A DNA stretch of 64,000 nt from positions 8,401 through 72,400 of the forward strand of contig METM01000029.1 of NCBI GenBank assembly GCA_001772335.1, given 5' to 3'. The position numbers and the translations under genes are program-made. Below the pieces are notes generated by a model. That model had not been told where the DNA came from. It did not search any database and saw only the letters and a list, made by a program, of their open reading frames with translations. Shown here one piece after another: positions 1-64,000 of the stretch. The first letter of the stretch is position 1, and each line of letters starts with the position of its first letter. Source of the stretch: a candidate division WOR-1 bacterium RIFCSPHIGHO2_01_FULL_53_15 (GTDB lineage Bacteria > Margulisbacteria > WOR-1 > O2-12-FULL-45-9 > XYB2-FULL-48-7).

Positions 1-1
1 G

Positions 2-223
2 ATAGAGAAGATCAAATTACCTGGAAATGTCGAAAAAATGTGCCTTTCTGCCGCAAAAGTATGCGGAATGAAGTTCTCGGGAATAGATATTAAGAAGAAA
101 AACAAGGATGATTTTGTATTGATAGAATGCAATCCTTCGCCGATGTTTAAGGGATTTAGCGAACGGACCGGTGATAATATTGGCGAGGCCCTTTCAGAAT
201 ATCTTATCAAACTGACAAGATAA
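2..223 (+). CDS. ATP-grasp family enzyme, C-terminal fragment (5' end outside window)
   Basis: Frame is open from the window edge to the stop at 221-223. FVLIECNPSPMFKGFSERTGDNIGEAL resembles the C-terminal lobe of RimK/glutathione-synthetase-type ATP-grasp proteins. Confidence 0.45.
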   Translation: MEKIKLPGNVEKMCLSAAKVCGMKFSGIDIKKKNKDDFVLIECNPSPMFKGFSERTGDNIGEALSEYLIKLTR

Positions 224-414
224 GTGCTTTCTGTTATGAACCCCTGTGGACAACCGCCTGGTGACGATATTTTTAGCACTCTCAAGCCATAAATCAGCTA
301 TTCGTCACCTCCGCTCAACTTGACATAAGATATATTATGCGACATTGAAATAGAGGGCAATAGATGGCACATTAGAGGGCTAAAATGGCAATAAAAGGCG
401 TAAGAATTAAGGCA

Positions 415-1533
415 TCAGTAAAGCTTTTCCCCCGGCGGTTTGATACGCAGGCCAAAAAGGAAGTTTCGCGTGCCGGCATTGAGCAAGTCGTCTCCCTGCG
501 CCAGGAAGTCCATGTAATCGCGCACTTCAAACTCATAGCCCAGCCGGAGCTTGGGGTTGTTCGGCTTCGGGTTGTTGATGTCATAAATATCGCCGATCAG
601 GTTTGCATCCGCCATGGGGTTAAAAACGATGCCGCCGCCGAGCTGGTTGTTGATAACGCCCAGCCGGTAGGCGAACTTGTCGTTGATCCGGTTGGCCAGG
701 ATAAAATCTATGACGGAGAGCTGGCGCGTTGTCTGCCCCTCGCCGATGCCAAAGCGGTAATAAGTATTCTCGCTCTGGATAATGTCGACGTCGCCGCGCA
801 CAGCGTTGGCGAGCCGCCCGATATCAACGCCGCCGGAGGCGCGCAGGTTGACCTTGCCGAATCCCTCAAAGAAGCGGTTGGCGGCAGACAGGGTCTTTTC
901 GGTCTCGCTGATCGTCCCCTTGACATTGGCCTGGAACTTCGGATCGGCCACAACCTCGTTGATCCCCCTGTTCGTCTCACGCAGTTCTTCGGTCAGTTGC
1001 TCAATATCGCCCGCCGCCTTGTCGGCCGTGTAGACCATGTTCATGAAGGCCGCCTGGAGCTTCGGGTTCTCGATGATCTTCCTGACGTTCTCAAGTATCG
1101 CCTTGGTTTCGACCAGGTTCTTTGAGCCGATATCGATAAAGTCGACGATGGCGGCCGTCCGGGCGCCCTCCAGGACCATCCCTTGCCCATAGAGTATCTC
1201 CGACGTGCCGGGCCGGATCTCGAGGAACTTGAGCCCCACGATGCCGTCGTAGGCGACGCGCAGAGTCGAATCCGACGGGATTTTGATGGACGGGTCAACG
1301 ACAGAAAAGACCTTGATGTCGTAAGGGCCGGGATCGATCTTGAGCACTTTGCCGACCTTGGCGCCGCGAAAGCGCACTTCCGAGCCGATCGTCAGCCCCT
1401 CAACATTCTCAAAGGAAGCTATGACCTCATAACCCTTGCCAACCAAGAATATCTCTGTTTTCCAAACGATAACAACTGCGATCAGCGCCAGACCGATTAA
1501 AGTGACAATGCCGACTTTCACCGCGGTAGACAT
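415..1533 (-). CDS. mlaD: MlaD/MCE-family lipid-transport substrate-binding protein with long C-terminal extension
   Basis: 372-aa ORF. N-terminal TM anchor (VGIVTLIGLALIAVVIV) followed by an MCE-like core (GLTIGSEVRFRGAKVGKV). It is the last gene of an mlaE-mlaF-mlaD arrangement. Confidence 0.8.
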   Translation of the reverse strand: MSTAVKVGIVTLIGLALIAVVIVWKTEIFLVGKGYEVIASFENVEGLTIGSEVRFRGAKVGKVLKIDPGPYDIKVFSVVDPSIKIPSDSTLRVAYDGIVGLKFLEIRPGTSEILYGQGMVLEGARTAAIVDFIDIGSKNLVETKAILENVRKIIENPKLQAAFMNMVYTADKAAGDIEQLTEELRETNRGINEVVADPKFQANVKGTISETEKTLSAANRFFEGFGKVNLRASGGVDIGRLANAVRGDVDIIQSENTYYRFGIGEGQTTRQLSVIDFILANRINDKFAYRLGVINNQLGGGIVFNPMADANLIGDIYDINNPKPNNPKLRLGYEFEVRDYMDFLAQGDDLLNAGTRNFLFGLRIKPPGEKLY

Positions 1534-1534
1534 T

Positions 1535-2263
1535 TTATTCCTTCCCTCCAGTGATGAATTTTCTCACGACCGGGTCGCGCGCTTTCTGCGCTTCTTCGGG
1601 CGAGCCAACCTCGATAAATCGCCCCTCATGGAGCATGACGATCCTTTTGGCCGTTTTATAGACCGTCTGCATGACGTGCGTCACCACGATCGACGTCGCC
1701 TTCAGTTCGCGCGACAATTTTACCATCAAATTCTCGATATTGACAGAGGTGATGGGATCAAGCCCTGTCGTCGGTTCGTCATAGAGGATAATGGCGGGAT
1801 CGAAAGCCAGCGCGCGGGCGATCCCCACCCTTTTCTGCATGCCGCCGGAGAGCTCGTCCGGCATCAGGTTCTCCGTCCCCTCAAGCTCGACCAGTTTTAA
1901 TTTTTCCCTGACGACGCGGGCGACCTCCCGCTCGGAGAGCTTCGCGTGCTCCCGCAGGGCGAAAGCGACGTTCTCAAAGACGGTCAGCGAATCAAAGAGC
2001 GCGCCCGACTGGAAGACCATGCCGATCTTTTCCCTCACGGCGATCAATTGGTCCTCGTTGAGGCGGCTGATATCCCGACCGTTGATCGAGATCGAGCCGG
2101 CGGTCGGTTCTTCGATGCGCAGGATGAGACGCAGGAGCGTCGACTTGCCGCAGCCCGAAGGACCGATGATCGCCAGCGATTCCCCGTCCAGTATGTCAAA
2201 ATTGATCCCTTGCAGGACCTTTTTCTCGCCGAAATATTTGGTCAGGTTGTTGAATTTTATCAT
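1535..2263 (-). CDS. mlaF: ABC transporter ATP-binding protein, MlaF-like
   Basis: Walker A GPSGCGKST, signature LSGGMQKRVGIARAL, Walker B ILYDEPTTGLD. Start placed at MIKFNNL (ATG 2261-2263), which overlaps the mlaE stop as ATGA. The longer 305-aa ORF N-terminus is Arg-rich and non-protein-like. Confidence 0.85.
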   Translation of the reverse strand: MIKFNNLTKYFGEKKVLQGINFDILDGESLAIIGPSGCGKSTLLRLILRIEEPTAGSISINGRDISRLNEDQLIAVREKIGMVFQSGALFDSLTVFENVAFALREHAKLSEREVARVVREKLKLVELEGTENLMPDELSGGMQKRVGIARALAFDPAIILYDEPTTGLDPITSVNIENLMVKLSRELKATSIVVTHVMQTVYKTAKRIVMLHEGRFIEVGSPEEAQKARDPVVRKFITGGKE

Positions 2264-3057
2264 TTGAAGAACGCTATAGATAAGAAGTAATTGACGACAA
2301 AAATTGTGATGAGAGCCGTGACGACGGAGGCGGTCGTCGCCTCCCCGACCCCTTTCGCACCGCCTTTGGTCGAAAGGCCGCGGTAACAGGCGATGATCGC
2401 GATTAGCATGCCGAAGACGACCGTCTTGATCAGGCCGCCCCAGACATCCCACATCTTGAGGAGCGAGCGCGCCGTCTCCATATATTCGACGGGGTTGATG
2501 TGCACGACAAAGATGCCGACAAAATAGCCGCCCAGAAAGCCGACCACGTCGGAGGCGATCGTGAGCACCGGCAGCATGAGGGCGCAGGCGATGAAGCGGG
2601 GAATGACCAGATAGCGGACCGGATTGGTCCCCAGCGCCTGGAGTGCCTCGATCTGCTCGGTCACCTTCATCGTCCCGATCTCGGCGGTGATGGCGGCGGC
2701 CACGCGGGCCGCGATGACGATGCCGGCCAGCGCCGGACCCAACTCTCTCGCCATGGCGATCGACATGATGCCGCCGACATATTTGCCGGCGCCGAACCTG
2801 ACAAACTCGGTCGCCACCTGGAGGGCGAAGACCATGCCGATAAAGGCCGAGGCCGCTAACGCCAGCGGAATCGATTCATAGCCGATCTTAACGATTTGCT
2901 CCAGCGTCAGTTTGACCTTTGTCTTGCCGGTCAATATTCCGGAGACTGTCGCCCACCCGAGCTGGGAGATCTGCCCGAGCTCTTCCAGGTAGCCAAGCGT
3001 TCTCTCTCCGATATTTTCAGTAAATCTTTTGTATGGCATAAGGTATTTTTTCCACAA
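2260..3057 (-). CDS. mlaE: ABC transporter permease, MlaE-like
   Basis: 265-aa polytopic membrane ORF with MlaE/YrbE-type sequence (EIGTMKVTEQIEALQALG). It lies directly upstream of mlaF. Confidence 0.8.
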   Translation of the reverse strand: MWKKYLMPYKRFTENIGERTLGYLEELGQISQLGWATVSGILTGKTKVKLTLEQIVKIGYESIPLALAASAFIGMVFALQVATEFVRFGAGKYVGGIMSIAMARELGPALAGIVIAARVAAAITAEIGTMKVTEQIEALQALGTNPVRYLVIPRFIACALMLPVLTIASDVVGFLGGYFVGIFVVHINPVEYMETARSLLKMWDVWGGLIKTVVFGMLIAIIACYRGLSTKGGAKGVGEATTASVVTALITIFVVNYFLSIAFFK

Positions 3058-3820
3058 GATCTGACGCGATCAGGCCGTACTCGCCTTTCTCCCTGGCGGC
3101 AAGATCGCCCGCCAGCCCATGCAAGTATACACCGGCCGAAGCGGCCTCGAAAGAGGAAAGCCCCTGCCCCGCCAACCCGGCGATCATTCCAGTCAGGACG
3201 TCGCCCACTCCACCCGACGCCATGCCGGGATTGCCGGTCGAGTTGATAAAAACTTTTCCGGCCGGATCGGCGACAACGGTTTTGTGGCCTTTAAGAACGA
3301 CCACGCAGCCGAAACGTTTTGCGGTTTCCCGCGCGACAGCGGCGCGGTTCTTCTGGATATGATCAACGCTTTTCTTTATCAAGCGGGACATCTCGCCTGG
3401 ATGCGGAGTTATGATCAGGTTTTTAATTTTTCGCATGATCTCCGGCTCATCAGCAATATTATTCAACCCGTCTGCATCAATTATGAACGTAGAACATAGG
3501 GCGTTGATCGTAGAGCGCAGGAGGGTTCGCGAAGCTTTACTGACAGTCAAACCCGGGCCGATCGCGGCCACATCCGGCTTAACATTATTAATCTTTTCAA
3601 AAGGCAAAGTTATAACTTCTGGAGTCATCGAATCGACGAAATTGACCAGGCCTTTCGGCACGGCAAGATACGTCAGTCCGGCCCCCACCCGCAAACAACC
3701 TCTTGACGCAAGCACCGCCGCGCCGGTCATTCCCGGGGAGCCGGCAATTATCAGGACCCGTCCGTAATCGCCTTTGTTCGTCTCCGGTTTTCGTTTTGGC
3801 AATTTATTAATTTTCGACAT
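3017..3820 (-). CDS. nnrD: ADP-dependent NAD(P)H-hydrate dehydratase (YjeF C-terminal domain family)
   Basis: KGDYGRVLIIAGSPGMTGAAVLA near the N-terminus and GNPGMASGGVGDVLTG near the C-terminus. Start at MSKINK (3820) is preferred; 3838 is possible. Confidence 0.8.
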   Translation of the reverse strand: MSKINKLPKRKPETNKGDYGRVLIIAGSPGMTGAAVLASRGCLRVGAGLTYLAVPKGLVNFVDSMTPEVITLPFEKINNVKPDVAAIGPGLTVSKASRTLLRSTINALCSTFIIDADGLNNIADEPEIMRKIKNLIITPHPGEMSRLIKKSVDHIQKNRAAVARETAKRFGCVVVLKGHKTVVADPAGKVFINSTGNPGMASGGVGDVLTGMIAGLAGQGLSSFEAASAGVYLHGLAGDLAAREKGEYGLIASDLVEKIPYAIQKIY

Positions 3821-4187
3821 AAACCGACGCCACGGCATAATCGCGGGAATGAGATAAGCTGACGTGCGCCTTTTTGCTCAATTTGCCTCTGACTGTCAGC
3901 CGTGGCTTACCGCTTTTTTCGTTGACGACTTCGATTTCCTGCCAGCTGATGCCGTTCTGTTTGCGCCCGAAGCCGGTGATGCCCGTCCCGATCGCTTTTG
4001 AGTAGGCCTCTTTGGCGGCGAACCTGACGGCAAGCTCGGGGAACTTGAGCGCCCGGCGGCTGCGGCAGTATTTTAGTTCTCGGGGGGTAAAAACCTTATT
4101 GAGGAAATTATCGCCGTATTTTTTGACCGCGTCCTTCATCCTCTTGATCTCAATGATATCGATCCCAATCCCCTTGATCATGTTCAA
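3807..4187 (-). CDS. acpS: holo-[acyl-carrier-protein] synthase
   Basis: 126 aa. GIGIDIIEIKRM start, FAAKEAYSKA motif and typical AcpS size. Confidence 0.85.
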   Translation of the reverse strand: MNMIKGIGIDIIEIKRMKDAVKKYGDNFLNKVFTPRELKYCRSRRALKFPELAVRFAAKEAYSKAIGTGITGFGRKQNGISWQEIEVVNEKSGKPRLTVRGKLSKKAHVSLSHSRDYAVASVYVEN

Positions 4188-5098
4188 TAGACGGGCGTTA
4201 TCCAGTCGGCATATTTGGGGTCGTCGCCGCGCGCGGCTTTAAAATAGATCGTTTGCAACTTCTTCGTGATCAGACCGACTTTTCCATCTTTTATCAATTT
4301 GTCGTCAACCGAGGCAATCGGCGAGATCTGCGCGCCGGTGCCGCAGAAAAAGAGCTCGTCGGCGCCGTAAAGCTCGTTCTGCTTGATCTGCCGTTCGATC
4401 GTTTTGAGACCCAGCTCATTGGCGGCCAGTTCCATGACGCAGACGCGGGTGATCCCCGGCAGGATCGTCTCCGAAAGCGGCGGTGTGATCAGCTTACCGT
4501 CCTTGACCATGAAGAGATTTTCGCCCGAGCCCTCGGCGACGGTTTTCTCGTGTGAGAGGAGGATCGCTTCGTCGAAACCCTTTTCCAGCGCTTCGGCCTT
4601 GGCCAGCGATGAATTAATGTAAGTACCGGTGATCTTGGCCCCCTGCGGCACCGACTGGGCGGAGATCCGCCACCAGTTCGAGACGCAGACGCGGATCCCT
4701 TTCGTGATGTCAAGATAAGCGCCGAACGGCGATATGAACATGCAGAAGTCATCTTCGATCCCGATGAGGCCCAGCCCGATCTTTTCCTGCGATTTGTAAT
4801 AGATCGGCCGAATATAAATATCTTCTTTGTAGCCGTTCTTTTTGGCCAGCTCAACTGTGGCAGCGCAGAGCTCATCAACGGAATATTTCATTTCGGACTT
4901 GAGGCCGAGGTTGGTCGACCGGGCCAGCCGCTCATAATGCTCCTTGAGCTTGAGGATAAAGAGCTGGTTCTTTTCGGCGTTCCAGTAGCCGCGGATCCCC
5001 TCAAACACGCCGGTGCCATAGTTAAAAGCGTGCGTCATGATCCCGATCTTGGCTTCGCTAAACGGGACTATTTTGCCTTTAAAAAACGTGTATTTCAT
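4184..5098 (-). CDS. ilvE: branched-chain amino acid aminotransferase (fold type IV PLP enzyme)
   Basis: 304 aa. VFEGIRGY, YIRP and GTGAQISP-type class IV aminotransferase motifs. Confidence 0.85.
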   Translation of the reverse strand: MKYTFFKGKIVPFSEAKIGIMTHAFNYGTGVFEGIRGYWNAEKNQLFILKLKEHYERLARSTNLGLKSEMKYSVDELCAATVELAKKNGYKEDIYIRPIYYKSQEKIGLGLIGIEDDFCMFISPFGAYLDITKGIRVCVSNWWRISAQSVPQGAKITGTYINSSLAKAEALEKGFDEAILLSHEKTVAEGSGENLFMVKDGKLITPPLSETILPGITRVCVMELAANELGLKTIERQIKQNELYGADELFFCGTGAQISPIASVDDKLIKDGKVGLITKKLQTIYFKAARGDDPKYADWITPVY

Positions 5099-5283
5099 AT
5101 TTGTGTAATATCTAAATCTTTACAAATCTTTTTTGCTAAAAGATCGGGAATCTCATTATGTCGAGGAATAGTTGATGTCTTGCGGCTTTGCGGATTAAAG
5201 TAAACCGTATGCCGAGCTCCTTCACGAAGAAAACGGCAATTATTATAAATTAAGTGCTTGATCAATTCTTTCCTTTTCATCAA
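5095..5283 (-). CDS. hicA: HicA-family mRNA interferase toxin
   Basis: 62 aa. KELIKHL...REGARHTVYFNP...STIPRHNEIPDLLAKKICKDLDI matches the HicA/YcfA pattern. The stop overlaps the ilvE ATG as ATGA. AT-rich relative to its flanks. Confidence 0.8.
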   Translation of the reverse strand: MMKRKELIKHLIYNNCRFLREGARHTVYFNPQSRKTSTIPRHNEIPDLLAKKICKDLDITQI

Positions 5284-5501
5284 GCATTGACTCCGATTTC
5301 TTCCTTTACCACCTGACGCCCAACGAGGTCCCTTTCCGCGAGCTCACGATTTGATTGCAAAACAAGCTCAATTGCTTCTTTTAAATTATCTCTGGCTTCG
5401 TCTAACGTTTTCCCCTGGGTATTAGCGCCGGGAAGTTCTTCTACATAACCAATGAACCAATCTTCAGTTTTTTCAAAAACCGCCGTAAAAGTATTTACCA
5501 C
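5280..5501 (-). CDS. hicB: HicB-family antitoxin (UPF0150-type, no appended DNA-binding domain)
   Basis: 73 aa. FTAVFEKTEDWFIGYVEELPGANTQGKTLDEARDNLKEAIELVL is a typical HicB N-domain. There is a 4-nt overlap with hicA. Confidence 0.8.
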   Translation of the reverse strand: MVNTFTAVFEKTEDWFIGYVEELPGANTQGKTLDEARDNLKEAIELVLQSNRELAERDLVGRQVVKEEIGVNA

Positions 5502-5612
5502 CTTTGCACCTCCTTTGACGCTATTCTACCACAAAAATGTTTTCGAGAATAGCTGAAATTATTGCCGGAAACTGCCGATTACCGATTAATGTATGGAGGA
5601 CATAAGGCGCGA

Positions 5613-5642
5613 GGAAACCGCGACGCTCAGTCGCAGGTTTCC
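5613..5642. repeat. GGAAACCGCGAC / GTCGC(A)GGTTTCC hairpin element, copy 1
   Basis: ggaaaccgcgac-gctca-gtcgcaggtttcc: 12-bp stem with one bulge and a 5-nt loop. The same arms recur at 8685-8738. Confidence 0.6.
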
Positions 5643-5789
5643 GAGCTTATGTTCAAATATAACGGAATTTGAATCAAAGGAGGAAAAGATATCAAAGATA
5701 TCTCTTTTAACCAATTTTTAAGCACACGCGGTTGCGCACACCCCAGATTCCGAGCGATCGGACCTGATCGAAGGGTTGGCCGTATCTCA

Positions 5790-7046
5790 TTGATTGATAA
5801 TAAACCCGTTGTTGTTTTTAATAACAACCCTTCGCCCGCGGAAACCGCATTAGCTGCTGTAACAGCAAAAGAATTGGATTTTCTTTCCAAAGTCATTTTT
5901 GCGACCGATCGTAATTCTCAAGTCATTGCCTCGAGAGCCACTAAACACACATATTCTTTTCCGCACTCTTATTTGGAATTTGTTCCTCTTGTTCAGAAAA
6001 TATTGGCAGGGGAAGTGCCTCCGGCAATGTATATTGATGCGCATCCGGGGAATAGATGTGATTTTTGCTGTATCGAATGTTTTGACGATCCAATATTAAA
6101 GGGAAACAAAAGTTTTTTTCCATTTCCGCTTTTCTTGTCCCTCATTGAAGAAATAGCTACGGATTCAAGATCTCATGGCGTTGAGCATGTTCATCTTGAT
6201 CTTTCCGGCAGAGGAAATCCGATAATATATAAAGGAATAAAACCCTCAATTGTCAAGGCCGCGGAACTCGGGATGCACACCACATTCACGTCTACGGGAA
6301 GCGGGCTGGATAATGTTACGATAGATTTGCTAGGCAAACATGCTTTTCAGGTAAAATTAAGCATAAATGGCCTTAATGACAATAGTTATCTGCAAATCCA
6401 CAAGCCAAAAAACTCGTTTTCACTTGATAAAGCAAAAAGGAACCTTGTTGCTTTATTGGAGGCAAGGGTCCAACACGGAAGAGAAAGAGAACTACTTATC
6501 GGCATCCAGTCTTTTATCCACCCTGGCAACGCCGGATCAATTTTTCCATTTGCCGAAATGGTCAGGGAAATGGAAGTTGACTATATATCTTTTCGACAGA
6601 TTATTCAGAGGTCAGGTTTGCCAATAGACATACCTCCCGGAGTATATGACGAAGTAGATTCAGCGAGAACACTAGAAACAAGTCGATTTAAAGTCTTATC
6701 CTCATCCTCCAGGATGAAAATGTTTCCTGTTGTTGATCCGGAACCTGCGACCGGATTTTGCTTTATGAGTCAGGCGCGACCAAATATTGAGCCGGACGGA
6801 GGAGTATATCCTTGCGCAACAAAATCAGATTCAAGCAACATAGATTGGTTGTTTGGCCGTTACAACAAACCAGGAGATTATAAGAAAATTTGGTACGAAG
6901 AGGCCGCTAATATTAGAAGAAAAGCTCCTGCTTCGTGCCCAACTTGCTATTTCTGGGAAATAAATGCTCTGGCAGGATGGATTGGCCGGGTGCTTACCAG
7001 TGACCCCGCCGCCCGCTTCTTCCAATTGATTGAAACGGCATCATAA
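5790..7046 (+). CDS. radical SAM protein with C-terminal SPASM/twitch-like Cys motifs; substrate unknown
   Basis: CDFCCIEC gives CxxxCxxC (HPGNRCDFCCIECF). SGRGNP is a GGE-like motif. The C-terminus has CFMSQARPNIEPDGGVYPC (C-x13-G-x4-C) and CPTC. It is an AT-rich plus-strand singleton. The start is uncertain: TTG 5790 has a weak SD, and ATG 6027 would leave only 8 residues before the cluster. Confidence 0.7.
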   Translation: MIDNKPVVVFNNNPSPAETALAAVTAKELDFLSKVIFATDRNSQVIASRATKHTYSFPHSYLEFVPLVQKILAGEVPPAMYIDAHPGNRCDFCCIECFDDPILKGNKSFFPFPLFLSLIEEIATDSRSHGVEHVHLDLSGRGNPIIYKGIKPSIVKAAELGMHTTFTSTGSGLDNVTIDLLGKHAFQVKLSINGLNDNSYLQIHKPKNSFSLDKAKRNLVALLEARVQHGRERELLIGIQSFIHPGNAGSIFPFAEMVREMEVDYISFRQIIQRSGLPIDIPPGVYDEVDSARTLETSRFKVLSSSSRMKMFPVVDPEPATGFCFMSQARPNIEPDGGVYPCATKSDSSNIDWLFGRYNKPGDYKKIWYEEAANIRRKAPASCPTCYFWEINALAGWIGRVLTSDPAARFFQLIETAS

Positions 7047-7114
7047 GACAAATGGAGCATATGAGAATAAATATAACATAATTTGGATCGAAAAAGTTTC
7101 AGTGAAAATCTTTT

Positions 7115-8680
7115 TTACATCGATTCCGGAGCCGTAATTCCCAACAATTCTAACACATTGCGCAGAGTGATTCGAGAGGCGTCGACGAGCGTGAGGCGGG
7201 CGGGATTGCCTAGCACGCGGCACTTTTCGTAGAAGTGATGAAAAACGATCGCGAGTTCCTTGCCGTATTCTGTGATTCGGTGGGGATGTCGCAAAACCGC
7301 CGCCTCTTCCACTGACCGCGGCCACGCAAGGAGTCTCATCATCAGCTCTCTCTCCGCCGGTTCAGTTAGAGAGGATAAATCTTCTTGACCCTTGGTACTT
7401 GACCCTTGCCCCTCGCTCTCGGCCTTACGCAAGATGCTGCAGATCCTCGCATGCCCGTACTGGAGGTAATAGACCGGGTTGTCCATCGACTTCTTCTTGG
7501 CCAGCTCAAGGTCGAAATCCAGGTGTGAGTTGACGTCGGTGGCCGAGAAAAAGAAGCGCGTCGCGTCGGAGCCGATCTCGTCGATCACTTCCGCGAGCGA
7601 GACCATTTCACCCGTTCGCTTGCTCATGCGGATAGGCTCGTTGCCGCGGTAAAGGGTGACGAGCTGGCCGATGATTATTTCCAACCTATCGGCCGGCAGC
7701 CCCATCGCCTCGACTGCCGCTTTCAATCTCTTCACATAACCGTGATGGTCGGTCCCCCAAATATTAATGAGCCGCTCATAGCCGCGCGAGAATTTATCGA
7801 GATGATAAGCGAGATCGGCGGCGAAATATGTTGAATTGCCGTCGGCGCGGACGAGGACGCGGTTCTTGTCATCACCCATCTCCTGCGATTTAAACCAGAT
7901 CGCGCCTGCCTCGATGATCGTCTTGTGATTCTTTTCAAGGCGGGAGACCGCTTCCTTTACCTCGCCCTTGGCGTGGAGTTCGCTCTCATTAAAGAAACGA
8001 TCGAAAAGGACGCCGAGTTTGGCGAGAGTCGCTTTCTGCTCGGAAAGGATGTATTCAATGATATCCTCTTTGCTGTCGCCTTTAACTTCCTTGATATACG
8101 CGCCGCCGTAACCGTTTGCCGGGGTCGGTTTCCTCGCCCTGGCCGCCTGGACCGATTCCCAGAGCTTCTCGACCTGGTTGCCGATATTATTGACGTAGAA
8201 CTCGGTTTCGACTTTAAAACCGGCGGCCTTTAACAAGCGGGCAATCACGTCGCCGATCACCGCCCAACGGCCGTGCCCGACATGCAGCGGCCCAGTCGGA
8301 TTAGCCGAAACGTATTCGAGCAGAATTCTTTGACCCTTGCCACTTGACCCATGCCCCCAGCGCTGATCTTGCCTGATTATTTCCGGAATTGACTTTTGGG
8401 TCAGCTCATCTTTGATGAAGAAATTGATGAAGCCGGGCTTGACGATCTCGATTTTGCTGATAACTTCTTCGGCCCCGCCCATTTTGAGCTTCTCGGCGAT
8501 CTCTGCCGCCAGTTCCATGGGGTTGCGGGAAAGTTTCTTAGCGCCGGCAATGGCCAGATTGGTCGCAAAATCGCCGAATTCCTTGCGGGGAGATGGAGTT
8601 ATTTTGTAATCAAGCTGTATCTGGATACCGGCGGCTGACAGCGCTTTCTCGAGAAGCGATTCAATTGTTGACTGAAGCAT
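7115..8680 (-). CDS. argS: arginine--tRNA ligase
   Basis: 521 aa. SANPTGPLHVGHGR (HIGH region), MSKRTG (KMSK-like), C-terminal anticodon-binding domain ending YYLQYGHARICSILRKA. Confidence 0.95.
   Translation of the reverse strand: MLQSTIESLLEKALSAAGIQIQLDYKITPSPRKEFGDFATNLAIAGAKKLSRNPMELAAEIAEKLKMGGAEEVISKIEIVKPGFINFFIKDELTQKSIPEIIRQDQRWGHGSSGKGQRILLEYVSANPTGPLHVGHGRWAVIGDVIARLLKAAGFKVETEFYVNNIGNQVEKLWESVQAARARKPTPANGYGGAYIKEVKGDSKEDIIEYILSEQKATLAKLGVLFDRFFNESELHAKGEVKEAVSRLEKNHKTIIEAGAIWFKSQEMGDDKNRVLVRADGNSTYFAADLAYHLDKFSRGYERLINIWGTDHHGYVKRLKAAVEAMGLPADRLEIIIGQLVTLYRGNEPIRMSKRTGEMVSLAEVIDEIGSDATRFFFSATDVNSHLDFDLELAKKKSMDNPVYYLQYGHARICSILRKAESEGQGSSTKGQEDLSSLTEPAERELMMRLLAWPRSVEEAAVLRHPHRITEYGKELAIVFHHFYEKCRVLGNPARLTLVDASRITLRNVLELLGITAPESM
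7385..7412. repeat. heptamer cassette, TTGACCC family (copy in argS, 3' part)
   Basis: TTGACCC TTGGTAC TTGACCC TTGCCCC on the plus strand. It encodes GQGSSTKGQ in argS. Confidence 0.8.
8330..8357. repeat. heptamer cassette, TTGACCC family (copy in argS, 5' part)
   Basis: TTGACCC TTGCCAC TTGACCC ATGCCCC. It encodes GHGSSGKGQ just before the HIGH region. Confidence 0.8.
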
Positions 8681-8684
8681 ATCA

Positions 8685-8738
8685 AGAAACCGCGACGACT
8701 CGACTGAGCTCGTCGAAGTCGTTCAGTCGCAGGTTTCC
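8685..8738. repeat. GAAACCGCGAC / GTCGCAGGTTTC hairpin element, copy 2 (extended inner stem)
   Basis: Same outer arms as 5613-5642 with an extra inner stem GACTCGAC/GTCGAAGTC. It fills the ytxH-like/argS intercistronic gap: it abuts the upstream stop and ends 5 nt from the argS start. Confidence 0.6.
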
Positions 8739-8920
8739 TACCCTTCTTTTTTGCCGAATTCTTGCTTTAACTCGTCGAATTTGGCTTTGCCTTTATCCAG
8801 AGCGTCTTTAAGTTTTTCTCTCGTTTCTCCGCCTTTTGATGGCGCAAAAAGCAAACCGCCGATGAAACCGAGCAGACCGCCGAACGTCAGAACCTTCAAG
8901 AAACTCTTGATCTTACCCAC
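8738..8920 (-). CDS. YtxH-domain small membrane-anchored protein
   Basis: 60 aa. GGLLGFIGGLLFAPSKGGETREKLKD is the YtxH signature. GTG start with AGGGGGAAG SD. Confidence 0.7.
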   Translation of the reverse strand: MGKIKSFLKVLTFGGLLGFIGGLLFAPSKGGETREKLKDALDKGKAKFDELKQEFGKKEG

Positions 8921-8940
8921 TAAACTTCCCCCTTTTTAAA

Positions 8941-9008
8941 CTCACCCCCTGTTAAGTAAAGTTAACCCTCCCCCTCTCTTTTCAAGAGAGGGGGAAAGAG
9001 GGGGTGAG
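8941..9008. repeat. nested palindromic element, short form (copy A)
   Basis: Outer arms CTCACCCCCT / AGGGGGTGAG enclose the hairpin CCCCTCTCTT-ttc-AAGAGAGGGG. Arm and stem composition match the elements at 24381 and 48356. Confidence 0.7.
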
Positions 9009-9010
9009 TT

Positions 9011-9304
9011 TTATTTTTTAAACAGAACTCCAAGTCCTTTTTTCAAACCGGCCGCGAACGCTGCCAGTGTATTCTTGCCCGGTATCTTGCTGCTCATTTT
9101 CTCTTTGGCCAGTCCCGCAACGCCGGCCAGTATCGTCACGATATCAAAGAGCGAAGAAATGGCGTTGACCTTTTCCGTCACCTCTCTGACCGAACGCCTG
9201 ACGTCGATCAGGATAATGATCAATTGGACAGTCCCAACGACAAAAGCAATCAAGAGGAGGATGGCGCAAAAGATCAGGCTATTAATTAAATATGTTTGCA
9301 GCAT
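9011..9304 (-). CDS. DUF948-like membrane protein (N-terminal TM helix + coiled segment)
   Basis: 97 aa. A hydrophobic N-terminus followed by DVRRSVREVTEKVNAISSLFD is typical of DUF948/YtxG-like proteins. It sits between two YtxH genes. Confidence 0.55.
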   Translation of the reverse strand: MLQTYLINSLIFCAILLLIAFVVGTVQLIIILIDVRRSVREVTEKVNAISSLFDIVTILAGVAGLAKEKMSSKIPGKNTLAAFAAGLKKGLGVLFKK

Positions 9305-9541
9305 TTATTCACCCCTCGCCAGGTCGTCCTGGACCTTACCGGCTTCTTTCTTGGCTTCTTCGAACGCTTCGGAGAAGCGGCCGACAATATCATCAAGGTC
9401 GAACTCCTTGAGCTTCTCTTTGATCAGCGCCCTCGACTTGTCGCCGCTGAACGGGGCAAAGAGGACGCCGACCGCCGCGCCGATCAGCCCGCCGATCAGG
9501 AGCCCTTCCATTAAACTCGAGCCTTCTTCTTCATGATGCAT
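9305..9541 (-). CDS. YtxH-domain protein
   Basis: GLLIGGLIGAAVGVLFAPFSGDKSRALIKEKL. Start placed at MHHEEE (9541), which avoids overlap with pheA. Confidence 0.65.
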   Translation of the reverse strand: MHHEEEGSSLMEGLLIGGLIGAAVGVLFAPFSGDKSRALIKEKLKEFDLDDIVGRFSEAFEEAKKEAGKVQDDLARGE

Positions 9542-9545
9542 ATAT

Positions 9546-10373
9546 TTAGACTCTCGGGTAGGAGCCAAGCAGTTTCAGGAACGATGCCTTGCGCTTGATC
9601 TCGAACAAAGCGTCGGCGATCACTTCGTCCTGCCGGTGTCCCTGCATGTCGGCAAAGAAATAATAATCGCCCAGGGCCTTCTTAGACGGGCGCGATTCGA
9701 TCTTCGTCAGGTTGATGTTGCGGATGGCGATTTCGGCCAGTATATCGTGAAGCGCCCCGGGCCGGTCTTTGGCTGTCGAGAAAACGATCGAGGTCTTGTC
9801 TTTGCCCGTCCTCGGATGGTCGGTTTTGGCCAGGACGACAAATCGGGTCTTATTCTCCCTGACATTGATTTTTGCGGCGACTATCTTTAAATCGTAGAGT
9901 TTGGCCGACGCGGCGGTGCCGATGGCGGCAAGAAATGGATCAAGGGAAGTGGCTGCCTGCTTGGCCGCCTCGGCTGAGCTGTAAGCCAGATGCAATTTCG
10001 CTTTCGGCAATTTTTTGCGCAGAAAATCTTTGCACTGGTCAAGGATCTGCGGATTGGAAACGACATCCCTGATACCGCGCAAAGAAACTCCTTTGCGAGC
10101 CATTAAATAATGATAGATCGGCACGACCAGCTCTTGCCGGATCTTGAGGTCGACATCCTTAACGAGCATATCGGTCACGATGCCGATCGTTCCCTCGATC
10201 GAATTCTCGATCGGCACGATCGCCTCATTGATCCGGCCGCGATTGACGGCCGAGAGAACATCGTGGAAAGTTGAGAAAGGCATCAGGTCAACTTTGCCTT
10301 CAAGTTTTTTGCGGTAAAGGCGGCTGGCTTCTTCGCTGTTCGTCCCTTCAGGGCCGAGATATCCGACCTTCAT
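9546..10373 (-). CDS. pheA: prephenate dehydratase (PDT + ACT domains)
   Basis: [16 protein letters not shown] start, TRFVVL, ESRPSKK (ACT). The longer ORF N-terminus was discarded. Confidence 0.85.
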
Positions 10374-10848
10374 ACTTGACGACCTCCAATTCCGATTCTT
10401 TGAGCATCTCCTGGGCCAGCTCGTCGGGATAGCCGCCGGCGTAAACGACTTTGACAATGCCGGCATTGATCATCATTTTAACACAGATGACACATGGTTG
10501 GTACGTGCAATAGAGGGTCCCGCCGGCGATCGAAACGCCATGTACTGCCGCCTGGATAATGGCGTTCTGCTCGGCGTGGAGTCCCCGGCAGAGCTCGTGC
10601 CGCTGGCCGGAAGGAATGTTCAACTTGAGGCGGATGCAGGTTTCTTCCGTGCAGTGGGTGAAGCCCTTGGGCGAGCCGTTGTAGCCGGTGGATAAAATGC
10701 GGTGGTCTTTGACGACGATGGCGCCGACCTGGCGCTTGACGCAGGTCGCCCGCTCGGCCACATCAGCCGTGATCTTCATGAAGTAATCGTCCCAGGCCGG
10801 GCGATCGGCGATATTATTTTTTTCTTTTGATAACTGCTCTGACAGCAT
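10348..10848 (-). CDS. comEB: dCMP deaminase (ComEB family)
   Basis: HAEQNAI and PCVICVKMM zinc-binding motifs; 166 aa. Confidence 0.85.
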
Positions 10849-11764
10849 GAACGATCTCCTCCGGGGTCAAACCGTATTTGGCAAGCAGCTCATCGGGTGT
10901 CCCCGATTCGCCAAAAGTATCCTTGATGCCGACGCGCGCCAGCGGCACCGGGGCGTTCTCGACCAGCACTTCAGCTACCGCGCCGCCCAGTCCGCCCAGG
11001 ATCGAGTGCTCTTCGGCGGTCACCACGGCCCCAGTCTCCTTGGCGCAGTTAACGATCAGCTCAGTGTCCAAGGGTTTAATGGTATGCAGGTTGACGACCC
11101 GCGCCTTGACCCCTTCTTTGGCCAGCAGCTCCGCTGCGTCAAGCGCCAGCGAGACCATGAGGCCGCAGGCAAATATCGTCGCGTCGCTTCCGGCGCGCAT
11201 GACCTCGCCCTTGCCGATCTTAAATTCATAATTCGGGTTATCGTGAATGACCGGCGTCTTGGGGCGGCTCAAGCGGATATACATCGGGCCGTAGAATTTG
11301 ACCGCCTCGCGGATGACTTTATCCGTCTCCACGCTGTCAGATGGAACAATGACCGTCATGTTAGGCAGGGCGCGCATGATGGCGATATCCTCATTGGCCT
11401 GGTGCGAGGCGCCGTCTTCGCCGGTCGTAATGCCGGCATGCGTCACCGCGATCTTGACATTCAAGCGCGTGTAGGCGACCGAGACCCTGACCTGGTCCCA
11501 GGCCCGGCCGGAGCCGAAAACCGCGAAGGTCGATGCGAAGACGATCTTGCCGGCGGCGGCCAGGCCAGCCGCCGTGCTGATCATGTCCTGCTCGGCCACG
11601 CCCATGTCAAAAAACCGCTCGGGGAACGCCTGGGCAAAACCCGAGGTCTTGGTCGACACCTTCAGGTCGGCGTCGAGCACGACGACATTGGGATTTTCCT
11701 TGCCGATCTCCGCCAGAGCGAGTCCGTAGGCGTCGCGCGTCGCGACCATTTTCCGTTCGGCCAT
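10814..11764 (-). CDS. transketolase, C-terminal subunit (Pyr-binding + C-terminal domains)
   Basis: 316 aa. [23 protein letters not shown] and [11 protein letters not shown] motifs. It follows the N-terminal subunit gene. Confidence 0.9.
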
Positions 11765-11767
11765 GAG

Positions 11768-12607
11768 TTATTTTTTCTCCCGTCGGCAAAGCTCTTCGAG
11801 CGCTTTGTCTTTTTCTTCTTCGGTCGGGGCCTTGCCGTGGAAGTCAAGCGGGCTGGCTTCCATAAAACTGACGCCTTTGCCTTTGACCGTATCGGCAATG
11901 ATCATGGTCGGCCGGCCTTTTGTCTTTTCGGCCTTCTCCAGAGCATCGGCAATCGCCTCGATCTTATGGCCGTCGCAAAGAAGAACGTGCCAGCCGAACG
12001 CCCGCCATTTATCGGCAAAAGGAGTTAGGCTTTTGATCTTTTCGACCGGGCCGTCGATCTGGAATTTATTGTGGTCGACGATCGCCGTCAAATTATCAAG
12101 CTTATAATGCGCCGCGGTCATGGCCGCTTCCCAGACCTGCCCCTCCTGGCACTCGCCGTCGCCTAACAGGCAATAGATCCGGCCGGCTTTTTTGTCCAGA
12201 TGGTAGGCCAGCGCCATGCCGTTGGCGGCCGAGAGTCCCTGCCCGAGCGAGCCGGTCGACATCTCAACCCCCGGCAGGGAAAGCATGTCGACATGTCCCT
12301 GGAGTGAACTGCCGATCCGGCGCAAAGTTTTGAGATAATCAACAGGGAAATAGCCGGCCTCGGCCAGCGCCGCGTAAAGGATCGGCGCCGCGTGCCCCTT
12401 GCTCATGACGAATCGGTCGCGCTCGGCCCAGTGCGGATCTTTCGGGTCCTTGCGCAGTTGATGAAAGTAAAGGACTGTTATGATATCGGCGGCCGAGAGC
12501 GAGCCGCCGGGATGGCCCGAGGCAGCGGCGCACGTCATCTCGACGACGTGCTTGCGCAGTTTGATCGCGATCGCTTCGAGTTCCGCTGTTTTTTCTTTGG
12601 AGATCAC
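11768..12607 (-). CDS. transketolase, N-terminal (TPP-binding) subunit
   Basis: 279 aa. SGHPGGSLS, GSLGQGLS and GDGECQEGQVWEA motifs. Confidence 0.9.
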   Translation of the reverse strand: MISKEKTAELEAIAIKLRKHVVEMTCAAASGHPGGSLSAADIITVLYFHQLRKDPKDPHWAERDRFVMSKGHAAPILYAALAEAGYFPVDYLKTLRRIGSSLQGHVDMLSLPGVEMSTGSLGQGLSAANGMALAYHLDKKAGRIYCLLGDGECQEGQVWEAAMTAAHYKLDNLTAIVDHNKFQIDGPVEKIKSLTPFADKWRAFGWHVLLCDGHKIEAIADALEKAEKTKGRPTMIIADTVKGKGVSFMEASPLDFHGKAPTEEEKDKALEELCRREKK

Positions 12608-13476
12608 GAGATCGATTGTACCATGATCTTTAACTCGGGCTCAAGCGTGACTTTAAACTTCCTTTTTACGGCGCCGCGCATCCGCGTCATCAGTTTAATG
12701 ACGTCGCGCGCCTTCGCCTCGCCGAGATTTAAGATAAAATTGGCGTGCTTGACCGAGACCTGCGCGTCGCCAACGCGCGCTCCCTTAAAGCCCGCCTCTT
12801 CAAGCAGTTTGCCGGCAAATTTCCCCTTGGGATTCTTGAAGATACTGCCGGCATTGGGGCTGCCGAGCGGCTGGTTGAGTTTACGTTTCTCAAGAAAACC
12901 GAGGATCTTCTTTCTGATGCGCCCGGGCGAGCCCTTGCGCAGTTTCAAGACGACCTCCGCCGCGATCAACTTCCCTTTTTGCAGGACGCTCCGGCGGTAG
13001 CCGAAACGCAAACCGGGCTTTTTTATTTCCTTCAGATCGCCGTTCTTATCAAGCGCCCTGACGCGGTCGACGTACCGGCCGATCTCACCGTCCCACGCCC
13101 CGGCGTTCATGGCAGCGGCGCCCCCCACCGTCCCGGGAATACCCGCCAAGAACTCGAGGCCGGCCAGGCCGCGGCGGGCCGCGATATTTAGAAGAACAGG
13201 CAAGAGTGTCCCCGCGCCAGCGTGGATAACCCGGCCGCGGACCGTCACCTTATTGAGGCCGCCGCCCAGTTTAATAACTAGCCCGCGAAAGCCGTTATCC
13301 AGCGCAAGGAGATTTGTCCCCATTCCTAAAATAGCGACCGGCAGGCGATTCTCGCGCGCGAATTTCAGCGCTTCCCTCAACTCATCGATATTCGTCGGCG
13401 CGCAGAAATACTCGGCTGGGCCGCCGATGCGGAAGGAAGTGTGTTTCTTTAATGGTTCGTTGCGGACCATTTTCAT
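12604..13476 (-). CDS. murB: UDP-N-acetylenolpyruvoylglucosamine reductase
   Basis: 290 aa. HTSFRIGGPA, GMGTNLL and GSIFKNP motifs. Confidence 0.9.
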   Translation of the reverse strand: MKMVRNEPLKKHTSFRIGGPAEYFCAPTNIDELREALKFARENRLPVAILGMGTNLLALDNGFRGLVIKLGGGLNKVTVRGRVIHAGAGTLLPVLLNIAARRGLAGLEFLAGIPGTVGGAAAMNAGAWDGEIGRYVDRVRALDKNGDLKEIKKPGLRFGYRRSVLQKGKLIAAEVVLKLRKGSPGRIRKKILGFLEKRKLNQPLGSPNAGSIFKNPKGKFAGKLLEEAGFKGARVGDAQVSVKHANFILNLGEAKARDVIKLMTRMRGAVKRKFKVTLEPELKIMVQSIS

Positions 13477-14870
13477 GGGGATTTATCAGCCCCCTTCATC
13501 TTCAACCTGGCTAAGATCTCTTTGCCCACAGTATAGATATCCCCCGCGCCTAAGGTCAAAACAATATCGCCGGCTTTTAAATCCTTAACGAGTTGTTCGG
13601 CGATCTGCTCCTTTTTCGGCACAAACAAAGTTTTCTCCGGCGCCAGGAGATCGGCGATCGTTTTGCCAGTGACGCCCGGGATTGGATTCTCGGAGGCGGC
13701 GTAAATATCGGTGATGATCACTTTATCGGCGTTATCGAACGCGCCGGCGAACTGGTCTTTGAGGATCATCGTCCGGGTAAAGCGGTGCGGCTGAAAGACG
13801 CAGATAACGCGGCTCTTGGGCCAGCCGGAGCGGGCAGCCGCCAGCGTCGCTTTGATCTCGGTCGGATGGTGCGCGTAATCGTCGATAATGAGAATGCCGT
13901 CCTGCTCGCCGACGGTCGAGAAGCGCCGCCTGACTCCGACGAACGAGCGCAGGGCGCCGGCGATCGCGTTGAAATCAAGACCTAACTCGCAGCCGACGGC
14001 AAAGACCGCCAGGCTGTTCAGGATATTCTGCCAGCCGGGGACGGAGAGCGCAACCGCGCCGAGCTCGTCCCGGCCGCGCCGCAGAACATAGCGCGAAGAG
14101 TAATTTTCAAAGCTCAGGTCGGCGGCGTTCCATTCCATGGCCGGATCAAGGCCGTAGGTGACGGATCGCTGTTTTCTTTTGGCCATCAGCAGTTTATTGT
14201 TCGGGTCGGTCCCGTCGATCACTATCAGGCCTTCGCCGGCCAGGCGGTCCATGAACCGCTCGAACGTCGCCGTCAGCTCGTCCAGACTGCCGAAATGCTC
14301 CATGTGGTCGGCCTCGATATTGGTGATGACCTCGATCGTCGGCTGATAACAGAGGAATGAGCTGTCGGACTCGTCCGCTTCGGCCACGACATAGGCGCCA
14401 GCCCCCAGCCGGGCATTGCCGTCGGCGTAATCCATGTCACAGCCGATCAGATAGGTCGGGTTCAGCTGCGCGGCCTCAAGGACGCGGGCGGTCATTGCCG
14501 TCGTTGTCGTCTTGCCGTGCGTGCCGGCCACTGCCACGCGATTTTTTGAGCGGGCCATGATCCAGGCCAGCACCTCCGCCCTTCTGAAGGCGCGGATCCC
14601 TTTGGCCGCGGCCTCGGTCAGTTCGGGGTTATCCGGCTTGACCGCCGAAGAATAAACCAGGCTATCGGCGTCGCGCACCTGCGAACCCTCGTGGCCGATG
14701 AAGATCTTGACGCCGAGGTCTTTGAGCCGGATGGTGTTGACCCCTTCCTTGATATCGGAGCCGCTGACCTTGAAGCCCATCTCATGGAGGACGCGGGCGA
14801 TGCCCGACATGCCGCAGCCGCCGACGCCGACCAGATGGATATTTTTGCTTCGTTCGAGATCGAGTTCCAT
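13473..14870 (-). CDS. murC: UDP-N-acetylmuramate--L-alanine ligase
   Basis: 465 aa. IHLVGVGGCGMSGIA and GTHGKTTTTAM motifs; Mur ligase domains. Confidence 0.9.
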   Translation of the reverse strand: MELDLERSKNIHLVGVGGCGMSGIARVLHEMGFKVSGSDIKEGVNTIRLKDLGVKIFIGHEGSQVRDADSLVYSSAVKPDNPELTEAAAKGIRAFRRAEVLAWIMARSKNRVAVAGTHGKTTTTAMTARVLEAAQLNPTYLIGCDMDYADGNARLGAGAYVVAEADESDSSFLCYQPTIEVITNIEADHMEHFGSLDELTATFERFMDRLAGEGLIVIDGTDPNNKLLMAKRKQRSVTYGLDPAMEWNAADLSFENYSSRYVLRRGRDELGAVALSVPGWQNILNSLAVFAVGCELGLDFNAIAGALRSFVGVRRRFSTVGEQDGILIIDDYAHHPTEIKATLAAARSGWPKSRVICVFQPHRFTRTMILKDQFAGAFDNADKVIITDIYAASENPIPGVTGKTIADLLAPEKTLFVPKKEQIAEQLVKDLKAGDIVLTLGAGDIYTVGKEILARLKMKGADKSP

Positions 14871-14872
14871 TA

Positions 14873-15937
14873 TTATTTCTTGAGCGACACCAGGATATGG
14901 TCGATGATCTTTTTGGCCGCCCGCGGTTCACCCATTTTTTTTGACGCGGCGCCCAGGGCGGCCAGATCAAGGGCCGAACCGCTGACCAGTGAAACAAATT
15001 TTTCCGGCGTAAATTCGTTGTCTTTAATGAATATTCCCGCGCCGGCTGCTTCGATCAGCCGCGCGTTCATCTCCTGGTGACCCTCGGCCGAATACGGGAA
15101 AGGGACAAGGACCATCGGCAAGCCGCGGGCGGTGAACTCGGCGATCGCCGTCGCTCCGGCCCGGCTGACGACCAGGTCAGCCGCCGCCAGAGTCTCTGCC
15201 ACATTATATAAGTAATCGATCCGGCGGTAAAATGAGAAGTTTGCCGCCGAAAACATCTGCGCATCGCGCTTGCCTGTCAAATGGATGATCCCGAGTTTTG
15301 ACGCGGGCCCGATCAGCGGCAAAGCCGAGACGACCGAGCGGTTCATGCGCCTGGCCCCCTGACTGCCGCCTATGATCAAAACCACCTTTGTCTCCGGAGA
15401 AAAGCCGAGTTTGGCGCGCGCTTTTCCCCGGTCAGCGCCAATGATCGCCGCCCGGACCGGGTTGCCCGTCACGGTCCCCGGCAAATATCGCTGCGACGCT
15501 TCGAACGAAAGAAAGACCAGGCCGGCCGACCGGCCGAAAAGCCGATTGGTGAAACCGGGCAGGACATTCTGTTCCTGGAGATAAAACGGGAGGCCGAGAC
15601 ACCTGGCCGCCAGGACGACCGGCAGACTGGCGTAGCCGCCGGTCGAGATCAAGAATCGCGGCGAGAATTTCTTTAATATATATAACGCCTGAAAAAATCC
15701 GATCAAGGAAACGAACGGCGCCGAGACCGCCTTATAAGATATCTTGCGCATCAGCGCGCGGGCTTTGATCAGCTCAAGCCGGTAGCCGGCTTTCGGCACC
15801 ACGTCCTTTTCGAGCCCCTCTTCGCTCCCTAAAAAGAGTATCTCAGCGCCGGGAACCGATCTCTTGAGTTCATCGGCCAGAGCGATGCCCGGATAAACAT
15901 GACCGCCCGTGCCGCCGGAGACAATGGCAACTCGCAT
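14873..15937 (-). CDS. murG: undecaprenyldiphospho-muramoylpentapeptide beta-N-acetylglucosaminyltransferase
   Basis: 354 aa. SGGTGGHVYPGIALA and RAGATAIAE motifs. Confidence 0.9.
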   Translation of the reverse strand: MRVAIVSGGTGGHVYPGIALADELKRSVPGAEILFLGSEEGLEKDVVPKAGYRLELIKARALMRKISYKAVSAPFVSLIGFFQALYILKKFSPRFLISTGGYASLPVVLAARCLGLPFYLQEQNVLPGFTNRLFGRSAGLVFLSFEASQRYLPGTVTGNPVRAAIIGADRGKARAKLGFSPETKVVLIIGGSQGARRMNRSVVSALPLIGPASKLGIIHLTGKRDAQMFSAANFSFYRRIDYLYNVAETLAAADLVVSRAGATAIAEFTARGLPMVLVPFPYSAEGHQEMNARLIEAAGAGIFIKDNEFTPEKFVSLVSGSALDLAALGAASKKMGEPRAAKKIIDHILVSLKK

Positions 15938-15940
15938 ATT

Positions 15941-17029
15941 TTATGGTTTCCTCGAGATATTAAGGATGACGCCGACGGCAAAAAGATTGATGATCGTCGC
16001 CGTGCCGCCGTAGCTGATGAAAGGCAGCGGTATCCCTGTGGTGGGGACGAGGCCGATCACCACCATGATATTCAGGAGCGCTTGGCTGGCGACCCAGGCG
16101 ACCAGACCGGCCGCTAACAGTTTCTTGAACGGATCGGCAGCCGAGAGGGCAATCAACAGGCCCCTGGCCGCGAAGAGGCAGAAGAGCCCCGCGACGGCGG
16201 CGCCGCCGATAAAACCGAGCTCTTCGCAGAGTATGGCAAAGATAAAATCGGTGAACTGCTGGGGGAGATAAAAATATTTCTGGCGCGAAGCGCCCAGCCC
16301 CAGTCCCAGCAAGCCCCCCGAGCCGACCGCCAATAGTGATTGGATGATCTGGAAACCCGCCCCCTGCGGGTCCTGCCACGGATCGAGGTAAGACAGGAGG
16401 CGGCGCAGGCGGTAAGGGCTGGCGATCGAGAGCGCCAGCACCCCAAGCAAACCGAGGCCGCCGAAGGCGCCCAGATGCCGCAGGTCCGCCCCGGCCGCGA
16501 AGAGCATGACAAAGCCGGTCACGGCGATGGTCAGCGCCGTGCCGAGATCCGGCTGTTTAACGATGAGCGCGAAGACAAACCCGACCAGAATGATCGGCGG
16601 CAAAAATCCCTGGAAAAGATCGCCGATCTTTTCCTTGCGCCCGGACAGGAAGCCGGCCAGGACCAGCACCGTGGCGAACTTCATCAGTTCCGACGGCTGG
16701 AAAACAAGAACGCCGAGATCGATCCAGCGCGAAGCCCCCAGGACTTTGCGGCCGATCCCAGGGATATAAACCAGAAGCAGCAGCAGGACCGCGACAATGA
16801 AGATTGTGTTCGCCCGCTTTTTTAAGAGCTCAAGATCAAGGCGAAAGCCAAATAAAAGCGCGAGAAAGCCGAGGAGCAGGTAAAAGATATGCCGTTTGAT
16901 GAAATAAAAACTGTCGCCTAATTTGATGCCTAACGTCGGGCTAGCGGAAAAGATCATGACCAGCCCGACCGCCGAGAGGGCCAGCACGGCGAACAAAAAG
17001 ATATAATCCAGACTTTTGGCTCTCGGCAT
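15941..17029 (-). CDS. ftsW: SEDS-family peptidoglycan polymerase FtsW
   Basis: 362-aa polytopic ORF. QPSELMK, the PEQHTDFIF-like motif PQQFTDFIFA, and SYGGT. Located in the dcw cluster. Confidence 0.85.
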   Translation of the reverse strand: MPRAKSLDYIFLFAVLALSAVGLVMIFSASPTLGIKLGDSFYFIKRHIFYLLLGFLALLFGFRLDLELLKKRANTIFIVAVLLLLLVYIPGIGRKVLGASRWIDLGVLVFQPSELMKFATVLVLAGFLSGRKEKIGDLFQGFLPPIILVGFVFALIVKQPDLGTALTIAVTGFVMLFAAGADLRHLGAFGGLGLLGVLALSIASPYRLRRLLSYLDPWQDPQGAGFQIIQSLLAVGSGGLLGLGLGASRQKYFYLPQQFTDFIFAILCEELGFIGGAAVAGLFCLFAARGLLIALSAADPFKKLLAAGLVAWVASQALLNIMVVIGLVPTTGIPLPFISYGGTATIINLFAVGVILNISRKP

Positions 17030-18318
17030 TATAGCTTGATCCTCTTCACGATCTCCTTGAAAGTCCGGCCCCTCGCCTCGTAATCATGGAACATGTCAAA
17101 ACTGGCGCAGGCCGGAGAAAGGAGCACCACGTCGCGCGGCTCGGCCAGCACGAACGCCTGCCTGACCGCCGCGTCCAGCGAAAAACCGGCCTGGTAGATC
17201 TCGTTGAAGCCGGCCGATTTCAAGGCCGACTCAAAACGAGCGGCGGCCTCGCCGATCAGGACAACCGCCTTAACATTTTCTTTTACCTTTTGAGCAAGCG
17301 CCTCGAGCCCTACTCCCTTATCCCTGCCCCCTAAGATCAGGACGATTCCTCTCCCCTTAAATGTTTCGATCGCGACCATGGTCGAATCGGGATTGGTCCC
17401 CTTCGAATCGTTGTAGGCCTCGATGCCGGAGATCGAGGTGACATATTCGATGCGGTGCTCCACGCCGGGGAAGGTCCGCAGGACCTCGGCGACGACATCT
17501 TTTTTGACGCCGCAAAGATACGCTGTTTGAGCGGCGGCCAATGCGTTCTCCAAATTATGCCGGCCCGGGATCTTGATCATCTCGGGCGGCAGGGTGATGA
17601 TTTCCGGATGTGCCTTTGAAAAAGGGACGAGTTTGGACCTGGCCGCTTTCACCATTTCAACCACGGCCGGATCGTCCTGATTATAGACCAGGTAATCGTC
17701 ACCCGTCTGGTTCATGAAGAGCCTGGCTTTCTGCTTGATGTAGCCCTCTAGCGTGTGATGGCGCTCGAGATGGTCGGGTTGGATGTTGAGGGCCACGCTG
17801 AGCCATGGCTTAAAATCGGCGATCGACTCCAGCTGATAACTGCTGATCTCGGCGACGACAAAATCGAGAGAGGAATCGTCGACATCGACCAGCGGCAGGC
17901 CGATATTGCCGGCCACGGCGATCCTTTTGCCCCCCGCCCTGAGCATCTCGCCGATCAGCGTCGTTGTCGTCGTCTTGCCGTTCGTGCCGGTTACGGCAAT
18001 GATCGGCTTTGTGATGAACCTTGACGCGAGCTCGATCTCGGAGATGATCGGGATGTTTTTCCCCCGGGCTTCCACAAGCGCCGGATGATCGAGATGAATG
18101 CCGGGACTGACCACGATCAGATCATCACCCTGGATGAACCCCGCGGAGTGGCCGCCGAGTTCGACCTCAATCCCCAGCCCTTCAATGGTGCCGATATCGA
18201 GCGTTGGGTTGGCATCGGTCGCCTTGACCGCCGCCCCCAGAGCGACAAGCTTCCTGGCGGAAGCGACCCCGCTCTTCCCCAGGCCAAAAATAGTTACTTT
18301 TTTATTTTTCAGATCCAT
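17029..18318 (-). CDS. murD: UDP-N-acetylmuramoylalanine--D-glutamate ligase
   Basis: KKVTIFGLGKSGV and VTGTNGKTTTTTL motifs. Start placed at MDLKNKK (18318), overlapping the mraY stop (18309-18311) by 10 nt. Confidence 0.9.
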   Translation of the reverse strand: MDLKNKKVTIFGLGKSGVASARKLVALGAAVKATDANPTLDIGTIEGLGIEVELGGHSAGFIQGDDLIVVSPGIHLDHPALVEARGKNIPIISEIELASRFITKPIIAVTGTNGKTTTTTLIGEMLRAGGKRIAVAGNIGLPLVDVDDSSLDFVVAEISSYQLESIADFKPWLSVALNIQPDHLERHHTLEGYIKQKARLFMNQTGDDYLVYNQDDPAVVEMVKAARSKLVPFSKAHPEIITLPPEMIKIPGRHNLENALAAAQTAYLCGVKKDVVAEVLRTFPGVEHRIEYVTSISGIEAYNDSKGTNPDSTMVAIETFKGRGIVLILGGRDKGVGLEALAQKVKENVKAVVLIGEAAARFESALKSAGFNEIYQAGFSLDAAVRQAFVLAEPRDVVLLSPACASFDMFHDYEARGRTFKEIVKRIKL

Positions 18319-19259
18319 ATGGCTAATCCGCCAAAGATCAATCCAACGATCCAAAACCCGACCACCACCCACGTTTCCCTGATCCCCATCAATTCAAATG
18401 TGTGATGCAGCGGGGTCATCTTGAATATCCGGCGCTTGAAGAATTTGTACGATGTCACCTGCAAGATGACCGAAAGCGCTTCGATCACGAAAACGCCGCC
18501 GACCACGACCAGCCGCAGTTCCTGGTGAATTATAAAAGCCAACCCGGCCAGCCCAGCCCCGATCGCCAGCGAACCGACATCGCCCATAAAGACCTGGGCG
18601 CGGGGAAAATTAAAGTAAAGGAAAGCGAGTATCGCCCCCGCTGCAGCCAGGGCAAAGAGCGCGCCGTTCGGCATTAACGCGCCACTGGCCAAGACGGCTA
18701 ACGCGATGAACGCGATGCTCCCCGTTCCGGCCAATAAACCGTTCAGGCCGTCGGTCAGGTTCGTCGCGTTGCCGAAACCGACAACAAAGACGACGACAAG
18801 GAGTTGATAGAGGAAAGGGTTCGTGAAACCGAGCTTAGCGAGGATACCGTACAGAGAAAGATTATAGCCCAGGAAAGTCAAATAAACGGCAAAAGCTCCG
18901 GCCGCCAGGACCTGCAAGACGATCTTCTCCCAAAAGGTGAGGCCCAGGTTCTGCCGGCGGGCGATCTTCAAGAGGTCATCAGCCAGGCCGATCCCGGCAT
19001 AAGCCGCGATGAGAAGGATCAGGGCCAGATAAGCCGGGTGGAGTTCGACGTCAATAAGGATCAGTGAAAAGGCAATGATCGTGATCAGAAAACCGAGGCC
19101 GCCCATGGTCGACGTGCCGGCCTTTTCCCCGTGCGCGGCCGGGGCCGCCGCCAAAACCGTCTGGCCCAGCTTAAAGAACTTTAAAAGCCAGACGACCGGG
19201 AAAGTCAGGGCCAACGAAATTATCGCCGCGGAAAAGAATGTGAAAATTTGGCTGATCAC
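18309..19259 (-). CDS. mraY: phospho-N-acetylmuramoyl-pentapeptide transferase
   Basis: 316 aa. DDLLKI, NATNLTDGLNGL, MGDVGSLAIGA and PLHHTFE motifs. GTG start with no obvious SD. Confidence 0.9.
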   Translation of the reverse strand: MISQIFTFFSAAIISLALTFPVVWLLKFFKLGQTVLAAAPAAHGEKAGTSTMGGLGFLITIIAFSLILIDVELHPAYLALILLIAAYAGIGLADDLLKIARRQNLGLTFWEKIVLQVLAAGAFAVYLTFLGYNLSLYGILAKLGFTNPFLYQLLVVVFVVGFGNATNLTDGLNGLLAGTGSIAFIALAVLASGALMPNGALFALAAAGAILAFLYFNFPRAQVFMGDVGSLAIGAGLAGLAFIIHQELRLVVVGGVFVIEALSVILQVTSYKFFKRRIFKMTPLHHTFELMGIRETWVVVGFWIVGLIFGGLAIWI

Positions 19260-19280
19260 TTATTAATTTTACTATAATTC

Positions 19281-19417
19281 AGCCCATAAAAAAAGCCCTC
19301 TGGCCAGCTTGTCGGATATCTGAGACCCCATACTAAAGTATGGGGAATGACCGGATGATATATACCCCACACTTCAGTGTGGGGTTTCAATTCATGAACC
19401 CATAAAAAAAGCCCTCG
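19281..19417. repeat. 18-nt direct repeat (CCCATAAAAAAAGCCCTC) flanking two covarying tetraloop hairpins
   Basis: Direct repeat at 19283-19300 and 19400-19417. Hairpins CCCCATAC-taaa-GTATGGGG (19326-19345) and CCCCACAC-ttca-GTGTGGGG (19365-19384). Confidence 0.7.
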
Positions 19418-19432
19418 AAGGGACTCGAGGGC
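19404..19432 (-). terminator. Rho-independent terminator of the upstream minus-strand unit
   Basis: The minus strand reads GCCCTCGAGtcccTTCGAGGGC followed by TTTTTTT. It lies 24 nt downstream of the stop at 19456. Confidence 0.75.
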
Positions 19433-19455
19433 TTAAGAGACAAAACGTTTTGTGC

Positions 19456-19887
19456 TTATAAAGTATAAGCAGCTGCTAAAGCAATGCCCGGCAATAATCC
19501 GGTTGTGTTGGCACCGGCGAGCGTCGATTGGTTGACTAATATTATGTCAGCGCCAAGCGACAAATTCGACTCAACCATGGCCGTTACGCCCCAGGTGATG
19601 CCCAGGATCGTGGTGGCGGCCGCCGCTCCGTTGGTTGTGTAGTACAGACCAATGTTGGGTTGCACGTTGCCTGCCTTGGCCAGATTGTAATCAACCTTGA
19701 CCAGAATGCCCGTGCCTGTAGCCGCACCGCTAAAATTGTTCAAACCCAGCGATCCGGTCACATCGGGGGAGAATTGATATTTCAAGGAAGCGAACCCTAA
19801 TGTGGTGCCAACCGCCAAGTTGCCGGCCGCGAATGCTCCCGATGAAACGAGAACAACAGCAATCAGCATTAATGCGATTTTCTTCAT
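19456..19887 (-). CDS. small secreted / outer-membrane beta-rich protein with signal peptide
   Basis: Start moved to MKKIALMLIAVVLVSSGAFAAGN (strong GGAGGTG SD). Mature part is Gly/Ala/Thr/Asn-rich with alternating hydrophobic residues and an aromatic-containing C-terminus (AAAYTL). No family recognised. Confidence 0.5.
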   Translation of the reverse strand: MKKIALMLIAVVLVSSGAFAAGNLAVGTTLGFASLKYQFSPDVTGSLGLNNFSGAATGTGILVKVDYNLAKAGNVQPNIGLYYTTNGAAAATTILGITWGVTAMVESNLSLGADIILVNQSTLAGANTTGLLPGIALAAAYTL

Positions 19888-19957
19888 TATATATTCACCT
19901 CCTTTTTCTTGAACTGGGAGAATTATACAAGAACAGATGTGAAAATCAAGTGGTTTT

Positions 19958-20611
19958 CTATTTTCCCTTAAAAATGCCGTATAAGAAATCGGCCGCCATG
20001 TCCTTGCAGCCGAGACCAAAGGCGATCGCGGCGGCCAGCGCCGGGGCGCCGAGTATGATATCAAGTTTGCCCACGATCGAGCTGGGCCGGAGGCCTAACT
20101 GGGCGAGCGCGGCCAGGAAAGCAAAGATAACGACCAGATAATATATGAAACGGGAGAGCGACTTCCCCCCCTCGACGCCGAAATTCAGCAGAACGACCTT
20201 AACAACATTGGAGAGGAAGGAGGCGAAGAAAAGGCCCAGGCCAAGGATCAGGGTAACCAGCAGGGCCAGCCCGAGATAGGTGAACAGTTTCACGACGGAA
20301 ACATCGACCGGCAGGCCGGCCTGACGCGCGGCGCTGATGGCGGCTATAAATAAAATTACCCAGTACAGGAGGTCGCCCACAAGCTCCGACGCGGTTTTTT
20401 TGACCTCGCCCTTCCCTAACAGGCCGGCAAAGCCGATCCACTTCGCCCCTTTGTCGAATTGGGCCAACTTCAGGACCCACGCGACGGCAATGCCGACTAA
20501 CCTCGCCAAAATATAACCGACCAATAGGATGACTAAAGCGGAGATCAAGCTGACAAGCGGTTGGGAAATTTGGCTCCAGGTCAAAGCAACAGGCGTTAAC
20601 AAGTTTTCCAT
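19958..20611 (-). CDS. membrane protein with conserved TM-helix repeats (MscS-N-terminal-like 'TM_helix' family)
   Basis: 217 aa with repeated units of a TM helix plus a short amphipathic segment (LVGYILARLVGIAVAWVLK..., LVGDLLYWVILFIAAISA...). Family assignment is from memory only. Confidence 0.45.
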   Translation of the reverse strand: MENLLTPVALTWSQISQPLVSLISALVILLVGYILARLVGIAVAWVLKLAQFDKGAKWIGFAGLLGKGEVKKTASELVGDLLYWVILFIAAISAARQAGLPVDVSVVKLFTYLGLALLVTLILGLGLFFASFLSNVVKVVLLNFGVEGGKSLSRFIYYLVVIFAFLAALAQLGLRPSSIVGKLDIILGAPALAAAIAFGLGCKDMAADFLYGIFKGK

Positions 20612-20634
20612 ATCGCGCTCACTCCCTTTTTATA

Positions 20635-20856
20635 TCAGGCCTTAAGTACGGCAAGTATAACAGATATTACCATAAAAGTGATCGCCAGTCCCCAGGTAAT
20701 TCGATCCAAACCTTCTTCAAGTCCCTTGGGCGTGCCAAAAAGCTTGGCCGAGCCGCCGATCCCTCCTAATCCTTCCCCCTTTGCCGTATGCAGCAGGACC
20801 GCAATGATCAGAAACAGCGCCGACAAAAACTGGATGATTAACAGTAATCCTCTCAT
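20635..20856 (-). CDS. secG: preprotein translocase subunit SecG
   Basis: MRGLLLIIQFLSALFLIIAVLLHTAKGEGLGGIGGS is a typical SecG. ATG at 20856 with AGGAG SD is preferred over the TTG at 20862. Confidence 0.85.
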   Translation of the reverse strand: MRGLLLIIQFLSALFLIIAVLLHTAKGEGLGGIGGSAKLFGTPKGLEEGLDRITWGLAITFMVISVILAVLKA

Positions 20857-20873
20857 ATTCAACTCCTAAGTTC

Positions 20874-20908
20874 AACGTTCTACTTTCTACTGTCTACTTT
20901 CTAATATA
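20874..20908. repeat. intergenic tandem heptamers (TACTTTC type)
   Basis: AACGTTC TACTTTC TACTGTC TACTTTC TAATATA, between tRNA-Ala and secG. Confidence 0.75.
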
Positions 20909-20912
20909 AGAT

Positions 20913-20985
20913 TGGAGCCGAGCGGGATCGAACCGCTGACCTCCTCGTTGCGAACGAGGCGTTCTCCCAGCTGAACTACGGCCCC
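20913..20985 (-). tRNA. tRNA-Ala (anticodon CGC)
   Basis: Minus strand reads GGGGCCGTAGTTCAGCTGGGAGAACGCCTCGTTCGCAACGAGGAGGTCAGCGGTTCGATCCCGCTCGGCTCCA. 73-nt cloverleaf with G3:U70 alanine identity pair, anticodon loop TTCGCAA and GGTTCGATCC T-arm. CCA is not encoded. Confidence 0.95.
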
Positions 20986-20990
20986 TAATG

Positions 20991-22187
20991 TCATTTATCC
21001 TGTAAACAGGCGATACCGGGCAGGACCTTGCCCTCGACAAATTCCAGCGAGGCGCCGCCGCCGGTTGAAATGTGCGTCATTTTGCCGGCCAGGCCGGCTT
21101 TCTCAACGGCCGCCACCGAATCGCCGCCGCCGATGACCGAGACCGCGCCGCCCTCTGTCGCCTCAGCGACCAGTTTGGCGATCGCGATCGTACCCTTGGA
21201 AAACTTATCGAACTCAAAGACCCCCATCGGCCCGTTCCAGAAGATCGTCTTGGCTTTCTTGATGGCGTGGCCGAACTTTGTGATCGTCTCCGGCCCGATG
21301 TCCATCCCCTGCCAGCCGTCGGGTATCCCCGCCCGGGTGACGATCTGTGAATTGGCATTGGCATCGAACTTATCGGCCACAACATGGTCGATCGGCAGCA
21401 TGATCGTTTTGTCGAGGTCGATCGCCTGCTTGAGCGTTTCTTTGGCCAGCGGGATTCTGTCTTCCTCGACCAGCGAGTTGCCGACGCTGACCTTGCGCGC
21501 CCGGAAAAAAGTGTAAGACATGCCGCCGCCGATAATCAGCGTGTCAACGCGCGGCAGGAGATTTTTGATGACGTCGATCTTACCGGAAACCTTGGCGCCG
21601 CCGAGGATAGCAACAAAGGGCCGGGCCGGGTTCTCCAGCAGCTGCCCCAGGAATTTGATCTCCTTTTCCATGAGGAAACCGGCATAGCCCTTGAGATATC
21701 TGGTCACCCCTTCGGTCGAGGCGTGAGCCCGGTGAGCCGTACCGAAAGCGTCGTTAACATAAACGTCGGCTAAAGAGGCGAGTTTTTTGGCGAAAGCGGG
21801 ATCGTTCTTTTCCTCTTCTTTGTAAAAGCGAACGTTTTCGAGGAGCAGAACTTCCCCGGCCTTTAATTTTGCGACCGTGGCCTCAATCTCCGGCCCGATG
21901 CTGTCTTTAACGTACGCGACTGGTTTCCCTAAAAGTTCCGACAGGCGGCCGGCAACTGGCAACAAACGCAGTTTATCATCCGGTCCTGACTTTGGCCGGC
22001 CCAGGTGGGAAACAAGGATGACCTTTGAGCCCTTATCGAGGAGGTATTTTATGGTCGGCAAAGCCGCGCGAATGCGGGTATCGTCAGTAATTTGCTGTTT
22101 GTCGTCGAGCGGCACATTGAAGTCAACGCGGACCAGAACTTTCCTGCCGCTTAGATCCTTGATATCCTCGATCGTCTGTTTAGCCAT
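20991..22187 (-). CDS. pgk: phosphoglycerate kinase
   Basis: 398 aa. [24 protein letters not shown] and STGGGASLE motifs. Confidence 0.95.
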
Positions 22188-22194
22188 CCAAACT

Positions 22195-24380
<2,186 letters not shown>

Positions 24381-24503
24381 CCTCACCCGCCGGCACAAAC
24401 CGCCCCCCCTCTCTCCATTGGGAATGGAGAGGGGAAAAACAATTGTATTTCCCTTCTCCATCGCAGATGGAGAAGGGGGCAGGTTAAAAGCCGGCGGATG
24501 AGG
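24381..24503. repeat. nested palindromic element, long form (copy B)
   Basis: Outer arms CCTCACCCGCCGGC / GCCGGCGGATGAGG enclose two hairpins: CCCCTCTCTCCATT-ggg-AATGGAGAGGGG and CCCTTCTCCAT-cgcag-ATGGAGAAGGG. It fills the gap between convergent genes. Confidence 0.8.
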
Positions 24504-24504
24504 A

Positions 24505-25743
24505 TTAAAAGATTATCTTGTGGCGCCGCATCGAGATGCTCTGCAGGATGCCGACGCTCGCGAGGCCGACAAAGAGCGACGTGCCGCCGAAACTCATGAA
24601 AGGCAGAGGTATCCCCACGACCGGCAGGATGCCGATCACCATCCCCATATTGGCAAAGACGTGAAAACCCAGCATGACGGCGATACCCGAGGCCAGGAGT
24701 TTGCCGATCGTGTCCCTTGACTCTGAAGCGATGACCAGCGCCCGCCAGATCAGGAGGGCAAAGAGCGCCAGGACGGCCGCGGCGCCGAGAAAACCGAATT
24801 CTTCGGCCATGACCGAAAAAATAAAATCGGAGTGCTGTTCGGGGATGAACTGAAGCTGGGTCTGTGTCCCGTGCATAAAACCCTTCCCAAAAAAACCGCC
24901 GCCGCCCACGGCGATTATGCTCTGCAAGCTGTGATAACCGGCGCCGTACGGATCGGCCGCCGGATTAAGGAACGCCAGGATGCGCTGTCGCTGATACGCC
25001 TTCAGCATCCCCCACAGGTACGGCAGGGCGATACCCACGCCGACATTGATCCCCAGAATAAGGAGCCAATCGCGCGCTCTCGCCCGAGTGAGAAAGAGTA
25101 CCAGCGCTACGGCCAGCAAATAGACCAGCCAGAGATGGACGACCGGCCGCAGGAGGATCGAGATGATCGGCGTCACCAGAAAGATGAGAAGCCGCGGCGA
25201 GGCCTCGGCAGCCGTCAGCAGGCCGAGGAGGATCGCGAAAAAGACGAGCGCGGTGCCAAGGTCCGGCTGTTTAAAGATCAAAAGGAATGGGATGCCGACC
25301 AGCGCTAAGAGATAACCGGCCTGCCAGAAGCTCTGGATCTTTTTCCGTTCGCTGAAAAAAGCGGCCAGGGCGACGATCAGCGTCAGCTTGGAGAGCTCGG
25401 ACGGCTGGAAAGAAACAGGGCCGAGCTGCAGCCAGCGCTGGGCGCCGGCGGCGCTTGAACCGGTAAAGAGGATCGCGACCAAAAGAACGATCGTGAAGCC
25501 GTAGAGAAAGAGCGCGGCTTTCTTTAAATGTTTATAATCAAAATAGGTGAAGAGGCAGAGCCCGGTCAGGGCGAGAAGAAGAGACATGAACTGCCGTTTG
25601 ACGAAGATAAGCGGATCAAGATCGGCCTTGATCTGCAGCTGGTAGGTCGCGCTGAAGATCGCGGTAAAACCGATAACGATCAGGGCGCCGGCCGAGAACC
25701 ACAGCCACGGGTCGGAGAGCTTGAGCATCCGGAAATTGATCAT
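24505..25743 (-). CDS. rodA: SEDS-family peptidoglycan polymerase RodA
   Basis: 412-aa polytopic ORF. QPSELSK, PEQHSDFIFS and SFGGTS motifs. It is the second SEDS paralog and lies outside the dcw cluster. Confidence 0.8.
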   Translation of the reverse strand: MINFRMLKLSDPWLWFSAGALIVIGFTAIFSATYQLQIKADLDPLIFVKRQFMSLLLALTGLCLFTYFDYKHLKKAALFLYGFTIVLLVAILFTGSSAAGAQRWLQLGPVSFQPSELSKLTLIVALAAFFSERKKIQSFWQAGYLLALVGIPFLLIFKQPDLGTALVFFAILLGLLTAAEASPRLLIFLVTPIISILLRPVVHLWLVYLLAVALVLFLTRARARDWLLILGINVGVGIALPYLWGMLKAYQRQRILAFLNPAADPYGAGYHSLQSIIAVGGGGFFGKGFMHGTQTQLQFIPEQHSDFIFSVMAEEFGFLGAAAVLALFALLIWRALVIASESRDTIGKLLASGIAVMLGFHVFANMGMVIGILPVVGIPLPFMSFGGTSLFVGLASVGILQSISMRRHKIIF

Positions 25744-27155
25744 TTAGCTAATTCGACCGCGGCGATGAGCGCCCGCGCTTTGTTGACCGATTCCTGATAC
25801 TCCTTCTCCGGGCTGGAATCGGCCACCACGCCGCCCCCCGCCTGGACAAAAGCCCGGTTCCCCTTGACGAGAATGGTTCTGATGGCGATGCCCGAATCAA
25901 GATCGCCGGAAAAACCAAAATAGCCGACACTGCCGGCGTAGAGGCCGCGCTTGACGTTCTCTAACTCATCGATGATCTCCATGGCTCTGACTTTCGGCGC
26001 GCCGGAAACCGTGCCGGCCGGAAAAGTCGCCTTGAGGAGCTCGACCGCGTCCAGGCCGCGGCGCAGCTTACCCGTCACGTTGCTGACGATGTGCATGACG
26101 TGGGAATATTTTTCGATCACCATCTCTTCGGTCACTTTGACACTGCCGTAGTCGCAGACGCGGCCGAGGTCGTTGCGGCCGAGGTCGACGAGCATCACAT
26201 GCTCCGCCCGCTCCTTCTTGGAAGCGAGAAGATTTGCCATCAGCCGGCGGTCCTCTTCCTCATCCTTACCCCTTTTCCTTGTCCCCGCGATCGGCCGCAG
26301 TGTCGCCCGCCCCTTTTCCAGGCGGACCATCACTTCGGGCGAGGAGCCGATGATCTTGACATCGCCTAACCGCAGGAAATACATGTAAGGCGAAGGGTTG
26401 ATGATGCGCAAGATCCGGTAGACGCCGAGCGGATCGGCCTTGAGCTTCATTTCGAACCTTTGCGACGGGACGACCTGGATGATGTCGCCGGCATTGATGT
26501 AGGCCTTGGCTTTTCTCACCATCGCTTCGAATTCAGCTTTTGTCAGGTTTGACCTGGCGTGGAAAGCGCCTCTGGCGGGCGCTGGGACCTCAAGTTCTTC
26601 TCTCTTCAAGTTGATGTTCTTGTCGAGTTTCTTTTCCAGCGCCGCGATCCTGGCGCTGGCCTGTTCGTACGCCCTTTTCGGACTGCCGGAGACATGCGCG
26701 TTGGCAATGATGAGGATCTTGTGTTTGATGTGATCGAAGGCAAGGACCGTGTCGGCCAGCATAAATTGCATCATGGGGAGCTTGAGATCGTCGGGATTCG
26801 TATCGGGTATTTTTTCGATCAGCCGGACGGCGTCGTAGCCGACGTAGCCGACCAGGCCGCCGGAAAATCTCGGCAGACCGGCCACTTCGACCGGCCGGTA
26901 TTTTTTCAGGATATTTCTGATCTCTTCAAAGGTTTTGGGCCTTGCCACCTGACCCTTGCCGCATGACCCTAAAAATGAATAGCGCGCGATCTTTTCGCCC
27001 CCCTCGACCGACTCGAGGAGGAACGAATATTCCGACTCGATTTTCTTGAAAGCCGAGACCGGCGTCTCCATATCGGCCACGATCTCTTTGTAGACCGGGA
27101 TCAGATTCCCTTTTTTCGATAGTTTAGTGAATTCTTTTTCACTTGGATAAAACAT
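25740..27155 (-). CDS. trpE: anthranilate synthase component I family (TrpE/PabB-type chorismate-utilising enzyme)
   Basis: LIPVYKEIVADMETPVSAF, FLLESVEGGEKIARYSF, GAPKVRAMEII and GGGVVADS motifs. Start placed at MFYPSE. No trpG/D/C/B/A nearby. Confidence 0.8.
   Translation of the reverse strand: MFYPSEKEFTKLSKKGNLIPVYKEIVADMETPVSAFKKIESEYSFLLESVEGGEKIARYSFLGSCGKGQVARPKTFEEIRNILKKYRPVEVAGLPRFSGGLVGYVGYDAVRLIEKIPDTNPDDLKLPMMQFMLADTVLAFDHIKHKILIIANAHVSGSPKRAYEQASARIAALEKKLDKNINLKREELEVPAPARGAFHARSNLTKAEFEAMVRKAKAYINAGDIIQVVPSQRFEMKLKADPLGVYRILRIINPSPYMYFLRLGDVKIIGSSPEVMVRLEKGRATLRPIAGTRKRGKDEEEDRRLMANLLASKKERAEHVMLVDLGRNDLGRVCDYGSVKVTEEMVIEKYSHVMHIVSNVTGKLRRGLDAVELLKATFPAGTVSGAPKVRAMEIIDELENVKRGLYAGSVGYFGFSGDLDSGIAIRTILVKGNRAFVQAGGGVVADSSPEKEYQESVNKARALIAAVELAK
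26942..26969. repeat. heptamer cassette, TTGACCC family (copy in trpE)
   Basis: TTGCCAC CTGACCC TTGCCGC ATGACCC. It encodes GSCGKGQVA. Confidence 0.75.
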
Positions 27156-27966
27156 AAAACTCCGCGATCTTTCGCAATGCATCGGCTTTCCCGCCGAAAC
27201 TTTTCAACGCTGAAATCGCTTTTATCTTTTCTTGCTCGGCTAAAGTTCTTGACTTTTCCAAGCCGATCAAACGAGGAAAACCCTTGCCGATATCGGCCTT
27301 GACCGGCTTGCCGATCTTTTCGGCTGTCGCCGTCACGTCAAGTATATCATCGGCGATCTGAAAGGCAAGACCGAGATGCTCCGCATATTTAGTCAGGGCT
27401 TTGATCTGCGCGGCTGACGCGCCGCAGATCAACGCGGAACCGCGCACGCAGGCCTTAAACAAAGCCGCCGTCTTCCAGCTGTGTATCTTTTTCAGATCGG
27501 CAAGAGAAACCTTCCTCTTTTTCGATTCAATATCGACCGCCTGCCCCTCGACCACCGTAAGCAGCGCCCGAGCCAATTCGCGCGCTGCCGCCGGCTGATC
27601 AGCGATGATCTCGAAAGCCAGCGTATTGAGCGCGTCGCCGGCCAGGATAGCGGCCGCTTCGCCGAAAACCTTGTGACACGCTGGCTTGCCGCGGCGGAAA
27701 TCTGAGTTGTCCATCGCCGGCAGATCGTCATGAATAAGGGTAAAAGTGTGGATCAGCTCGACAGCGCAGGCAAAGGGGAGAACTTTTTTCTCCGGACGGC
27801 CAAGGACTTTAGCCGTCGCCAGGCAAAGTACGGGGCGAAAGCGCTTACCCCCGGCAAAGACAGAATACCTCATCGCCTTTGCCAATTTACCTTTTCTTGG
27901 CAGATAGCGATCGAGTTCGCGGTCTATTCTTTTTTTACCGCCTGACAGTAATGCCTCGATCCCCAA
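27139..27966 (-). CDS. ispA: polyprenyl diphosphate synthase (FPP/GGPP synthase type)
   Basis: First DDxxD region [19 protein letters not shown] and second FQIADDILD. Confidence 0.85.
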
Positions 27967-28708
27967 GATAATCCTTTATCTCCTTTATAGTCATCTCTTT
28001 ATAATGTAGGATCGAAGCGAGCAAAGCCGCGTCCGCCTTGCCTTTAACGAACGCCTCATAGACATGCTCGTTCTTCCCCGCCCCGCCGGAGGCAATGACC
28101 GGGACTTCGACCGCGTCTGCAATCGCCCGCGTCAACTCCAATTCATAGCCGGCCTTTGTCCCGTCCCGGTCCATGCTCGTCAGGAGTATCTCTCCCGCCC
28201 CGAGCTTAACCGCTTTCTTCGCCCACTCGACCGCATCAAGTCCCGTCGGCGTCCGCCCGCCGTGCGTGTAAACTTCCCAAGTCGTCCCTCGTCCTTCGTC
28301 TTTCGTCCTTCGTTTCGCGTCTATCGCTAAAACCACACACTGGCTCCCAAACTTTTCGGCCCCCTTCTCGATCAGTGATGGGTCGCGCACCGCCGCCGTA
28401 TTGACGGAGATCTTGTCGGCTCCGGCGGAGAGCAATTCTCTCATCGTTTCGACATCATAGATCCCGCCGCCGACGGTGAAAGGGATAAAGATCGTCTCAG
28501 CGACTTTCTTGACGACCTCGAGCATGATATATCTTTTATCGGAAGAAGCGGTAATATCGAGGAACACAAGTTCATCGGCTCCCTCTTTATCATAGACGGC
28601 CGCTAACTCGACCGGGTCGCCCGCGTCCTTGAGATCGACAAATTTCGTCCCCTTGACGACGCGCCCTTCGGTCACGTCAAGGCAGGGAATTATTCTTTTG
28701 GCTAACAT
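27935..28708 (-). CDS. hisF: imidazole glycerol phosphate synthase cyclase subunit HisF-family protein
   Basis: [12 protein letters not shown]...[13 protein letters not shown]...SVNTAAV...ASGGAG. Start at MLAKRI (28708). No other his genes are adjacent. Confidence 0.8.
28281..28322. repeat. tandem heptamers (TTCGTCC type) inside hisF
   Basis: GTCGTCC CTCGTCC TTCGTCT TTCGTCC TTCGTTT CGCGTCT. It encodes [12 protein letters not shown]. Confidence 0.75.
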
Positions 28709-29436
28709 CTCAAAGACCTTGTCTTGAAAAGCAGATATTTTTCTATCTTTTGCCATGAAGTGTTAACCACTTCATCCTCGGTCAGGCCGGCTTCTTTGAC
28801 CAGCTTAAGCGCGCTGTCAAAGACGCCCAGCATGCTCGAGATGTGCGAATCGGTGCCAAGCACCACTTTCCAGCCCTGCTTTTTCACTTCGCGCGCGACC
28901 TCGAGACAGCGCTCACAGCTGCCGGGGCGCGATAGGTCGGAACTATTATTGATCTCGATCAGCACGCCAGCCGCCTTGGCCGCCGCGACGGTCTCTTTGA
29001 TCTTGACCGGATATCGGGGGTTGCCGGGATGGGCGACGACGTTGACGATCGGATTTTGCATGGCCCTGATGAGCACTTCGGTGTTCTTTTCCTCGCCCTG
29101 GCCTTCTTCGTAGCCGACGCGCGGATGCATCGCCGCCATGACGATATCGAGCTCGCCCCATTTGAGGTCTTCGGGCTTCATGTCGATCTCGCCGGCCTCA
29201 TTAATAATATTGGCCTCGATGCCGCGCAGAATTTTTATGCCGTCGATCTCGCGCGGGATCATCCGCATGTTGGAAAAATGGTAATAATGCGGGCCGCCCG
29301 GCATGGCCGGGCCGTGGTCGGCGACGGCGAACCCCTCAAGCCCAATCTTTTTGGCCTGGCGGACATATTCTTCCAGCGTGGAATAAGCGTGGCCGGAGGA
29401 AACCGTGTGGACGTGGAGATCGGCGACGAGCTTCAT
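28702..29436 (-). CDS. PHP-domain phosphoesterase, YcdX-like
   Basis: [50 protein letters not shown] closely follows the YcdX pattern (DLHMHTVASTHAYSTL...). Confidence 0.8.
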
Positions 29437-30176
29437 GAAAGCTTTTCGATCTCAGCGTCGGAGATGTCAAAATTAGCATGGACCGCCTGGACGTCGTCGT
29501 GGTCTTCCAGATTGCCGACCAATTTCAGCGCCTTTTGCGCCGTCTCACCGACTAACTTGACCGTCGTCGTTGGGTGCATGGTGATCTCCGCCGAGGCGGG
29601 AGTAAAGCCGGCCTTTTGCAGGGCGTCCCTGACCTTCTCAAAATCATCAGGTTTGGTCATAACTTCGATCGTCGTTTCCTCGGGCAGAACGTCTTCCGCT
29701 CCGGCATCAATCGCGGCCATGGTCAGCTTTTCTTCATCGACCGAAGCTTTGTTGAAAACGAGACTGCCGACCCTCTTAAATATGTAAGAGACACTCCCCG
29801 CCGCACCGAGGTTGCCGCCCCCTTTTTCGAGAATATTCCTGATCTCGCCGGCCGCCCGGTTACGATTGTCCGTCATCACCTCGATCATGATGGCGACGCC
29901 GCCCGGCCCGTACCCTTCGTAGGTGAGCTCTTCCATGATCGTGCCGCCGCCGCCGGTGCCCTTTTCGACCGCCCGTTTGATGTTATCGCCCGGCATATTG
30001 GCCGCTTTGGCTTTGTCAATCGCCAGGCGCAGGCGCGGGTTGCCGCTCGGGTCGCCGCCGCCGATCTTGGCGGCGGTCGTTATCTCTTTGATGATCTTGG
30101 TGAAAACCTTACCACGCTGGGCGTCGGTTTTTGCCTTGGCATGTTTGATCGTGGCCCATTTGGAGTGTCCTGACAC
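29433..30176 (-). CDS. yebC: YebC/PmpR-family transcriptional regulator
   Basis: [27 protein letters not shown] is the family signature; 247 aa. Confidence 0.9.
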
Positions 30177-30219
30177 AGTACGTTATTTTATCACAAAATT
30201 ATCAGAGCAGGAAGTGGAA

Positions 30220-31614
30220 CTAGAGGGCGGCGATCCCGATCTTCCCCAGCGCTTTCATATATAAGGAGACATACTTCTTGGCCGAGGCGTCCCAGGAATA
30301 GTCGAGCTGCATGATCTTTTCCTGGAGCGGTTTCCAGAGCGTCTTTTTGTGGAAGGTCTCGATCGCCCTTTTCACGGCGGCCAACAGAGCTCTCGAGCTG
30401 TATTCCTCAAAAACGAAACCCTCGCCTTCGCCGGTCCTGGAATTGAAATCGTGGACGGTGTCGGCCAGGCCGCCGGTCTTCCTGACGACGGGGATCGTGC
30501 CGTACTTAAAGCTGATGAGCTGGCCCAGGCCGCACGGCTCGTAGCGGCTGGGCATCATGAACATGTCGGCTCCGGCGTAGATGAGCTCGGCCAGGCTGGC
30601 GTCAAAAGAGAGATTGACCCCGATATGATCGGGATAATTCCGCTTCATCTTCAAAAGCAGGTCATGATATTTCTTGTCGCCGACGCCCAGGACTACGATC
30701 TGGCAATGCTCATCCATAATCCCCTGAAGAGCGCCGGAGAGGATGTCAAAGCCCTTCTGGTCGGCCAGGCGCGTGATCAGGCCGATGACCGGCGTCTCTT
30801 TTTTCTGCGGCAGGCCGTTGTGCTTTTGCAGTTCGATCTTGTTCCCGATCTTGAGAGAAAGCGTCGCCGGGCTGAAGCGCTTGGGAATATTCTTGTCGGT
30901 CGCCGGGTTCCAGATGTCGTAGTCGATGCCGTTGACAATGCCGAAAACGTCGGCCGAGCGGGCGCGCAGCAGCCCGTCCAAACCGTGGCCAAATTCCTTT
31001 GTCTGGATCTCCTGCGCGTAAGTTTCTGACACCGTGTTGATGACATCGGCGTAAACAAAGCCGGCCTTGGTCAGCGCGATATTGCCCCAGAATTCCAGCG
31101 CCTCCGGTTTGAACTGGTCCCAGCTGAGACCTGTCAGCGGCAGTTTTTCTTTAGGAAACATGCCGAGATAACCCATGTTGTGGATCGAATAAACCGCGGC
31201 CGTCCTTTTAAAAAGAAGATCGTCCTTGTAAATGACTTTCAGATAGGCAATGACCAGCGCCGATTGCCAATCATTACAGTGAATTACGTCAGGTATCCAA
31301 CCGAGTTTTTTCAAAAAAGGGAAGACGGACTGGCAAAAAGCGGAGAATCTTTCTAAATTGTCCGGATAATCGACACCCTTGACCTGATAGAGTTCTTCCC
31401 GGCTGCCAAAGTATTTCTCGTGCTCAAAGAAATAGATGGGGACTTTACTGCCGGGCAGGAATTTTTCCGGCTTAATTTTCTTGTAGCGCGGCAGATAGAC
31501 GCGGACATCGTGCCCGATCCCCTTGAGCGCCTTGGGGAGCGACCCGGCCACGTCGGCCAGGCCGCCCGTCTTGGCGAACGGCACGACCTCGGATGAGATG
31601 AAAATGATCTTCAT
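30220..31614 (-). CDS. glgA: glycogen synthase (GT5, NDP-glucose dependent)
   Basis: MKIIFISSEVVPFAKTGGLADVAGSLPKAL start and C-terminal PSRYEPCGL / TGGLADTV. The start ATG at 31614 overlaps the upstream stop as ATGA. The 620-aa ORF extension was rejected. Confidence 0.9.
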   Translation of the reverse strand: MKIIFISSEVVPFAKTGGLADVAGSLPKALKGIGHDVRVYLPRYKKIKPEKFLPGSKVPIYFFEHEKYFGSREELYQVKGVDYPDNLERFSAFCQSVFPFLKKLGWIPDVIHCNDWQSALVIAYLKVIYKDDLLFKRTAAVYSIHNMGYLGMFPKEKLPLTGLSWDQFKPEALEFWGNIALTKAGFVYADVINTVSETYAQEIQTKEFGHGLDGLLRARSADVFGIVNGIDYDIWNPATDKNIPKRFSPATLSLKIGNKIELQKHNGLPQKKETPVIGLITRLADQKGFDILSGALQGIMDEHCQIVVLGVGDKKYHDLLLKMKRNYPDHIGVNLSFDASLAELIYAGADMFMMPSRYEPCGLGQLISFKYGTIPVVRKTGGLADTVHDFNSRTGEGEGFVFEEYSSRALLAAVKRAIETFHKKTLWKPLQEKIMQLDYSWDASAKKYVSLYMKALGKIGIAAL

Positions 31615-33953
31615 AAGATCGAGTCGATCTTTTCGACGTATTTGTCGATCAGCTTTTGCGCCTGTTTTTCGCTGTCCGCTTCGGCGTAGAGATGGATGAT
31701 GGGACGCTGCGGGTCTGGCAGGATGAGCGCCCAGTCGTTGCCATGAAAGACCTTGACCCCGTCGGTCAGATCGACCTCCTCGTCGGCGACCGAATCGACG
31801 ATCGAGCGCAGGACTTTCCCTTTCTGCTCTGAAGCGCAGGAGACCTCTTTGCTGGCCATATAGATGCGGGGGACCTGCGCCGCCACCTCCGAGAGTTTGA
31901 CGTTCTCTTTCGCCAGCATCTCGAGCAGTTTGAGCGAGGCAAACATCGCGTCGAAGGCGCACTGGAACTGCGGGAAGATAAAGCCGCCGGTCGACTCGCC
32001 CAGGAACTGCATGCGCCCCTTGTAGCAATTCTCCATCATGTCGCGCACGCTTGTCTTCGTCCTGATGACCTTTGCCCCGCACTGTTTGGCCGCCTCATCG
32101 ATCACGCGGCTGGCCTTGACCGGCACGCCGATCTCTTTGGCCTTCTGCGAGCGGCAGAAGAGGATCGTCATGATGGCCAGCTCAAGGTCGCCCTGGATCA
32201 GGCGCCCCTTTTCGTCGCAGAGGAATATTTTCTCCGCGCCGGTATCGAGCATGATGCCAAGGTCAGCGTCAAGCGACTTGACGATCGAGGAAAGCTGGCA
32301 GTGGGCTTTTTCGAACATGACGCGCGTCTTGGTGATCTTGGTCTCGTCGATATGGGCGTTGAGCGCGATGACCTCGATGCCGAGCTCGCCCAGGATGGCG
32401 GGAAATATTTGCGAAGCCGAGCTGTAGGCGTAATCGACGACTACTTTAAAGTTGCGGGCGGTGATCACTTCTTTGTCGAGTCCGCCGAGAACCCCTTCCT
32501 TGTACGACTCGGCCACGCGGTGGTAAGGGAAATTGAGCTCGCCGACCTCATCGACGCCGCCGCGCTTAAAATCCTCGCCGAAGAAAAGACGCTCGATCTT
32601 TTTCTCGTGGCCCGACGGCAGGTCCATGCCGTTCTCGTCGAAGAACTTGATGTCGATGACTTGCTGGTCGTAGGGTGATTTGCGCACGTGGAAGCCGCCG
32701 CGGCTCTTGAGCGCTTTCAGCTCGTAGCGATTGACCGGGATAGGCACCATCTCGAGGTCGGAAACATCGACGCCGGCCGAAAGGACGCCGGAGAGGAGCG
32801 CCCGGTAGATCATGCGCGACGACTTGTGCGAGTCGCGCGAAGTCGAGATGCGGCTCCCTTTGCCGAGGAACGCGCCGTAGGCGGCGCCCAGCGTCGCGGC
32901 AAATTCGGGCGTCATCTCGACATTGCAAAGGCCGGTCACGCCGTAGGGGCCGAAAATATTCCTGGCCCAGCGCTCGCGCCAGACCATCGAGCGCGAGACG
33001 ACCGCCCCCGCTTCGATCACGCGGTGCGGCCAGATCTTGACGTATGGCTTGATCTTGGCGTCGGCGCCGATATTGCACTCTTCGCCGATGACGACCCCCT
33101 CTTCGCAGAGCACGCGGTCGCCGATCGCGGTGTCGCGGGCCACGATCGTCTTCTCCAGCCGGGCTTCTACCCCGATCGAAACATTGTCCCAGACGACGCA
33201 CTGGTCAAGCTTGGCGCTTTTCGCGATCGCGCACTTTTTACCGATCGAATTGCCGCCGGCGATCTCCACATTGACATTGATATATTCATTTAAACTGCCG
33301 ATATCTTTCCAGCGCCCCTGCGCGACAAAGCCATAGAGCGGCTTGCCTTCCTGCAGTAAACGGGGGAAGAGGTCCTGGCTGAAGTCGACGGAACGGCCGG
33401 TCGGGATATATTCGAAAACGGCCGGGTCAAGGATATAGATGCCGCAGTTGATCGTGTCGGAAAAGACCTCGCTCCAGGATGGCTTCTCAAGGAAATGTTT
33501 GATCCGCCCGTCCTTGCCGGTGATGACGATGCCGTATTGCAGGGGATTGGCGACGCGTGTCAGCACCAGTGTCGCCATCGCTTGCTTGTCGTTGTGGAAC
33601 TTGATGATCTCCGCGAGATCAAAATCGGTGATCAGGTCGGCGCTGATGACGAGGAACGGCTCAGCGAAATTCTGGGCCGCGAAGCGGACGGCGCCGGCCG
33701 TGCCGTAGTCCTCCTTGGCCTCGACGTATGAAATATTGACGCCGAATTTTTTCCCGTCGCCGAAATAGTCCTTGATCGTCTCCGGCTGGTGGTAAAGCAG
33801 GGCGGTGATATCCTTGATCTTGTGCTTGCGCAATAGATAGACGACATATTCCATCAGGGGCTGGTTGGCCACTGGGATCATCGGCTTCGGGATATTGACT
33901 GTGAGCGGATGGAGGCGGGTGCCGAGGCCGCCGGCCAGGACTATGGCTTTCAT
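31611..33953 (-). CDS. fusion protein: sugar-1-phosphate nucleotidyltransferase + left-handed beta-helix + divergent phosphohexomutase-like module
   Basis: 780 aa. N-terminus MKAIVLAGGLGTRLHPLT...PKPMIPV, hexapeptide region at about aa 250-330, then a PGM/PMM-like region with sugar loop GESTGG but altered Ser, metal and phosphate loops. Confidence 0.75.
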   Translation of the reverse strand: MKAIVLAGGLGTRLHPLTVNIPKPMIPVANQPLMEYVVYLLRKHKIKDITALLYHQPETIKDYFGDGKKFGVNISYVEAKEDYGTAGAVRFAAQNFAEPFLVISADLITDFDLAEIIKFHNDKQAMATLVLTRVANPLQYGIVITGKDGRIKHFLEKPSWSEVFSDTINCGIYILDPAVFEYIPTGRSVDFSQDLFPRLLQEGKPLYGFVAQGRWKDIGSLNEYINVNVEIAGGNSIGKKCAIAKSAKLDQCVVWDNVSIGVEARLEKTIVARDTAIGDRVLCEEGVVIGEECNIGADAKIKPYVKIWPHRVIEAGAVVSRSMVWRERWARNIFGPYGVTGLCNVEMTPEFAATLGAAYGAFLGKGSRISTSRDSHKSSRMIYRALLSGVLSAGVDVSDLEMVPIPVNRYELKALKSRGGFHVRKSPYDQQVIDIKFFDENGMDLPSGHEKKIERLFFGEDFKRGGVDEVGELNFPYHRVAESYKEGVLGGLDKEVITARNFKVVVDYAYSSASQIFPAILGELGIEVIALNAHIDETKITKTRVMFEKAHCQLSSIVKSLDADLGIMLDTGAEKIFLCDEKGRLIQGDLELAIMTILFCRSQKAKEIGVPVKASRVIDEAAKQCGAKVIRTKTSVRDMMENCYKGRMQFLGESTGGFIFPQFQCAFDAMFASLKLLEMLAKENVKLSEVAAQVPRIYMASKEVSCASEQKGKVLRSIVDSVADEEVDLTDGVKVFHGNDWALILPDPQRPIIHLYAEADSEKQAQKLIDKYVEKIDSIL

Positions 33954-34046
33954 TTACTCAACCCCTCCGGAACCTGCGAATAAATCTCGCGCCAGGTTAA
34001 ATCCTCTTATAAATACCGTTTTCATTCCTTAACCACATTAAGAAAA

Positions 34047-34991
34047 CTATTTAATAGTTTTCAAGAGCCTAATAAATCCGGCAGTATTAACAAAATAGTT
34101 GTTCTTATTTTGACGAAGATACCTGTAAATATCCCTCTTCGCTTTTGACATCTTATTGTCGCACGAAGCATTTATAAGCTCGTTAAACATTATCCCATCT
34201 AAAAATGCCACGTAAGAGATATTCTTGTCGGTATATTTCAAGAAGTCAACAAGCTCAACAATTTGACTATATTGTCCTCCGCCGCTACCCTTTTTATGCT
34301 TATGCTCAATAATCCAGGCGTTGGATGCTTTTTGTATATAAAAATCTGGCATTTTGCCTTGTTTGGATTTACTCCATCTAAATTTAACATTATGTTTACT
34401 GCAAATATCCCTAAAATATTTATTATCACCTCGATCAGGCAATAAATAGAATGTGTCTTTATCGAAATCATTATCGTTATTAATTCTCTTGAAACCCGCG
34501 CTTTCAACTAGCGCAGCAATCTTGCTTACGCCGGTTTTGCCAGCCCTTTTATGCGAATAGTTATCGGCTAATACTTGCAATACAATATTGGAATATCCAT
34601 GCGATAGATACATTTGATGTCTGTCATTTATATATTTATTGATTAATTCGCGCAATAAGGGCATTCTATCTTCTTCTCTCTCGCAACTCAAAGATGAATA
34701 CGGCATATCCCAAACCATTAAATACTGGGCGAAAGCTGTATAATTCATATGGCTATTGTTAAAAAGGATGGAATCAATTTCGCCCACAAGGTCGTCTTCT
34801 TGTTTTTTTGACAGTTTTCCCCGCATTGTTTGATATGAGGTAATCAAACCGATAAGACGCTCATTATTCTTAATTGGCTTATTTGTCTTGTGTGCGTCTT
34901 TTGTGATAATAATTTTCTCTTTTTTGTTAGCGTCATCAAATATGTGCTCGGTATTTTTCAGTGAATATTCGAACAATTCGATATTGTCCAT
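34047..34991 (-). CDS. putative type II restriction endonuclease (PD-(D/E)xK)
   Basis: 314 aa, AT-rich. MPDFYIQKASNAWIIEHK gives PD...x12...ExK. AGGAGGG SD lies 7 nt before the ATG. It overlaps the 3' end of the methyltransferase gene by 34 nt. Confidence 0.55.
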   Translation of the reverse strand: MDNIELFEYSLKNTEHIFDDANKKEKIIITKDAHKTNKPIKNNERLIGLITSYQTMRGKLSKKQEDDLVGEIDSILFNNSHMNYTAFAQYLMVWDMPYSSLSCEREEDRMPLLRELINKYINDRHQMYLSHGYSNIVLQVLADNYSHKRAGKTGVSKIAALVESAGFKRINNDNDFDKDTFYLLPDRGDNKYFRDICSKHNVKFRWSKSKQGKMPDFYIQKASNAWIIEHKHKKGSGGGQYSQIVELVDFLKYTDKNISYVAFLDGIMFNELINASCDNKMSKAKRDIYRYLRQNKNNYFVNTAGFIRLLKTIK

Positions 34992-35983
34992 AAAGTATCC
35001 CTCCTGTACACCTTCTCGTAAGCAATTTCAAGCATTGCTCGCGCTGTCTCATAATCTAAGCGCCTTCTTCTCCTGCCATTTTTCATGTTTCCCTTAAACG
35101 GAGACAACAATACATCTTTCGTTCTATCCCTAAAACCAAACAGCACTTTGTTGCACTCCTCGAGGAACAAATCTAATTCATTGCGATTTAATTTATTAAT
35201 ATTGATTAAAGTAATGAGCCGGGAACTTTGTTTAATGTTATTCAAATCATAATCTAATTCATCTTTTCTCATAAATTTAATCATGGAGTTGGGGTCCGTA
35301 GTATCAACTGCCCTTAAAGCGATATTCCCGGCCGAGTCATTAAACGCCATTTCAATATTTTTCGAAGGCTTGATCCTCATTTCCTCAAAGTACCTCAAAG
35401 TATTCAAGTATTCGTCGTTTTTATAAACTTTAATAGCTTTAGGATCCTTAACTCGGCCGTCGAAACAAAGCACACAAACCGGAGTTTCAGTGTCATCAAA
35501 GCAATTATCTTCAATAATCGTAATTGAGTTTAATTTATGTTTCTGCTTAAAATTACTATTAATAAACGTCTCCGGGACAATGGCAACCACGTATTTTTGC
35601 GTCTGAATCATTCTTTCCAGCGCGATCAAATAAATATCATCATATTCGGAATTAGAAAAATATCTTTCGACGCTCTGATAAACCCCCTTCCTCTTGGCGC
35701 TGTAATTAGTCAAGTATGGGGGATTGGTGATTATTATTGCATTATCAATGGTTGGGATATGCAGTAAGCTGTCGTTCTTTGCCCAATCGAGTTTTTCATC
35801 AATATCCAGCCCAATCGTTTCCTGAAAGCCAATACTGCGGGCGGCTTCCAATAAATGACCGTCACCGGCAAAAGGATCATATGCGACCGCCGCTTTCGTG
35901 CTAATAATAAATCTTTTGATATGCTCCTTCAGCCAAATATCTCTCTTGGTATTGAATTGACCGAAAATTATCTTTTTTGCCAT
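34958..35983 (-). CDS. N6-adenine DNA methyltransferase (motif I before motif IV)
   Basis: YDPFAGDGHLL (FxGxG-like SAM motif) and IIITNPPYL (NPPY catalytic motif); 341 aa; AT-rich. Confidence 0.8.
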   Translation of the reverse strand: MAKKIIFGQFNTKRDIWLKEHIKRFIISTKAAVAYDPFAGDGHLLEAARSIGFQETIGLDIDEKLDWAKNDSLLHIPTIDNAIIITNPPYLTNYSAKRKGVYQSVERYFSNSEYDDIYLIALERMIQTQKYVVAIVPETFINSNFKQKHKLNSITIIEDNCFDDTETPVCVLCFDGRVKDPKAIKVYKNDEYLNTLRYFEEMRIKPSKNIEMAFNDSAGNIALRAVDTTDPNSMIKFMRKDELDYDLNNIKQSSRLITLININKLNRNELDLFLEECNKVLFGFRDRTKDVLLSPFKGNMKNGRRRRRLDYETARAMLEIAYEKVYRRDTLWTISNCSNIH

Positions 35984-36008
35984 ACTATTTCATCTCTGTA
36001 TATTTGAT

Positions 36009-36395
36009 TCAATCAGTATTTTCGCCAACATTAACATAGCTTAAAGCCATAATCTTCCTAATATTCGCGCCAATATCTCCATGAGATTCGATTCTGATGT
36101 ACTTTGTTATCCCAGGATACTTCATAAAGCCAGCATCCTTAACGCCTTTATATTTTTGTTTCTTATTTAACGCGAAACCAACCTCAAGAAAATCTTTATT
36201 AAGATAGATAATAACAAATACCCTATCGGTCTTAATGTTGTAATATGTTACATAGATTGGGTAAATGTCAAAATCGATATTATTCTTTGCCAATCTTATT
36301 ATTGATTTATGCAAAGATAAATATAGCTTTTGCGTCCTATCGGAACATTTTCTCTTTAATTTTTCCGTCAGAAGAGTGCTATCAGAATTAATCAT
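36009..36395 (-). CDS. small DUF5655-like protein (function unknown) associated with the R-M module
   Basis: 128 aa, AT-rich. The YVTYYNIKTDRVFVIIYLNKDFLEVGFAL...YIRIESHGDIGANIRKIMALSY pattern resembles DUF5655 (recalled, not searched). The start overlaps the GH57 stop as ATGA. Confidence 0.4.
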   Translation of the reverse strand: MINSDSTLLTEKLKRKCSDRTQKLYLSLHKSIIRLAKNNIDFDIYPIYVTYYNIKTDRVFVIIYLNKDFLEVGFALNKKQKYKGVKDAGFMKYPGITKYIRIESHGDIGANIRKIMALSYVNVGENTD

Positions 36396-37978
36396 TGATA
36401 CACCCTGTAATCAATGTCCGGAAAGATATTGTCTTTGTACTCAATATCCGACAGCCAGGGTGAGTCGATCGAATTGGACTTGATGGCGTCGTAAATTTTG
36501 GTGAACCGCTCGATGTGGTCCTTTGTTCTCTTGTAGGCGTAAGGAACGACCGTCCCCGTCTTGAAGATGAAGGCCCAGTCGGAGGATTGGGCCAACAGTA
36601 ACTCCCGCGCCGCCTGGTTGAGCGCTCGCTGAAGCAAACCGTCCGCCGCCGGGTAGCTCTGCGCCAGCTCGACCATCCGGTCGGCCGCCTTGTGGAGATA
36701 GCGGTAGATCCAGTCGTTTGACCCTTCGAGCCAGACCTCGTTGTAGCCCTGCCAGCCCCAGGACGACATCGAGGGGGTAACGATCTGGTTGCGCGGATGC
36801 CAGTCGAGATATTCTGACGGCGTGACGAGCTTGATCGTCTTCTGGTCGCAGCTGATCTTGCGGATCAGGAAATTTAGCCAGTCAGGGCCTTCGAACCACC
36901 AGTGGCCGTAAAGCTCCGCGTCATAAGGCGAGACGATGATCGGCTTCTTGCCGAGAAAGTCATGGAGGTGCTCAATCTGCTTTTCGCGGTTGAACATAAA
37001 ATTGCCGGCGTGCGCAGCGGCGGTATCCATCGCCCACTGTTTAATATACGGCTCTTTGAAAGCCAGATCGACGCGGCCGGTGATTCGGTGGTATTTGATG
37101 CCGGTGTTGATCCGCGTCCCATCGCTGTGGATATAGGGGCGGATGTAATCGTAATCAAGATCGAAACCGATATCGCGGTAGAATTCCCGGTAATTATAGT
37201 CGCCGGGGTAGCCCTCCTCCGCGCTCCAGACCGCTTTTGAGGATTCCATGTCGCGGCCGAAAGCGGCCACCCCCGACTTGCAATAGACGGGGGCAAAGAC
37301 GCCGTATTTGGGGCGCGGCGTGCCGTGCAGGATGCCGTGCGTGTCAGTGAGAAAATAGCGGATCCCCGCTTCTTTCAGGAATTCGTCGTGGCCCGGATGA
37401 TAGCCGCACTCCGGCAGCCAGATCCCCCTGGCGCGCCGTCCGAAAAGCTTTTCGTACTGCGCCGCCGCGACCATGATCTGTGCCCGCACCGCTTTTGGAT
37501 TAATATCCATGAGCGGCAGGAAGCCGTGAGTCGCCCCGCAGGTGATGATCTCGAGTTTCCCCAGGTCCTGGAATTGCTTGAAGGCGTTGACGAGGTTGCG
37601 GCCCCACTTGCCGGTAAAGAGCGAGCGCGCCTCGATGAAGGTCTGGTTGTACATCTTGGCCAGCTCGTGGAACTGCGCCTGCCAGCGTGTCCGCTCCATT
37701 TCCTTATAGGTAAGTTCGATCAGCTTATCGAGATGCTTGAGATAGCGTTCCTGCAAAAGCGGGTCGATGAACATCGAGGCGAGCGTCGGCGTGATCGACA
37801 TGGTAAGGCGGAAGTCAACCCCGTCGCTGACCAGGCCTTCGAAAACATTCAAGAGAGGGATATAGGTTTCGGTGATCGCCTCGTAGAACCAGTCCTCTTC
37901 GAGAAAATCCTCGTATTCGGGGTGCCGCACGTACGGCAGATGCGCGTGCAGGACCAGCGCGAGATAACCTTTTTCCAT
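36392..37978 (-). CDS. GH57 family 1,4-alpha-glucan branching enzyme-like protein
   Basis: MEKGYLALVLHAHLPYVRHPEYEDFLEEDWFYEAITETYIPLL is typical of GH57 branching enzymes. About 528 aa after start correction. Confidence 0.8.
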   Translation of the reverse strand: MEKGYLALVLHAHLPYVRHPEYEDFLEEDWFYEAITETYIPLLNVFEGLVSDGVDFRLTMSITPTLASMFIDPLLQERYLKHLDKLIELTYKEMERTRWQAQFHELAKMYNQTFIEARSLFTGKWGRNLVNAFKQFQDLGKLEIITCGATHGFLPLMDINPKAVRAQIMVAAAQYEKLFGRRARGIWLPECGYHPGHDEFLKEAGIRYFLTDTHGILHGTPRPKYGVFAPVYCKSGVAAFGRDMESSKAVWSAEEGYPGDYNYREFYRDIGFDLDYDYIRPYIHSDGTRINTGIKYHRITGRVDLAFKEPYIKQWAMDTAAAHAGNFMFNREKQIEHLHDFLGKKPIIVSPYDAELYGHWWFEGPDWLNFLIRKISCDQKTIKLVTPSEYLDWHPRNQIVTPSMSSWGWQGYNEVWLEGSNDWIYRYLHKAADRMVELAQSYPAADGLLQRALNQAARELLLAQSSDWAFIFKTGTVVPYAYKRTKDHIERFTKIYDAIKSNSIDSPWLSDIEYKDNIFPDIDYRVYQ

Positions 37979-37979
37979 T

Positions 37980-38915
37980 CTATTCCGTTTTTCTTTCGAC
38001 TCTGGGGGTGATCCTGCGGCGCTCGGCGCCGTCGTCGCGGGTGGCCTCGATGGGAATGATCTGGTGCCCGTCGGGCAGAGCGAAGCGCTGGCTAAAAGTC
38101 CCATCCTCGCGCAGGTCGATCTTCCTCCCCTGGACGGTGACGGTGGCCGATGGCTCGGTCGCGCCGTAGACGATCAGTTCGCAGTTGGCGACCAGCCAGA
38201 AGGGCCGCTGGCCCATTTTCCTGACCGGCGATGAGGGTGAAAAAAGCCAGCCCGAAGCCGATTCCTGTTGGAAACGTTTCTTCATCAGCTCTTTGATCTC
38301 TCCGGAACTGCGTCCGACGCCGAAGCCGCCGGAGAGCGCGTACAGCTTGTCCCAGTCGGGTATCATCCATTGTTCGTCGATAACATCCGACATCGTATCG
38401 AGCGGAGTCGTGACGGCGTTGGAGCGGGCGGCGGCGAGAAAGCGGCCGTCGGCGGTCAGAAAACCGATCTCGACAAAATAAGTGCGGTTGGGCGCCGGCA
38501 CCCGGATATACCAGTTGCGCGCTCCGCCGACCTCTATATCATGGTGTTTGCCGCTGTGCGTATCGTAAACTCGCAGGAACAGGCGCGCGCGCGAATATGC
38601 TTCGTCGCCGATCTCCTGCCTGATCTCCCGGCAGCGGTTCTCGTTGACTTCCCAATAGGCGTGGATCCAGTGGGGATCGCGAACCATGAGGACGGCCCTG
38701 TTGTCGCCGTAGCCGGCGGGGAACTCGAACGGCCGCTCCTCGACGAATTTCTGCATGACCGGCCCGGCGTAATATTTGCTTGCTTCGACCCGTTCCTGGG
38801 TCGGCGGCGCGCCCACCGGCCGGGTAGACTCTCGGGCGACTTTCTTTTTGACGGGCGTTTTTCTTTTGGCCGGTTTCTTCTTAACGGTCTTAGCCGTTTT
38901 CTTTTTCAGGGCCAT
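37980..38915 (-). CDS. DUF4912-domain protein with Lys-rich N-terminus
   Basis: VLMVRDPHWIHAYWEV...FLRVYD pattern. This protein is commonly encoded beside GH57 genes (recalled association). Confidence 0.6.
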   Translation of the reverse strand: MALKKKTAKTVKKKPAKRKTPVKKKVARESTRPVGAPPTQERVEASKYYAGPVMQKFVEERPFEFPAGYGDNRAVLMVRDPHWIHAYWEVNENRCREIRQEIGDEAYSRARLFLRVYDTHSGKHHDIEVGGARNWYIRVPAPNRTYFVEIGFLTADGRFLAAARSNAVTTPLDTMSDVIDEQWMIPDWDKLYALSGGFGVGRSSGEIKELMKKRFQQESASGWLFSPSSPVRKMGQRPFWLVANCELIVYGATEPSATVTVQGRKIDLREDGTFSQRFALPDGHQIIPIEATRDDGAERRRITPRVERKTE

Positions 38916-38917
38916 TT

Positions 38918-39181
38918 TTACCTCACTATTTTGACTGAATTATCACTCCCCATCGAGTTATGGGCCAGGCGGTCGGCCTTCGGGTCATTGATCCAGTTGC
39001 CGTCGGCCAAAAACTTATACTCGTATTCGCCCGGCTCCAGGTTCGTCTGGGCTTTCCATTCCCCGAATCTCCCCTTCGTCATGACGATCGCGCCCTGATC
39101 CCAATTCGTGAAATTGCCGGCCAGCTTGACATCGTGAAACTCCTGATTCGCCTTGAGACTGAACGTAACTTTCTTCGCCAT
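38918..39181 (-). CDS. stand-alone glycogen-binding module (CBM48 / AMPK beta-like)
   Basis: 87 aa. VKLAGNFTNWDQGAIVMTKG..GEWKAQTNLEPGEYEYKFLADGNWINDP is the CBM48 signature. Confidence 0.8.
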   Translation of the reverse strand: MAKKVTFSLKANQEFHDVKLAGNFTNWDQGAIVMTKGRFGEWKAQTNLEPGEYEYKFLADGNWINDPKADRLAHNSMGSDNSVKIVR

Positions 39182-40219
39182 CTAGATCTTCACCTCCCTC
39201 AAATATTTCGCGGCTTCTTCCGGAGCCGTCGGATTGATATAGAGGCCGGAGCCCCATTCAAAGCCCGCTTGCTTGGTCAGCCGCGGGATAACCTCGATGT
39301 GCCAGTGATAATCGTACTGGATCGTCCCCCAGTAGTCGGGCTTGCCGGGGCGCGAAACGGCGTTGGGCGCCGTGTGGAGGACATAATTGTACGGCGGGTC
39401 GTTGAGCGTCTTGCGCAGGCGGGCCATTACGTCCTTAAGACAGCGGGCCAGCTGGATCCTCTCCTCGTCCGGCAGCTGCTGGAAGCCGTATTCGTGGCGG
39501 CGCGGCATCAGCCAGAGCTCGAATGGGAAACGCGAAGCAAAAGGGGTAAAGACGACAAAATACTCGTTCTCATAGACCAGCCGCTCGCCGGCGCCCAGCT
39601 CCTGCCTGATCATGTCGCAGAAGATACAGCGCTCCTTCTCCTGGAAATAGAGGCGCGAATTGGTCAGCTCCATCTTGACGTAGCGCGGCGTGATCGGCGT
39701 CGCGATGAGCTGGGAGTGCGGGTGCGAGAGCGAGGCGCCGGCCGCCGTGCCGTAATTCTTAAAGACCAGGATATAGCGGAACCTTTTGTCCTTTTCCAGG
39801 TCGACGATCCTCTGCTTGTAGGCCCAGAGGACCTTTTCGACGTGCTCGTCGGGGAGGTCGGGGATGTTTTCGTTGTGCCGGGGCGTTTCGACGATGACCT
39901 CGTGGGCGCCGATGCCGCTCATCATGTCGTAGATCCCCATGCCGGTGCGGTTGACCTCGCCCTCGATGATCAGCGCGGGGAATTTATTGGGGATGACGCG
40001 GACATCCCAGCCGGGCGTGTTGGGCGTCGTCGAGGCCTTGCGCCAGGCGGTTATTTCGGGCGGCGTCTTGCTTTCGTTGCCCTCATCGAAAGGACAAAAT
40101 TTGGCCTCCGCGTTCTCGACCGCCACCGAGACCGTGCCGAAATCGGACGGCCGCCTGCCTCTCTCCGTCGAAATGACGACCCAGCGGTCGGAAATAGGAT
40201 CTTTGCGCAGTTCCGGCAT
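39182..40219 (-). CDS. galT: GalT-type (HIT superfamily) hexose-1-phosphate nucleotidyltransferase / NDP-glucose phosphorylase
   Basis: 345 aa. SHPHSQLIA (HxHxQ) plus N-terminal Cys/His zinc site (CPFDEGNE...). Specificity cannot be read from the sequence. Confidence 0.8.
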   Translation of the reverse strand: MPELRKDPISDRWVVISTERGRRPSDFGTVSVAVENAEAKFCPFDEGNESKTPPEITAWRKASTTPNTPGWDVRVIPNKFPALIIEGEVNRTGMGIYDMMSGIGAHEVIVETPRHNENIPDLPDEHVEKVLWAYKQRIVDLEKDKRFRYILVFKNYGTAAGASLSHPHSQLIATPITPRYVKMELTNSRLYFQEKERCIFCDMIRQELGAGERLVYENEYFVVFTPFASRFPFELWLMPRRHEYGFQQLPDEERIQLARCLKDVMARLRKTLNDPPYNYVLHTAPNAVSRPGKPDYWGTIQYDYHWHIEVIPRLTKQAGFEWGSGLYINPTAPEEAAKYLREVKI

Positions 40220-40233
40220 TTAAATCCCCCTTG

Positions 40234-42381
40234 TTAATCCTCAATCCGCAGAATAATTTTGGTCTTCCACTTTGCGCCCGGCTTGAGCGAAAACTGCCAG
40301 TTAAAGACCAGCGCGGAGCTCTGATACATCTTTTCAAAACCCGATTCGGACTGGGAGACGGTTTCGATCGGAAATCGCCAGAGGTCGGTCGGCCGATCAA
40401 ACGCTAATAATACACTAAATCCTTTCCATTCGTCAACGATTTTTACCTGCTTGATATTTACGGTAACGCCGGCGCTGGCCAGCGTGCGGTCCTCAAGGTC
40501 GGCGCCTTCAATTTCATAATAGCGGTCAGGCGCCCGGCCGGCTAAAAGCGAAAAATTGAATTCCGGCGCGAACCAGAGATCGATCGCCTCATGGCCGGGG
40601 TTCGTCAATTCGTAATTTATCTCCGCGATCGACTGGCGGGCGTAAAGCGAGATCGTTTTTTCGACCTTAAGCGGCTTGCCATTAACTTTCCCCGCCCGCG
40701 AGAGCGTGAGCGAGACCTCGCTGCCGCGCCGCTGGGGCATGAAATCGTAGGGCTGGTCGACAAAATCACCCGCCTCTTCGTATTTAACGCGGCTGAACTT
40801 ATCGAGATCGGTCCCCTCGCCGAGAAAATGGTCGAGGAGCGAAATTCGCCGGTGCCAGTCGTAGACCAGCGCTTTCTCAAGCCCGCTCTCTTTGACCTTG
40901 ACGATCTCGTGGATCGAGGCGGCGCCGCCCTGGCCGTGCGCCTGGGTGGCCGCGTGCATGATCCGGCCGTGGTAGACCTCCTCGCGCCGGGCCAGCGTGT
41001 TAAGCAGGTTAAAATATTTCGGCTTGTAGTCGAGCTCAAAGAGCGCGCCGCCGGCGGCGGGCGAAAAATAGAGGTTGAGCAGGCTGTTCGAGAGGATGAC
41101 CTCGTCGCGCCCGTCTTTGTCGAAATCGGTCACGACAATGTCGGCAAAATCGTCTTTGCCGCGTGAATATTTCTCCATCAGCTGTTCGGCTTTGATCAGG
41201 TGTTCATAGACCGCGTGGCGCAGGTAATTAAGATAAAGGCCGCCGAAGACCCCGTGCCAGTAAGCGCAGTTGCACTGCCCCTGGAACAATTCGTTCTGCG
41301 CATCATTCAGGCGGGCGTCGCGTTCTTTCTCGCCGATCAACGATTTGCCTTTTTTCAATGTCTGCAGTCGCTGGCTGACCTGGAGCATTTTCTTGTGCAT
41401 GTTGTTGGCTTCGGGGTATTTGACGAAGAAGTTGCGGAAAAACCCCCCTTTGAAAAACTGGCCGTATTCTTCGCTTTTGCCCTGGCGCTTGATCTCTTCA
41501 TTCACCCGCTGGAGCTGTTTCCCCGATTCCGTCGGCAGGGACCACTCCATCATCTCGGCGTACGAGGCCGTCGGCAGATACACACGCCCCAGCGCGGGGA
41601 ATTCGTCGAGATATTCCGAGAAGGTCATTGACTCGATCCAGGCGGCGTTGTCCTCGAGCATCGTTAGGAGGCGTTCAAGATAACCTTCTTCAAAGACCCA
41701 CTTGCGCGTCCCCGGCCAGACGCCGAATTTCTCGCCGTCATCGGCCAGGATGCCGGCGGCCGTGCCGTCAACGCTTGCGATCTCGCCGAGATAGCGGATC
41801 GTCTCTTCCGGCAATTTGAAGGGGATGAGATAGCGCAGGTTCTTGTTGATCGGGAAAATTTTGAGCGTTGAGCCCTCTTCCTCGGTCACATAATAGCCCA
41901 TCATCTTATCTTTTTGCGCGCCGGCTGAGATAAAGTGGTAGTCATCGACCGTCACATATTCGATGCCGGTCTTCGCCAGAACTTTCGGCAGATGCGGCTC
42001 CCAGATCCGCTCGGTCAGCCAGAGGCCGCGGGGCGCCTGGCCGAATTTTTCCTTGATGAAATCGTTCGCTTTGCCGATCTGGCCCAGCTTGTCGTCGTCG
42101 GGGATGACCGGGATGATCGGCTCGTAGTAGCCGGCGGTCATGATCTCCGCCTGGCCGCGCTTGACCAGCTTCTTGAGATAGTCGATGAACTCGGGATGTT
42201 TGTCCATGAACCAGTCATAGAGAATGCCGGAATAATGGACGGCGAACTTGATGCGCGGATGGGCATCCATCGCCTGGATGAACGGCAGGTAAGAATTCTC
42301 GTACGCCTCGTCAAAGACATTCTCAAAATTCCCGACCGGCTGGTGGCAATGGACGCCGAATAAAAATTTAACTTTTTTCAT
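40234..42381 (-). CDS. GH57 family alpha-amylase / 4-alpha-glucanotransferase with DUF1925/DUF1926-like C-terminal region
   Basis: MKKVKFLFGVHCHQPVGNFENVFDEAYENSYLPFI is the GH57 N-terminus; 715 aa. Confidence 0.8.
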   Translation of the reverse strand: MKKVKFLFGVHCHQPVGNFENVFDEAYENSYLPFIQAMDAHPRIKFAVHYSGILYDWFMDKHPEFIDYLKKLVKRGQAEIMTAGYYEPIIPVIPDDDKLGQIGKANDFIKEKFGQAPRGLWLTERIWEPHLPKVLAKTGIEYVTVDDYHFISAGAQKDKMMGYYVTEEEGSTLKIFPINKNLRYLIPFKLPEETIRYLGEIASVDGTAAGILADDGEKFGVWPGTRKWVFEEGYLERLLTMLEDNAAWIESMTFSEYLDEFPALGRVYLPTASYAEMMEWSLPTESGKQLQRVNEEIKRQGKSEEYGQFFKGGFFRNFFVKYPEANNMHKKMLQVSQRLQTLKKGKSLIGEKERDARLNDAQNELFQGQCNCAYWHGVFGGLYLNYLRHAVYEHLIKAEQLMEKYSRGKDDFADIVVTDFDKDGRDEVILSNSLLNLYFSPAAGGALFELDYKPKYFNLLNTLARREEVYHGRIMHAATQAHGQGGAASIHEIVKVKESGLEKALVYDWHRRISLLDHFLGEGTDLDKFSRVKYEEAGDFVDQPYDFMPQRRGSEVSLTLSRAGKVNGKPLKVEKTISLYARQSIAEINYELTNPGHEAIDLWFAPEFNFSLLAGRAPDRYYEIEGADLEDRTLASAGVTVNIKQVKIVDEWKGFSVLLAFDRPTDLWRFPIETVSQSESGFEKMYQSSALVFNWQFSLKPGAKWKTKIILRIED

Positions 42382-42383
42382 GA

Positions 42384-43193
42384 TTATATTTCTTCCGGCA
42401 ACGATTTTTTTGCCATTTTTTTGATTCGTTTTTTCGATTCTTTAATGCTTTCCGGGGCCAGCAGATGCTCCAGCATTGTACCGCCTAACTCATTAATGGT
42501 CTGGCGGACTTTTTTGCCGACATCATGATGCGCCCTATTCGCCTTATCCTGCCCAAGGATATTTTCTCTTCTTAACTTTGCCTCCGCCTGTGTGGCGCGG
42601 AAAAGATTGGCGGCCAGCTCTTCGCTCCCCATGTGGTCGAGTATCGCCTGTTTTTTCTTGAGCCGTTTTCTCGCATGGATATCCTTCTGTCGCAAGCCGC
42701 CGTAAAGACCCATGTAGCCGAAATCCTGAAAATTGGCGTAATTAATGACGCCGGCCTCTTTGGCCGCTTTTGCCAGATTTTTATTATGTTCTTTCATCTC
42801 GCCGCGCAAATGCAAGCGTTTATGATCTTCGATCTGCAATTCATGCACTTCCCGCTTTCTGGTCTGGATGGCAAAATAGGTCTGAGCCAGGGCAATTTCT
42901 TCTTTTTTGGGATCACCATTCTGGGCGATGAGATAACAGGCATAGCGGGAAAGGTCGAAATCGTCAATCGCTCGTTCTGCGTCTGAGCCGATCCGGACCA
43001 TTTTCGTGGCGCCACGAAAATGGTCTCCAACATTTTGGCCGCTATTTATGCATGATTCTTTAGCCCGTGAAATAGCGACTTCAAAGTTTTCCCAGCGCGT
43101 ATAACCGAGCGGCAACATTAAATCGCGAGCGCTCCAGTGCTCCTTACCATATTTATTGATTTTTTTAATTTGTTCAAAAACGATATCAGTCAT
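42384..43193 (-). CDS. dinD: DNA damage-inducible protein D (DinD) family
   Basis: 269 aa. HWSARDLMLPLGYTRWENFEVAISRAKESC...YACYLIAQNGDPKKEEIALAQTYFA matches DinD as recalled. Lower GC than its flanks. Confidence 0.65.
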   Translation of the reverse strand: MTDIVFEQIKKINKYGKEHWSARDLMLPLGYTRWENFEVAISRAKESCINSGQNVGDHFRGATKMVRIGSDAERAIDDFDLSRYACYLIAQNGDPKKEEIALAQTYFAIQTRKREVHELQIEDHKRLHLRGEMKEHNKNLAKAAKEAGVINYANFQDFGYMGLYGGLRQKDIHARKRLKKKQAILDHMGSEELAANLFRATQAEAKLRRENILGQDKANRAHHDVGKKVRQTINELGGTMLEHLLAPESIKESKKRIKKMAKKSLPEEI

Positions 43194-43205
43194 CGCTGCT
43201 GCCTC

Positions 43206-45392
43206 CTAAATAAACCACTGTTCCTCTTCATAAGATTCCGTGGGGACCGCGACCGTGATACCCCCGCCCCGCGGCCACCGCTCCAGCTCCTGGCCGTCTT
43301 TGTAGATAACGATGATGAACTCGATCTTCTGGCCGGCTTTCGCGTCTAAAAAAGAGAACGGGATGCCGAGTTCAATTATACGCCCGACGCCGAAGGATTC
43401 AATCTCCTTGATCAGCTCCCATTCATGTTTTTCGTTCAGCCTGTGAAGTTTGAAGATGTAGCGGCCCTCTTCGGCGCCGAACGACAGCTCGGCCTTAGCT
43501 TCGGCCGGCGCGGAAAAAACGACCGCGAACGAATAAGCCCGCGCCTCGTCATTTTTCAGATTGAGATTGACCCCCAGACGGACAAAAAGATCGGTCAGGC
43601 TGAAACCGTAATACAATTCGGCGAGCATCGTTTCGATCTGGTGCATCGCGCCGCGCGCGCGCGCGAGGTCGTAACAGCCGGCTGACAACCATTCGTAATA
43701 ATTGGTGATCTCGCCGTCAAGCGCCGGTTGGATCAGATAGACCGGCTCCTTGACCGGGCGGATAACGCGCGGTTTCTTGATCGGCAGATCGAGCTCCTTC
43801 GGCGGGCGGCGGCCAATGAGGTTGTAAACGTTTTTCAGGTGTTGCCTGAACAGCCCGTCAAAAGCGGCGTCGTTCTCCGACGAGTGGTCGTCGCCGTACC
43901 ACCAGCACCAGTCGGAGCCCTCGGCAATATAGATCTCCTGCCACGCCGTCTTCGTATCGCCGTCCGCGGCGTTCTCTAACGCGAGGCGCGCCTTGTTCAG
44001 GTGGTCCCAGGCGAGATTGTCCTCTTCATGGCCGATCCAGATTTTGAAGTTGTTGTTGATCCACGAACCGGCGAACAGCCGGGAAATCCTTTTCTGCGGC
44101 GGGTTCTCAGCGAGATAGTCGGAGACGCGCGCCGTCCTGATCAGCGGATCGCGCCGGAGGCGGCCGTAGAAGGCATCGAAAAACTCCTTGCCGCCGTCAT
44201 GGTAATATTCCCAGGCGTTCTCGCCGTCGAGGATGACGGAGACGAGATAGCGCCGCCCGTCCTCGGGCAAGCTAACGCGGATATTGTTCAAATGGGAAGT
44301 AAAATCAGTCACCGCGTCCTCGACCCGCCAGCGGTAATAGACAAAACCGATCTGGTCCGAAATAAAATGGTTGCGGAAGATCATGGCAACCGCCTCCCCG
44401 TCATGCTCGATCAGATAGGGCTGGCAGAGCTCGGCCGACGAAAGGGTGCGCGCCTTCATCTCGATTTTATGCAGTGTCCGCTCAAGGACGCCCTCATCGG
44501 TCGCCGCCCACCTGATGCCGGCTTTCCCCATGAGCGTGACGACCTGCTCAGAGACGGAGCCTTCGGCCGGCCACATGCCGCACGGTTTGCGGCCGAAGCG
44601 CTGTTCGTGGAATTCCACCGCGGCCTTTATCTGGGCTTCGGCATCCTTTGGATGGCGGAAGAGCGAACCGGGCAGCTTGACGTAGGGCATCGCTTCTTTG
44701 GCCGCGGCCGAATCGCAGAGCAGAGGCAGGATCGGATGATAGAAAGGCGTCGTCGTTATCTCTATCTGCCCGCGGTCTTCCAGCTCCCTATATTTGGGAA
44801 TGACTTTGCCCATGATCTCCATCTGCTTGTTGATGACGGTCTGCTTGTCATCGCGGGTGAAGTATTTGCCTTTAGCGATCAGCTCCTTGACGGCGGGATC
44901 TTCGTGTTTGGAAATAAAACCGAACCAGGTCAGGTTGAACCAGACCTGGAGGTCAAGGAGCTCCTGCGTTGAAAAGCGCAGGACCACTTTCGCGAGCTCG
45001 GCGTGGGAGACGAAACGGCCGCGCTTGAGCAGGAGGTCCTGATAGCGCGGATAGGGCTTGACCATATTGTCCCAGTTGGCCATAAAGAAATTCTGGAGGA
45101 TAAAGATCCGGTCATCGAACGAGAGGTCGCCCGGCTCTTTGAGCGTCAGGTCAAGAAAGGTATCGGTGACATTGTTATTGACGTAATCTTCGATCTGGAG
45201 GAGCAGCGAGGGAACAAGGTTGAAATTAATTTTGACTTCGGGGAAGCGGTCGAGCACCGCCGCCATGTCATAGTAATCTTTGACCGCGTGCAGGCGCACC
45301 CAGGGCAGGATATATTCGCCCGTCACCAGGTCCTTGTAGAACGGCTGGTGCATGTGCCAGAGAATTGCCAGGGAAACCGGTTGGCTGGTCAT
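43206..45392 (-). CDS. GH57 family protein, long form (amylopullulanase/DUF3536-like)
   Basis: LAILWHMHQPFYKDLVTGEYILPWVRLHAVKDYYDM is the GH57 N-terminus. Start at MTSQP (45392) is preferred; 45440 is possible. Confidence 0.75.
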   Translation of the reverse strand: MTSQPVSLAILWHMHQPFYKDLVTGEYILPWVRLHAVKDYYDMAAVLDRFPEVKINFNLVPSLLLQIEDYVNNNVTDTFLDLTLKEPGDLSFDDRIFILQNFFMANWDNMVKPYPRYQDLLLKRGRFVSHAELAKVVLRFSTQELLDLQVWFNLTWFGFISKHEDPAVKELIAKGKYFTRDDKQTVINKQMEIMGKVIPKYRELEDRGQIEITTTPFYHPILPLLCDSAAAKEAMPYVKLPGSLFRHPKDAEAQIKAAVEFHEQRFGRKPCGMWPAEGSVSEQVVTLMGKAGIRWAATDEGVLERTLHKIEMKARTLSSAELCQPYLIEHDGEAVAMIFRNHFISDQIGFVYYRWRVEDAVTDFTSHLNNIRVSLPEDGRRYLVSVILDGENAWEYYHDGGKEFFDAFYGRLRRDPLIRTARVSDYLAENPPQKRISRLFAGSWINNNFKIWIGHEEDNLAWDHLNKARLALENAADGDTKTAWQEIYIAEGSDWCWWYGDDHSSENDAAFDGLFRQHLKNVYNLIGRRPPKELDLPIKKPRVIRPVKEPVYLIQPALDGEITNYYEWLSAGCYDLARARGAMHQIETMLAELYYGFSLTDLFVRLGVNLNLKNDEARAYSFAVVFSAPAEAKAELSFGAEEGRYIFKLHRLNEKHEWELIKEIESFGVGRIIELGIPFSFLDAKAGQKIEFIIVIYKDGQELERWPRGGGITVAVPTESYEEEQWFI

Positions 45393-45457
45393 TATTTTTT
45401 GTCTTTCCCCATTCGTGAAATGAGCTTCAGCGAAGTGCATTCGTGAAGCGTTACATA

Positions 45458-45580
45458 TTACTTCCTTTCCGACATCGCGATGCCCTTATTGATGACCCAC
45501 ATGGCGAACAAGAGGCCAACGACCGTGATAAAAACTATCGTGCCGCAAATAATCAGCGTGATCAATATCCCTGTATCCAA
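45458..45580 (-). CDS. possible 40-aa single-TM peptide
   Basis: TTG start preceded by GGGGGTG SD (5 nt spacing). (M)DTGILITLIICGTIVFITVVGLLFAMWVINKGIAMSERK. It fits the thyX/GH57 gap. The longer ORF would overlap thyX. Confidence 0.3.
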   Translation of the reverse strand: MDTGILITLIICGTIVFITVVGLLFAMWVINKGIAMSERK

Positions 45581-45600
45581 TTGACACCCCCTTGCCCGAG

Positions 45601-47004
45601 CTATTTCGGCGGCGCTATCTTCGGCAATTCCCCGTAAACCTTCTTGTAGATCTCGAGATACCGATCCTTGCCGCCGATCAGCATCATCGTCAGCGGCATG
45701 ACATCTTTGGCGACTTTCGTCATCTCGGCCGCGAGCTCCTGGATCTCCCACTGGGCGTGCGGGTCTTCGCGTAGTCTTGAGATATGGTAGAGCTCGCGCG
45801 CGTTCGTCGTCATCAGCACGCGCTTCCTGTGCGCTCCGGTCAGGACATATTCGGCCGCCCGCTGGTCGATCTTAGCTATTTCGCGGTAAACAGATTCCGT
45901 CTCTTTGCATATTCCCTTAAATCTTCCCTCATACCCCTTACCCCTTACCTTTTCCGGTATTACTATCCCCAACTCCGGTTCGTATAATTGTGAAGTTATC
46001 GTCGCGACCCGGTGGCGCTTCAACTGCCCGAAACAGCCGGACGACATGACGAGGTCGTAGGTCAGGTGGCTATGCTCGAATTCGCGCAGGGTCGAATCAT
46101 AGAACTCCATGTGCCGGCAGGCCGTCATGACCGCCCTCTCCCGTTCGTGTTTCTTCATATCCTTGGCGACGCGCAGGGAATTCTGGAACGAGATCTGCGA
46201 TGAAGTGTGGAGGAGCGAAGCGACGAGCTTGATATCCGCGTTCCTGGTGTAGTCGAGGAGCGTCGTTCTCCGGCTGACGCGCCGTTTGCGCTCCCATTTC
46301 CCCCGGAAGTAGGCCCGCAGTTCGGGATAGGTTTTCTGGTCAAAGTCATTGGCGGCGGTAAAAAGGATGATCGACGGCGCGATATTGGCCGCAAGCTCAT
46401 ACATCGTCTTGCCGATCTCTCTCACCTCGGCCAGCCCCGACGAAGCGAACCGCCGCACGAGCAGTTCCAGGTTGCGGGCGTTGATCGTCAGTCCGACCTG
46501 GCCTAATGTGCAAAGTGGAGTAATATATCTCGCATCTTCCGGCTCGATCCCCTTTCCGATCATCTCCGCGTAGAACTTGTTCTGCTTTTCAATTATCTCT
46601 CTGAATCTTACCTCATACCCCTTACCCCTTACCTCATCCGGTAAGATGTAACTCCCCTCAAGCTTCTGATACCTCTGCGACTTCTCCGTATAAGAACAGA
46701 GCCGGAACTTTTCTATCTCCTCTAACGCCAAACGCGAAACGTCGATCAGGTCGAAATTAAAAACGGCGTGTTCGGCCACCGAATGGTGGCCCATTTTGAA
46801 GATGATATTGGAATTCGACTTGCGGGCTTTCTCGACCTCGGCGCGGGCCGCCTGGCGCAGTTCGTCGATCGGTCGGGGATCGCGGGAGATGCGAGCATAG
46901 GAGGCAGAGAGGGTCTCGGGGGTCACGTCCTGGCGGTTTTGTCCGGCGGTCAATTCCGCGATGACATCCGCGTCGACGTTATAACCCGCGAGAAGAACCT
47001 TCAT
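45601..47004 (-). CDS. thyX: FAD-dependent thymidylate synthase, tandem two-domain form
   Basis: 467 aa, about twice the usual ThyX size. Domain 1 carries KFRLCSYTEKSQRY (near-complete RHRxxSxxxxSxRY). Domain 2 carries RHRVATITSQLY (a shortened, degenerate version). Confidence 0.85.
   Translation of the reverse strand: MKVLLAGYNVDADVIAELTAGQNRQDVTPETLSASYARISRDPRPIDELRQAARAEVEKARKSNSNIIFKMGHHSVAEHAVFNFDLIDVSRLALEEIEKFRLCSYTEKSQRYQKLEGSYILPDEVRGKGYEVRFREIIEKQNKFYAEMIGKGIEPEDARYITPLCTLGQVGLTINARNLELLVRRFASSGLAEVREIGKTMYELAANIAPSIILFTAANDFDQKTYPELRAYFRGKWERKRRVSRRTTLLDYTRNADIKLVASLLHTSSQISFQNSLRVAKDMKKHERERAVMTACRHMEFYDSTLREFEHSHLTYDLVMSSGCFGQLKRHRVATITSQLYEPELGIVIPEKVRGKGYEGRFKGICKETESVYREIAKIDQRAAEYVLTGAHRKRVLMTTNARELYHISRLREDPHAQWEIQELAAEMTKVAKDVMPLTMMLIGGKDRYLEIYKKVYGELPKIAPPK
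45927..45954. repeat. heptamer cassette, CCCCTTA family (thyX domain 2)
   Basis: CCTCATA CCCCTTA CCCCTTA CCTTTTC. It encodes KVRGKGYEG. Confidence 0.8.
46611..46638. repeat. heptamer cassette, CCCCTTA family (thyX domain 1)
   Basis: CCTCATA CCCCTTA CCCCTTA CCTCATC. It encodes EVRGKGYEV. 26 of 28 nt are identical to the copy at 45927. Confidence 0.8.
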
Positions 47005-47006
47005 CG

Positions 47007-47324
47007 CTACTTCGCGTATTTCGCGACGGATCTCTCGAATTCTGCCTCGGGCTTGAAACCGACCAGCCGCTCCGCTTCTTTGCCGCCCTTGAAGACGATG
47101 ATGCAGGGGATGCCGGTGACTGAGTACTGGGAGGCCTTTTCCATGTTTTCTTCGGTGTTGACCTTGCAGAACTTGACCTGCGGATATTTTTCGGACATCT
47201 TCTCAAAAACCGGCGCCATCATCCGGCAGGGGCCGCACCAGGTGGCCCAGAAGTCGACAAATACAACTTTTTTTTCGTCCTCAATCTCTTTCTTAAAATC
47301 CGCGTCGGTTATTTCATTTACCAT
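47007..47324 (-). CDS. trxA: thioredoxin
   Basis: 105 aa; WATWCGPC active site. Confidence 0.95.
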   Translation of the reverse strand: MVNEITDADFKKEIEDEKKVVFVDFWATWCGPCRMMAPVFEKMSEKYPQVKFCKVNTEENMEKASQYSVTGIPCIIVFKGGKEAERLVGFKPEAEFERSVAKYAK

Positions 47325-47356
47325 GACAGACCTCCTCGCTGATCCAACTAATGTTG

Positions 47357-47385
47357 ATATTATCTCAAAATGGGGGCATTTTCAA
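47357..47385 (-). promoter_or_regulatory. sigma70-like promoter for trxA-thyX
   Basis: The minus strand reads TTGAAA-17 nt-TAATAT, followed by GAGGAGG SD and the trxA ATG at 47324. Confidence 0.45.
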
Positions 47386-48350
47386 CCGGCACTTTCAATC
47401 TCCTCATAAACAATTAACTGCAGGTCTTTTATCAGGGTATTCCAATACTTGGGCGTCCCGGATTGCGGGAAGTTATTCTCAAAATCTGGTTCGGCGGACT
47501 GGACGGCCAGCCAGGCGGCATAGTGGATGAGGCGCATGCCGCGCAGAGCGGGAATTAATTTCAATCCCTGTCGGTCAAAGGGGCGAAAGGTTTCGTAACC
47601 ATCAATGAACCAGTCGAGCTCCCGCTCCGACTTCTCCACCGTATCCGGCAGTAACAGCCAGAGGTCCTGCGCCGGCGGGCTAAAACACATGTCGTCAAAA
47701 TCGACGACAAAATAACCCTCATTCGGACGAAAAATAATATTCCCCTTGTGGAAATCGCCGTGCAGGAGGATAAATTTATCTTCCTTAAACAGCGGATCGG
47801 CTTTCTGGATAAAGAGTTCGGTCGCTTTGGTTAATGATGCTTTAAAATCGGGCAGGATAAAATTTGAGCGCAGGATCAGCTCCAGATGCTGGCCGGTGGC
47901 GACCGCCGGGCGCCAGTACATCCGGGTCGAAGCGCCGTGCCTCCCGCCCACCAGATGGAGACGGCCGATCGTGCGGCCGAGGGTCTTCCAGCCCTCTTTG
48001 TCGAATTCGTCAACCGCTCTCCCCCCTTTTTTTGGGAAAAGCGCGTAACTGATGTTCTCAAAATCAAAAAGCGTCGCGCCCTCAATGGCAGTCGGCACGA
48101 TGACGGGAACCTCGCTTTCGTGAAGTTCGCTCAAAAAGCGATGCTCTTCGAGGATGATCGGCCTGGCCCAGCGGCCGGGGCGGTAAAACTTGACGATAAC
48201 CCGCTCACCCGAATCGTGTTTCTCCAATTCGTAAACCCGGTTGATGTAGCTGTTGCGCTTGAGGCAGATGTTGCTCAACTTGACCTCAACAGTTTTTTCG
48301 ACTGTCGTAAAAATATTTTCCGGCGTCAGTGATTTCCAGATGGTTTCCAT
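47382..48350 (-). CDS. srkA: SrkA/RdoA (YihE)-type stress-response Ser/Thr kinase (APH fold)
   Basis: NSYINRVYEL...VKFYRPGRWARPIILEEHRFL..., LHGDFHKGNII and VVDFDD motifs. Start at METIWK (48350) with GAGGA SD. The start at 48371 lies inside the palindromic element. Confidence 0.8.
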   Translation of the reverse strand: METIWKSLTPENIFTTVEKTVEVKLSNICLKRNSYINRVYELEKHDSGERVIVKFYRPGRWARPIILEEHRFLSELHESEVPVIVPTAIEGATLFDFENISYALFPKKGGRAVDEFDKEGWKTLGRTIGRLHLVGGRHGASTRMYWRPAVATGQHLELILRSNFILPDFKASLTKATELFIQKADPLFKEDKFILLHGDFHKGNIIFRPNEGYFVVDFDDMCFSPPAQDLWLLLPDTVEKSERELDWFIDGYETFRPFDRQGLKLIPALRGMRLIHYAAWLAVQSAEPDFENNFPQSGTPKYWNTLIKDLQLIVYEEIESAG

Positions 48351-48355
48351 TATAT

Positions 48356-48469
48356 CCTCATCCGCCGACACAAACCGGCCCCCTTCTCCCGAAGGGAGAA
48401 GGGAAATGCATTTTTGTTTTCCCCTCTCCCGGAGGGAGAGGGGGGAAGGTTTAACGCCAGCGGGTGAGG
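48356..48469. repeat. nested palindromic element, long form (copy C)
   Basis: Arms CCTCATCCGCCG / CAGCGGGTGAGG. Hairpins CCCTTCTCCC-gaa-GGGAGAAGGG and CCCCTCTCCC-gga-GGGAGAGGGG. Spacer motifs ACAAACCG and AGGTTTAA are shared with copy B. Confidence 0.8.
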
Positions 48470-48511
48470 GCTCATAGCGGATATTATATTCCTTTTCCCG
48501 GTAAACAGTAA

Positions 48512-48517
48512 TATAAT
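48512..48517 (+). promoter_or_regulatory. -10 box TATAAT 6 nt upstream of the ATG; candidate leaderless mRNA
   Basis: tataat-agaccc-ATG with no SD. Same geometry as at 23292-23306. Confidence 0.35.
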
Positions 48518-48523
48518 AGACCC

Positions 48524-48808
48524 ATGATCGAGAAAAAACACGTCGACGGCAAGAACAAGGGCGAAATATTAATATACGCCCTCTCCACCTGCGGCTGGTG
48601 CAGGAAGGCCAAAAATATCCTTAAACAGTTAGGGATCGCTTACGACTATATCGATGTCGACCTCTTGAGTGACGAGAAATCGACAAAGATCGAGAATGAA
48701 GAGGTTAAAAAATGGAACCCGGCCTGCACTTATCCAACGATTGTCATCAACAATCAACGGTCGATCAATAAATTCAACGAAGACAAGATCAGGGAACTTG
48801 GCCAATGA
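48524..48808 (+). CDS. glutaredoxin-like small thiol-disulfide protein
   Basis: 94 aa. [18 protein letters not shown] (CxxC in a glutaredoxin-fold context). 4-nt overlap with the downstream FTRc gene. Confidence 0.75.
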
Positions 48809-49311
48809 GCTTTGAGCCGACCCGGGCGCAGGTCAATGAACTCTATACCCGGTTAAAGAACGAAGCCGAGGGCTCGGGCTACCATCTCCACCCCGATGTG
48901 GAATTCACAAAATGGCTCGTGCGAGGCATTCTGATCAACGAAGCCCGCTACGGCTACTGGAACTGCCCCTGCCGTCGAGCCACCAATAATAAGCAGGCCG
49001 ACCTCGATATCATCTGCCCCTGCGACTACCGCGATCCTGATTTGAACGATTACGATGCTTGCTACTGCGCCCTGTATGTCTCGACAAAGATCTTAAAAGG
49101 AGAAAAAGAAGCTATGCCAATACCGGAAAGAAGGCCTGCGCCGGAACTAAGAGCGCAGAACGCGGAACACAGAGCACAGGAGGGAATTGGTAATTTAAAC
49201 TATCCTGTCTACCGCTGCCGCGTCTGCGGCTATCTCTGCGCCCGGAACGAACCGCCCGAGGTCTGCCCCATCTGCAAGGCCAAAAAAGAGCGGTTCAAAA
49301 GATTTATCTAA
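48805..49311 (+). CDS. ferredoxin:thioredoxin reductase catalytic-subunit domain fused to a C-terminal rubredoxin-like domain
   Basis: CPC-x16-CPC-x8-CYC arrangement (WNCPCRR...IICPCDY...DACYCALY) typical of FTRc. C-terminal YRCRVCGY...VCPICKAKK (Cx2C...Cx2C). Confidence 0.8.
49147..49181. repeat. tandem heptamers (CGCAGAA type) forming the FTRc-rubredoxin linker
   Basis: CTAAGAG CGCAGAA CGCGGAA CACAGAG CACAGGA. It encodes [13 protein letters not shown]. Confidence 0.65.
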
Positions 49312-50750
49312 CCCTTCACAACCACCATCGGCCTTAACCGGACTACCTTTTTGGCCAGGCCAGAATTGTGAACGACGTCGACGACTTCGCGCACATCTTT
49401 GTAGGCCTCCGGCGCTTCTTCGACCAGGCCTTTGCGGCTGGCCGACCTGACCACGATCCCCTGTTTATCAAGATCAGCCATCAGCTCTTTGTAGTTGTAT
49501 TTCCGCAGGGCGGCCGAGCGGCTCAAGCGCCTCCCCGCCCCGTGGCAAACAGAACCCCATGTCTCATTCATCGCCAGTTCGGTCCCTACCATAATATAGG
49601 AATATCTCCCCATATCGCCAGGCACGAGGACCGGATCGCCCGGAAAAGCCCGCGTCGCCCCTTTGCGGTGTACGCATAGCAATTTTTCTATCTCGCTACC
49701 CCCTACCCCCTTAACCTTGTGTTTCTCCATCTTCGCTATGTTATGACAAACATCATAGATCAAGCTGATGCCAAGCTGCTGCGGCGTAGCGCCCATGGCT
49801 TTGGCAAATGATTCCCTCGTCCAGTGCATGATGAGCTGGCGATTGCACCAGGCGAAGTTGGCGGCGGCGCACATGGCCGAGAAATACTGCTTGCCTTCGG
49901 GCGAATTGACCGGCGCGCAGACGAGCTGGCGGTCTGGCAAGTAGATATTGTATTTGGCGACGGCCTTGTGCAGTATATTGATGTAATCGGAGCAGACCTG
50001 GTGGCCAAAGCCGCGCGAACCGGTGTGGACCATGATCGTCACCTGGTCTTTTTGCAGGCCGAAGGCATTAGCGGCCGCTTCATCATATATCTCTTCGACG
50101 AACTGGACTTCGAGAAAGTGATTGCCGGAGCCCAGTGTCCCGACCTGGTCTTTGCCCCGCTCCCTGGCGTGATGCGAAACCGCCGAGGGGTCGGCCCCCG
50201 CGAGCGCCCCGTTCGCTTCAGTGTGCTCTATGTCGTCATTGACCCCATAGCCGTTCTTGACCGCCCACTTCGCCCCTTCGGTCAGCACCTTGTCCATTTC
50301 TTTTTCGGAGAGCGAAATAACGCCGGTCGAGCCAACGCCGGAGGGGACCTCGCGTGCCAGCTCGTTGGCTATGTCATTAATTTTCTTCCGGACTTCATCT
50401 TTATGAAGGTTGGTGCGCAAAACGCGAACGCCGCAATTAATGTCGTAGCCGACACCGCCGGGCGAAATGACCCCACCCTGCTCCGGATCAAACGCCGCCA
50501 CACCGCCAATGGCAAAGCCGTAGCCGAGATGGATATCGGGCATGGCCAGGGAATAACCGACGATCCCCGGCAAGCAAGCGACATTGGCAACCTGGACATG
50601 GGCATTCTCTTTGTAGAGGAGCGGCAGCATCGCTTCGTCGGCGTAGAGGAGACCGTCGGTCCTCATTTCCGGCTTAAAACTGCGGGGGATCAGCCAGCGA
50701 TAATCGTCAACTTTTTGAAAAACCGTCTCCCAGCCGGGCATCAATGGCAC
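49308..50750 (-). CDS. rtcB: RNA-splicing ligase RtcB
   Basis: 480 aa. [43 protein letters not shown] and HRKGAT motifs. Confidence 0.9.
49692..49712. repeat. heptamer cassette related to the CCCCTTA family (in rtcB)
   Basis: CTCGCTA CCCCCTA CCCCCTT. It encodes KGVGGSE. Confidence 0.6.
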
Positions 50751-50761
50751 CTCCGAGGATA

Positions 50762-51490
50762 TTATATACCGAAATCAATGCCAAAACATTCGCTGAACCC
50801 CTTGGCCAGCGCTGTGCTGATCTCGCAAAAGCCAACTTCTCGGCCAAGAACTTCTTCAACGCTCACGGCGTTATGATCAGAATAGGGCTCTTTAAGGACA
50901 GGAAATATTTCTTCCGGCGGCCGGCGGACAAAAATCGATCCCTGCTGGAGCAGAGCCCGCCTGCCCCTCTTCTGCGCGCTGCCGACGATCTTCTTCCCGC
51001 TAACAACGATCTCATATTCTGCAGGGAAAGAGAAGCACAACGAGGTTCTTGATTTTTGATTTGGGCTTTTAGATTTGTTTTGAAGTTTGATGTTTGAGGT
51101 TTGAAGTTCTGCCGCAACCCCGATTCCCGCCAGTCCGGCGACAACTGCCTCCGATATCTTCTTATATGAAGGGACCAGCCCTTTGGGCAGTAACGGATTC
51201 CCAATCTCGGTCACGATCGAGTAAGTCACTTCCGCTTCGTTGTGAAAAACGATGCCGCCGCCGGTCGGCCTTTTCACGATATCCCAGCCTAAGGCCCTAG
51301 CCATTTTCCCATCTATCAATCTATCTTCATTCTGCGAATAACCGAGCGAGATGCAGTTGGGTTGCCAGGAATAAATGCGCAAAGTGGAAGGGATGGCGCC
51401 ACGTTCAAGGTCGTTGAAAAGCCCGAGATCGATTCCCATATTGGCCTGGCCGCGGAGGCAAGGGATTGTGATCAGCCGCCAGTTTTCCAC
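50762..51490 (-). CDS. lipoate-protein ligase / octanoyltransferase family protein (BPL_LplA_LipB domain)
   Basis: [28 protein letters not shown] and [11 protein letters not shown] motifs. GTG start at 51490 (VENWRLI) is suggested; ATG 51439 is possible. The longer ORF overlaps gcvPB. Confidence 0.7.
51046..51108. repeat. 63-nt heptamer array, TGAAGTT family (in lipoate ligase-like gene)
   Basis: TTCTTGA TTTTTGA TTTGGGC TTTTAGA TTTGTTT TGAAGTT TGATGTT TGAGGTT TGAAGTT. It encodes [21 protein letters not shown]. Confidence 0.8.
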
Positions 51491-52884
51491 GATAGGACCG
51501 GTTCGCGCGCAGCTTTGGTTTCGTCCAATCTTCTGACAGGAGTATCGTGCGGAGCCGACTTCACCAGCTCCGGATCGGTCTCGCACTCTTTAGCGATCTT
51601 GATCATCGCCTCACAAAACGCGTCGAGCGTTTCCTGTGATTCACTCTCCGTCGGCTCGATCATCAGCGATTCCTCAACGATGAGGGGGAAGTAGATCGTC
51701 GGCGGGTGAAAACCATAGTCGATCAGGCGTTTGGCGATATCGAGCGCCTTGATACCGTATTTCTCCTTCTGCCATTTGGCCGAGATGACGAACTCATGCT
51801 GGCATTGCCTGTCATAAGGCAAATAATAATGTTCTTTGAGCTTGTTCATCATGTAATTGGCGTTCTCGACCGCTTTTTCCGATACTTTCTTCAGCCCCTC
51901 CGCCCCCAGCGAAAGAATATAGGCATAGGCCTTGATGATGACTCCAATGTTGCCGTGGAAGGAGTGGACTCTGCCTATGGACTTATCGTAATGCGTAACG
52001 CGTAACGCGTAATGCGAATTTTCTTTGACCACCCGGGGAATCGGCAAAAACGGCTCAAGTTTCTTGTTGACGCCGACCGGACCCGAGCCCGGGCCGCCGC
52101 CGCCGTGCGGTGTTGAAAAAGTTTTGTGGAGGTTAAAATGAGCGACATCAAAGCCGAGATCGGCCGGCCGACAGATGCCAAGGTTGGCATTGGCATTGGC
52201 GCCGTCATAATAGAGGAGGCCGCCAGATTTGTGGACGATCTCCGCGACCTCGAGAATATGCTCATCGAACAGCCCAAGCGTGTTCGGATTGGTCAGCATT
52301 AAACCGGCCGTGTCTTCTCCCACCGCTTTTTTCAGTTCATCAACATTGATATTGCCCCGGCCGTTCGACTTGATGACGACCGGCGTAAAGCCAACCATCG
52401 CAACCGACGCCGGATTTGTTCCATGCGATGAATCGGGGATCACTACCTTGACCCTTGCTGCTTGACCCATGTCCCTGTGATAAGCTTTCATCATCATCAG
52501 CGCCGTCAGCTCGCCGTGAGCTCCGGCCGCCGGCTGGAGCGTGAACGCGTCGAAACCGAAGATCGCGCACATGTATTTTTCAAAGTTATAAAGCAGTTCC
52601 AGTATCCCCTGGCTCTGCGCCGCAGCCTGCAAGGGGTGCGCGCCGGCAAAGCCGGGCAGGCGCGCGATATCCTCGTTGACCTTCGGGTTATATTTCATCG
52701 TGCAGGAGCCGAGCGGATAAAAATGTGTGTCGACCGAAAAATTCTTCTGCGAAAGCCGCGTAAAATGGCGGATAACATCAAGCTCGGTGCGCTCCGGCAA
52801 GCTCAACTCTTTTCTTAAGAGGTCCGGCGGTATCAATTCTTCAAGTTTTTCGACCGGTACGTCAAACTCTGGCAGAGAGACCAT
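51472..52884 (-). CDS. gcvPB: glycine dehydrogenase (decarboxylating) subunit 2
   Basis: 470 aa. [14 protein letters not shown] and [16 protein letters not shown] (PLP-Lys region). Confidence 0.9.
51987..52014. repeat. tandem heptamers (CGTAACG type) inside gcvPB
   Basis: CGTAATG CGTAACG CGTAACG CGTAATG. It encodes HYALRVTHY. Confidence 0.75.
52448..52475. repeat. heptamer cassette, TTGACCC family (copy in gcvPB, different reading frame)
   Basis: TTGACCC TTGCTGC TTGACCC ATGTCCC. It is read as DMGQAARVK, shifted by one nt relative to the argS/trpE copies. Confidence 0.8.
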
Positions 52885-53987
52885 CAGATGATCGCTTTCT
52901 GCGTCTCGGGATCAAAGAAGTGGATCTTCCGCAGGTTAAAGACCAGCCCGAACTTACTGCCCGGTTGGGGATCGGCCATCGCACCTACCCGTCCGGTAAA
53001 TGCCGTCGACCCGGTCTTGACATAGACATAGGTTTCCGAGCCCATCAACTCGCGGAAATCGACTTTCGTCTCGATCAGGAATTTCTGGTCGATCCAGCCA
53101 GATGACGGCACATCCCAGATATCCTCAGGCCGGATGCCGAAAGTCACTTCTTTGCCGACATAGTTCTCGAGCAAATAGTCGACATCGGCCGGGACATCAA
53201 ATTTAAAACCTTCGCACTCGAAAGCATAGGCGCCGGCTTTTTTCCGCACGGTCCCTTTAAAAAAATTCATCGGCGGCGAGCCGATAAAGCCGGCGACGAA
53301 TCGGTTGGCGGGCTTGCCGTAAACGGCCATCGGCGCATCGACCTGCTGGAGCTCGCCGTTCAGTATGACCGCCACCCGCCCGCCCAGCGTCATCGCCTCG
53401 ATCTGGTCGTGCGTGACGTAGACGATCGTCGCCGCGAGCTGCGAGTGGATCCTCTGCAGCTGGGCCCGCATCTGGACGCGCAGTTTGGCGTCGAGGTTTG
53501 AGAGCGGCTCGTCCATCAAAAAGACCTGAGGGTTCCGGACGATCGCCCGGCCGAGCGCGACGCGCTGGCGCTGGCCGCCCGAAAGCTGTTTGGGCAGGCG
53601 ATCGAGCAGGTTCGAAAGGCCCAGGATCTCGCCCGCCTCATGGACGCGCGCGTCGATCTCTTTTTTCTTCATGCCGCGCAGTTTAAGGCCGAAGGCCATG
53701 TTGTCATAGACCTTCATGTGGGGATAAAGGGCGTAGGACTGGAAAACCATGGCGATGTTCCGGTCTTTGGGCGGCACGTCGTTGATGACGCGGTCACCGA
53801 TGAATATCTGGCCCTCGGAAACTTCCTCCAGCCCGGCGATCATGCGCAGGGTCGTGGTCTTGCCGCAGCCGGAGGGACCGACCAGGACGACGAATTCCTT
53901 GTCCTCGATCGTGAGATTAACGTTCTTGACCGCGACCACGTCATTGTAAAGTTTCGAAACGTTTTTTAAAAGAACCCTTGCCATCAA
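52884..53987 (-). CDS. sugar ABC transporter ATP-binding protein (MalK/UgpC/MsmX type)
   Basis: [32 protein letters not shown] and [11 protein letters not shown] motifs plus a C-terminal regulatory (TOBE-like) domain. Confidence 0.9.
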
Positions 53988-54014
53988 ACTTCTCCGATCT
54001 GCGCTAAGGCGTGA

Positions 54015-54473
54015 TTATATTTCTTTGGCCAGGTTGGCCAGCTCGATCGCCGACATCGCCGCGGCAAAACCTTTGTTGCCCGGTTTCGCGCCGGCGCGCT
54101 CCAGCGCTTGCTCAAGGTTGTCGGTGGTCAGAATGCCGAAGATAACGGGAATGCCCGTTTCGAGCGAAACCTTCGCTATCCCCTTGGCCGCCTCGCCCGC
54201 CACATACTCAAAGTGCCGCGTCGCCCCCCTGATCACAGCGCCCAGGCAGATGACGGCGTCATAATCCTTGGCGACCTTTTTGGCGACCAGCGGTATTTCG
54301 AACGAGCCCGGCGCCCAGACGACGTCGATATTCGTCTCCTTGGCGCCGTGGCGCTTCAGGCAGTCCTGCGCCCCGCCCAAAAGACCCTTGGAGACCAGCT
54401 CATTGAACCTCGAAACAATGATCGCGACCTTTAATTTGCTTGCGTCAAGACTTCCTTCGATTATTTTTCCCAT
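54015..54473 (-). CDS. ribH: 6,7-dimethyl-8-ribityllumazine synthase
   Basis: 152 aa. [30 protein letters not shown] and [14 protein letters not shown] motifs. Confidence 0.9.
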
Positions 54474-55692
54474 GTTTTATAACCTCCTTGAGCAAATGGC
54501 CCATTTTGACCGACTTGGCCTTTAGATAACGCGTGTTGTGATCGTTCGGCTTGATCTCGAGCGGCACGCGCTGATCGATCTTGAGCCCGTAACCCTCGAG
54601 ACCGACGATCTTCTTGGGATTATTGGTGATCAGCCGAATCGTGGAAAGGCCAAGGTCGGCCAGGATTTGCGCCCCGATCCCGTAATCGCGCAAATCGGCC
54701 GGGTAGCCGAGCAGCTTGTTGGCCTCGACGGTATCGTAGCCCTTTTCCTGCAGCTCATATGCGCGCAGTTTGTCCTTGAGGCCGATGCCTCTCCCTTCCT
54801 GGCGCATATAGAGCAGAACGCCCTGGCCGCAGAACTCGATCTTTGCGAGCGCTTTCTCCAGCTGTTCGCCGCAGTCACAGCGCAGAGAATGGAAGACGTC
54901 GCCGGTCAGGCATTCCGAGTGGACGCGGACAAGAACATTTTTCTTGCCGCTGACCGCTCCCTTGACAAGCGCGACATGATGCTCGCCGCATAAAAGGTCT
55001 TCGTAGCCGTAAGCCATGAATTCGCCTGATTTGGTTGGCAGTTTCGTGACCGAAGTCCGTTTGACCATCTTTTCGTGTTTCAGGCGATACGAGATCAGGT
55101 CGGCGATCGTCACGATCTTTAACTGATGTTTTTTGGCGAATTCGGAGAGTTGCGGCACCCGCGCCATCGATCCGTCGGCGCTGATGATCTCGCAGATCAC
55201 CGCCGCCGGATAAAGCCCGGCTAATTTGGCCAGGTCGACCGCCGCCTCGGTGTGCCCCGCCCGCTTTAAGACGCCGCCAGCTTTAACCCGCAGGGGGAAA
55301 ACATGCCCCGGCGTGACGAGATCGTCTTTTTTCGAGCGGGGGTTGATGAGGAGCTCAATGGTTTTGGCCCGGTCGGCCGGCGAGATCCCGGTCGTGACGC
55401 CGAAGCGCGGATTGCCGTCGACCGAAACGGTGAAAGCGGTCTTCATCGGTTCGCGGTTGTCCTCGACCATCTGGCGCAGGCCGAGCTCGTCGACACGCTC
55501 GCCCGAGAGCGGCACGCAGACCAGCCCTTTGCCTTCGGTGATCATAAAATTGACCATTGCGGGGGTGATCTTTTCGGCCGCGATGACGAGGTCGCCTTCA
55601 TTTTCCCGGTCATGGTCATCAACAACAATGACCAGCTTCCCGTTCTGGACGTCTTCTATCGCCTCGCCAATCGAATTGAATGAATTTTTCAT
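54445..55692 (-). CDS. ribBA: bifunctional 3,4-dihydroxy-2-butanone-4-phosphate synthase / GTP cyclohydrolase II
   Basis: 415 aa. [12 protein letters not shown] and [12 protein letters not shown] (DHBPS); [17 protein letters not shown] (GCH II). Confidence 0.9.
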
Positions 55693-55728
55693 TTCCCTGA
55701 TATCCGGATTCCCGGATATTCTGATCTC

Positions 55729-56385
55729 CTAATTATCGATCCAGCCCATCGGCAGAAAACCGACACGCATCATCGTTTCGTCGGTGATGCCTTTCGGCTC
55801 ACCCCTTAAATGTTTTTCGATATATTTTGAGAGGAGGTCAACTTCGAGATTGACCCGGTCGCCGACGCTCCGCTCGCCGAGATTCGTAGCTTTGACAGTT
55901 TGCGGGATGACGGCAATGGTGACCAGGCCGTCGCGGATGTCCGCCACGGTCAAGCTGAGCCCTTCAACGGCAATGGGACCTTTGATAACAATGTAACGGA
56001 GGAGTTCGCTGGGGACGGATAACTGCAGATCGACGCCCTCGACCCTGGCGATCTTGGCCCTGATCTCGCCGACGCCGTCAATGTGGCCGGTAACTAGATG
56101 GCCGCCCAGCCGGCCGGCGACCGGCAGCGCGCGTTCGAGATTGACTTTATCGCTGATGCGCAGGTCGCCGAGAGTGGTTTTTTTGAGGGTTTCAGCAGAG
56201 AGGTCGAATTCGGCAAAACCGCGGCGCTCGTGCGTCACTGTCAGGCAAGCGCCGTTGACGGCGATGCTGTCGCCGAACTTGAGGTCATCAAAGATTTTCG
56301 GCGCGGCGACCATCAGTTTGGCCGCCTGCTGGCCGCGGATGAGAGAGGCGACAACGCCGACCTGCTCAATTAATCCGGTGAACAT
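55729..56385 (-). CDS. ribE: riboflavin synthase (alpha chain)
   Basis: MFTGLIEQVG start, SIAVNGACLTV and a duplicated lumazine-binding repeat. Start corrected to 56385. Confidence 0.9.
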   Translation of the reverse strand: MFTGLIEQVGVVASLIRGQQAAKLMVAAPKIFDDLKFGDSIAVNGACLTVTHERRGFAEFDLSAETLKKTTLGDLRISDKVNLERALPVAGRLGGHLVTGHIDGVGEIRAKIARVEGVDLQLSVPSELLRYIVIKGPIAVEGLSLTVADIRDGLVTIAVIPQTVKATNLGERSVGDRVNLEVDLLSKYIEKHLRGEPKGITDETMMRVGFLPMGWIDN

Positions 56386-56417
56386 GATGAATATTTTATC
56401 ATAAGCGGGCGTTTTTC

Positions 56418-56822
56418 TCAAGGACTCTTGCGCAGGTAAGAGCCGAGGATGCCGTTGATGAATTTCGCCGCCTCGGGGCTGGAATATTTTTTCGCCAGCT
56501 CGACCGCTTCGTCGGCCACGACCGAGGCCGGCGTCTCTTTTGACCTAATCTCGTGGACGGCCAATCTCAGGATGCCGCGGTCGACTTTGCCGATCCGCTC
56601 AAGCGGCCAATCGATGGCGAATTCTTCAATGACCTTATCGCTGTCAGCCCGGTCCGCCCAGGCCTCGCGGGCCAGCTTTTCAGCAAAGCTTTTGGTCTCG
56701 CCAAACAGTTTCTCTTCGGCAGAGAAAATATTTTCGAGGGCTTCATCGATGCCGATATTCGCCGATTCGGCCTGGTAGAGCGCCTGCATGGCCAGGCGGC
56801 GGGCGGTGGTGCGTTTAGCCAT
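56418..56822 (-). CDS. nusB: transcription antitermination factor NusB
   Basis: 134 aa. RRLAMQALYQ, LRLAVHEI and a NusB-like C-terminus. Confidence 0.85.
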   Translation of the reverse strand: MAKRTTARRLAMQALYQAESANIGIDEALENIFSAEEKLFGETKSFAEKLAREAWADRADSDKVIEEFAIDWPLERIGKVDRGILRLAVHEIRSKETPASVVADEAVELAKKYSSPEAAKFINGILGSYLRKSP

Positions 56823-58172
56823 TTAGCCGGGGAAGCCGAAATACTCTTCGATGAACCTGGTGTTGACGCTGCCGCGGCGGAAGGCCTCGTTGCGCAGGAC
56901 TTTGAGATGAAAAGGGATCGTCGTGTGGATGCCGTCGATCACATATTCGTCGAGAGCCCGCTCCAGCCGCTGGATCGCTTCGGGCCGGTCCTTGCCCCAG
57001 GCAATCAGCTTGGCGATGAGCGAATCATAATGCGGCTGGATCATGTAGCCGGAAAAGGCGTGGCTGTCGACGCGGATGCCGGGGCCGCCGGGCGCGTGGT
57101 AGCCCTTGATCAAGCCCGGCGAAGGCATGAAGTTGCGTTCGTGGTCCTCGGCGTTGATCCGGCACTCGATGGCGTGGCCCTGGTACTTGACGTCGCCCTG
57201 GCGGATGTGGAGCTTTTCACCGGCCGCGATCAGTATTTGTTCTTTGATGATGTCGATATTGGTGATCATTTCGGTGACCGGGTGTTCGACCTGCACGCGG
57301 GTGTTCATTTCCATGAAATAGAAATGTCCGTGTTTGTCAAAGAGGAATTCGATGGTGCCAGCGCTGAAATAATTGACTGCTTTGGCCGCGCGGACCGCCG
57401 ATTCGCCTAACTTTCTCCTGGTCTTCTCATCAACCGCCGGCGAGAGCGATTCTTCGACTAATTTCTGATGTCTTCTTTGGATCGAACAGTCCCGCTCGCC
57501 TAAATAAATGGTATTGCCGTGTTTGTCGCCCAGGAGCTGGACTTCGATGTGGCGCGGATCTTCAATGAACTTTTCGACATAGATCTCCGGATTGCCGAAA
57601 GCGGCGCCGGCCTCGGCCCTGGCTGTGCGCATCAGGTGTACGAACTCTTCCGGCTGCGCGGCGACCCGCATGCCCCTGCCCCCACCGCCAGCCGTCGCCT
57701 TGATGATGACCGGATAGCCAATCTTATCGGCTATCTTTTTGGCTTCATTCTCATCCGAGATTGTCCCTGCCGAGCCCGGCACCGTCGGCACGCCGGCTTT
57801 GGCCGCCGTCTTGCGCGCCGTCGCCTTGTCGCCCATCCGGTTCATCGCGTCGACCGGCGGACCGATGAACGTGATTTTGTTGGCTTCGCAGATCTCGGCG
57901 AATTTTGAATTTTCAGCCAGGAAACCGTAGCCGGGATGTATTGCGTCGGCGCCGGAGACCTCGGCCACGCTGATGATGCCGGGGATGTTGAGATAACTTT
58001 TGTTGGGAGCGGCGGGACCGATGCAGAAAGATTCGTCGGCGATCTTGACATGGAGCGCGTCCTGGTCGGCCTCGGAATAGACCGCGACCGTGCGGATGCC
58101 CAGTTCTTTGGCGGCGCGGATGACCCGCACCGCGATTTCGCCGCGATTGGCTATTAAGATCTTTTTAAACAC
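56823..58172 (-). CDS. accC: acetyl-CoA carboxylase biotin carboxylase subunit
   Basis: 449 aa. MFKKILIANRGEIAVRVIRA, GGGGRGMR and EMNTRVQVEHPVTE motifs. Confidence 0.95.
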   Translation of the reverse strand: MFKKILIANRGEIAVRVIRAAKELGIRTVAVYSEADQDALHVKIADESFCIGPAAPNKSYLNIPGIISVAEVSGADAIHPGYGFLAENSKFAEICEANKITFIGPPVDAMNRMGDKATARKTAAKAGVPTVPGSAGTISDENEAKKIADKIGYPVIIKATAGGGGRGMRVAAQPEEFVHLMRTARAEAGAAFGNPEIYVEKFIEDPRHIEVQLLGDKHGNTIYLGERDCSIQRRHQKLVEESLSPAVDEKTRRKLGESAVRAAKAVNYFSAGTIEFLFDKHGHFYFMEMNTRVQVEHPVTEMITNIDIIKEQILIAAGEKLHIRQGDVKYQGHAIECRINAEDHERNFMPSPGLIKGYHAPGGPGIRVDSHAFSGYMIQPHYDSLIAKLIAWGKDRPEAIQRLERALDEYVIDGIHTTIPFHLKVLRNEAFRRGSVNTRFIEEYFGFPG

Positions 58173-58220
58173 GGAGTTTTGATTTTAGCATGAGGTCCGG
58201 CCCGATTGCAAATCAGGGCC

Positions 58221-59480
58221 CTAAAAGAAGATCAGGTAAAGCATTAAAAAGGAAATAAGGGTGAAACTGCCGATCGTCAGCCAGGCGACCACATTTTCCC
58301 AAGGGCTGTTGACGTTCGTCCCCATCGTTTTCTTATCGTTGATCAGCTTGAGCATGACGAAAAATATGAACGGCAGGACCATGGTGTTGAGCGCCTGCGA
58401 GGCGGTCAGGATAAAGATCATGGGGAGGTTCGGAATCAGGACCAGCAGCGTGCAGGAAAAAACGCAAAAGCCGATGATCGAATAGAACAGCGGCGCCTGT
58501 TTGAAAGAGGCGTTAACCTTGCGCTCGGTCCCCAGCACTTCCGAGATCGCGTAAGCGGTGCCCAGCGAGATGACGCAGACTCCCAGCAAAGAAGCGTTCA
58601 AAAGTCCCCAGGCGAATAAGTGCTTGGCAAATTCGCCGAGCAAGGGGCCCAGCGCCTGGGCCGCGTCGATCGCGTTCTCGATCCTGATCCCTTTGACAAA
58701 GAGTGTCGCCGCGCAGGAAATGATGATGAAGTACGCGACAAAATCGGTCCAGAACGCGCCGAACGCGACATCAAGGCGCGCGCTCCTGATGTTTTTCTTG
58801 CCCACCCCTTTGTCGACGAAATACGACTGGACGAAGAACTGCCCCCAGACCGTCAGGGTCGTGCCGATCAGGGCAGTGGCGGTAAAGATAAATTCCCGGT
58901 TCATGGGGAGCGTGGGGACAAAGCTGCCGTGCAGCATGGCGGGAATATCCGGCCGGGCGATGAACCCGTTTATAATGTAGCCGAAGAATAAAATGCAGGA
59001 CGTGAGAAAAATATTCTGGACAAAATTGAAACTGCCGCGCAGGATGACGGTCCAGACAATGACGGCAAAGACCGGCACAAAGATCAGGCGCGGGATGCGA
59101 TAGATGTCAGCGACCAAAGCGATACCGGCGACATCGGCCAGGATATTCGAATAGTTGGCGATAAAGACCAGCCCGATCAGCAGGATGGAAAACCGCAGGC
59201 CGAACTTTTCCCTGATCAGGTCGCCCAATCCTTTGCCGGTCACCACCCCCAGGCGCATCCCCATCTCCTGCGTCACGTAGAGCATAAAGGTGATGAGGAT
59301 CAGGATCCAGAGCATCTGGTAGCCGAAATGCGCGCCAGCCACCGAATAAGTCGCCACGCCGCCCGCGTCATTGTCGGCGGTGCCGGTGATGATGCCGGGC
59401 CCCACGACCGAGAAAAAGATGACGGCGCGCAGCATCCAGTAATTGAAGTCGCGGCCGGCGAACCATTTTTTTAACGCCAT
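58221..59480 (-). CDS. NRAMP-related (SLC11-like) transporter with non-canonical metal-site residues
   Basis: 419-aa polytopic ORF. The TM1 region GPGIITGTADNDAGGVATYSVAG replaces the canonical DPGN with DAGG. The TM6 region IGTTLTVWGQ lacks the canonical MPHN Met/His. Confidence 0.75.
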   Translation of the reverse strand: MALKKWFAGRDFNYWMLRAVIFFSVVGPGIITGTADNDAGGVATYSVAGAHFGYQMLWILILITFMLYVTQEMGMRLGVVTGKGLGDLIREKFGLRFSILLIGLVFIANYSNILADVAGIALVADIYRIPRLIFVPVFAVIVWTVILRGSFNFVQNIFLTSCILFFGYIINGFIARPDIPAMLHGSFVPTLPMNREFIFTATALIGTTLTVWGQFFVQSYFVDKGVGKKNIRSARLDVAFGAFWTDFVAYFIIISCAATLFVKGIRIENAIDAAQALGPLLGEFAKHLFAWGLLNASLLGVCVISLGTAYAISEVLGTERKVNASFKQAPLFYSIIGFCVFSCTLLVLIPNLPMIFILTASQALNTMVLPFIFFVMLKLINDKKTMGTNVNSPWENVVAWLTIGSFTLISFLMLYLIFF

Positions 59481-59482
59481 AT

Positions 59483-60745
59483 TTATCCTAACATCTGCCT
59501 TTTTCGTTTGGAGGTCGGCGGCAGGATCAGGTCCATCACGTCGTCAACGGTAATGATGCCCAGTATCTTTTGCTCATGGTCGACCACCGGCACGGCCAAT
59601 AAATTATATTTTGAGATGACGTCGGCCACTTCCTTCTGGTTCATTTCGGGGCTGACGGTGATAAAATCCCTGAGCATGATCTCGGAGATCGGTTTGTCCG
59701 GCGGCATAATGATCATTTTTCTCATGGAGAGGATGCCGACCAGGCGCCCGGATTCGTCAACCACGTATAAATAATAGATCGTCTCCGCTTCCGGCGCCGT
59801 CTCCCGCAGATAATTGATCACCTGCTCGACGGTCATGTTCTGCTGGAGCGCGATAAATTCCGTGGTCATCAAGCCGCCCGCCGTTTCGTCGCGGTGCTTA
59901 AGAAGCTTCCTAACCTCAACCGATCTGCGCGGCCGCATCAGGCGCAGCAGCTCCTCGGCCTTTTCGACCGGCACGTCGCCGATGATGTCCGCCGCTTCGT
60001 CGATCGGCATCTTCTCTAAGACGCCCAGCGCCTTCTTGGTATCGAGCGTCGAAATAAGCACGGCTCCGATCATCGGCTCAAGTTCGTGGAGCGCCTCGGC
60101 CGCCGTCTTTTCGGACAAGGCGGAGAAGATGGCGGTCTTTTGTTCGGCCTGCACCTGAGAGATGATCTGCGCGACGTCGGCCGGGTGAAGGTTGGTGATC
60201 GATTTGGTCGGGATCGCGATCTTGCCGCCGGAGAGGTCCTGCACGTGATCCCAGCCGATCAATTGTTCGGGGATTGTTCTCCTGAATAATCTAAAAAAAC
60301 CTGCGACAAAACTCTCTAACCCCAAACGCCTGAGCATGCCGCTTAAACCGACATCAGCCGCGATCAGGCGCACAGCCTGATCGACTTTGGCCAATTTTAG
60401 ATCGTTGACGCGGATGACGCGCGCCCCGTCGAGATCGACGACCTGCTGGTCCATGACGTCGCGGGAAAGCAGTACCTCACCCTCGCGCAGCGAGGTCAGC
60501 GGCACGCGGTCTTTGGTTGTGCGGGTCGAGACGAACTGCCGGCCGATCAGGTCGATCTCGCCGATCAGGAGGACCTTGTGCTCCTTTTTCTCGTCGCCGG
60601 TCGTGATCAGAAGACCGGTCACCCTGGGGAAGGTCTCGCCTAAAGTAATGATGATATCTTTAACGCGGCCGATATTTTCCTGCACCCGGTCGACAACCGG
60701 ATCGCCGATCAGCTCGGAGGCGAACATTTCAGAAAAGAGGACCAT
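59483..60745 (-). CDS. soluble PRC-barrel + MgtE N-domain + tandem CBS protein (no transmembrane domain)
   Basis: 420 aa. MgtE_N-like HPADVAQIISQV...LEKMPIDEAADIIGDVPVEKAEELLRLM, then two CBS modules. It ends without the MgtE TM module and lies 2 nt upstream of the NRAMP-related gene. Confidence 0.75.
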   Translation of the reverse strand: MVLFSEMFASELIGDPVVDRVQENIGRVKDIIITLGETFPRVTGLLITTGDEKKEHKVLLIGEIDLIGRQFVSTRTTKDRVPLTSLREGEVLLSRDVMDQQVVDLDGARVIRVNDLKLAKVDQAVRLIAADVGLSGMLRRLGLESFVAGFFRLFRRTIPEQLIGWDHVQDLSGGKIAIPTKSITNLHPADVAQIISQVQAEQKTAIFSALSEKTAAEALHELEPMIGAVLISTLDTKKALGVLEKMPIDEAADIIGDVPVEKAEELLRLMRPRRSVEVRKLLKHRDETAGGLMTTEFIALQQNMTVEQVINYLRETAPEAETIYYLYVVDESGRLVGILSMRKMIIMPPDKPISEIMLRDFITVSPEMNQKEVADVISKYNLLAVPVVDHEQKILGIITVDDVMDLILPPTSKRKRQMLG

Positions 60746-60769
60746 GATAAAGTTATTCTAACCCGATAA

Positions 60770-60790
60770 TTTGCGGCTGGCAACCGCAAA
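60770..60790 (-). terminator. weak hairpin between dprA and the MgtE_N/CBS gene
   Basis: TTTGCGG-ctggcaa-CCGCAAA: 7-bp stem with only a short U-rich tail on the minus strand. Confidence 0.25.
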
Positions 60791-60791
60791 A

Positions 60792-61901
60792 TCAGGCAGT
60801 CGTGTAATATTTGCCTGGCAGCTGGCGGACCGCTTTCTTGATCTCCAGCATCATTAAGAGCGAAGATGCCTGGTGGACCGGCAGGCCGGCCTCAGCGGCA
60901 ACACTGTCCAAATGTTTCGATTCGTCGGTCAATGCATCATAGATCTTCGCTTCTTCCGGCGTCAGGTTCGCCGGTCTGGTTTTTGGCGTTTGTGACTTGT
61001 TAGTTGTTTTGAAGTTTGATGTTTGAAGTTGGATGTTTAATTCCTCGAGAACGTCTTCAACCGTTTCGACAAGCTTCGCTCCTTGCTTGATCAGCCAGTG
61101 CGGCCCTTTTGATTGCTCGAGGCCCACGTTGCCCGGCACGGCAAAAACTTCCCGCCCCTGCTCCAGCGCTGCCTTGGCTGTGATCATCGCCCCGCTGTCG
61201 TAATGGCCTTCAACGACGATGACACCGAGAGAAAGCCCTGATATTATCCTGTTCCGCCGGGGGAAATTCCCTTTTTCTCCCCGCGCACCCATGGGAAATT
61301 CAGAGACCAGCGCGCCGCGGCTCTCGATCTCGCGGGACATCTCTTTATTATGCGGCGGATAAATGACATCCACCCCGCAGCCAAAGACCGCGATCGTTCG
61401 TCCATTCGCTTCGAGTGCGCCTTGATGGGCCGCCGTATCAATACCCGAGGCCAGACCCGAGACGATCGTCATGCCCAAAGCCGCCAGTTCTCCCGCGAAC
61501 TTCTTGGCCGTTTCCAGGCCGTAACGGGAAGCTCGCCTTGTGCCAACAATGGCTAACGACCTGCCGTCCGAAGGCAGAAGATCGCCTTTAACATAAAGCA
61601 CGGGCGGCGGATCATAAATATTTTTTAGGTTTTTGGGATAATTTTTGTCGGCCAGCGTGAGAATTGAGACCCTTTGCTTTTCGACCTCAGCCAGTTCGGC
61701 GGCAGGATCGAGCTGACCACGGCTTTGGATAAAGGCGGCAGCCGCCGTTCTGTTTATGCCTTCGACCGCGAAAATATCTTTTTCATCCGCTCGCCAAACC
61801 GCTTCAATTGATTCGAACCTGCCCCAGAGTTTATTAATTGTGACGGCGCCAAGGCCGGGGATCTTGTTTATCGCCAGCCAGTATTTCAGATCTTCATTCA
61901 T
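60792..61901 (-). CDS. dprA: DNA-processing protein DprA (Smf)
   Basis: NKIPGLGAVTINKL (SAM/HhH-like), the Rossmann core IVSGLASGIDTAAH...GVIVVEG, and a C-terminal winged helix. Start at MNEDLKY (61901). Confidence 0.9.
   Translation of the reverse strand: MNEDLKYWLAINKIPGLGAVTINKLWGRFESIEAVWRADEKDIFAVEGINRTAAAAFIQSRGQLDPAAELAEVEKQRVSILTLADKNYPKNLKNIYDPPPVLYVKGDLLPSDGRSLAIVGTRRASRYGLETAKKFAGELAALGMTIVSGLASGIDTAAHQGALEANGRTIAVFGCGVDVIYPPHNKEMSREIESRGALVSEFPMGARGEKGNFPRRNRIISGLSLGVIVVEGHYDSGAMITAKAALEQGREVFAVPGNVGLEQSKGPHWLIKQGAKLVETVEDVLEELNIQLQTSNFKTTNKSQTPKTRPANLTPEEAKIYDALTDESKHLDSVAAEAGLPVHQASSLLMMLEIKKAVRQLPGKYYTTA
60975..61037. repeat. heptamer array, TGAAGTT family (in the dprA linker)
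   Basis: ...GTTGTTT TGAAGTT TGATGTT TGAAGTT GGATGTT. A 23-nt block (ttgttttgaagtttgatgtttga) is identical to 51076-51098. It encodes LQTSNFKTTNKSQTPKTRP. Confidence 0.8.
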
Positions 61902-62442
61902 GCAGCGCCGATTTGAAAACCGTCTCCTGCTCCGCCTCGGCGGCCGGCAGAGGCGGCAGTGAGTCAACGTTCTCGATGCCGAAGTGACGGAGGAAGTTTT
62001 CGCTCGTCGCGTAAAGATAAGGCCGGCCGACCGTTTCGCTGCGCCCCGCTTCGCGCGCCAGTTTCTTGGCGACTAAACTCTCGATCACCCAGCCGGAATC
62101 AACGCCGCGCAGGCGCTCGATCTCCAGGCGCGTGACCGGCTGTTTGTAAGCTATTATGGCTAAGGTTTCAAGCGCCTGCGGCGAGAGCCGCGTCTCTTCT
62201 TTCGGATGAAGGATCTTCTCGACATAGTCGACATTGCCGGGGTTCGTCCCCATCAGATAGCCGCCGGCAACCTTGACCACCGTGATCCCCTTGTTTTGAG
62301 ATTCCGCCGCGAGCTCTTCCATCACCGGCAAGAGGACCTCGTTGGATAATCCGGCGACTTCACCCAATTCATCGATTGACAGCGGCTTGCGCGCGACAAA
62401 TAAGATCGACTCCAGAATGCTTTTAACTAGCGCCGTTTCCAT
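61894..62442 (-). CDS. scpB: segregation and condensation protein B
   Basis: 182 aa. ILESILFVARKPLSIDEL, LETLAIIAYKQPVTRLEIERLRGV and RPYLYATS motifs. Confidence 0.9.
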   Translation of the reverse strand: METALVKSILESILFVARKPLSIDELGEVAGLSNEVLLPVMEELAAESQNKGITVVKVAGGYLMGTNPGNVDYVEKILHPKEETRLSPQALETLAIIAYKQPVTRLEIERLRGVDSGWVIESLVAKKLAREAGRSETVGRPYLYATSENFLRHFGIENVDSLPPLPAAEAEQETVFKSALHE

Positions 62443-63166
62443 TAGCCAAAACCCCCGTTCCGAAGATGAGTATCGAGCCGAAGCGCCGCCCCTGGCGGAT
62501 ATTGATGCAGTTCTGCTTGGCCAGCTCGAGAATGGCCAGAAACGTCACGACGACCTCGAGGCGCGTCCGGCGCAGGAAAAGGTCCTCAAAAGGCAGGCCG
62601 TCGCCCCGGCCGGCGATGAGGCGCTCGATCTCGACGATGCGATCCTCAAGAGTGATCTCCTCGGCCTTGATGGGGACGATCTTTTCCCGCTCGGCGGCTT
62701 CGTGATAGACCTTCTGGAAAGCTGTGACAAGATCCCTCAAAGAAACATCTTTTAATTCGATCTCGCCTTCCACCTTTTCGCCTTCATGGCGGCCGTAGAT
62801 GCGGTCGAATATTTCCTTGCGCTGGCGCAGGTCCTGCGCGACTTTTTTATAGACCTGGTATTCCTGGATATGGGCCACCAGCGATTCTTCGATCGCGGAC
62901 TCCTCTGCCTGCCGGACGATCTCTGCCCTGGCCGGCAGCAGCCCCTTTGATTTAAGCTCGATCAAGCAGGCGGCCATAAAGATAAAATCCGAGGCCGACA
63001 GAAGCTCGGGCTTTTCCGCCCGCCAGTAGGCGAAATAAGAAGCGGTGATCTGCGCGAGAGAAACGCGGTGGATATCGATCTGTCCGTCATCGATCGCTTT
63101 GAGCAAAATGTCGAACGGCCCCTCAAAGACATCGGTCTTGACCTGGTAAGCCGTTTGTACGCTCAT
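62423..63166 (-). CDS. scpA: segregation and condensation protein A (kleisin)
   Basis: 247 aa. FEGPFDILLKAID start and a C-terminal winged helix VVVTFLAILELAK. Confidence 0.9.
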   Translation of the reverse strand: MSVQTAYQVKTDVFEGPFDILLKAIDDGQIDIHRVSLAQITASYFAYWRAEKPELLSASDFIFMAACLIELKSKGLLPARAEIVRQAEESAIEESLVAHIQEYQVYKKVAQDLRQRKEIFDRIYGRHEGEKVEGEIELKDVSLRDLVTAFQKVYHEAAEREKIVPIKAEEITLEDRIVEIERLIAGRGDGLPFEDLFLRRTRLEVVVTFLAILELAKQNCINIRQGRRFGSILIFGTGVLANGNGAS

Positions 63167-64000
63167 GCTAAACCTATCGCTTTTTTCGCTTGCGTCAAAG
63201 TCGCCGAGGCGACGGCGCGCGCCCGCTCCGCTCCGTTTTTCAATATATTATCGAGCAGTTTAGGCTCCTGCTCAAGCTCCCTGCCAGCCGCGTGGATCGG
63301 GGCCAGATATTCGATCAGGACCTGGGCCAGTTCTTTTTTGCAATCAACGCAGCCGCGCGACGCCTCACGGCATTCTTTCGCCGCTTTTTCCCTGCGGTCT
63401 CGCGCGAAGATCTTATAGTATTGATAGACCGGGCAGACATCCGGATGTCCGATATCTTCACGCTTAATGCGCTCGGGATCGGTCACCATGATGCCGACTT
63501 TTTTGCGGATCGCATCCGGCGTGTCCGAGATAGCGATCGTATTTCTGTATGATTTGCTCATCTTGCGGCCGTCGGTGCCGGGCAGGGCCGGGAATCGCGT
63601 CAGCGCCGCCTGCGGCTCTGGAAATATCTCTTTGTAAAGATAGTTGAAGCGGCGGGCGATCTCCCTTGTCAATTCAAGGTGGGGCAGTTGGTCCTCCCCC
63701 ACCGGCACCCTGCTCGCCTTGTAGATCAGGATGTCGGCCGCCTGGAGGACGGGATAGCCGAGAAAACCATAGGTGCCGAGATCTCTTTCTTTGAGCTCTT
63801 CGATCTTGCTTTTATAGGTGGGCACCCGCTCCAGCCAGGCCAGCGGCGTCAGCATGGAAAGCAGAAGATGGAGCTCGGCGTGCTCGGGCACGTCCGACTG
63901 CCTGAACAACACCGCTTTTTCCGGAGCGACGCCGGCCGAAAGCAGGTCGATCGCCGCCTGCCTGATGTCGTCCGCTAAATTTTTCGTGTCGGCGTAAGAG
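63163..64000 (-). CDS. trpS: tryptophan--tRNA ligase, C-terminal portion (5' end outside window)
   Basis: GYPVLQAADILIYKA, VPVGEDQLPHLELTREIARRFN and KMSKS motifs. The frame stays open to the window edge (..LADDIRQAAIDLLSAGVAPEKAVLFRQSDVPEH). Confidence 0.9.
   Translation of the reverse strand, partial: SYADTKNLADDIRQAAIDLLSAGVAPEKAVLFRQSDVPEHAELHLLLSMLTPLAWLERVPTYKSKIEELKERDLGTYGFLGYPVLQAADILIYKASRVPVGEDQLPHLELTREIARRFNYLYKEIFPEPQAALTRFPALPGTDGRKMSKSYRNTIAISDTPDAIRKKVGIMVTDPERIKREDIGHPDVCPVYQYYKIFARDRREKAAKECREASRGCVDCKKELAQVLIEYLAPIHAAGRELEQEPKLLDNILKNGAERARAVASATLTQAKKAIGLA

Follow-up and report, generated by a model that had tools for sequence, protein, structure and literature searches.

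Tandem repeats of seven nucleotides have reportedly been described as the STRR heptamers of heterocystous cyanobacteria and as heptanucleotide long SSRs (by Mazel in 1990 and Mrazek in 2007), and the latter account is said to rank heptanucleotide repeats as the most over-represented long microsatellites in bacteria. The SDR elements of Nostoc punctiforme, 21-27 nt in length, reportedly insert within heptamer repeats, as Elhai et al. are said to have noted in 2008. Other short motifs include the USS/DUS, each one specific motif of 9-12 nt present at roughly one per kb, and the Rickettsia palindromic elements, which are palindromes of 100-150 nt and true insertions. Heptanucleotide SSRs have been found to be over-represented in bacteria, and polymerase slippage has been proposed (PMC4679880, PMC4692102). 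Individual families include heptamer repeats that form G-quadruplexes, with the units GGGNATC and GGGGAYT, in Xanthomonas and Nostoc (Rehm et al. 2015, PMC4692102) and direct repeats of the unit TAACTGA in cyanobacteria, Bacteroidetes and marine Beggiatoaceae (MacGregor 2015, PMC4679880). The four-heptanucleotide elements of Geobacter metallireducens, termed Gmet_H4##, comprise 49 BLAST-matchable copies; a regulatory RNA role was proposed for them in a study that made no orthologue comparison (Aklujkar et al. 2009, PMC2700814).

The window analysed here, a continuous stretch of 64,000 nucleotides from a member of the Margulisbacteria, contains no fewer than 13 heptamer arrays, each about four units long and with units of various sequence, and 12 of the 13 lie inside Pfam-confirmed genes. 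These arrays are a little-studied form of the repeat class known from cyanobacteria and Geobacter. We lean towards the view that the 28-nt cassettes among them belong to the STRR or LSSR-7 type of heptanucleotide microsatellite, being short, situated in coding DNA, made and homogenised by misalignment and filtered by selection. The cassettes, a related array in TrpE and the host genes, all of whose identities in the initial annotation are upheld by Pfam, are as follows.

7115-8680, minus strand: ArgS (Pfam)
7385-7412, minus strand: ArgS-linker cassette, plus-strand letters TTGACCC TTGGTAC TTGACCC TTGCCCC, sense GGGGCAA GGGTCAA GTACCAA GGGTCAA; ArgS residues 423-432, EGQGSSTKGQ
8330-8357, minus strand: cassette of the ArgS N-terminal region, plus-strand letters TTGACCC TTGCCAC TTGACCC ATGCCCC, sense GGGGCAT GGGTCAA GTGGCAA GGGTCAA; ArgS residues 108-117, WGHGSSGKGQ
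25740-27182, minus strand: TrpE (Pfam)
26942-26969, minus strand: related array in TrpE, plus-strand letters TTGCCAC CTGACCC TTGCCGC ATGACCC, sense GGGTCAT GCGGCAA GGGTCAG GTGGCAA; TrpE residues 72-81, GSCGKGQVAR
51472-52884, minus strand: GcvPB (Pfam)
52448-52475, minus strand: GcvPB cassette, plus-strand letters TTGACCC TTGCTGC TTGACCC ATGTCCC, sense GGGACAT GGGTCAA GCAGCAA GGGTCAA; GcvPB residues 137-146

Like these cassettes, the Gmet_H4## elements consist of four tandem 7-nt units (28 nt) of G3N4 type, are multi-copy, lie within and between genes, sometimes with more than one per gene, and are recognisable by nucleotide similarity (here 24-25 of 28 nt plus one shifted relative). They differ in unit, GGGACCG or GGACCGG against GGGTCAA in the window, and in phylum; the window cassettes, unlike them, have an interrupted central unit and show persistence of sites with turnover of units. 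The initial annotation had known of no such case beyond cyanobacteria, a claim that the four-heptamer intragenic elements of G. metallireducens had overtaken in 2009 (PMC2700814), and its comparison with cyanobacterial STRR was well founded, TTGACCC arrays being present in Nostoc, Calothrix and Tolypothrix among the matches listed. STRR and long SSRs are likewise tandem heptamers whose period is over-represented against all others, but they are mostly intergenic and often long, whereas the window arrays are in coding DNA in 12 of 13 cases, have about four units, are imperfect and lie in essential genes; the strict STRR host is, moreover, a heterocystous cyanobacterium and not a member of the Margulisbacteria. 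The Xanthomonas and Nostoc repeats also have units of the form G3-4N3-4, with inverted pairs in intergenic DNA as a further shared feature, but they are intergenic, while the window cassettes have three G tracts and several window arrays have none. The TAACTGA repeats are heptamer direct repeats in 2-6 copies and patchy across phyla, as the window arrays are, but they represent one specific unit, placed upstream of start codons and untranslatable in forward orientation.

SDR resemble the cassettes in being very small repeated units within one superphylum, and a heptamer array of a relative of the window organism is likewise divided by a palindrome-bearing 21-nt insert, but SDR are palindromic, whereas the cassettes are direct repeats without palindrome and without insertion; an SDR-like palindrome was sought in the window and none was found. 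USS/DUS and Rickettsia palindromic elements share with the cassettes that they are DNA motifs tolerated in coding regions, in several frames and at poorly conserved sites. A DNA uptake sequence was considered and rejected on account of several unrelated unit families and the small number of cassette copies, only 3-4 in 64 kb. An in-frame palindromic mobile insertion (RPE, REP or SDR-like) was rejected too, there being no net insertion, no palindrome and no unusual fold: the folds predicted for the four cassette regions are not better than those of shuffles (z -0.7 to +1.1), and a structured RNA was rejected on this result too. Rfam yields a single match in the window, the tRNA at 20913-20985.

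Four near-identical cassettes had been described initially, and three of them stand: the 28-nt pattern, with three mismatches allowed, occurs at exactly three sites in the window (7385, 8330 and 52448), with pairwise identities of 24-25 of 28 nt, and has no match in 100 dinucleotide-preserving shuffles; none would be expected by chance. The fourth, the TrpE array at 26942, is a weaker, period-14 relative offset by one unit, more than three mismatches from the pattern (TRF: period 14, 88% matches). The peptides and frames had been given correctly, including that of the GcvPB cassette, which is read one nucleotide out of phase with the ArgS copies, and the repeated unit is indeed DNA with a 7-nt period. 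The argument from two reading frames is weaker than was claimed, because any heptamer array, whichever of the three frames is read, yields one and the same cyclic 7-aa peptide (GSRVKGQ from GGGTCAA), so that reading in two frames follows from the period of 7. All three cassettes depart from (TTGACCC)4 at positions 11, 13 and 25, the probability of which is about 5e-6 if decay is uniform and about 3e-3 with a restrictive null, and are alike in this interruption pattern despite their different frames; independent slippage does not predict these common positions. Another way to read each of them is as a pair of 11-nt boxes, CAAGGGTCAAG, with 3 variable bases between them. Comparison of the flanks of the three cassettes revealed no common flanks, target duplication or terminal repeats, and in a Markov test of the 7- to 10-mers of the window no over-represented oligomer stands out; the source of the signal is the tandem arrays, not a dispersed word.

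The cassettes lie in loops. The one at ArgS 423-432 is in the linker that follows helix 1 of the anticodon-binding domain (AlphaFold predicts coil for 423-440, with pLDDT below 50 at 427-429), that at ArgS 108-117 forms a coil loop, also by AlphaFold, directly before the strand leading to the HIGH motif and equal in length to the loop of Pyrococcus ArgRS, which there reads GSSEIGKGKK, and that at GcvPB 137-146 occupies a loop joining a helix to a strand in the AlphaFold model. The TrpE array is located in a shortened, variable N-terminal segment. Surface loops had been suggested initially, and the models do show coil loops, but the lineage-specific insertions raised along with them are not supported: loop lengths in ArgS and GcvPB are within -3 to +3 aa of the Thermus, Synechocystis and Pyrococcus homologues, and alignment of the GcvPB cassette to 1wyt_B and 4lgl_A showed no insertion. 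The cassettes are overlays on ancestral Gly-rich loops, with almost zero net change in length, and their peptides coincide with old motifs of the two proteins: GKG(K/Q) in ArgRS, (R/K)G(E/Q)G.R in the P-protein.

At least nine more period-7 arrays, built from other units and missed previously, are present in the window.

20878..20903, strand not assigned: TTCTACT array, 3.7 copies (TRF), the sole intergenic array of the window, about 10 nt downstream of the tRNA gene 20913-20985 (minus strand)
28282..28321, minus strand: HisF array, AGGACGA-type, about 5 units (TRF)
45932..45949, minus strand: array of the second Thy1 domain of ThyX (45601-47004), GGTAAGG-type, KVRGKGY, at the position homologous to that of the next
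46607..46633, minus strand: array of the first Thy1 domain of ThyX, GGTAAGG-type, EVRGKGYEVR
49149..49181, plus strand: degenerate array in ORF 48805-49311, lag-7 score 16/21
49696..49711, minus strand: RtcB array, GGGGTAG, 2.3 units, KGVGGS
51079..51108, minus strand: array in an LplA/LipB-like ligase, CTTCAAA-type, with a degenerate extension over 51049-51112
51987..52016, minus strand: second GcvPB array, of an unrelated unit, sense CATTACG CGTTACG CGTTACG CATTACG (TRF: 4.3 copies, 91% matches)
61008..61038, minus strand: DprA array, CTTCAAA-type, LNIQLQTSNFK

Several of these also fall in loops or linkers: the array at 49149 between the FeThRed_B and rubredoxin-like domains as bounded by Pfam, that of DprA between the Rossmann and winged-helix domains, and that at 51987 in a beta hairpin of the AlphaFold model, where it is orthologous in relatives. 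The HisF loop that carries the array exceeds its counterpart in solved HisF structures by 6 aa, and in an Omnitrophica HisF the matching loop holds a GGGTCAA cassette; the loop matching the RtcB array likewise holds a GGGTCAA cassette (RVKGQGSR) in a 67%-identical RtcB of a relative. The DprA gene of a relative (1036-2136) has an AATGTCA/AATGACA array near its 3' end. Two arrays can share a gene, as in ArgS with its two cassettes and GcvPB with a cassette and a second array. The two ThyX stretches are identical at 33 of 36 nt in domains only 24% identical in protein, an observation that sits against slippage.

Period 7 is the only enriched period in the window. Seven segments reach at least 17 of 21 matches at lag 7 (none in shuffles) and four do so at lag 14, its second harmonic, while the other lags from 4 to 13 give zero each except lag 12 with one; TRF returns 10 period-7 rows. 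Margulisbacteria DNA totalling 216 kb has 28 period-7 arrays, some 24-26 of them in long ORFs, and almost none of other periods. This bears on the scarcely tenable reading that the cassettes reflect chance or convergent selection for Gly/Ser/Lys/Gln loop peptides, to which the likeness of GKGKK in Pyrococcus ArgRS to GKGQR in the window ArgS, and of RGEGR in Thermus GcvPB to KGQG.R in relatives of the window organism, lends some colour: the restriction of the enrichment to one period, the failure of all 100 shuffles to yield a match and the 24-25/28 nt identity across different frames speak against it, and these nucleotide-level statistics effectively refute it.

Margulisbacteria are the sister phylum of Cyanobacteria, and the closest named homologues of the window ArgS and GcvPB are from Candidatus Margulisbacteria and Saganbacteria. 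Throughout the phylum, orthologues keep heptamer arrays in the matching ArgS and GcvPB loops, and at the GcvPB cassette site many carry GGGNCAA arrays. The units themselves turn over: at ArgS site 2 a 76%-identical orthologue has GGGACAA followed three times by GGGGCAA, and a 79%-identical one has CTCGCGA CACGCGA CACGCGA CTCGCGA, 28 nt as in the window. Both ArgS sites bear one and the same array family in the window, and both bear a single family in the genome P0003, but P0002, which is closer than P0003, has other units at both sites. Across about 80 ArgS and 100 GcvPB orthologues a periodicity of 7 aa is clearly in excess in the linker peptides. Within a linker sequence, identity is 0.34-0.36 at lag 7 and 0.02-0.15 at lags 5, 6 and 8, and orthologous linkers compared with each other reach 0.15-0.26; the repeats of one linker are thus more similar to each other than orthologous linkers are.

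At GcvPB site A, 56 orthologues have a loop of 9-10 aa, 25 have one of 16-17 aa and 2 have one of 23-24 aa, so that the length moves by 7 aa, or three units; these steps between species, together with ArgS site 1 (four units in the window, five in one orthologue), match the change in whole units that is the signature of slippage in STRR and long SSRs. In a 97%-identical GcvPB, seven of 13 differences are inside the two arrays, six of the roughly 10 residues of the 51987 array being changed; the arrays are the fastest-evolving parts of their genes. Between the window and a 99%-identical contig (L121) no array variation was seen, and the cassettes are identical. The contingency role suggested initially is unlikely because the genes are essential, the arrays interrupted and that contig unchanged; a phase-variable contingency locus, a perfect SSR in a surface or variable gene with frame-switching unit number, was accordingly rejected, the hosts being housekeeping enzymes, the arrays interrupted and the cassettes of L121 the same.

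Stop codons within arrays are repaired. In the first-domain array of ThyX, TAT stands in place of an in-frame TAA, and in L247 an in-frame TGA has been changed to GGA; eight of 26 ORF arrays have a consensus unit that would give a stop if perfect, and variant units avoid it. Orientation set by stop codons was thus rejected as a general rule, the same eight arrays contradicting it, although GGGTCAA, CTTCAAA and CATTACG, with TGA or TAA on the antisense strand, fit the idea.

We hypothesize that strand misalignment in a 7-nt register during DNA synthesis has made the arrays, either by true slippage or by a transient misalignment followed by realignment, in which the bases of one unit would be copied onto its neighbour and the length left unchanged. 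Weakly 7-periodic, G-rich DNA coding for loops would thereby become more periodic, and the units of one array would stay alike while their common sequence drifted. Selection would then act as a filter: arrays might persist only in loops and linkers tolerant of change, where the cyclic heptapeptide must suit the local motif (G-S-R-V-K-G-Q from GGGTCAA would suit GKGQ and KGQG.R loops), where length may change only by three units (21 nt, 7 aa), and where in-frame stops would be absent. Interrupted arrays probably persist better because interruptions damp frameshifting slippage. Slippage by a single unit would be lethal in an essential gene, by shifting the frame, and the model therefore depends on putative events of two kinds, conversion that leaves the length unchanged or changes of three units. 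The misalignment mechanism itself, the reason for the period of 7 and the absence of a function are inferences.

Alternatively, a patch of about 28 nt may have been copied from site to site, overwriting an equal length of tolerant coding DNA by ectopic templated repair, microhomology-primed conversion or the mechanism of a very small mobile element. We regard such copying as unlikely, but it would account for the interruption pattern common to three cassettes across frames, the two near-identical ThyX copies with the TAT stop fix included, the length-neutral replacement, the one family at both ArgS sites of the window and of P0003 when the closer P0002 has other units, and the 49 BLAST-matchable copies in G. 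metallireducens. Very small insertions do occur in arrays: in a relative, a (TCAAAAG)4 array is interrupted by the 21-nt insert with its palindrome. Against copying, the three cassettes lack common flanks, target duplications and terminal repeats, the GGGNCAA arrays at the GcvPB site of many orthologues are consistent with descent, many array families are single-copy in the window, and 28 nt is below the usual length for homologous recombination; selection against slippage or G-quadruplex could, moreover, place interruptions in one unit, at a chance of about 1/16 for three arrays. More doubtful again is a dedicated or specific templated "patch writer", or micro-conversion, that propagates families of four-heptamer cassettes. 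If real, no smaller self-propagating unit of DNA would be known from within essential genes of bacteria, and it would explain the four-unit preference in many phyla, the common interruptions across frames and the length-neutral replacement.

The same class recurs well beyond the Margulisbacteria. GGGTCAA cassettes occur in RtcB, HisF, IleRS, MurD, RibD and RlmN of other phyla, and TTGACCC arrays, most often of four units, in housekeeping genes of Nitrospirota, Geobacter and Omnitrophota among the matches listed; the recurrence of TTGACCC in distant phyla therefore indicates some sequence preference. Four units is the commonest array size among at least 240 public loci listed, and also the top size outside long ORFs (27 of 131 arrays among the matches listed), so that selection on frame alone is not a sufficient explanation. 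This size preference and the TTGACCC recurrence, too, are observations that sit against slippage.

Could the cassette be a selected recognition site on DNA or mRNA, bound by a global regulator, a nucleoid protein or a cold-shock-type protein with one heptamer per monomer, and intragenic for want of intergenic space? This is improbable in our estimation. The two 11-nt boxes around 3 variable bases in all three cassettes, and the rank of four units as top size even outside ORFs, accord with such a site, as do the regulatory role proposed by the Geobacter authors (PMC2700814) and the binding of CspB to heptamer repeats, as cited in PMC4679880; set against these, many unrelated units behave alike, units turn over at fixed sites, the arrays are the fastest-evolving parts of their genes, and at the cassettes there is neither a promoter-like site nor an Rfam family nor a significant fold of the RNA. 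That many unrelated units occur argues against a single recognised sequence. An antisense promoter had been suggested by the -35-like TTGACC, a suggestion that fails in that no cassette bears a promoter-like site; a promoter scan of 7000-8800 gave 2 sites against 1.2 expected, neither of them on the cassettes.

Very improbable, finally, is a G-quadruplex formed by four G3N4 units, whether it serves a function or obstructs replication and in that way drives repeat formation. (GGGTCAA)4, with its four G3 tracts and 4-nt loops, is the intramolecular minimum, which suits the four-unit preference, and Geobacter GGGACCG and Xanthomonas and Nostoc GGGNATC repeats suit this reading as well; the window cassettes, however, have only three G3 tracts each, because the third sense-strand unit lacks one, and the CTTCAAA, CATTACG, AGGACGA and AGTAGAA arrays contain no G tracts at all. 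Of the at least four runs of three or more G, with loops of 1-7 nt, that a quadruplex requires, the cassettes have three, and G-quadruplex was rejected for them; the P0003 orthologue has the required runs at ArgS site 2.

Most bacterial heptanucleotide repeats are intergenic and offer no means of dating or aligning them. Because the arrays described here are inside conserved enzymes, alignments of orthologues give them a fixed coordinate system, one that reveals persistence at one loop phylum-wide, homogenisation and replacement of units, 21-nt steps and the repair of stops by selection, and that makes the mutational mechanism testable through comparative genomics and reporter assays. For the organisms themselves, the arrays create hypervariable, 7-aa-periodic patches in housekeeping proteins, and such patches can mislead the alignments, phylogenies and strain typing of uncultured lineages.

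The initial annotation described four near-identical 28-nt cassettes, each of four heptamers, in housekeeping genes. Its pattern, allowing up to 3 mismatches, has exactly three matches in the window (7385, 8330 and 52448) and none in 100 dinucleotide-preserving shuffles; the fourth copy, in trpE, is related but lies outside the pattern even at up to 3 mismatches.

Host genes (Pfam) and cassettes
7115-8680, minus strand: ArgS
7385-7412: cassette in ArgS, plus strand TTGACCC TTGGTAC TTGACCC TTGCCCC, gene on minus
8330-8357: cassette in ArgS, plus strand TTGACCC TTGCCAC TTGACCC ATGCCCC, gene on minus
25740-27182, minus strand: TrpE
26942-26969: related period-14 array in trpE (TRF), offset by one unit, TTGCCAC CTGACCC TTGCCGC ATGACCC
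51472-52884, minus strand: GcvPB
52448-52475: cassette in GcvPB, plus strand TTGACCC TTGCTGC TTGACCC ATGTCCC, gene on minus

The peptides and frames stand as annotated (WGHGSSGKGQ and EGQGSSTKGQ in ArgS, GSCGKGQVAR in TrpE, and a GcvPB peptide containing MGQAARVK), including the GcvPB copy read one nucleotide out of phase. Reading in two frames had been taken to mean that the DNA or RNA is conserved, not the peptide; because 7 and 3 have no common factor, however, a perfect heptamer array encodes one cyclic heptapeptide in all three frames, so that the two frames follow from the period alone and are no independent sign of function at the DNA level. A GGGTCAA array gives G-S-R-V-K-G-Q, of which ArgS G(H/Q)GSS(G/T)KGQ and GcvPB MGQAARVK are circular permutations, changed by the variant third unit. 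The unit families TTGACCC (antisense) and TTTGAAG contain TGA and CGTAATG contains TAA, and therefore fit an open reading frame in one orientation only. Sense-strand units that would give an in-frame stop are altered: TAA to TAT in both ThyX arrays, and TGA to GGA in a relative.

Further period-7 arrays of about four units, with other unit sequences, were found in the window by TRF.

Other heptamer arrays (units on the plus strand)
20878-20903: TTCTACT, 3.7 copies, intergenic, beside a tRNA
28282: TCGTCCT, in HisF
45932-45949 and 46607-46633: CTTACCC, in ThyX
49149: degenerate heptamer array, in an FTR-beta/rubredoxin ORF
49696: CTACCCC, in RtcB
51079: TTTGAAG, in an LplA/B-like ligase
51987-52016: CGTAATG, in GcvPB
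61008: TTTGAAG, in DprA

Twelve of the 13 window arrays lie within coding DNA, and every host ORF is a confirmed gene. When segments were scored lag by lag for 17 or more matches in 21, lag 7 had seven, lag 14 (its second harmonic) four and lag 12 one, with none at the remaining lags from 4 to 13 and none in shuffled sequence. A single tRNA gene was found in the window (20913-20985), and the sole intergenic array (20878-20903) lies some 10 nt downstream of it. The G+C fraction is about 0.475 at 4001-8000 and 32001-36000, versus 0.53-0.59 in the rest of the window.

Alignments of ArgS, GcvPB and HisF to solved structures bear on the annotation's question whether the encoded residues are lineage-specific insertions.

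Length differences of array-coded loops from solved structures
GcvPB 52448-52475, Thermus (EDRGEGRTRR): -1 aa
GcvPB 52448-52475, Synechocystis: 0
GcvPB 51987-52016 region, Thermus: +1 aa
ArgS 8330-8357 (GHGSSGKGQR), Pyrococcus (GSSEIGKGKK): 0
ArgS 7385-7412 linker, Campylobacter: +3 aa
ArgS 7385-7412 linker, Pyrococcus: -3 aa
HisF array loop, solved HisF structures: +6 aa

With differences of -3 to +3 aa in ArgS and GcvPB, the cassettes, judged by alignment, are not insertions there, and the arrays coincide with Gly-rich loop motifs of ancestral origin, GKG(K/Q) of ArgRS and (R/K)G(E/Q)G.R of the P-protein. The placement in loops was borne out for the ArgS and GcvPB cassettes by AlphaFold models, in which ArgS 108-117 and 423-440 are coil (pLDDT <50 at 427-429), GcvPB 139-145 forms a helix-strand loop and residues 284-295 of the same protein a beta hairpin.

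For ArgS and GcvPB, the best named homologues (54-99% identity) belong to Candidatus Margulisbacteria, Margulisiibacteriota and Saganbacteria (WOR-1); Margulisbacteria are the sister phylum of Cyanobacteria, and a literature search found no report linking heptamer repeats with them. Among these relatives the units turn over in place.

ArgS DNA at the 7385-7412 site (sense)
Window: GGGGCAA GGGTCAA GTACCAA GGGTCAA
P0003, orthologue of 76% identity: GGGACAA GGGGCAA GGGGCAA GGGGCAA
P0002, orthologue of 79% identity: CTCGCGA CACGCGA CACGCGA CTCGCGA

The P0002 unit is unrelated to that of the window, at the same place and of the same 28 nt. At the other ArgS site, the array of P0003 counts five units (+7 nt, -1 nt) and that of P0002 consists of GGGGTAT-type units, and AATCCCA, CTTCAAA, AAAATCA and TCAAAAG arrays occupy the ArgS linker or the GcvPB 52448-52475 site of other relatives. 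A 7-aa repetition is visible in many linker peptides of about 80 ArgS and 100 GcvPB orthologues (for example SEIRNPKSEQG, SQIPNPKSQ, TEDQRPKTED, RDKGQGKRDK, KGQGSRVK, SADRFLLSADRFP and NDKFQMTNDKFP): identity within a sequence is 0.34-0.36 at lag 7 and 0.02-0.15 at lags 5, 6 and 8, versus 0.15-0.26 between sequences. Repeats are thus more alike inside one orthologue than are matching positions between orthologues, which means concerted evolution or repeated regeneration. Loops at the GcvPB 52448-52475 site measure 9-10 aa (56 proteins), 16-17 aa (25) or 23-24 aa (2), increasing each time by 7 aa, the equivalent of three heptamers. Of 13 residue differences in a 97%-identical GcvPB (P0121), seven lie within the two arrays; the cassettes are identical in a 99%-identical ArgS contig, with no recent change. 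At the 51987-52016 array P0121 reads GDHYKLLSTNY, six changes in 10 residues by protein comparison, and the hairpin encoded there is hypervariable between near-identical strains.

The best-supported reading, which we hold to be somewhat probable, is that misalignment in a 7-nt register (slippage, and transient misalignment with realignment) would create and homogenise arrays, and that selection would then keep only those lying in tolerant loops, with a cyclic peptide suited to the local motif, a length in frame and no in-frame stop. A recognition-site role is very unlikely and a G-quadruplex role a little more so, because many unrelated units behave the same, units turn over, each of the three window cassettes keeps only three G tracts, and the cassettes showed neither a promoter-like site nor an RNA fold nor an Rfam match; the suggestion that TTGACC acts as a -35-like element falls with the last of these.

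Misalignment with selection leaves two observations unexplained. Despite different reading frames, the deviations from (TTGACCC)4 fall at shared positions (11, 13, 25) in all three cassettes (P = 5e-6 under uniform decay, 3e-3 under a restrictive null). In ThyX (45601-47004), the two Thy1 domains, only 24% identical in protein sequence, share a stretch of 33 of 36 identical nt at homologous positions, spanning the GGTAAGG array with the same TAA-to-TAT change, which suggests within-gene conversion or parallel array formation. Both observations leave room for copying or conversion, if as an unlikely mechanism; the shared pattern could also come from selection favouring interruptions that prevent slippage or G-quadruplex formation.

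In the GcvPB of one relative (P0146, L249:10001-11497), a 21-nt insert, CCTGCCTGCCGGCAGGCACGG, sits precisely at the junction of the second and third units of a (TCAAAAG)4 array; it encodes LPAGRHG and holds the palindrome CCTGCCGGCAGG. Arrays in ArgS P0016 and P0021 and GcvPB P0183 and P0220 are broken by similar peptides, LPAGR or PACRQAG. The 21-nt insert looks like one of the very small palindromic mobile elements reportedly described in Nostoc by Elhai in 2008; no such palindrome was found in the window. Heptamer arrays also occur as inverted pairs in intergenic DNA of relatives and other phyla (L248:13323-13360 with 13398-13436; contigs L152, L204, L220 and L013), as with GTAGCAAGG upstream of CCTTGCTAC. 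Such pairs could form hairpins and lie where a terminator or regulatory stem would fit.

The annotation knew of no described case of heptamer cassettes dispersed through essential genes outside cyanobacteria. Aklujkar et al. 2009 (PMC2700814) reported 49 elements in G. metallireducens, each of four tandem heptanucleotides as in the window cassettes, and Rehm et al. 2015 (PMC4692102) and MacGregor 2015 (PMC4679880) summarise heptanucleotide SSRs over-represented in many bacteria and relay a proposal of polymerase slippage with a preference for 7 nt; the kind of repeat is therefore already known. As far as we found, its behaviour in coding loops has no earlier description. In scans of genome and metagenome collections, where the search pattern biases the matches, TTGACCC arrays were among the matches listed from Nitrospirota, Geobacteraceae, Omnitrophota, Nostocales and other groups. 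Four units were commonest among the matches listed (at least 45 genome-locus arrays, versus at least 13 with three and at least 17 with five), and of the 114 listed arrays placed, with GGGTCAA in sense, in spans of 150 aa or more free of stops, 51 had four. The imperfect form TTGACCC TTGCTAC TTGACCC TTGACCC, often with TCC at the end of its left flank, occurs in at least 10 unrelated metagenome contigs (including L152, L158, L170, L207, L220 and L237) and may represent a cassette variant that is widely dispersed. Coding status in other phyla was judged from long stop-free spans and eight Pfam checks, the hosts including RtcB, HisF, IleRS, MurD, RibD, RlmN and a GH57 enzyme. GGGTCAA cassettes in RtcB (L058:3156-4646) and in HisF of an Omnitrophica contig (L076:3-506) fall in the same loops that carry GGGGTAG (RtcB) and AGGACGA (HisF) arrays in the window, which suggests a set of permissive loops shared across phyla.

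Follow-up and report, generated by a model that had tools for sequence, protein, structure and literature searches.

What are the three palindromic elements, here called A, B and C, that lie between genes of the 64-kb window (the whole stretch of DNA analysed, 64,000 nucleotides), and do they serve the genes beside them? The initial annotation described B and C as having one common architecture, with A as a one-hairpin relative, and the sequences are indeed as described. It also read the structure preserved in these copies as consistent with selection, B possibly acting as a bidirectional terminator and C as a leader that could control a srkA-like gene. We favour another answer, to which we give a probability of about 0.68: B and C would be gene-less doublets, and A a solo copy, of a repeat of the BoxC/PIT (potential intrastrand triplex)/triplex-motif kind, and all three selfish insertional DNA for which we infer a DUF559 nuclease as the driver.

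Both B and C end in 12-nt arms, CCTCAYCCGCYG and CRGCGGRTGAGG, as read from the window sequence, and enclose an AAACC-containing spacer, a pair of CCCYTCTCC/GGAGARGGG hairpins and a centre rich in A/T. Scanning the 64 kb for these arms with at most one mismatch gives four positions only, the ends of B and C. A detector of pyrimidine/purine hairpins returns only five hairpins in the window, all of them in A, B and C, and each is made of a homopyrimidine arm, a short loop and a complementary homopurine arm, a feature of 8-10 bp. Each doublet consists of one C-unit (CCTCACCC with a CCCCTCTCC hairpin) and one T-unit (CCTCATCC with a CCCTTCTCC hairpin), placed as follows.

24381..24503: copy B, an inverted doublet of C-unit and T-unit (48.8 and 58.5 bits with the unit model)
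24381..24434, plus strand: C-unit of B, with the C-rich third block CCTCACCC at 24381-24388 and the conserved spacer GCCGGCACAAACCG
24403-24434: hairpin of this C-unit, CCCCCCCTCTCTCCATT-ggg-AATGGAGAGGGG, with one G.T/bulge
24435..24450: A/T-rich centre of B, with the palindrome ACAATTGT at 24439-24446
24451..24503, minus strand: T-unit of B, with the hairpin CCCTTCTCCATC-gca-GATGGAGAAGGG at 24451-24477 and an 18-nt spacer
24496-24503: G-rich third block of this T-unit, GGATGAGG, mirror of GGAGAAGG
24377..24380: TTAA abutting B on its left side; another TTAA, at 24505-24508, lies one base right of B
48356..48470: copy C, an inverted doublet (65.1 and 70.2 bits with the unit model)
48356..48403, plus strand: T-unit of C, with CCTCATCC at 48356-48363, a spacer and the hairpin CCCTTCTCCC-gaa-GGGAGAAGGG at 48381-48403
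48421..48470, minus strand: C-unit of C, with the hairpin CCCCTCTCCC-gga-GGGAGAGGGG at 48421-48443 and a 17-nt spacer
48462-48470: third block of this C-unit, GGGTGAGGG
8938..9011: copy A, of a different subfamily, with the single hairpin CCCCCTCTCTT-ttc-AAGAGAGGGGG at 8970-8994

The three copies have different neighbours. B occupies the entire gap from the stop of an LptC/LptD_N-like gene (23304..24380, plus strand) to the stop of rodA (24505..25743, minus strand). C is found between a srkA-like kinase gene (APH family; ATG at 48350, minus strand) and a glutaredoxin-like gene (48524, plus strand), and A between two small co-directional minus-strand genes, a YtxH-like one (8738..8920) and 9011..9304. 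RodA homologs, together with the family loci treated below, assign the window to Saganbacteria (WOR-1, Margulisiibacteriota). As had been noted, the elements also create spurious ORFs: 24222..24461 and 48350..48541, both on the minus strand, are mechanical read-throughs of B and C.

Aligned to its own reverse complement, each of the doublets B and C turns out to be a near-perfect palindrome over its whole length. The minimum-energy fold of their single strands is one long hairpin of -75 to -83 kcal/mol (z -8 to -10). Two local hairpins within an outer stem are predicted as one of two nearly equivalent folds and would not necessarily be the one adopted. No Rfam family matches the elements at the gathering threshold, the only match in the window being a tRNA at 20913-20985, and relaxed thresholds yield only generic long-hairpin (miRNA-precursor) matches far below threshold.

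The entity that repeats in related genomes is a unit of about 55 nt and not the doublet, as becomes clear when the loci are read. A half-element pattern scanned against 185,579 species, each represented by one genome, gave 50 loci, 45 of them in six Saganbacteria/Margulisiibacteriota MAGs; the other five look like chance matches. The unit comprises CCTCAYCC, a conserved spacer and a pyrimidine/purine hairpin, laid out as [ACAGC]CCTCAYCCGCTGRC, 3-4 nt, AACC, 2 nt and CCCCCYTCTCC-loop-GGAGARGGG. At least 85 units are present in the Saganbacteria/Margulisiibacteriota MAGs, and four arrangements occur: inverted doublets 110-125 bp long, singlets that have a single arm and hairpin but lack the partner arm, short one-hairpin forms and, at a few loci, pairs of units with a gene in between. 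Applied to about 313 kb of family loci, a covariance model for the B/C unit, derived from 76 aligned units, detects 83 strong units. The initial annotation was right to see here a family whose fold is conserved, and related genomes hold many more copies. Within the window the model finds the four units of B and C and, weakly (E 3e-4 and 3e-3), A, which is a separate subfamily. A further match at 51671-51718 (E 0.04) was dropped since it falls inside a gcvP-like coding region. The downstream sides of singlets have no sequence in common; several singlets retain a remnant of the A-rich centre, consistent with their being truncated doublets.

How is this unit conserved? The compensatory changes reported earlier are real. 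Structure is kept, all 641 hairpin cells (100%) of the 76 aligned units being paired, but most hairpin pairs are invariant and two-sided changes are few, confined to one main-stem position (CG 49 / UA 27) and a short apex extension (ATC/GAT versus ATT/AAT). The arm tells more. CCTCA.CCGC is invariant in 76/76 units, including singlets that have no pairing partner, so that outer-stem pairing cannot explain its conservation. In addition, the C or T state of the arm is linked to the CT:AG or TT:AA state of the hairpin in 78/78 units, CCTCACCC going with CCCCTCTCC/GGAGAGGGG in the C type and CCTCATCC with CCCTTCTCC/GGAGAAGGG in the T type; almost every doublet combines one unit of each. Read from the opposite strand, the arm (GGGTGAGG or GGATGAGG) mirrors the hairpin purine arm, G facing G and A/T facing A. 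These correspondences match the triads of a purine-motif triple helix, and the complete linkage of arm and hairpin is consistent with exchanges between G.G:C and A.A:T triads. Judged from the sequences, what had been called the outer arms of a nested palindrome would thus be the third blocks of the two units.

Mirror third blocks are detected in all three copies, GGATGAGG in B, GGGTGAGGG in C and AGGGGGTGAG in A. In A the hairpin is followed after 4 nt by the G-rich mirror block, AGGGGGTGAG (8999-9008), whose complement, CTCACCCCC, is 19 nt upstream (8941-8949). With a second loop of only 3-4 nt (AGAGAGGGGG-aaag-AGGGGGTGAG), A is a canonical short-loop triplex motif with a stem different from that of B and C. 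The motifs vary by lineage and all three blocks shift together (e.g. CCTTCCCCCC/GGGGGGAAGG/GGATGGGGGG). Of 108 hairpins with asymmetric cores lying beside DUF559 genes, 86 are accompanied, no more than 30 nt away, by a perfect mirror block 8 nt or longer; a direct copy accompanies 20, of which 18 have the mirror too.

Comparison of orthologous sites reveals gain and loss. The junction between rodA and the LptC-like gene has no element in three relatives (L141-L143; RodA identity 86, 80 and 76%), where the convergent genes have overlapping stop codons, TTCTAGAGC or TTCTAAAGC. The window reads TTAA, copy B, a single base A and TTAA at this place. In a more distant genome (L144, RodA 68%) the same junction holds a different doublet. 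With its site empty in three relatives, B is an insertion; the TTAA pair around it may be a target duplication, or the overlapping stop codon pair may have been duplicated. The site of C is occupied in L012, with flanks 79% identical, by a copy that is flipped, its C- and T-units being in the opposite order, and that is closer to copies of its own genome (L004, L039) than to C of the window. Target duplications are inconsistent, TTAA at B and 11-12 bp at an insertion between ROK and hisH. Among about 25 doublets inspected, most have no evident direct repeat at their flanks, and in DeMMO3_43 the inverted repeat merely extends to ACAGC...GCTGT without a direct repeat. Such inconsistency makes a classical transposase a poor fit.

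These comparisons bear on the view that the elements are selected RNA structures, B terminating transcription in both directions and C acting as a leader whose distal arm sequesters the Shine-Dalgarno (SD) sequence of the srkA-like gene. Several features speak for it. Both strands of B and C are very stable as folded RNA, the hairpins remain paired across copies and B lies between convergent genes. In C, as had been pointed out, the arm reads GGATGAGG 5 nt upstream of the srkA-like ATG, a start supported by the L012 ortholog: the complement of the T-unit arm CCTCATCC supplies the GAGG that serves as SD. Nevertheless, no T-tract follows any hairpin, B and C contain no terminator-like site on either strand, and the elements have no terminator or promoter consensus. 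Doublets are about equally frequent between tandem (7), convergent (5) and divergent (7) genes, a lack of bias that rests on crude gene calls, and the B site is empty in three close relatives whose genes overlap; the terminator proposed for B finds no footing here. Nor does the sequestration proposed for C, since in the flipped L012 ortholog the SD is AAGGA and lies outside the element. The conservation of the arm in partnerless singlets, already mentioned, runs against selection for a regulatory RNA structure, the two strands are equivalent, unlike those of an RNA element, and E. coli PIT elements are without promoter or terminator activity according to a passage of PMC4666352 citing Hoyne & Maher. 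We therefore consider RNA structure the least supported reading and a very improbable one.

As far as the crude gene calls allow, doublets usually lie 0-20 nt from ORF ends. The same ORF-based calls place 13 singlets 'inside' long ORFs, many of which are spurious high-GC ORFs. On our reading the elements lodge in very short spacers at gene ends and are not host regulatory RNAs; their effects on neighbouring genes, such as the arm used as srkA SD, would be incidental, and an incidental effect of C on srkA translation is possible in this genome.

DUF559 (YcjD in E. coli, PDB 3HRL) is a widespread family with a nuclease fold and, to our knowledge, no known role. One locus in a related genome (L006) provides the link between this family and the units: an ORF of 133 aa lies exactly between a C-unit and a T-unit and belongs to PF04480/DUF559 (E 7e-36), its nearest solved structure being 3HRL, an 'endonuclease-like protein'. 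Its junctions, GAAAAACAA/ATG ... AATAAA/ATTGT, match the centre of B (GAAAAACAATTGT, 24435..24450). The window itself has no DUF559 gene in its 64 kb; the termini of A, AAACTCACCCCC and GGGGGTGAGTTT, recur unchanged as the two ends of one DUF559 cassette elsewhere (L099). Further DUF559 ORFs or fragments are found beside units in L002 and L038, and the unit-gene-unit layout recurs at other loci (L054, L056), the gene and a T-unit of L056 lying outside a complete doublet. The cassettes are themselves present or absent at orthologous sites. In L052, as in L006, the cassette lies between ROK and hisH and the hisH-hisA junction is empty; in L053 it lies between hisH and hisA and the ROK-hisH junction is empty. 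The ROK-hisH insertion is flanked by the 11-12-bp duplication and leaves both overlapping genes intact. B and C are most likely gene-less, MITE-like derivatives.

The association extends well beyond these genomes. Protein searches show that DUF559 homologs very often carry translated hairpins as C-terminal tails, for example FPSPSKMEKG..., LPSPSGRGAGGEG or PPLSRLERGRG. Hairpins and mirror blocks lie beside the gene in four distant homologs (L057-L060) and at E. coli ycjD, also a DUF559 gene; the end of ycjD is such a hairpin, with a BoxC about 170 nt downstream. We examined 80 metagenomic DUF559 loci picked by protein similarity only (38-58% identity), with no selection on DNA, using the hairpin detector that returns only A, B and C in the window. 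Hairpins occur within 200 nt of the gene at 75 of these 80 loci and on both sides at 48. The 230 nt surrounding the start of the protein match contain 84 hairpins in total, and the 260 nt surrounding its end contain 69; the ORF itself has none, and the farther flanks, 181 kb altogether, have 24. Hairpin density thus reaches 4.7 per kb on the upstream side and 3.5 per kb on the downstream side, compared with 0.13 per kb farther off, a local enrichment of 26-35-fold. Seventy-one distinct pyrimidine arms are represented, the motif varying between lineages, and the flanking units are inverted at 31 loci and direct at 3. Across 22 diverse DUF559 proteins, the acidic and histidine residues D50, E61, D63, H67 and D74 show no variation.

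In our search, which covered few subscription journals, no paper linking BoxC/PIT to DUF559 or YcjD was found, and the association appears, provisionally, to be undescribed. In E. coli, ycjD is present in 3378 of 5426 complete genomes, which have 1-27 BoxC-like places each. Genomes without ycjD have 1-5 such places in ST131 and about 12 in O157:H7, a comparison confounded by phylogeny.

Elements of the BoxC/PIT/TM type have been known since the early 1990s (1992), and thousands of copies have been catalogued. Their anatomy in E. coli (BoxC/PIT/TM_ECO; Bergler 1992; Hoyne & Maher 2000, 2002; Holder et al. 2015, PMC4666352) is CCCTCNCCC-N3-6-GGGNGAGGG-N3-GGGNGAGGG, that is, one C-rich and one G-rich arm and then another G-rich block mirroring the latter, as in the family described here. 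The blocks CCCTCTCCC, GGGAGAGGG and GGGTGAGGG are literally common to both. Both are intergenic and multi-copy, occur in either orientation, singly or as 'palindromic' inverted pairs, and vary in presence among close relatives. For the TM_ECO/BoxC consensus, triplex formation has been demonstrated in vitro (CD/NMR) and was not detected in vivo in E. coli (PMC4666352). The differences lie in the second loop, of 16-18 nt with a conserved GG..GGTT....GNCAGC in B and C compared with 3 nt in BoxC (1-6 nt in the ITxF definition), in the two linked unit types, one of each per doublet, and in the phylum. Copy A has the short loop but other stem sequences. The main survey of BoxC/TM found no mobility function nearby and went no further than speculation on genome instability (PMC4666352); a mobility gene is absent from that literature, in contrast to the DUF559 association found here. 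The window elements are a long-loop, doublet-forming variant of a known repeat kind, in a phylum for which it had not been described.

The organisation of the family also recalls REP/BIME/REPIN sequences and their RAYT proteins (PMC3333891): in both, short palindromic units stand alone or in inverted doublets, the doublets alternate two unit types (Y and Z in the case of REPs), and a single-copy protein gene is flanked by units, the gene-less copies being far more numerous. The units could accordingly be REP/REPIN-like sequences moved by another enzyme, such as a RAYT-type Y1 transposase, or by recombination, with DUF559 a separate homing-type selfish gene that lands in or beside doublets, or one that has look-alike regulatory hairpins. 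Singlets and inverted doublets are organised exactly as in REP/BIME/REPIN, the DUF559 ORF occupies the palindromic centre ACAA/TTGT of a doublet, and the L056 gene and T-unit outside a complete doublet fit as well, as do the inconsistent target duplications and the E. coli lineages that retain BoxC without ycjD. Yet no Y1-transposase gene was noticed between or beside units at loci that were searched for DUF559 only, and the gene flanked by units encodes a PD-(D/E)XK, Vsr-like nuclease and not an HUH/Y1 transposase. The REP hallmark GTAG/CTAC is missing from the unit consensus nnnCAGCCCTCACCCGCTG..., and the present units carry a mirror-repeat third block. Moreover, each DUF559 lineage has its own matching three-block variant on both sides, a pattern more readily explained if the gene is inherited together with its ends than if it landed repeatedly. 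We regard a separate mover as unlikely, though it deserves more weight than RNA structure.

Two other kinds of mobile DNA invite comparison. With MITEs such as Correia/Nemis, ERIC and RUP, B and C have in common a size of about 115-125 bp, terminal inverted repeats, the lack of coding capacity, a long stable hairpin, gene-adjacent insertion, presence/absence polymorphism and longer gene-bearing relatives with the same ends. They differ in that no target-site duplication of fixed length is evident and that the candidate autonomous partner encodes no known transposase. DUF559 itself resembles the Vsr-like 'EDxHD' homing endonucleases (I-Bth0305I, PMC3239194), which have a small Vsr fold, are encoded by selfish DNA and in some cases are free-standing. 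However, known EDxHD members reside in introns or inteins and cut the intron-less allele, whereas DUF559 is here free-standing between inverted triplex-hairpin units, and these brackets have many gene-less copies.

We propose that these elements move through their folded form. As single-stranded DNA, a unit could fold into an intrastrand purine-motif triple helix; two inverted units form the nested palindrome. DUF559 (Vsr-like, PD-(D/E)XK) would recognise the folded unit, a hairpin with or without the triplex, either extruded from the palindrome or exposed at the replication fork, and would nick or cleave there. Its Vsr-like fold, its invariant D, E and H residues and its relatives among homing endonucleases (PMC3239194, PMC1189080) suggest it for this part. 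Cleavage would lead to copying or transposition of anything that has both ends. Gene-less doublets could then multiply as non-autonomous elements in the manner of MITEs, and singlets would arise by truncation or decay. Inversion between inverted units would account both for the flipped copy of C and for the presence of DUF559 among the families that a published screen finds enriched at predicted programmed inversions (PMC9881135).

Alternatively, the host could maintain the elements as structural DNA, triplex or cruciform sites for recombination, plasticity or chromosome organisation, with DUF559 as a host processing nuclease. Holder et al. found rearrangements to be more frequent near TM_ECO loci and suggested that these play an adaptive part (PMC4666352). 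The C site is kept in genomes only 79% identical and its doublet is flipped between two genomes, and the enrichment of DUF559 among predicted targets of programmed inversion would suit such a role too. Against this, presence or absence varies between close relatives, copy numbers differ widely between lineages (PMC4666352), Enterobacter asburiae LF7a having 143 TMs and Salmonella none, placement follows no positional logic, and the triplex went undetected in vivo for the E. coli elements. Variable presence, copy number and placement fit selfish spread better than host function, and we judge a structural role for the host highly improbable.

We suggest, tentatively and at somewhat less than even odds, that DUF559 proteins are the long-missing mobilising nucleases of BoxC/PIT/triplex-motif repeats across bacteria, and that a gene for this small Vsr-fold endonuclease, together with the inverted units of hairpin and mirror block on either side, makes up a new class of selfish element. 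The nuclease would then recognise folded DNA, possibly a triplex, and the gene-less doublets and singlets would be the BoxC-type repeats themselves. Several observations run counter to the DUF559 model. At 16-18 nt, the second loop in B and C exceeds the 1-6 nt by which intrastrand triplex motifs are defined. The association could reflect regulatory hairpins of the gene's own, or a gene that targets pre-existing doublets. The O157:H7 genomes lacking ycjD retain their dozen or so BoxC-like copies. The variable target duplications and the failure to detect the triplex in vivo in E. coli (PMC4666352) belong here as well.

For annotation, the units explain the recurrent spurious ORFs rich in Pro, Ser, Gly, Glu and Arg, as well as the odd C-terminal tails of DUF559 proteins, and they call for caution before such palindromes are read as terminators or riboregulators. 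The doublets of Saganbacteria are large and regular enough to show the anatomy of the unit. The link between DUF559 and these units joins the role of DUF559 to the mobility of BoxC-type repeats. If the wider proposal is true, a widespread DUF would gain a function, and a repeat family known since 1992 an origin.

Both arrangements of DUF559 cassettes (DUF559 genes bracketed by repeat units) described here place a T-unit, one of the two unit types, behind the gene. The DUF559 homologs P0002 and P0004 have duplicated protein tails, with two T-units in tandem 3′ of the gene, and at a third locus (L056, 2832-3418) a whole doublet of inverted units precedes the gene and a T-unit comes behind. From these layouts, the downstream T-unit seems to be the constant partner of the DUF559 gene. 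In a further cassette (L060, 200-895), the unit-flanked DUF559 ORF is fused in frame with a stretch similar to the C-terminal part of a type I restriction-modification methylase; this cassette may be an insertion into an hsdM-like gene.

The DUF559 gene of E. coli, ycjD, was examined in K-12:

NC_000913, 1351000-1351900 (L051): ycjD region

A fragment of the ycjD 3′ end is duplicated about 100 nt downstream of the gene, GGAGACGGTGCTGGAGAATATTC being present twice, and a BoxC, a triplex-motif repeat of the same kind as the units, comes after this duplicated fragment. Upstream of the gene lies a perfect 16-bp inverted repeat, CACCTCATTCTGACAA...TTGTCAGAATGAGGTG; the repeat and the annotated GTG start overlap. 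Present in 3378 of the 5426 E. coli complete genomes, ycjD is an accessory gene; O157:H7 and ST131 genomes are without it and their sapF-fabI interval differs.

A small perfect palindrome sits inside units at two loci, and a third locus has a related sequence:

L032, ~190-215: CCTGCCTGCCGGCAGGCAGG, 20 nt, within a unit arm
L053, 2945-2970: CCTGCCTGCCGGCAGGCAGG, 20 nt, within the hairpin loop of a unit
L036, 1415-1440: CCTGCCCGTCCGGCAGGCGGG, related to CCTGCCTGCCGGCAGGCAGG

The palindrome appears to be a second insertional one, very small, that nests in the triplex-hairpin family. Three singlet (lone) units on different contigs have short heptamer-like tandem repeats (TCATTCG or TGTCATT types) at a distance of 60-120 nt:

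L023, ~4790-4830
L034, ~3220-3260
L025, ~7300-7370

Other features of the window are the following:

34001-36000: sharp low-G+C island (0.36 versus 0.52-0.59 elsewhere), possibly foreign DNA
42996-43025: perfect 30-bp palindrome without spacer, GACCATTTTCGTGGC|GCCACGAAAATGGTC, unrelated to the triplex-hairpin family
20913-20985, minus strand: tRNA gene, the sole Rfam match at gathering threshold

The spacer to the right of the copy C doublet (window 48470-48523; L012, 3343-3418) is strongly conserved between both genomes and contains -10-like boxes, GGATATTATAT and TAATATAAT, on both strands. If the minus-strand box is the promoter of the srkA-like gene, the entire copy C doublet would be transcribed as its 5′ leader.

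Follow-up and report, generated by a model that had tools for sequence, protein, structure and literature searches.

Why should the genes of housekeeping enzymes carry tandem arrays of a 7-nt unit, a length that is no multiple of 3? The question is raised by a 64-kb stretch of DNA (hereafter the window) from an uncultured groundwater organism of candidate division WOR-1, in the Saganbacteria/Margulisbacteria lineage, which is a sibling of Cyanobacteria (PMC6349859). A previous sequence-only reading of the window pointed to four sites with period-7 arrays of different unit sequence (in hisF, in gcvPB, in the linker of an FTRc-rubredoxin protein and in an intergenic spacer), besides three unit families shared between loci, and proposed that some process acting throughout the genome creates or tolerates such arrays, on condition that period 7 be enriched over shuffled controls. 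Here we assess these sites, the other arrays of the window and their counterparts in relatives (loci other than the window are cited by L numbers).

The hisF gene (27935..28708, minus strand; Pfam His_biosynth, 2.2e-86) starts at the Met of MLAKR, giving a product of 257 aa, and not at the start of the 273-aa open reading frame; exactly this protein is recorded in Rifle aquifer assemblies under the name candidate division WOR-1. Its array (28281..28322, minus strand) consists of ∼5 sense units AGGACGA and 1 degenerate unit. The plus-strand bases (GTCGTCC CTCGTCC TTCGTCT TTCGTCC TTCGTTT CGCGTCT), a TRF match (28282-28313, period 7, 4.6 copies, 88% matches, score 50) and the minus-strand translation bear out the six units and the peptide described for this site. 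Compared with the solved HisF structure 4evz, the array adds 6 residues immediately C-terminal to the AIDAK motif, and it is located 2-3 residues beyond the Asp of that motif, which we take to be the catalytic Asp130 of Thermotoga HisF.

Two arrays are present in gcvPB (51472..52884, minus strand; 470 aa, assigned by Pfam GDC-P and GcvP2_C and by homologues). The one described previously, site B (51987..52016, minus strand), has 4 sense units CGTTACG and encodes HYALRVTHY, as confirmed by the plus-strand bases at 51987-52014 (CGTAATG CGTAACG CGTAACG CGTAATG), by TRF (4.3 copies, 91% matches, score 46) and by translation. The other, site A (52446..52470, minus strand), was absent from the previous list; it reads GGGTCAA GCAGCAA GGGTCAA in the sense direction, encodes MGQAARVK and belongs to the shared GGTCAAG family.

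The intergenic array, described at 20874-20908, was likewise recovered by TRF (20878-20903, 3.7 copies, 89% matches) and by our own scan, and spans 20870..20908 with ∼4 units (TTCTACT on the plus strand; no strand is assigned to the array). It is positioned 10 nt downstream of the 3′ end of tRNA-Ala (CGC) (20913..20985, minus strand). No terminator-like or promoter-like site was found at the array, and an Rfam search of the window returned this tRNA as the sole match, with no known RNA at the array.

The fourth site did not stand up as an array. The FTRc-rubredoxin gene (48805-49311, plus strand; Pfam FeThRed_B at residues 16-100, a rubredoxin-like domain at 136-165) does contain the sequence (49147..49181, plus strand; AGAGCGC AGAACGC GGAACAC AGAGCAC) and the peptide described, but TRF gave no row for it even at score 30, and its score of 8 in our own scan is one for which chance alone gives 1.4 hits per window. 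Most likely, this stretch is a product of chance or a fully decayed array. The accompanying proposal that such an array had supplied the linker of the gene fusion is unsupported: Elusimicrobia, WOR-3 and Margulisbacteria all retain the fusion, its linker length (∼165-173 aa in total) and residues of the linker, and the linkers of 111 homologues show no excess of identity at lag 7 (0.113 vs 0.064-0.138 at other lags). A weaker version of the proposal does hold elsewhere, in DprA, where ∼9 degenerate units of the CTTCAAA family (60978..61037, minus strand) make up the linker that joins the Rossmann-like domain to the winged-helix domain; this array begins where the alignment to a solved DprA structure stops and is common to the window, L178 and L179. 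This domain pairing is the ordinary DprA architecture and represents no new fusion.

The units of hisF, gcvPB site B, the intergenic spacer and the FTRc-rubredoxin linker are each single-copy in the window, whereas three other families are dispersed over 2-4 loci each. The GGTCAAG family occurs, besides gcvPB site A, twice in argS (7384..7413, encoding EGQGSSTKGQE, and 8330..8355, encoding GHGSSGKGQ; both minus strand) and, with a 14-nt super-period, in a chorismate-binding (TrpE-like) gene (26940..26970, minus strand). The 64 kb contain its motif GGTCAAGNNNCAAGGGTC 4 times (0.06 expected), in each case in sense orientation and with the same alternating 14-nt structure, and in 179 other loci it was matched only once more; the 4 copies display no terminal inverted repeats, target-site duplications or shared flanks. 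The CTTCAAA family links dprA to the lipoate-protein ligase gene lplA (51079..51108, minus strand), where the array corresponds to a loop that is hypervariable in relatives; the two arrays are identical at 27 of 30 nt and carry their unit variants in the same order. The GGGGTAA family occupies paralogous positions in the two halves of a tandem-domain ThyX (46609..46635 in the first half and 45930..45950, encoding VRGKGY, in the second; both minus strand), with 24 nt identical between halves that otherwise share 49% nucleotide and 32% amino acid identity. A unit GGGGGTA is repeated 2.3 times in rtcB (49696..49711, minus strand; KGVGGS). With respect to unit composition, about 3-4 of ∼20 families can be described as a hexamer palindrome plus one base (ACGCGT+T, GTCGAC+T, TCGCGA+G), as against roughly 10% by chance. 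The idea that the units form G-quadruplexes was dropped, since G-runs are missing from most of them and do not reach 4 in the G-rich arrays.

With regard to the condition attached to the proposed process, our own scan of the window detected 7 period-7 arrays with a score of at least 10, compared with 0.22 expected from dinucleotide shuffles, while the neighbouring periods (4-13) gave 0-1 arrays each; period 14 also gave 7, these being the period-7 arrays seen again at a doubled unit. Shuffling codons within genes left 1.05 arrays, where the 1 is the intergenic array (left unshuffled) and the shuffled coding sequence itself accounts for ∼0.05. The enrichment thus stands against both controls, and it extends to relatives: array density per 100 kb is 10.9 in the window, 7.6 in related Margulisbacteria and 1.4-2.2 in other lineages, as estimated from 7 related loci and 157 loci of other lineages. 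Altogether, these observations support a process of the proposed kind. The comparison of period 7 with neighbouring periods covers the 64-kb window and ∼106 kb of relatives. As negative controls we used the matches listed in a GcvPB search of genome contigs, all of them at most 63% identical and from other phyla; heptamer arrays do appear in some control loci (one from Chloroflexia, one from Nitrospirae and some metagenome-assembled genomes of Clostridia). In the window, 10 of 11 period-7 arrays are within coding sequence (coding fraction 0.86), and most arrays measure 16-35 nt, including partial units.

Heptamer arrays are a property of the whole Saganbacteria/Margulisbacteria lineage and are not confined to the four sites; in relatives they are found in excess too, often at the same protein sites, and at orthologous positions their units are lineage-specific. 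The loop that follows the AIDAK motif of HisF illustrates this: its DNA reads (ACGAAGG)n in the window and L173, (GGGTCAA)4 in L174, (GAGTCGC)n in L175 and CGAAGNN three times in L176, the array is absent in L094 and L096, and in L093 the loop is occupied by a separate 21-nt hairpin. At the protein level, loop lengths are bimodal, being either 6-7 or 11-14 residues, and 103 different loop sequences occur among the 115 relatives, ∼57% of HisF relatives having no array. Close HisF relatives in the metagenome-contig search numbered only 3; of three HisF proteins 59-67% identical (L141, L148, L149) at least two bear arrays in the same loop. The arrays had been called private, which is correct within the window but not beyond it: L173 shares the hisF unit, and L177 and L178 share the gcvPB unit, in each case at the corresponding site. 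In fact, 31 of 33 nt of the hisF array are common to two lineages, the nearest relatives of each of which carry other loops or none.

A comparable picture was obtained for gcvPB. Site A in relatives holds (AAGTCAA)4, (CTGTCGA)3-5 or GGGTCAA/GGGTCCA, and the units seen between lineages at one site form a graded series (GGGTCAA, GGGTCCA, AAGTCAA, AAATCAA, AACTCAA); site B in the window and relatives holds (CGTTACN)4 or (CAGCTTT..)4. The site B array lies in a variable segment of GcvPB, where pairwise identity is 28% compared with 85% in the flanking 130 residues and where 94 of 100 sequences are distinct, the length being 14 residues in 86 of 100 relatives. Array positions and lengths persist across proteins 73-84% identical. 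Synonymous positions are conserved within the arrays, third codon positions being identical at 9 of 9 in gcvPB site B (window vs L177; 52% outside) and at 10 of 11 in the hisF array (window vs L173; 42% outside). For P0121, a 97%-identical GcvPB, site B was compared at the protein level, on a sequence of uncertain quality with substitutions at otherwise invariant positions. A compensated frameshift was considered for the difference at site B between the window and P0121 and rejected, as neither alternative frame of the window yields the P0121 peptide.

Because 7 is no multiple of 3, the reading frame moves on from each heptamer unit to the next (0, 1, 2), three units making one 7-residue peptide period, and each base of the unit is at a non-synonymous position in one or more of the units. 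Moreover, lplA and dprA use different reading frames for the CTTCAAA family, as do argS and gcvPB for the GGTCAAG family, which identifies the repeat as a DNA-level feature. A protein-level repeat, defined by a peptide in a single frame, was rejected on the same grounds (three frames per array; family frame differing between genes). The argument of the previous reading that three units, being 21 nt or 7 codons, would keep the frame proved correct in part. It agrees with the peptide identity of GcvPB at lag 7 (0.35 at site A and 0.27 at site B; 0.04-0.14 at other lags) and with the difference of exactly 21 nt between a filled (L176) and an empty (L180) hisF allele. On the other hand, most arrays fall in the 16-35 nt range given above, loop lengths change in steps of +4 to +7 residues and not only of +7, and the arrays of gcvPB site B and ThyX replace sequence with no net change in length relative to homologues (site B) or with the length unaltered (ThyX). 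As to stability, no length polymorphism or indel was observed in any array among 12 contigs from several samples of the same population (99.6-100% identical); slippage, if any, is thus slow on that scale. Phase variation is ruled out by the same lack of length differences among the 12 strain contigs and by the intactness of all host genes.

Which process could write such arrays? The reading we consider somewhat better than an even bet is that they are heptanucleotide microsatellites akin to long simple sequence repeats (LSSR) and short tandemly repeated repetitive (STRR) sequences, which originate by slippage or template switching and survive selection solely in permissive loops and linkers. 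The arrays would be created and homogenised in a register of 7 nt, either by slipped-strand mispairing or by template switching over short distances; selection would purge them across essential genes, sparing permissive surface loops and inter-domain linkers, and would retain only net lengths that preserve the frame. The outcome would be enzymes that are conserved except for small, hydrophilic loops that evolve fast, and no on/off switches. Frame rotation combined with homogenisation between units would also account for the conservation of units at the nucleotide level despite their differences from lineage to lineage. Such a model would leave the choice of 7 as the register without explanation, and simple slippage is ill suited to homogenising arrays of fixed length because a single-unit slippage event shifts the frame of an essential gene. 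The shared 33-nt hisF array, the 24-nt identity in ThyX and the recurrence of the same unit families at unrelated loci of one genome are more readily explained by copying from one array to another than by slippage acting only locally. A possible, if clearly less probable, reading builds on these features: patches of ∼20-35 nt, as tiny dispersed elements or by ectopic gene conversion, would be copied from array to array, in a manner comparable to the small dispersed repeats of Nostoc, with slippage in a minor role. It would explain the four occurrences of GGTCAAGNNNCAAGGGTC and their near absence elsewhere, the common order of variants in lplA and dprA, the length-neutral ThyX identity, the same hisF array in phylogenetically separated lineages and the presence of AAGTCAA at three places of L178 (gcvPB site A, the ribE-ribBA spacer and the RibBA N-terminus), the rib site having no array in the window and L177. 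Against it are the bare ends and unrelated flanks of the copies, their varying lengths and boundaries, the graded unit series, which resembles descent with homogenisation, and the fact that the sole filled/empty hisF pair examined (L176/L180) looks like ordinary homologous recombination between alleles; nor was a candidate enzyme identified.

The conserved synonymous positions and the persistence of array positions and lengths would also be expected if the arrays had a selected function, either at the nucleic-acid level (heptamer protein-binding sites, translational pausing, DNA or RNA structure) or as adaptive variation of protein loops, and the placement of the hisF array next to the presumed catalytic Asp could be seen in the same light. 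Regulatory or G-quadruplex roles have been suggested for other heptamer repeats (PMC4679880, PMC4692102). We regard selected function as improbable here: with 94 of 100 (site B) and 103 of 115 (HisF) sequences distinct, no single binding motif or structure is conserved, more than half of the HisF relatives are array-free, the hosts are cytosolic housekeeping enzymes with no obvious cause for diversifying selection, and synonymous conservation is explicable by frame rotation with homogenisation, without a function. An artefact of codon usage, amino-acid repeats or assembly error, or plain chance, is the least credible of all, although the FTRc-rubredoxin signal taken alone is at chance level; the shuffled controls are nearly array-free, the same arrays appear in independent ENA, JGI and Logan assemblies, and arrays are found at matching sites in relatives. 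This explanation is refuted for the arrays of hisF, gcvPB and the intergenic spacer. Finally, we mention as an unlikely though consequential extension that an active process of Margulisbacteria/Saganbacteria, possibly one that was already present in their common ancestor with Cyanobacteria, writes heptamer arrays into those parts of essential genes that tolerate them, or converts such parts into arrays, re-randomising loops, and is also the source of STRR. If true, it would operate with a small repertoire of unit families, often neutrally with respect to length and with each unit kept at the nucleotide level, and would continually re-randomise surface loops, one of them beside the catalytic Asp of HisF.

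Knowledge of heptamer repeats goes back to 1990 for cyanobacteria and to 2007 for bacteria at large, and the accounts drawn upon here treat them as mostly intergenic. That such repeats occur in core enzymes of a lineage that is a sibling of Cyanobacteria, at fixed sites comparable across hundreds of metagenomic relatives, provides a natural experiment on the birth, homogenisation, replacement and loss of arrays, with the conserved flanks as an internal clock; comparison across relatives could tell slippage from copying between arrays. In practical terms, array sites inflate apparent divergence and cause alignment artefacts in the marker genes hisF, gcvPB, argS and dprA, and they mark insertion-tolerant loops that could serve protein engineering.

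Among known systems, the phase-variable contingency loci of Haemophilus and Neisseria share with these arrays an in-gene tandem repeat with a unit that is no multiple of 3, but the arrays described here show no length polymorphism in 12 contigs and are found in the middle of essential housekeeping genes, which are intact throughout the relatives; none of the hosts is a surface or virulence gene. The tandem repeats of Borgs are similar in being nucleotide-level, in-gene and fast-evolving and in adding hydrophilic protein segments; they reportedly create disordered protein regions, with in-gene units that are longer and multiples of 3. In contrast, the present unit of 7 nt is no multiple of 3, and the arrays are tiny and reside in chromosomal core genes. 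The small dispersed repeats (SDR) of Nostoc punctiforme, which Elhai et al. in 2008 are said to have described as 21-27 nt long, resemble the arrays in size (∼20-30 nt), in occurring at many loci including the interior of genes and in occupying a given site in some related strains and not in others; the arrays are internally periodic, with no inverted-repeat ends or hairpin seen in them, which would set them apart from SDR. With regard to MITE-, REP- or SDR-like elements in general, the 4 copies of the GGTCAAG family show no inverted ends, target-site duplications or shared flanks; presence and absence at the same site is observed for hisF (L176/L180, 21 nt), in alleles that appear recombinant.

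The STRR offer a parallel in host lineage and possibly in unit families: in both cases the repeats are tandem heptamers, STRR units recurring at many dispersed loci of a genome and three families of the window at 2-4 loci each, and the present host lineage is sibling to Cyanobacteria. The units of STRR1-3 are CCCCAGT, TTGGTCA and CAACAGT. The units AGGACGA, CGTTACG and TTCTACT are unlike these, the host is candidate division WOR-1 and not a cyanobacterium, and the present arrays are short (2.5-5 units) and mostly genic, with 10 of 11 in coding sequence where STRR are mainly intergenic. The relative L094 does carry ATTGGTC ATTGGAA ATTGGTA ATTGGTC. STRR were introduced as short tandemly repeated repetitive heptamers (Mazel et al. 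1990, as cited in PMC4692102), and Nostoc carries GGGGA(C/T)T repeats (PMC4692102), which some G-rich units of the window (GGGGTAA, GGGGGTA) resemble. In the accounts of PMC4679880 and PMC4692102, heptanucleotide repeats are the most abundant class of long SSR in many bacterial genomes and polymerase slippage is their proposed origin (both after Mrazek et al. 2007), while the published LSSR heptamers are mainly intergenic, units that are not multiples of 3 being avoided in coding regions. As far as these accounts go, the likeness to LSSR (Mrazek, Guo and Shah 2007) is substantial: head-to-tail 7-nt units beyond chance in the hisF, gcvPB and intergenic arrays (TRF scores 45-50), over-representation of 7 relative to neighbouring periods in the window and relatives, many unit sequences and a scattered phylogenetic distribution. 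The difference is one of location and consequence, as 10 of 11 arrays here are in genes; these genes encode essential enzymes, the sites are orthologous throughout a phylum-level lineage, and the resulting peptides have a 7-residue period. What the window presents is thus an unusual, in-gene form of an already known bacterial heptamer repeat, set inside the genes of housekeeping enzymes.

The period-7 array in hisF (28281–28322; gene 27935–28708, minus strand) has six TTCGTCC-type units, of which the final one is degenerate, and was confirmed by TRF (period 7, 4.6 copies, 88% matches). Two other arrays proposed in the sequence-only reading were equally upheld, one in gcvPB (51987–52016, termed site B; CGTAATG CGTAACG CGTAACG CGTAATG, 91% matches by TRF, encoding HYALRVTHY) and one intergenic (20870–20908; about four TTCTACT units, 10 nt past the 3' end of tRNA-Ala), and its gene identifications are correct according to Pfam. 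A fourth, claimed for the linker of an FTRc-rubredoxin fusion (49147–49181), exists as a stretch but is weak: TRF did not report it, and its score of 8 in our separate match/mismatch repeat scan is expected 1.4 times per window by chance. The remaining arrays belong to unit families, namely GGTCAAG, built as an alternating 14-nt structure (two copies in argS, one in a TrpE-like gene and another at gcvPB site A, 52446–52470), CTTCAAA (in the lipoate ligase gene lplA and in dprA) and GGGGTAA (twice in a tandem-domain ThyX), to which a GGGGGTA array in rtcB is related. The motif GGTCAAGNNNCAAGGGTC occurs four times in the window (0.06 expected), with one further match among the 179 fetched loci.

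At a score of at least 10, the window holds 7 period-7 arrays versus 0.22 in dinucleotide shuffles. Each other period from 4 to 13 yields 0–1, and period 14 yields 7, which are the same arrays at a doubled unit. Upon codon shuffling within genes, which covered 56 ORF-based genes of the window, the count drops to 1.05, the one being the intergenic array, left unshuffled. Since the shuffled controls lose nearly all period-7 arrays, the lack of enrichment named by the sequence-only reading as grounds against its own proposal is contradicted by both comparisons. Coding location applies to 10 of the 11 arrays scoring at least 8 (coding fraction of the window, 0.86). The density per 100 kb is 10.9 in the window and 7.6 in seven Margulisbacteria loci, versus 1.4–2.2 in 157 loci from other organisms; arrays are also present in a few control lineages (Chloroflexia, Nitrospirae and some Clostridia genomes).

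The repeat is a feature of the DNA and not of the peptide. Because 7 = 2×3+1, the units are read in three frames by turns. The codon phase at the array start differs between lplA and dprA, and within the GGTCAAG family gcvPB is in another phase than argS and the TrpE-like gene. Even across distant relatives, third codon positions are identical in 10 of 11 cases inside the hisF array (window versus relative L173) as compared with 42% outside, and in 9 of 9 inside gcvPB site B (window versus L177) as compared with 52% outside.

In an alignment of 37 HisF proteins 79–92% identical to that of the window, the single hypervariable segment lies between AIDAK and WEVYTHGG, and relative to solved HisF structures the window protein has a 6-residue insertion precisely at the array. 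The DNA of this loop in relatives is likewise heptameric: (ACGAAGG)3 plus two degenerate units in L173, (GGGTCAA)4 in L174, about five units of GAGTCGC in L175, CGAAGCT CGAAGAG CGAAGGA in L176 and GGGTCGA GGGGCGG GGGGCGA in L095; the loop DNA of L094 and L096 has no array. Arrays also occupy the loop in hisF genes whose products are 59–68% identical (including L119, L141, L148, L149 and L150). The loop takes 103 distinct sequences across 115 relatives, with a bimodal length distribution (5–7 residues in 67, 11–14 in 38). A filled (L176, 10001–10783) and an empty (L180, 289–1050) allele differ by exactly 21 nt in the loop; over their first 368 nt they differ at 2 positions and beyond that by ~5%, with the switch near the array loop, which looks like a homologous recombination breakpoint. 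In L093 (10001–10798) the loop is a 21-nt hairpin, CATGAACC-atta-CGGTTCATG, instead of a heptamer array, and encodes HEPLRFM, with related peptides in the protein records P0092 and P0107; the hairpin may represent another kind of small insertion at the same permissive site.

GcvPB has two hypervariable sites (36 proteins, 72–97% identical). Site A, after KAYH, reads GGGTCAA GCAGCAA GGGTCAA in the window, GGGTCAA GGGTCCA GGGTCCG in L177, (AAGTCAA)4 in L178 and (CTGTCGA)3 plus 2 in L179. Site B is (CGTTACN)4 in the first three and CAGCTTT CAGCTTT CTGCTGA CCGCTTC in L179, with equal length in all four; against the KYYLDYDRP-type counterpart the window is longer by one residue than most of 16 aligned homologues from other phyla, two of which carry longer insertions. 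Over ~100 GcvPB relatives, residues seven positions apart are identical at a rate of 0.352 in site A and 0.267 in site B; other lags give 0.04–0.14. Site B has 14 residues in 86 of 100 relatives, still with 94 distinct sequences, and its mean pairwise identity is 28% versus 85% for the flanking 130 residues. In P0121, a 97%-identical GcvPB of uncertain record quality, 6 of the 13 differences counted lie within site B (12 residues). Far longer insertions at site A or B are seen in P0151, P0220 and P0146 (e.g. DSTGSLRLNVAASKKQVSEPYY, QSTCLPASSRGSARGAGTAKY and KSKVKSLPAGRHGQKSKV, the last of which interrupts an array). The gcvPB of Clostridiales bacterium UBA4821 (L018, 10884–10903) has the array GGTCAGA AGTCAGA GGTCAGA in a 15-residue insertion immediately upstream of the site B counterpart; the same permissive region is therefore in use outside Margulisbacteria, in a Firmicutes genome.

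Elsewhere, a degenerate array (~9 units) forms the linker joining the two domains of DprA in the window, L178 and L179, and among relatives a loop of lipoate ligase shows hypervariable length. Besides gcvPB site A, L178 carries the AAGTCAA unit in the spacer between ribE and ribBA and at the N-terminus of RibBA; at the rib site the array is absent from the window and L177. The same spacer position holds a 7-unit AAAGTNA array in L178, a TTAATTG array in L179 and, in the window (55695–55730, minus strand), an inverted repeat, ATATCCGG-gaa-TCCGGATAT. Several units are a palindromic 6-mer plus one base (GTCGAC+T, TCGCGA+G, ACGCGT+T; L179 10471–10502, L175 10404–10432, window 51987–52016), and such nearly self-complementary arrays could form hairpins. 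The suggestion that an array supplied the FTRc-rubredoxin linker did not hold: the fusion is widespread (Elusimicrobia, WOR-3, Margulisbacteria), its total length is nearly constant, linker residues are conserved, the linkers of 111 homologues have no excess at lag 7, and no period 7 was seen by eye in the linker DNA of L178.

The window has a G+C content of ~55% and a majority of minus-strand genes. Its HisF (MLAKR start) is identical at every residue in several Rifle aquifer metagenome assemblies, and one source assigns it to 'candidate division WOR-1 bacterium RIFCSPHI...'. The closest relatives go by the names Saganbacteria or Margulisbacteria, a group described as sibling to Cyanobacteria (PMC6349859). 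Twelve contigs that belong to this population, obtained from different samples and with different assemblers, are 99.6–100% identical to the window and contain no indel in any array, the sole gap being a run of N; this rules the arrays out as contingency loci, and phase variation is rejected. The strain contig L087 lacks 47546–48148, within an APH-family kinase gene (47382–48371) kept in the window, L088 and L089, a strain-level presence/absence.

As heptanucleotide microsatellites at the DNA level, the arrays are real, and they characterize the lineage. We infer that they arise by slippage or by template switching; selection would restrict them to loops, linkers and spacers. Some copying between arrays is a serious rival. 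It is favored by the same hisF array in separated lineages: L173 (HisF 82% identical) shares that of the window, the neighbours of L173 carry different loops, and the window's closest HisF relatives, with 94% identity beyond the loop, carry either a KGQGS-type loop or none. Copying is also favored by the dispersal of unit families inside one genome and by ThyX (45601–47004, minus strand; 467 aa), an internal duplication with two Thy1 domains, whose halves agree in all 24 nt of a heptamer-array segment located at paralogous positions and elsewhere are 32% (aa) and 49% (nt) identical; the L176 ThyX equals it in architecture and length.

For Margulisbacteria and Saganbacteria, we found no earlier description of heptamer arrays. 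In L094 (19898–19928), ATTGGTC ATTGGAA ATTGGTA ATTGGTC has the unit TTGGTCA, which we take to be that of cyanobacterial STRR2, a chance match being not negligible. The arrays described here agree with cyanobacterial STRRs by resemblance only, as units, location and host all differ. Heptanucleotide over-representation scattered among lineages, with polymerase slippage proposed, is described in PMC4679880 and PMC4692102. The period-7 excess of the window and Margulisbacteria, together with the scattered control lineages, agrees with this published pattern.
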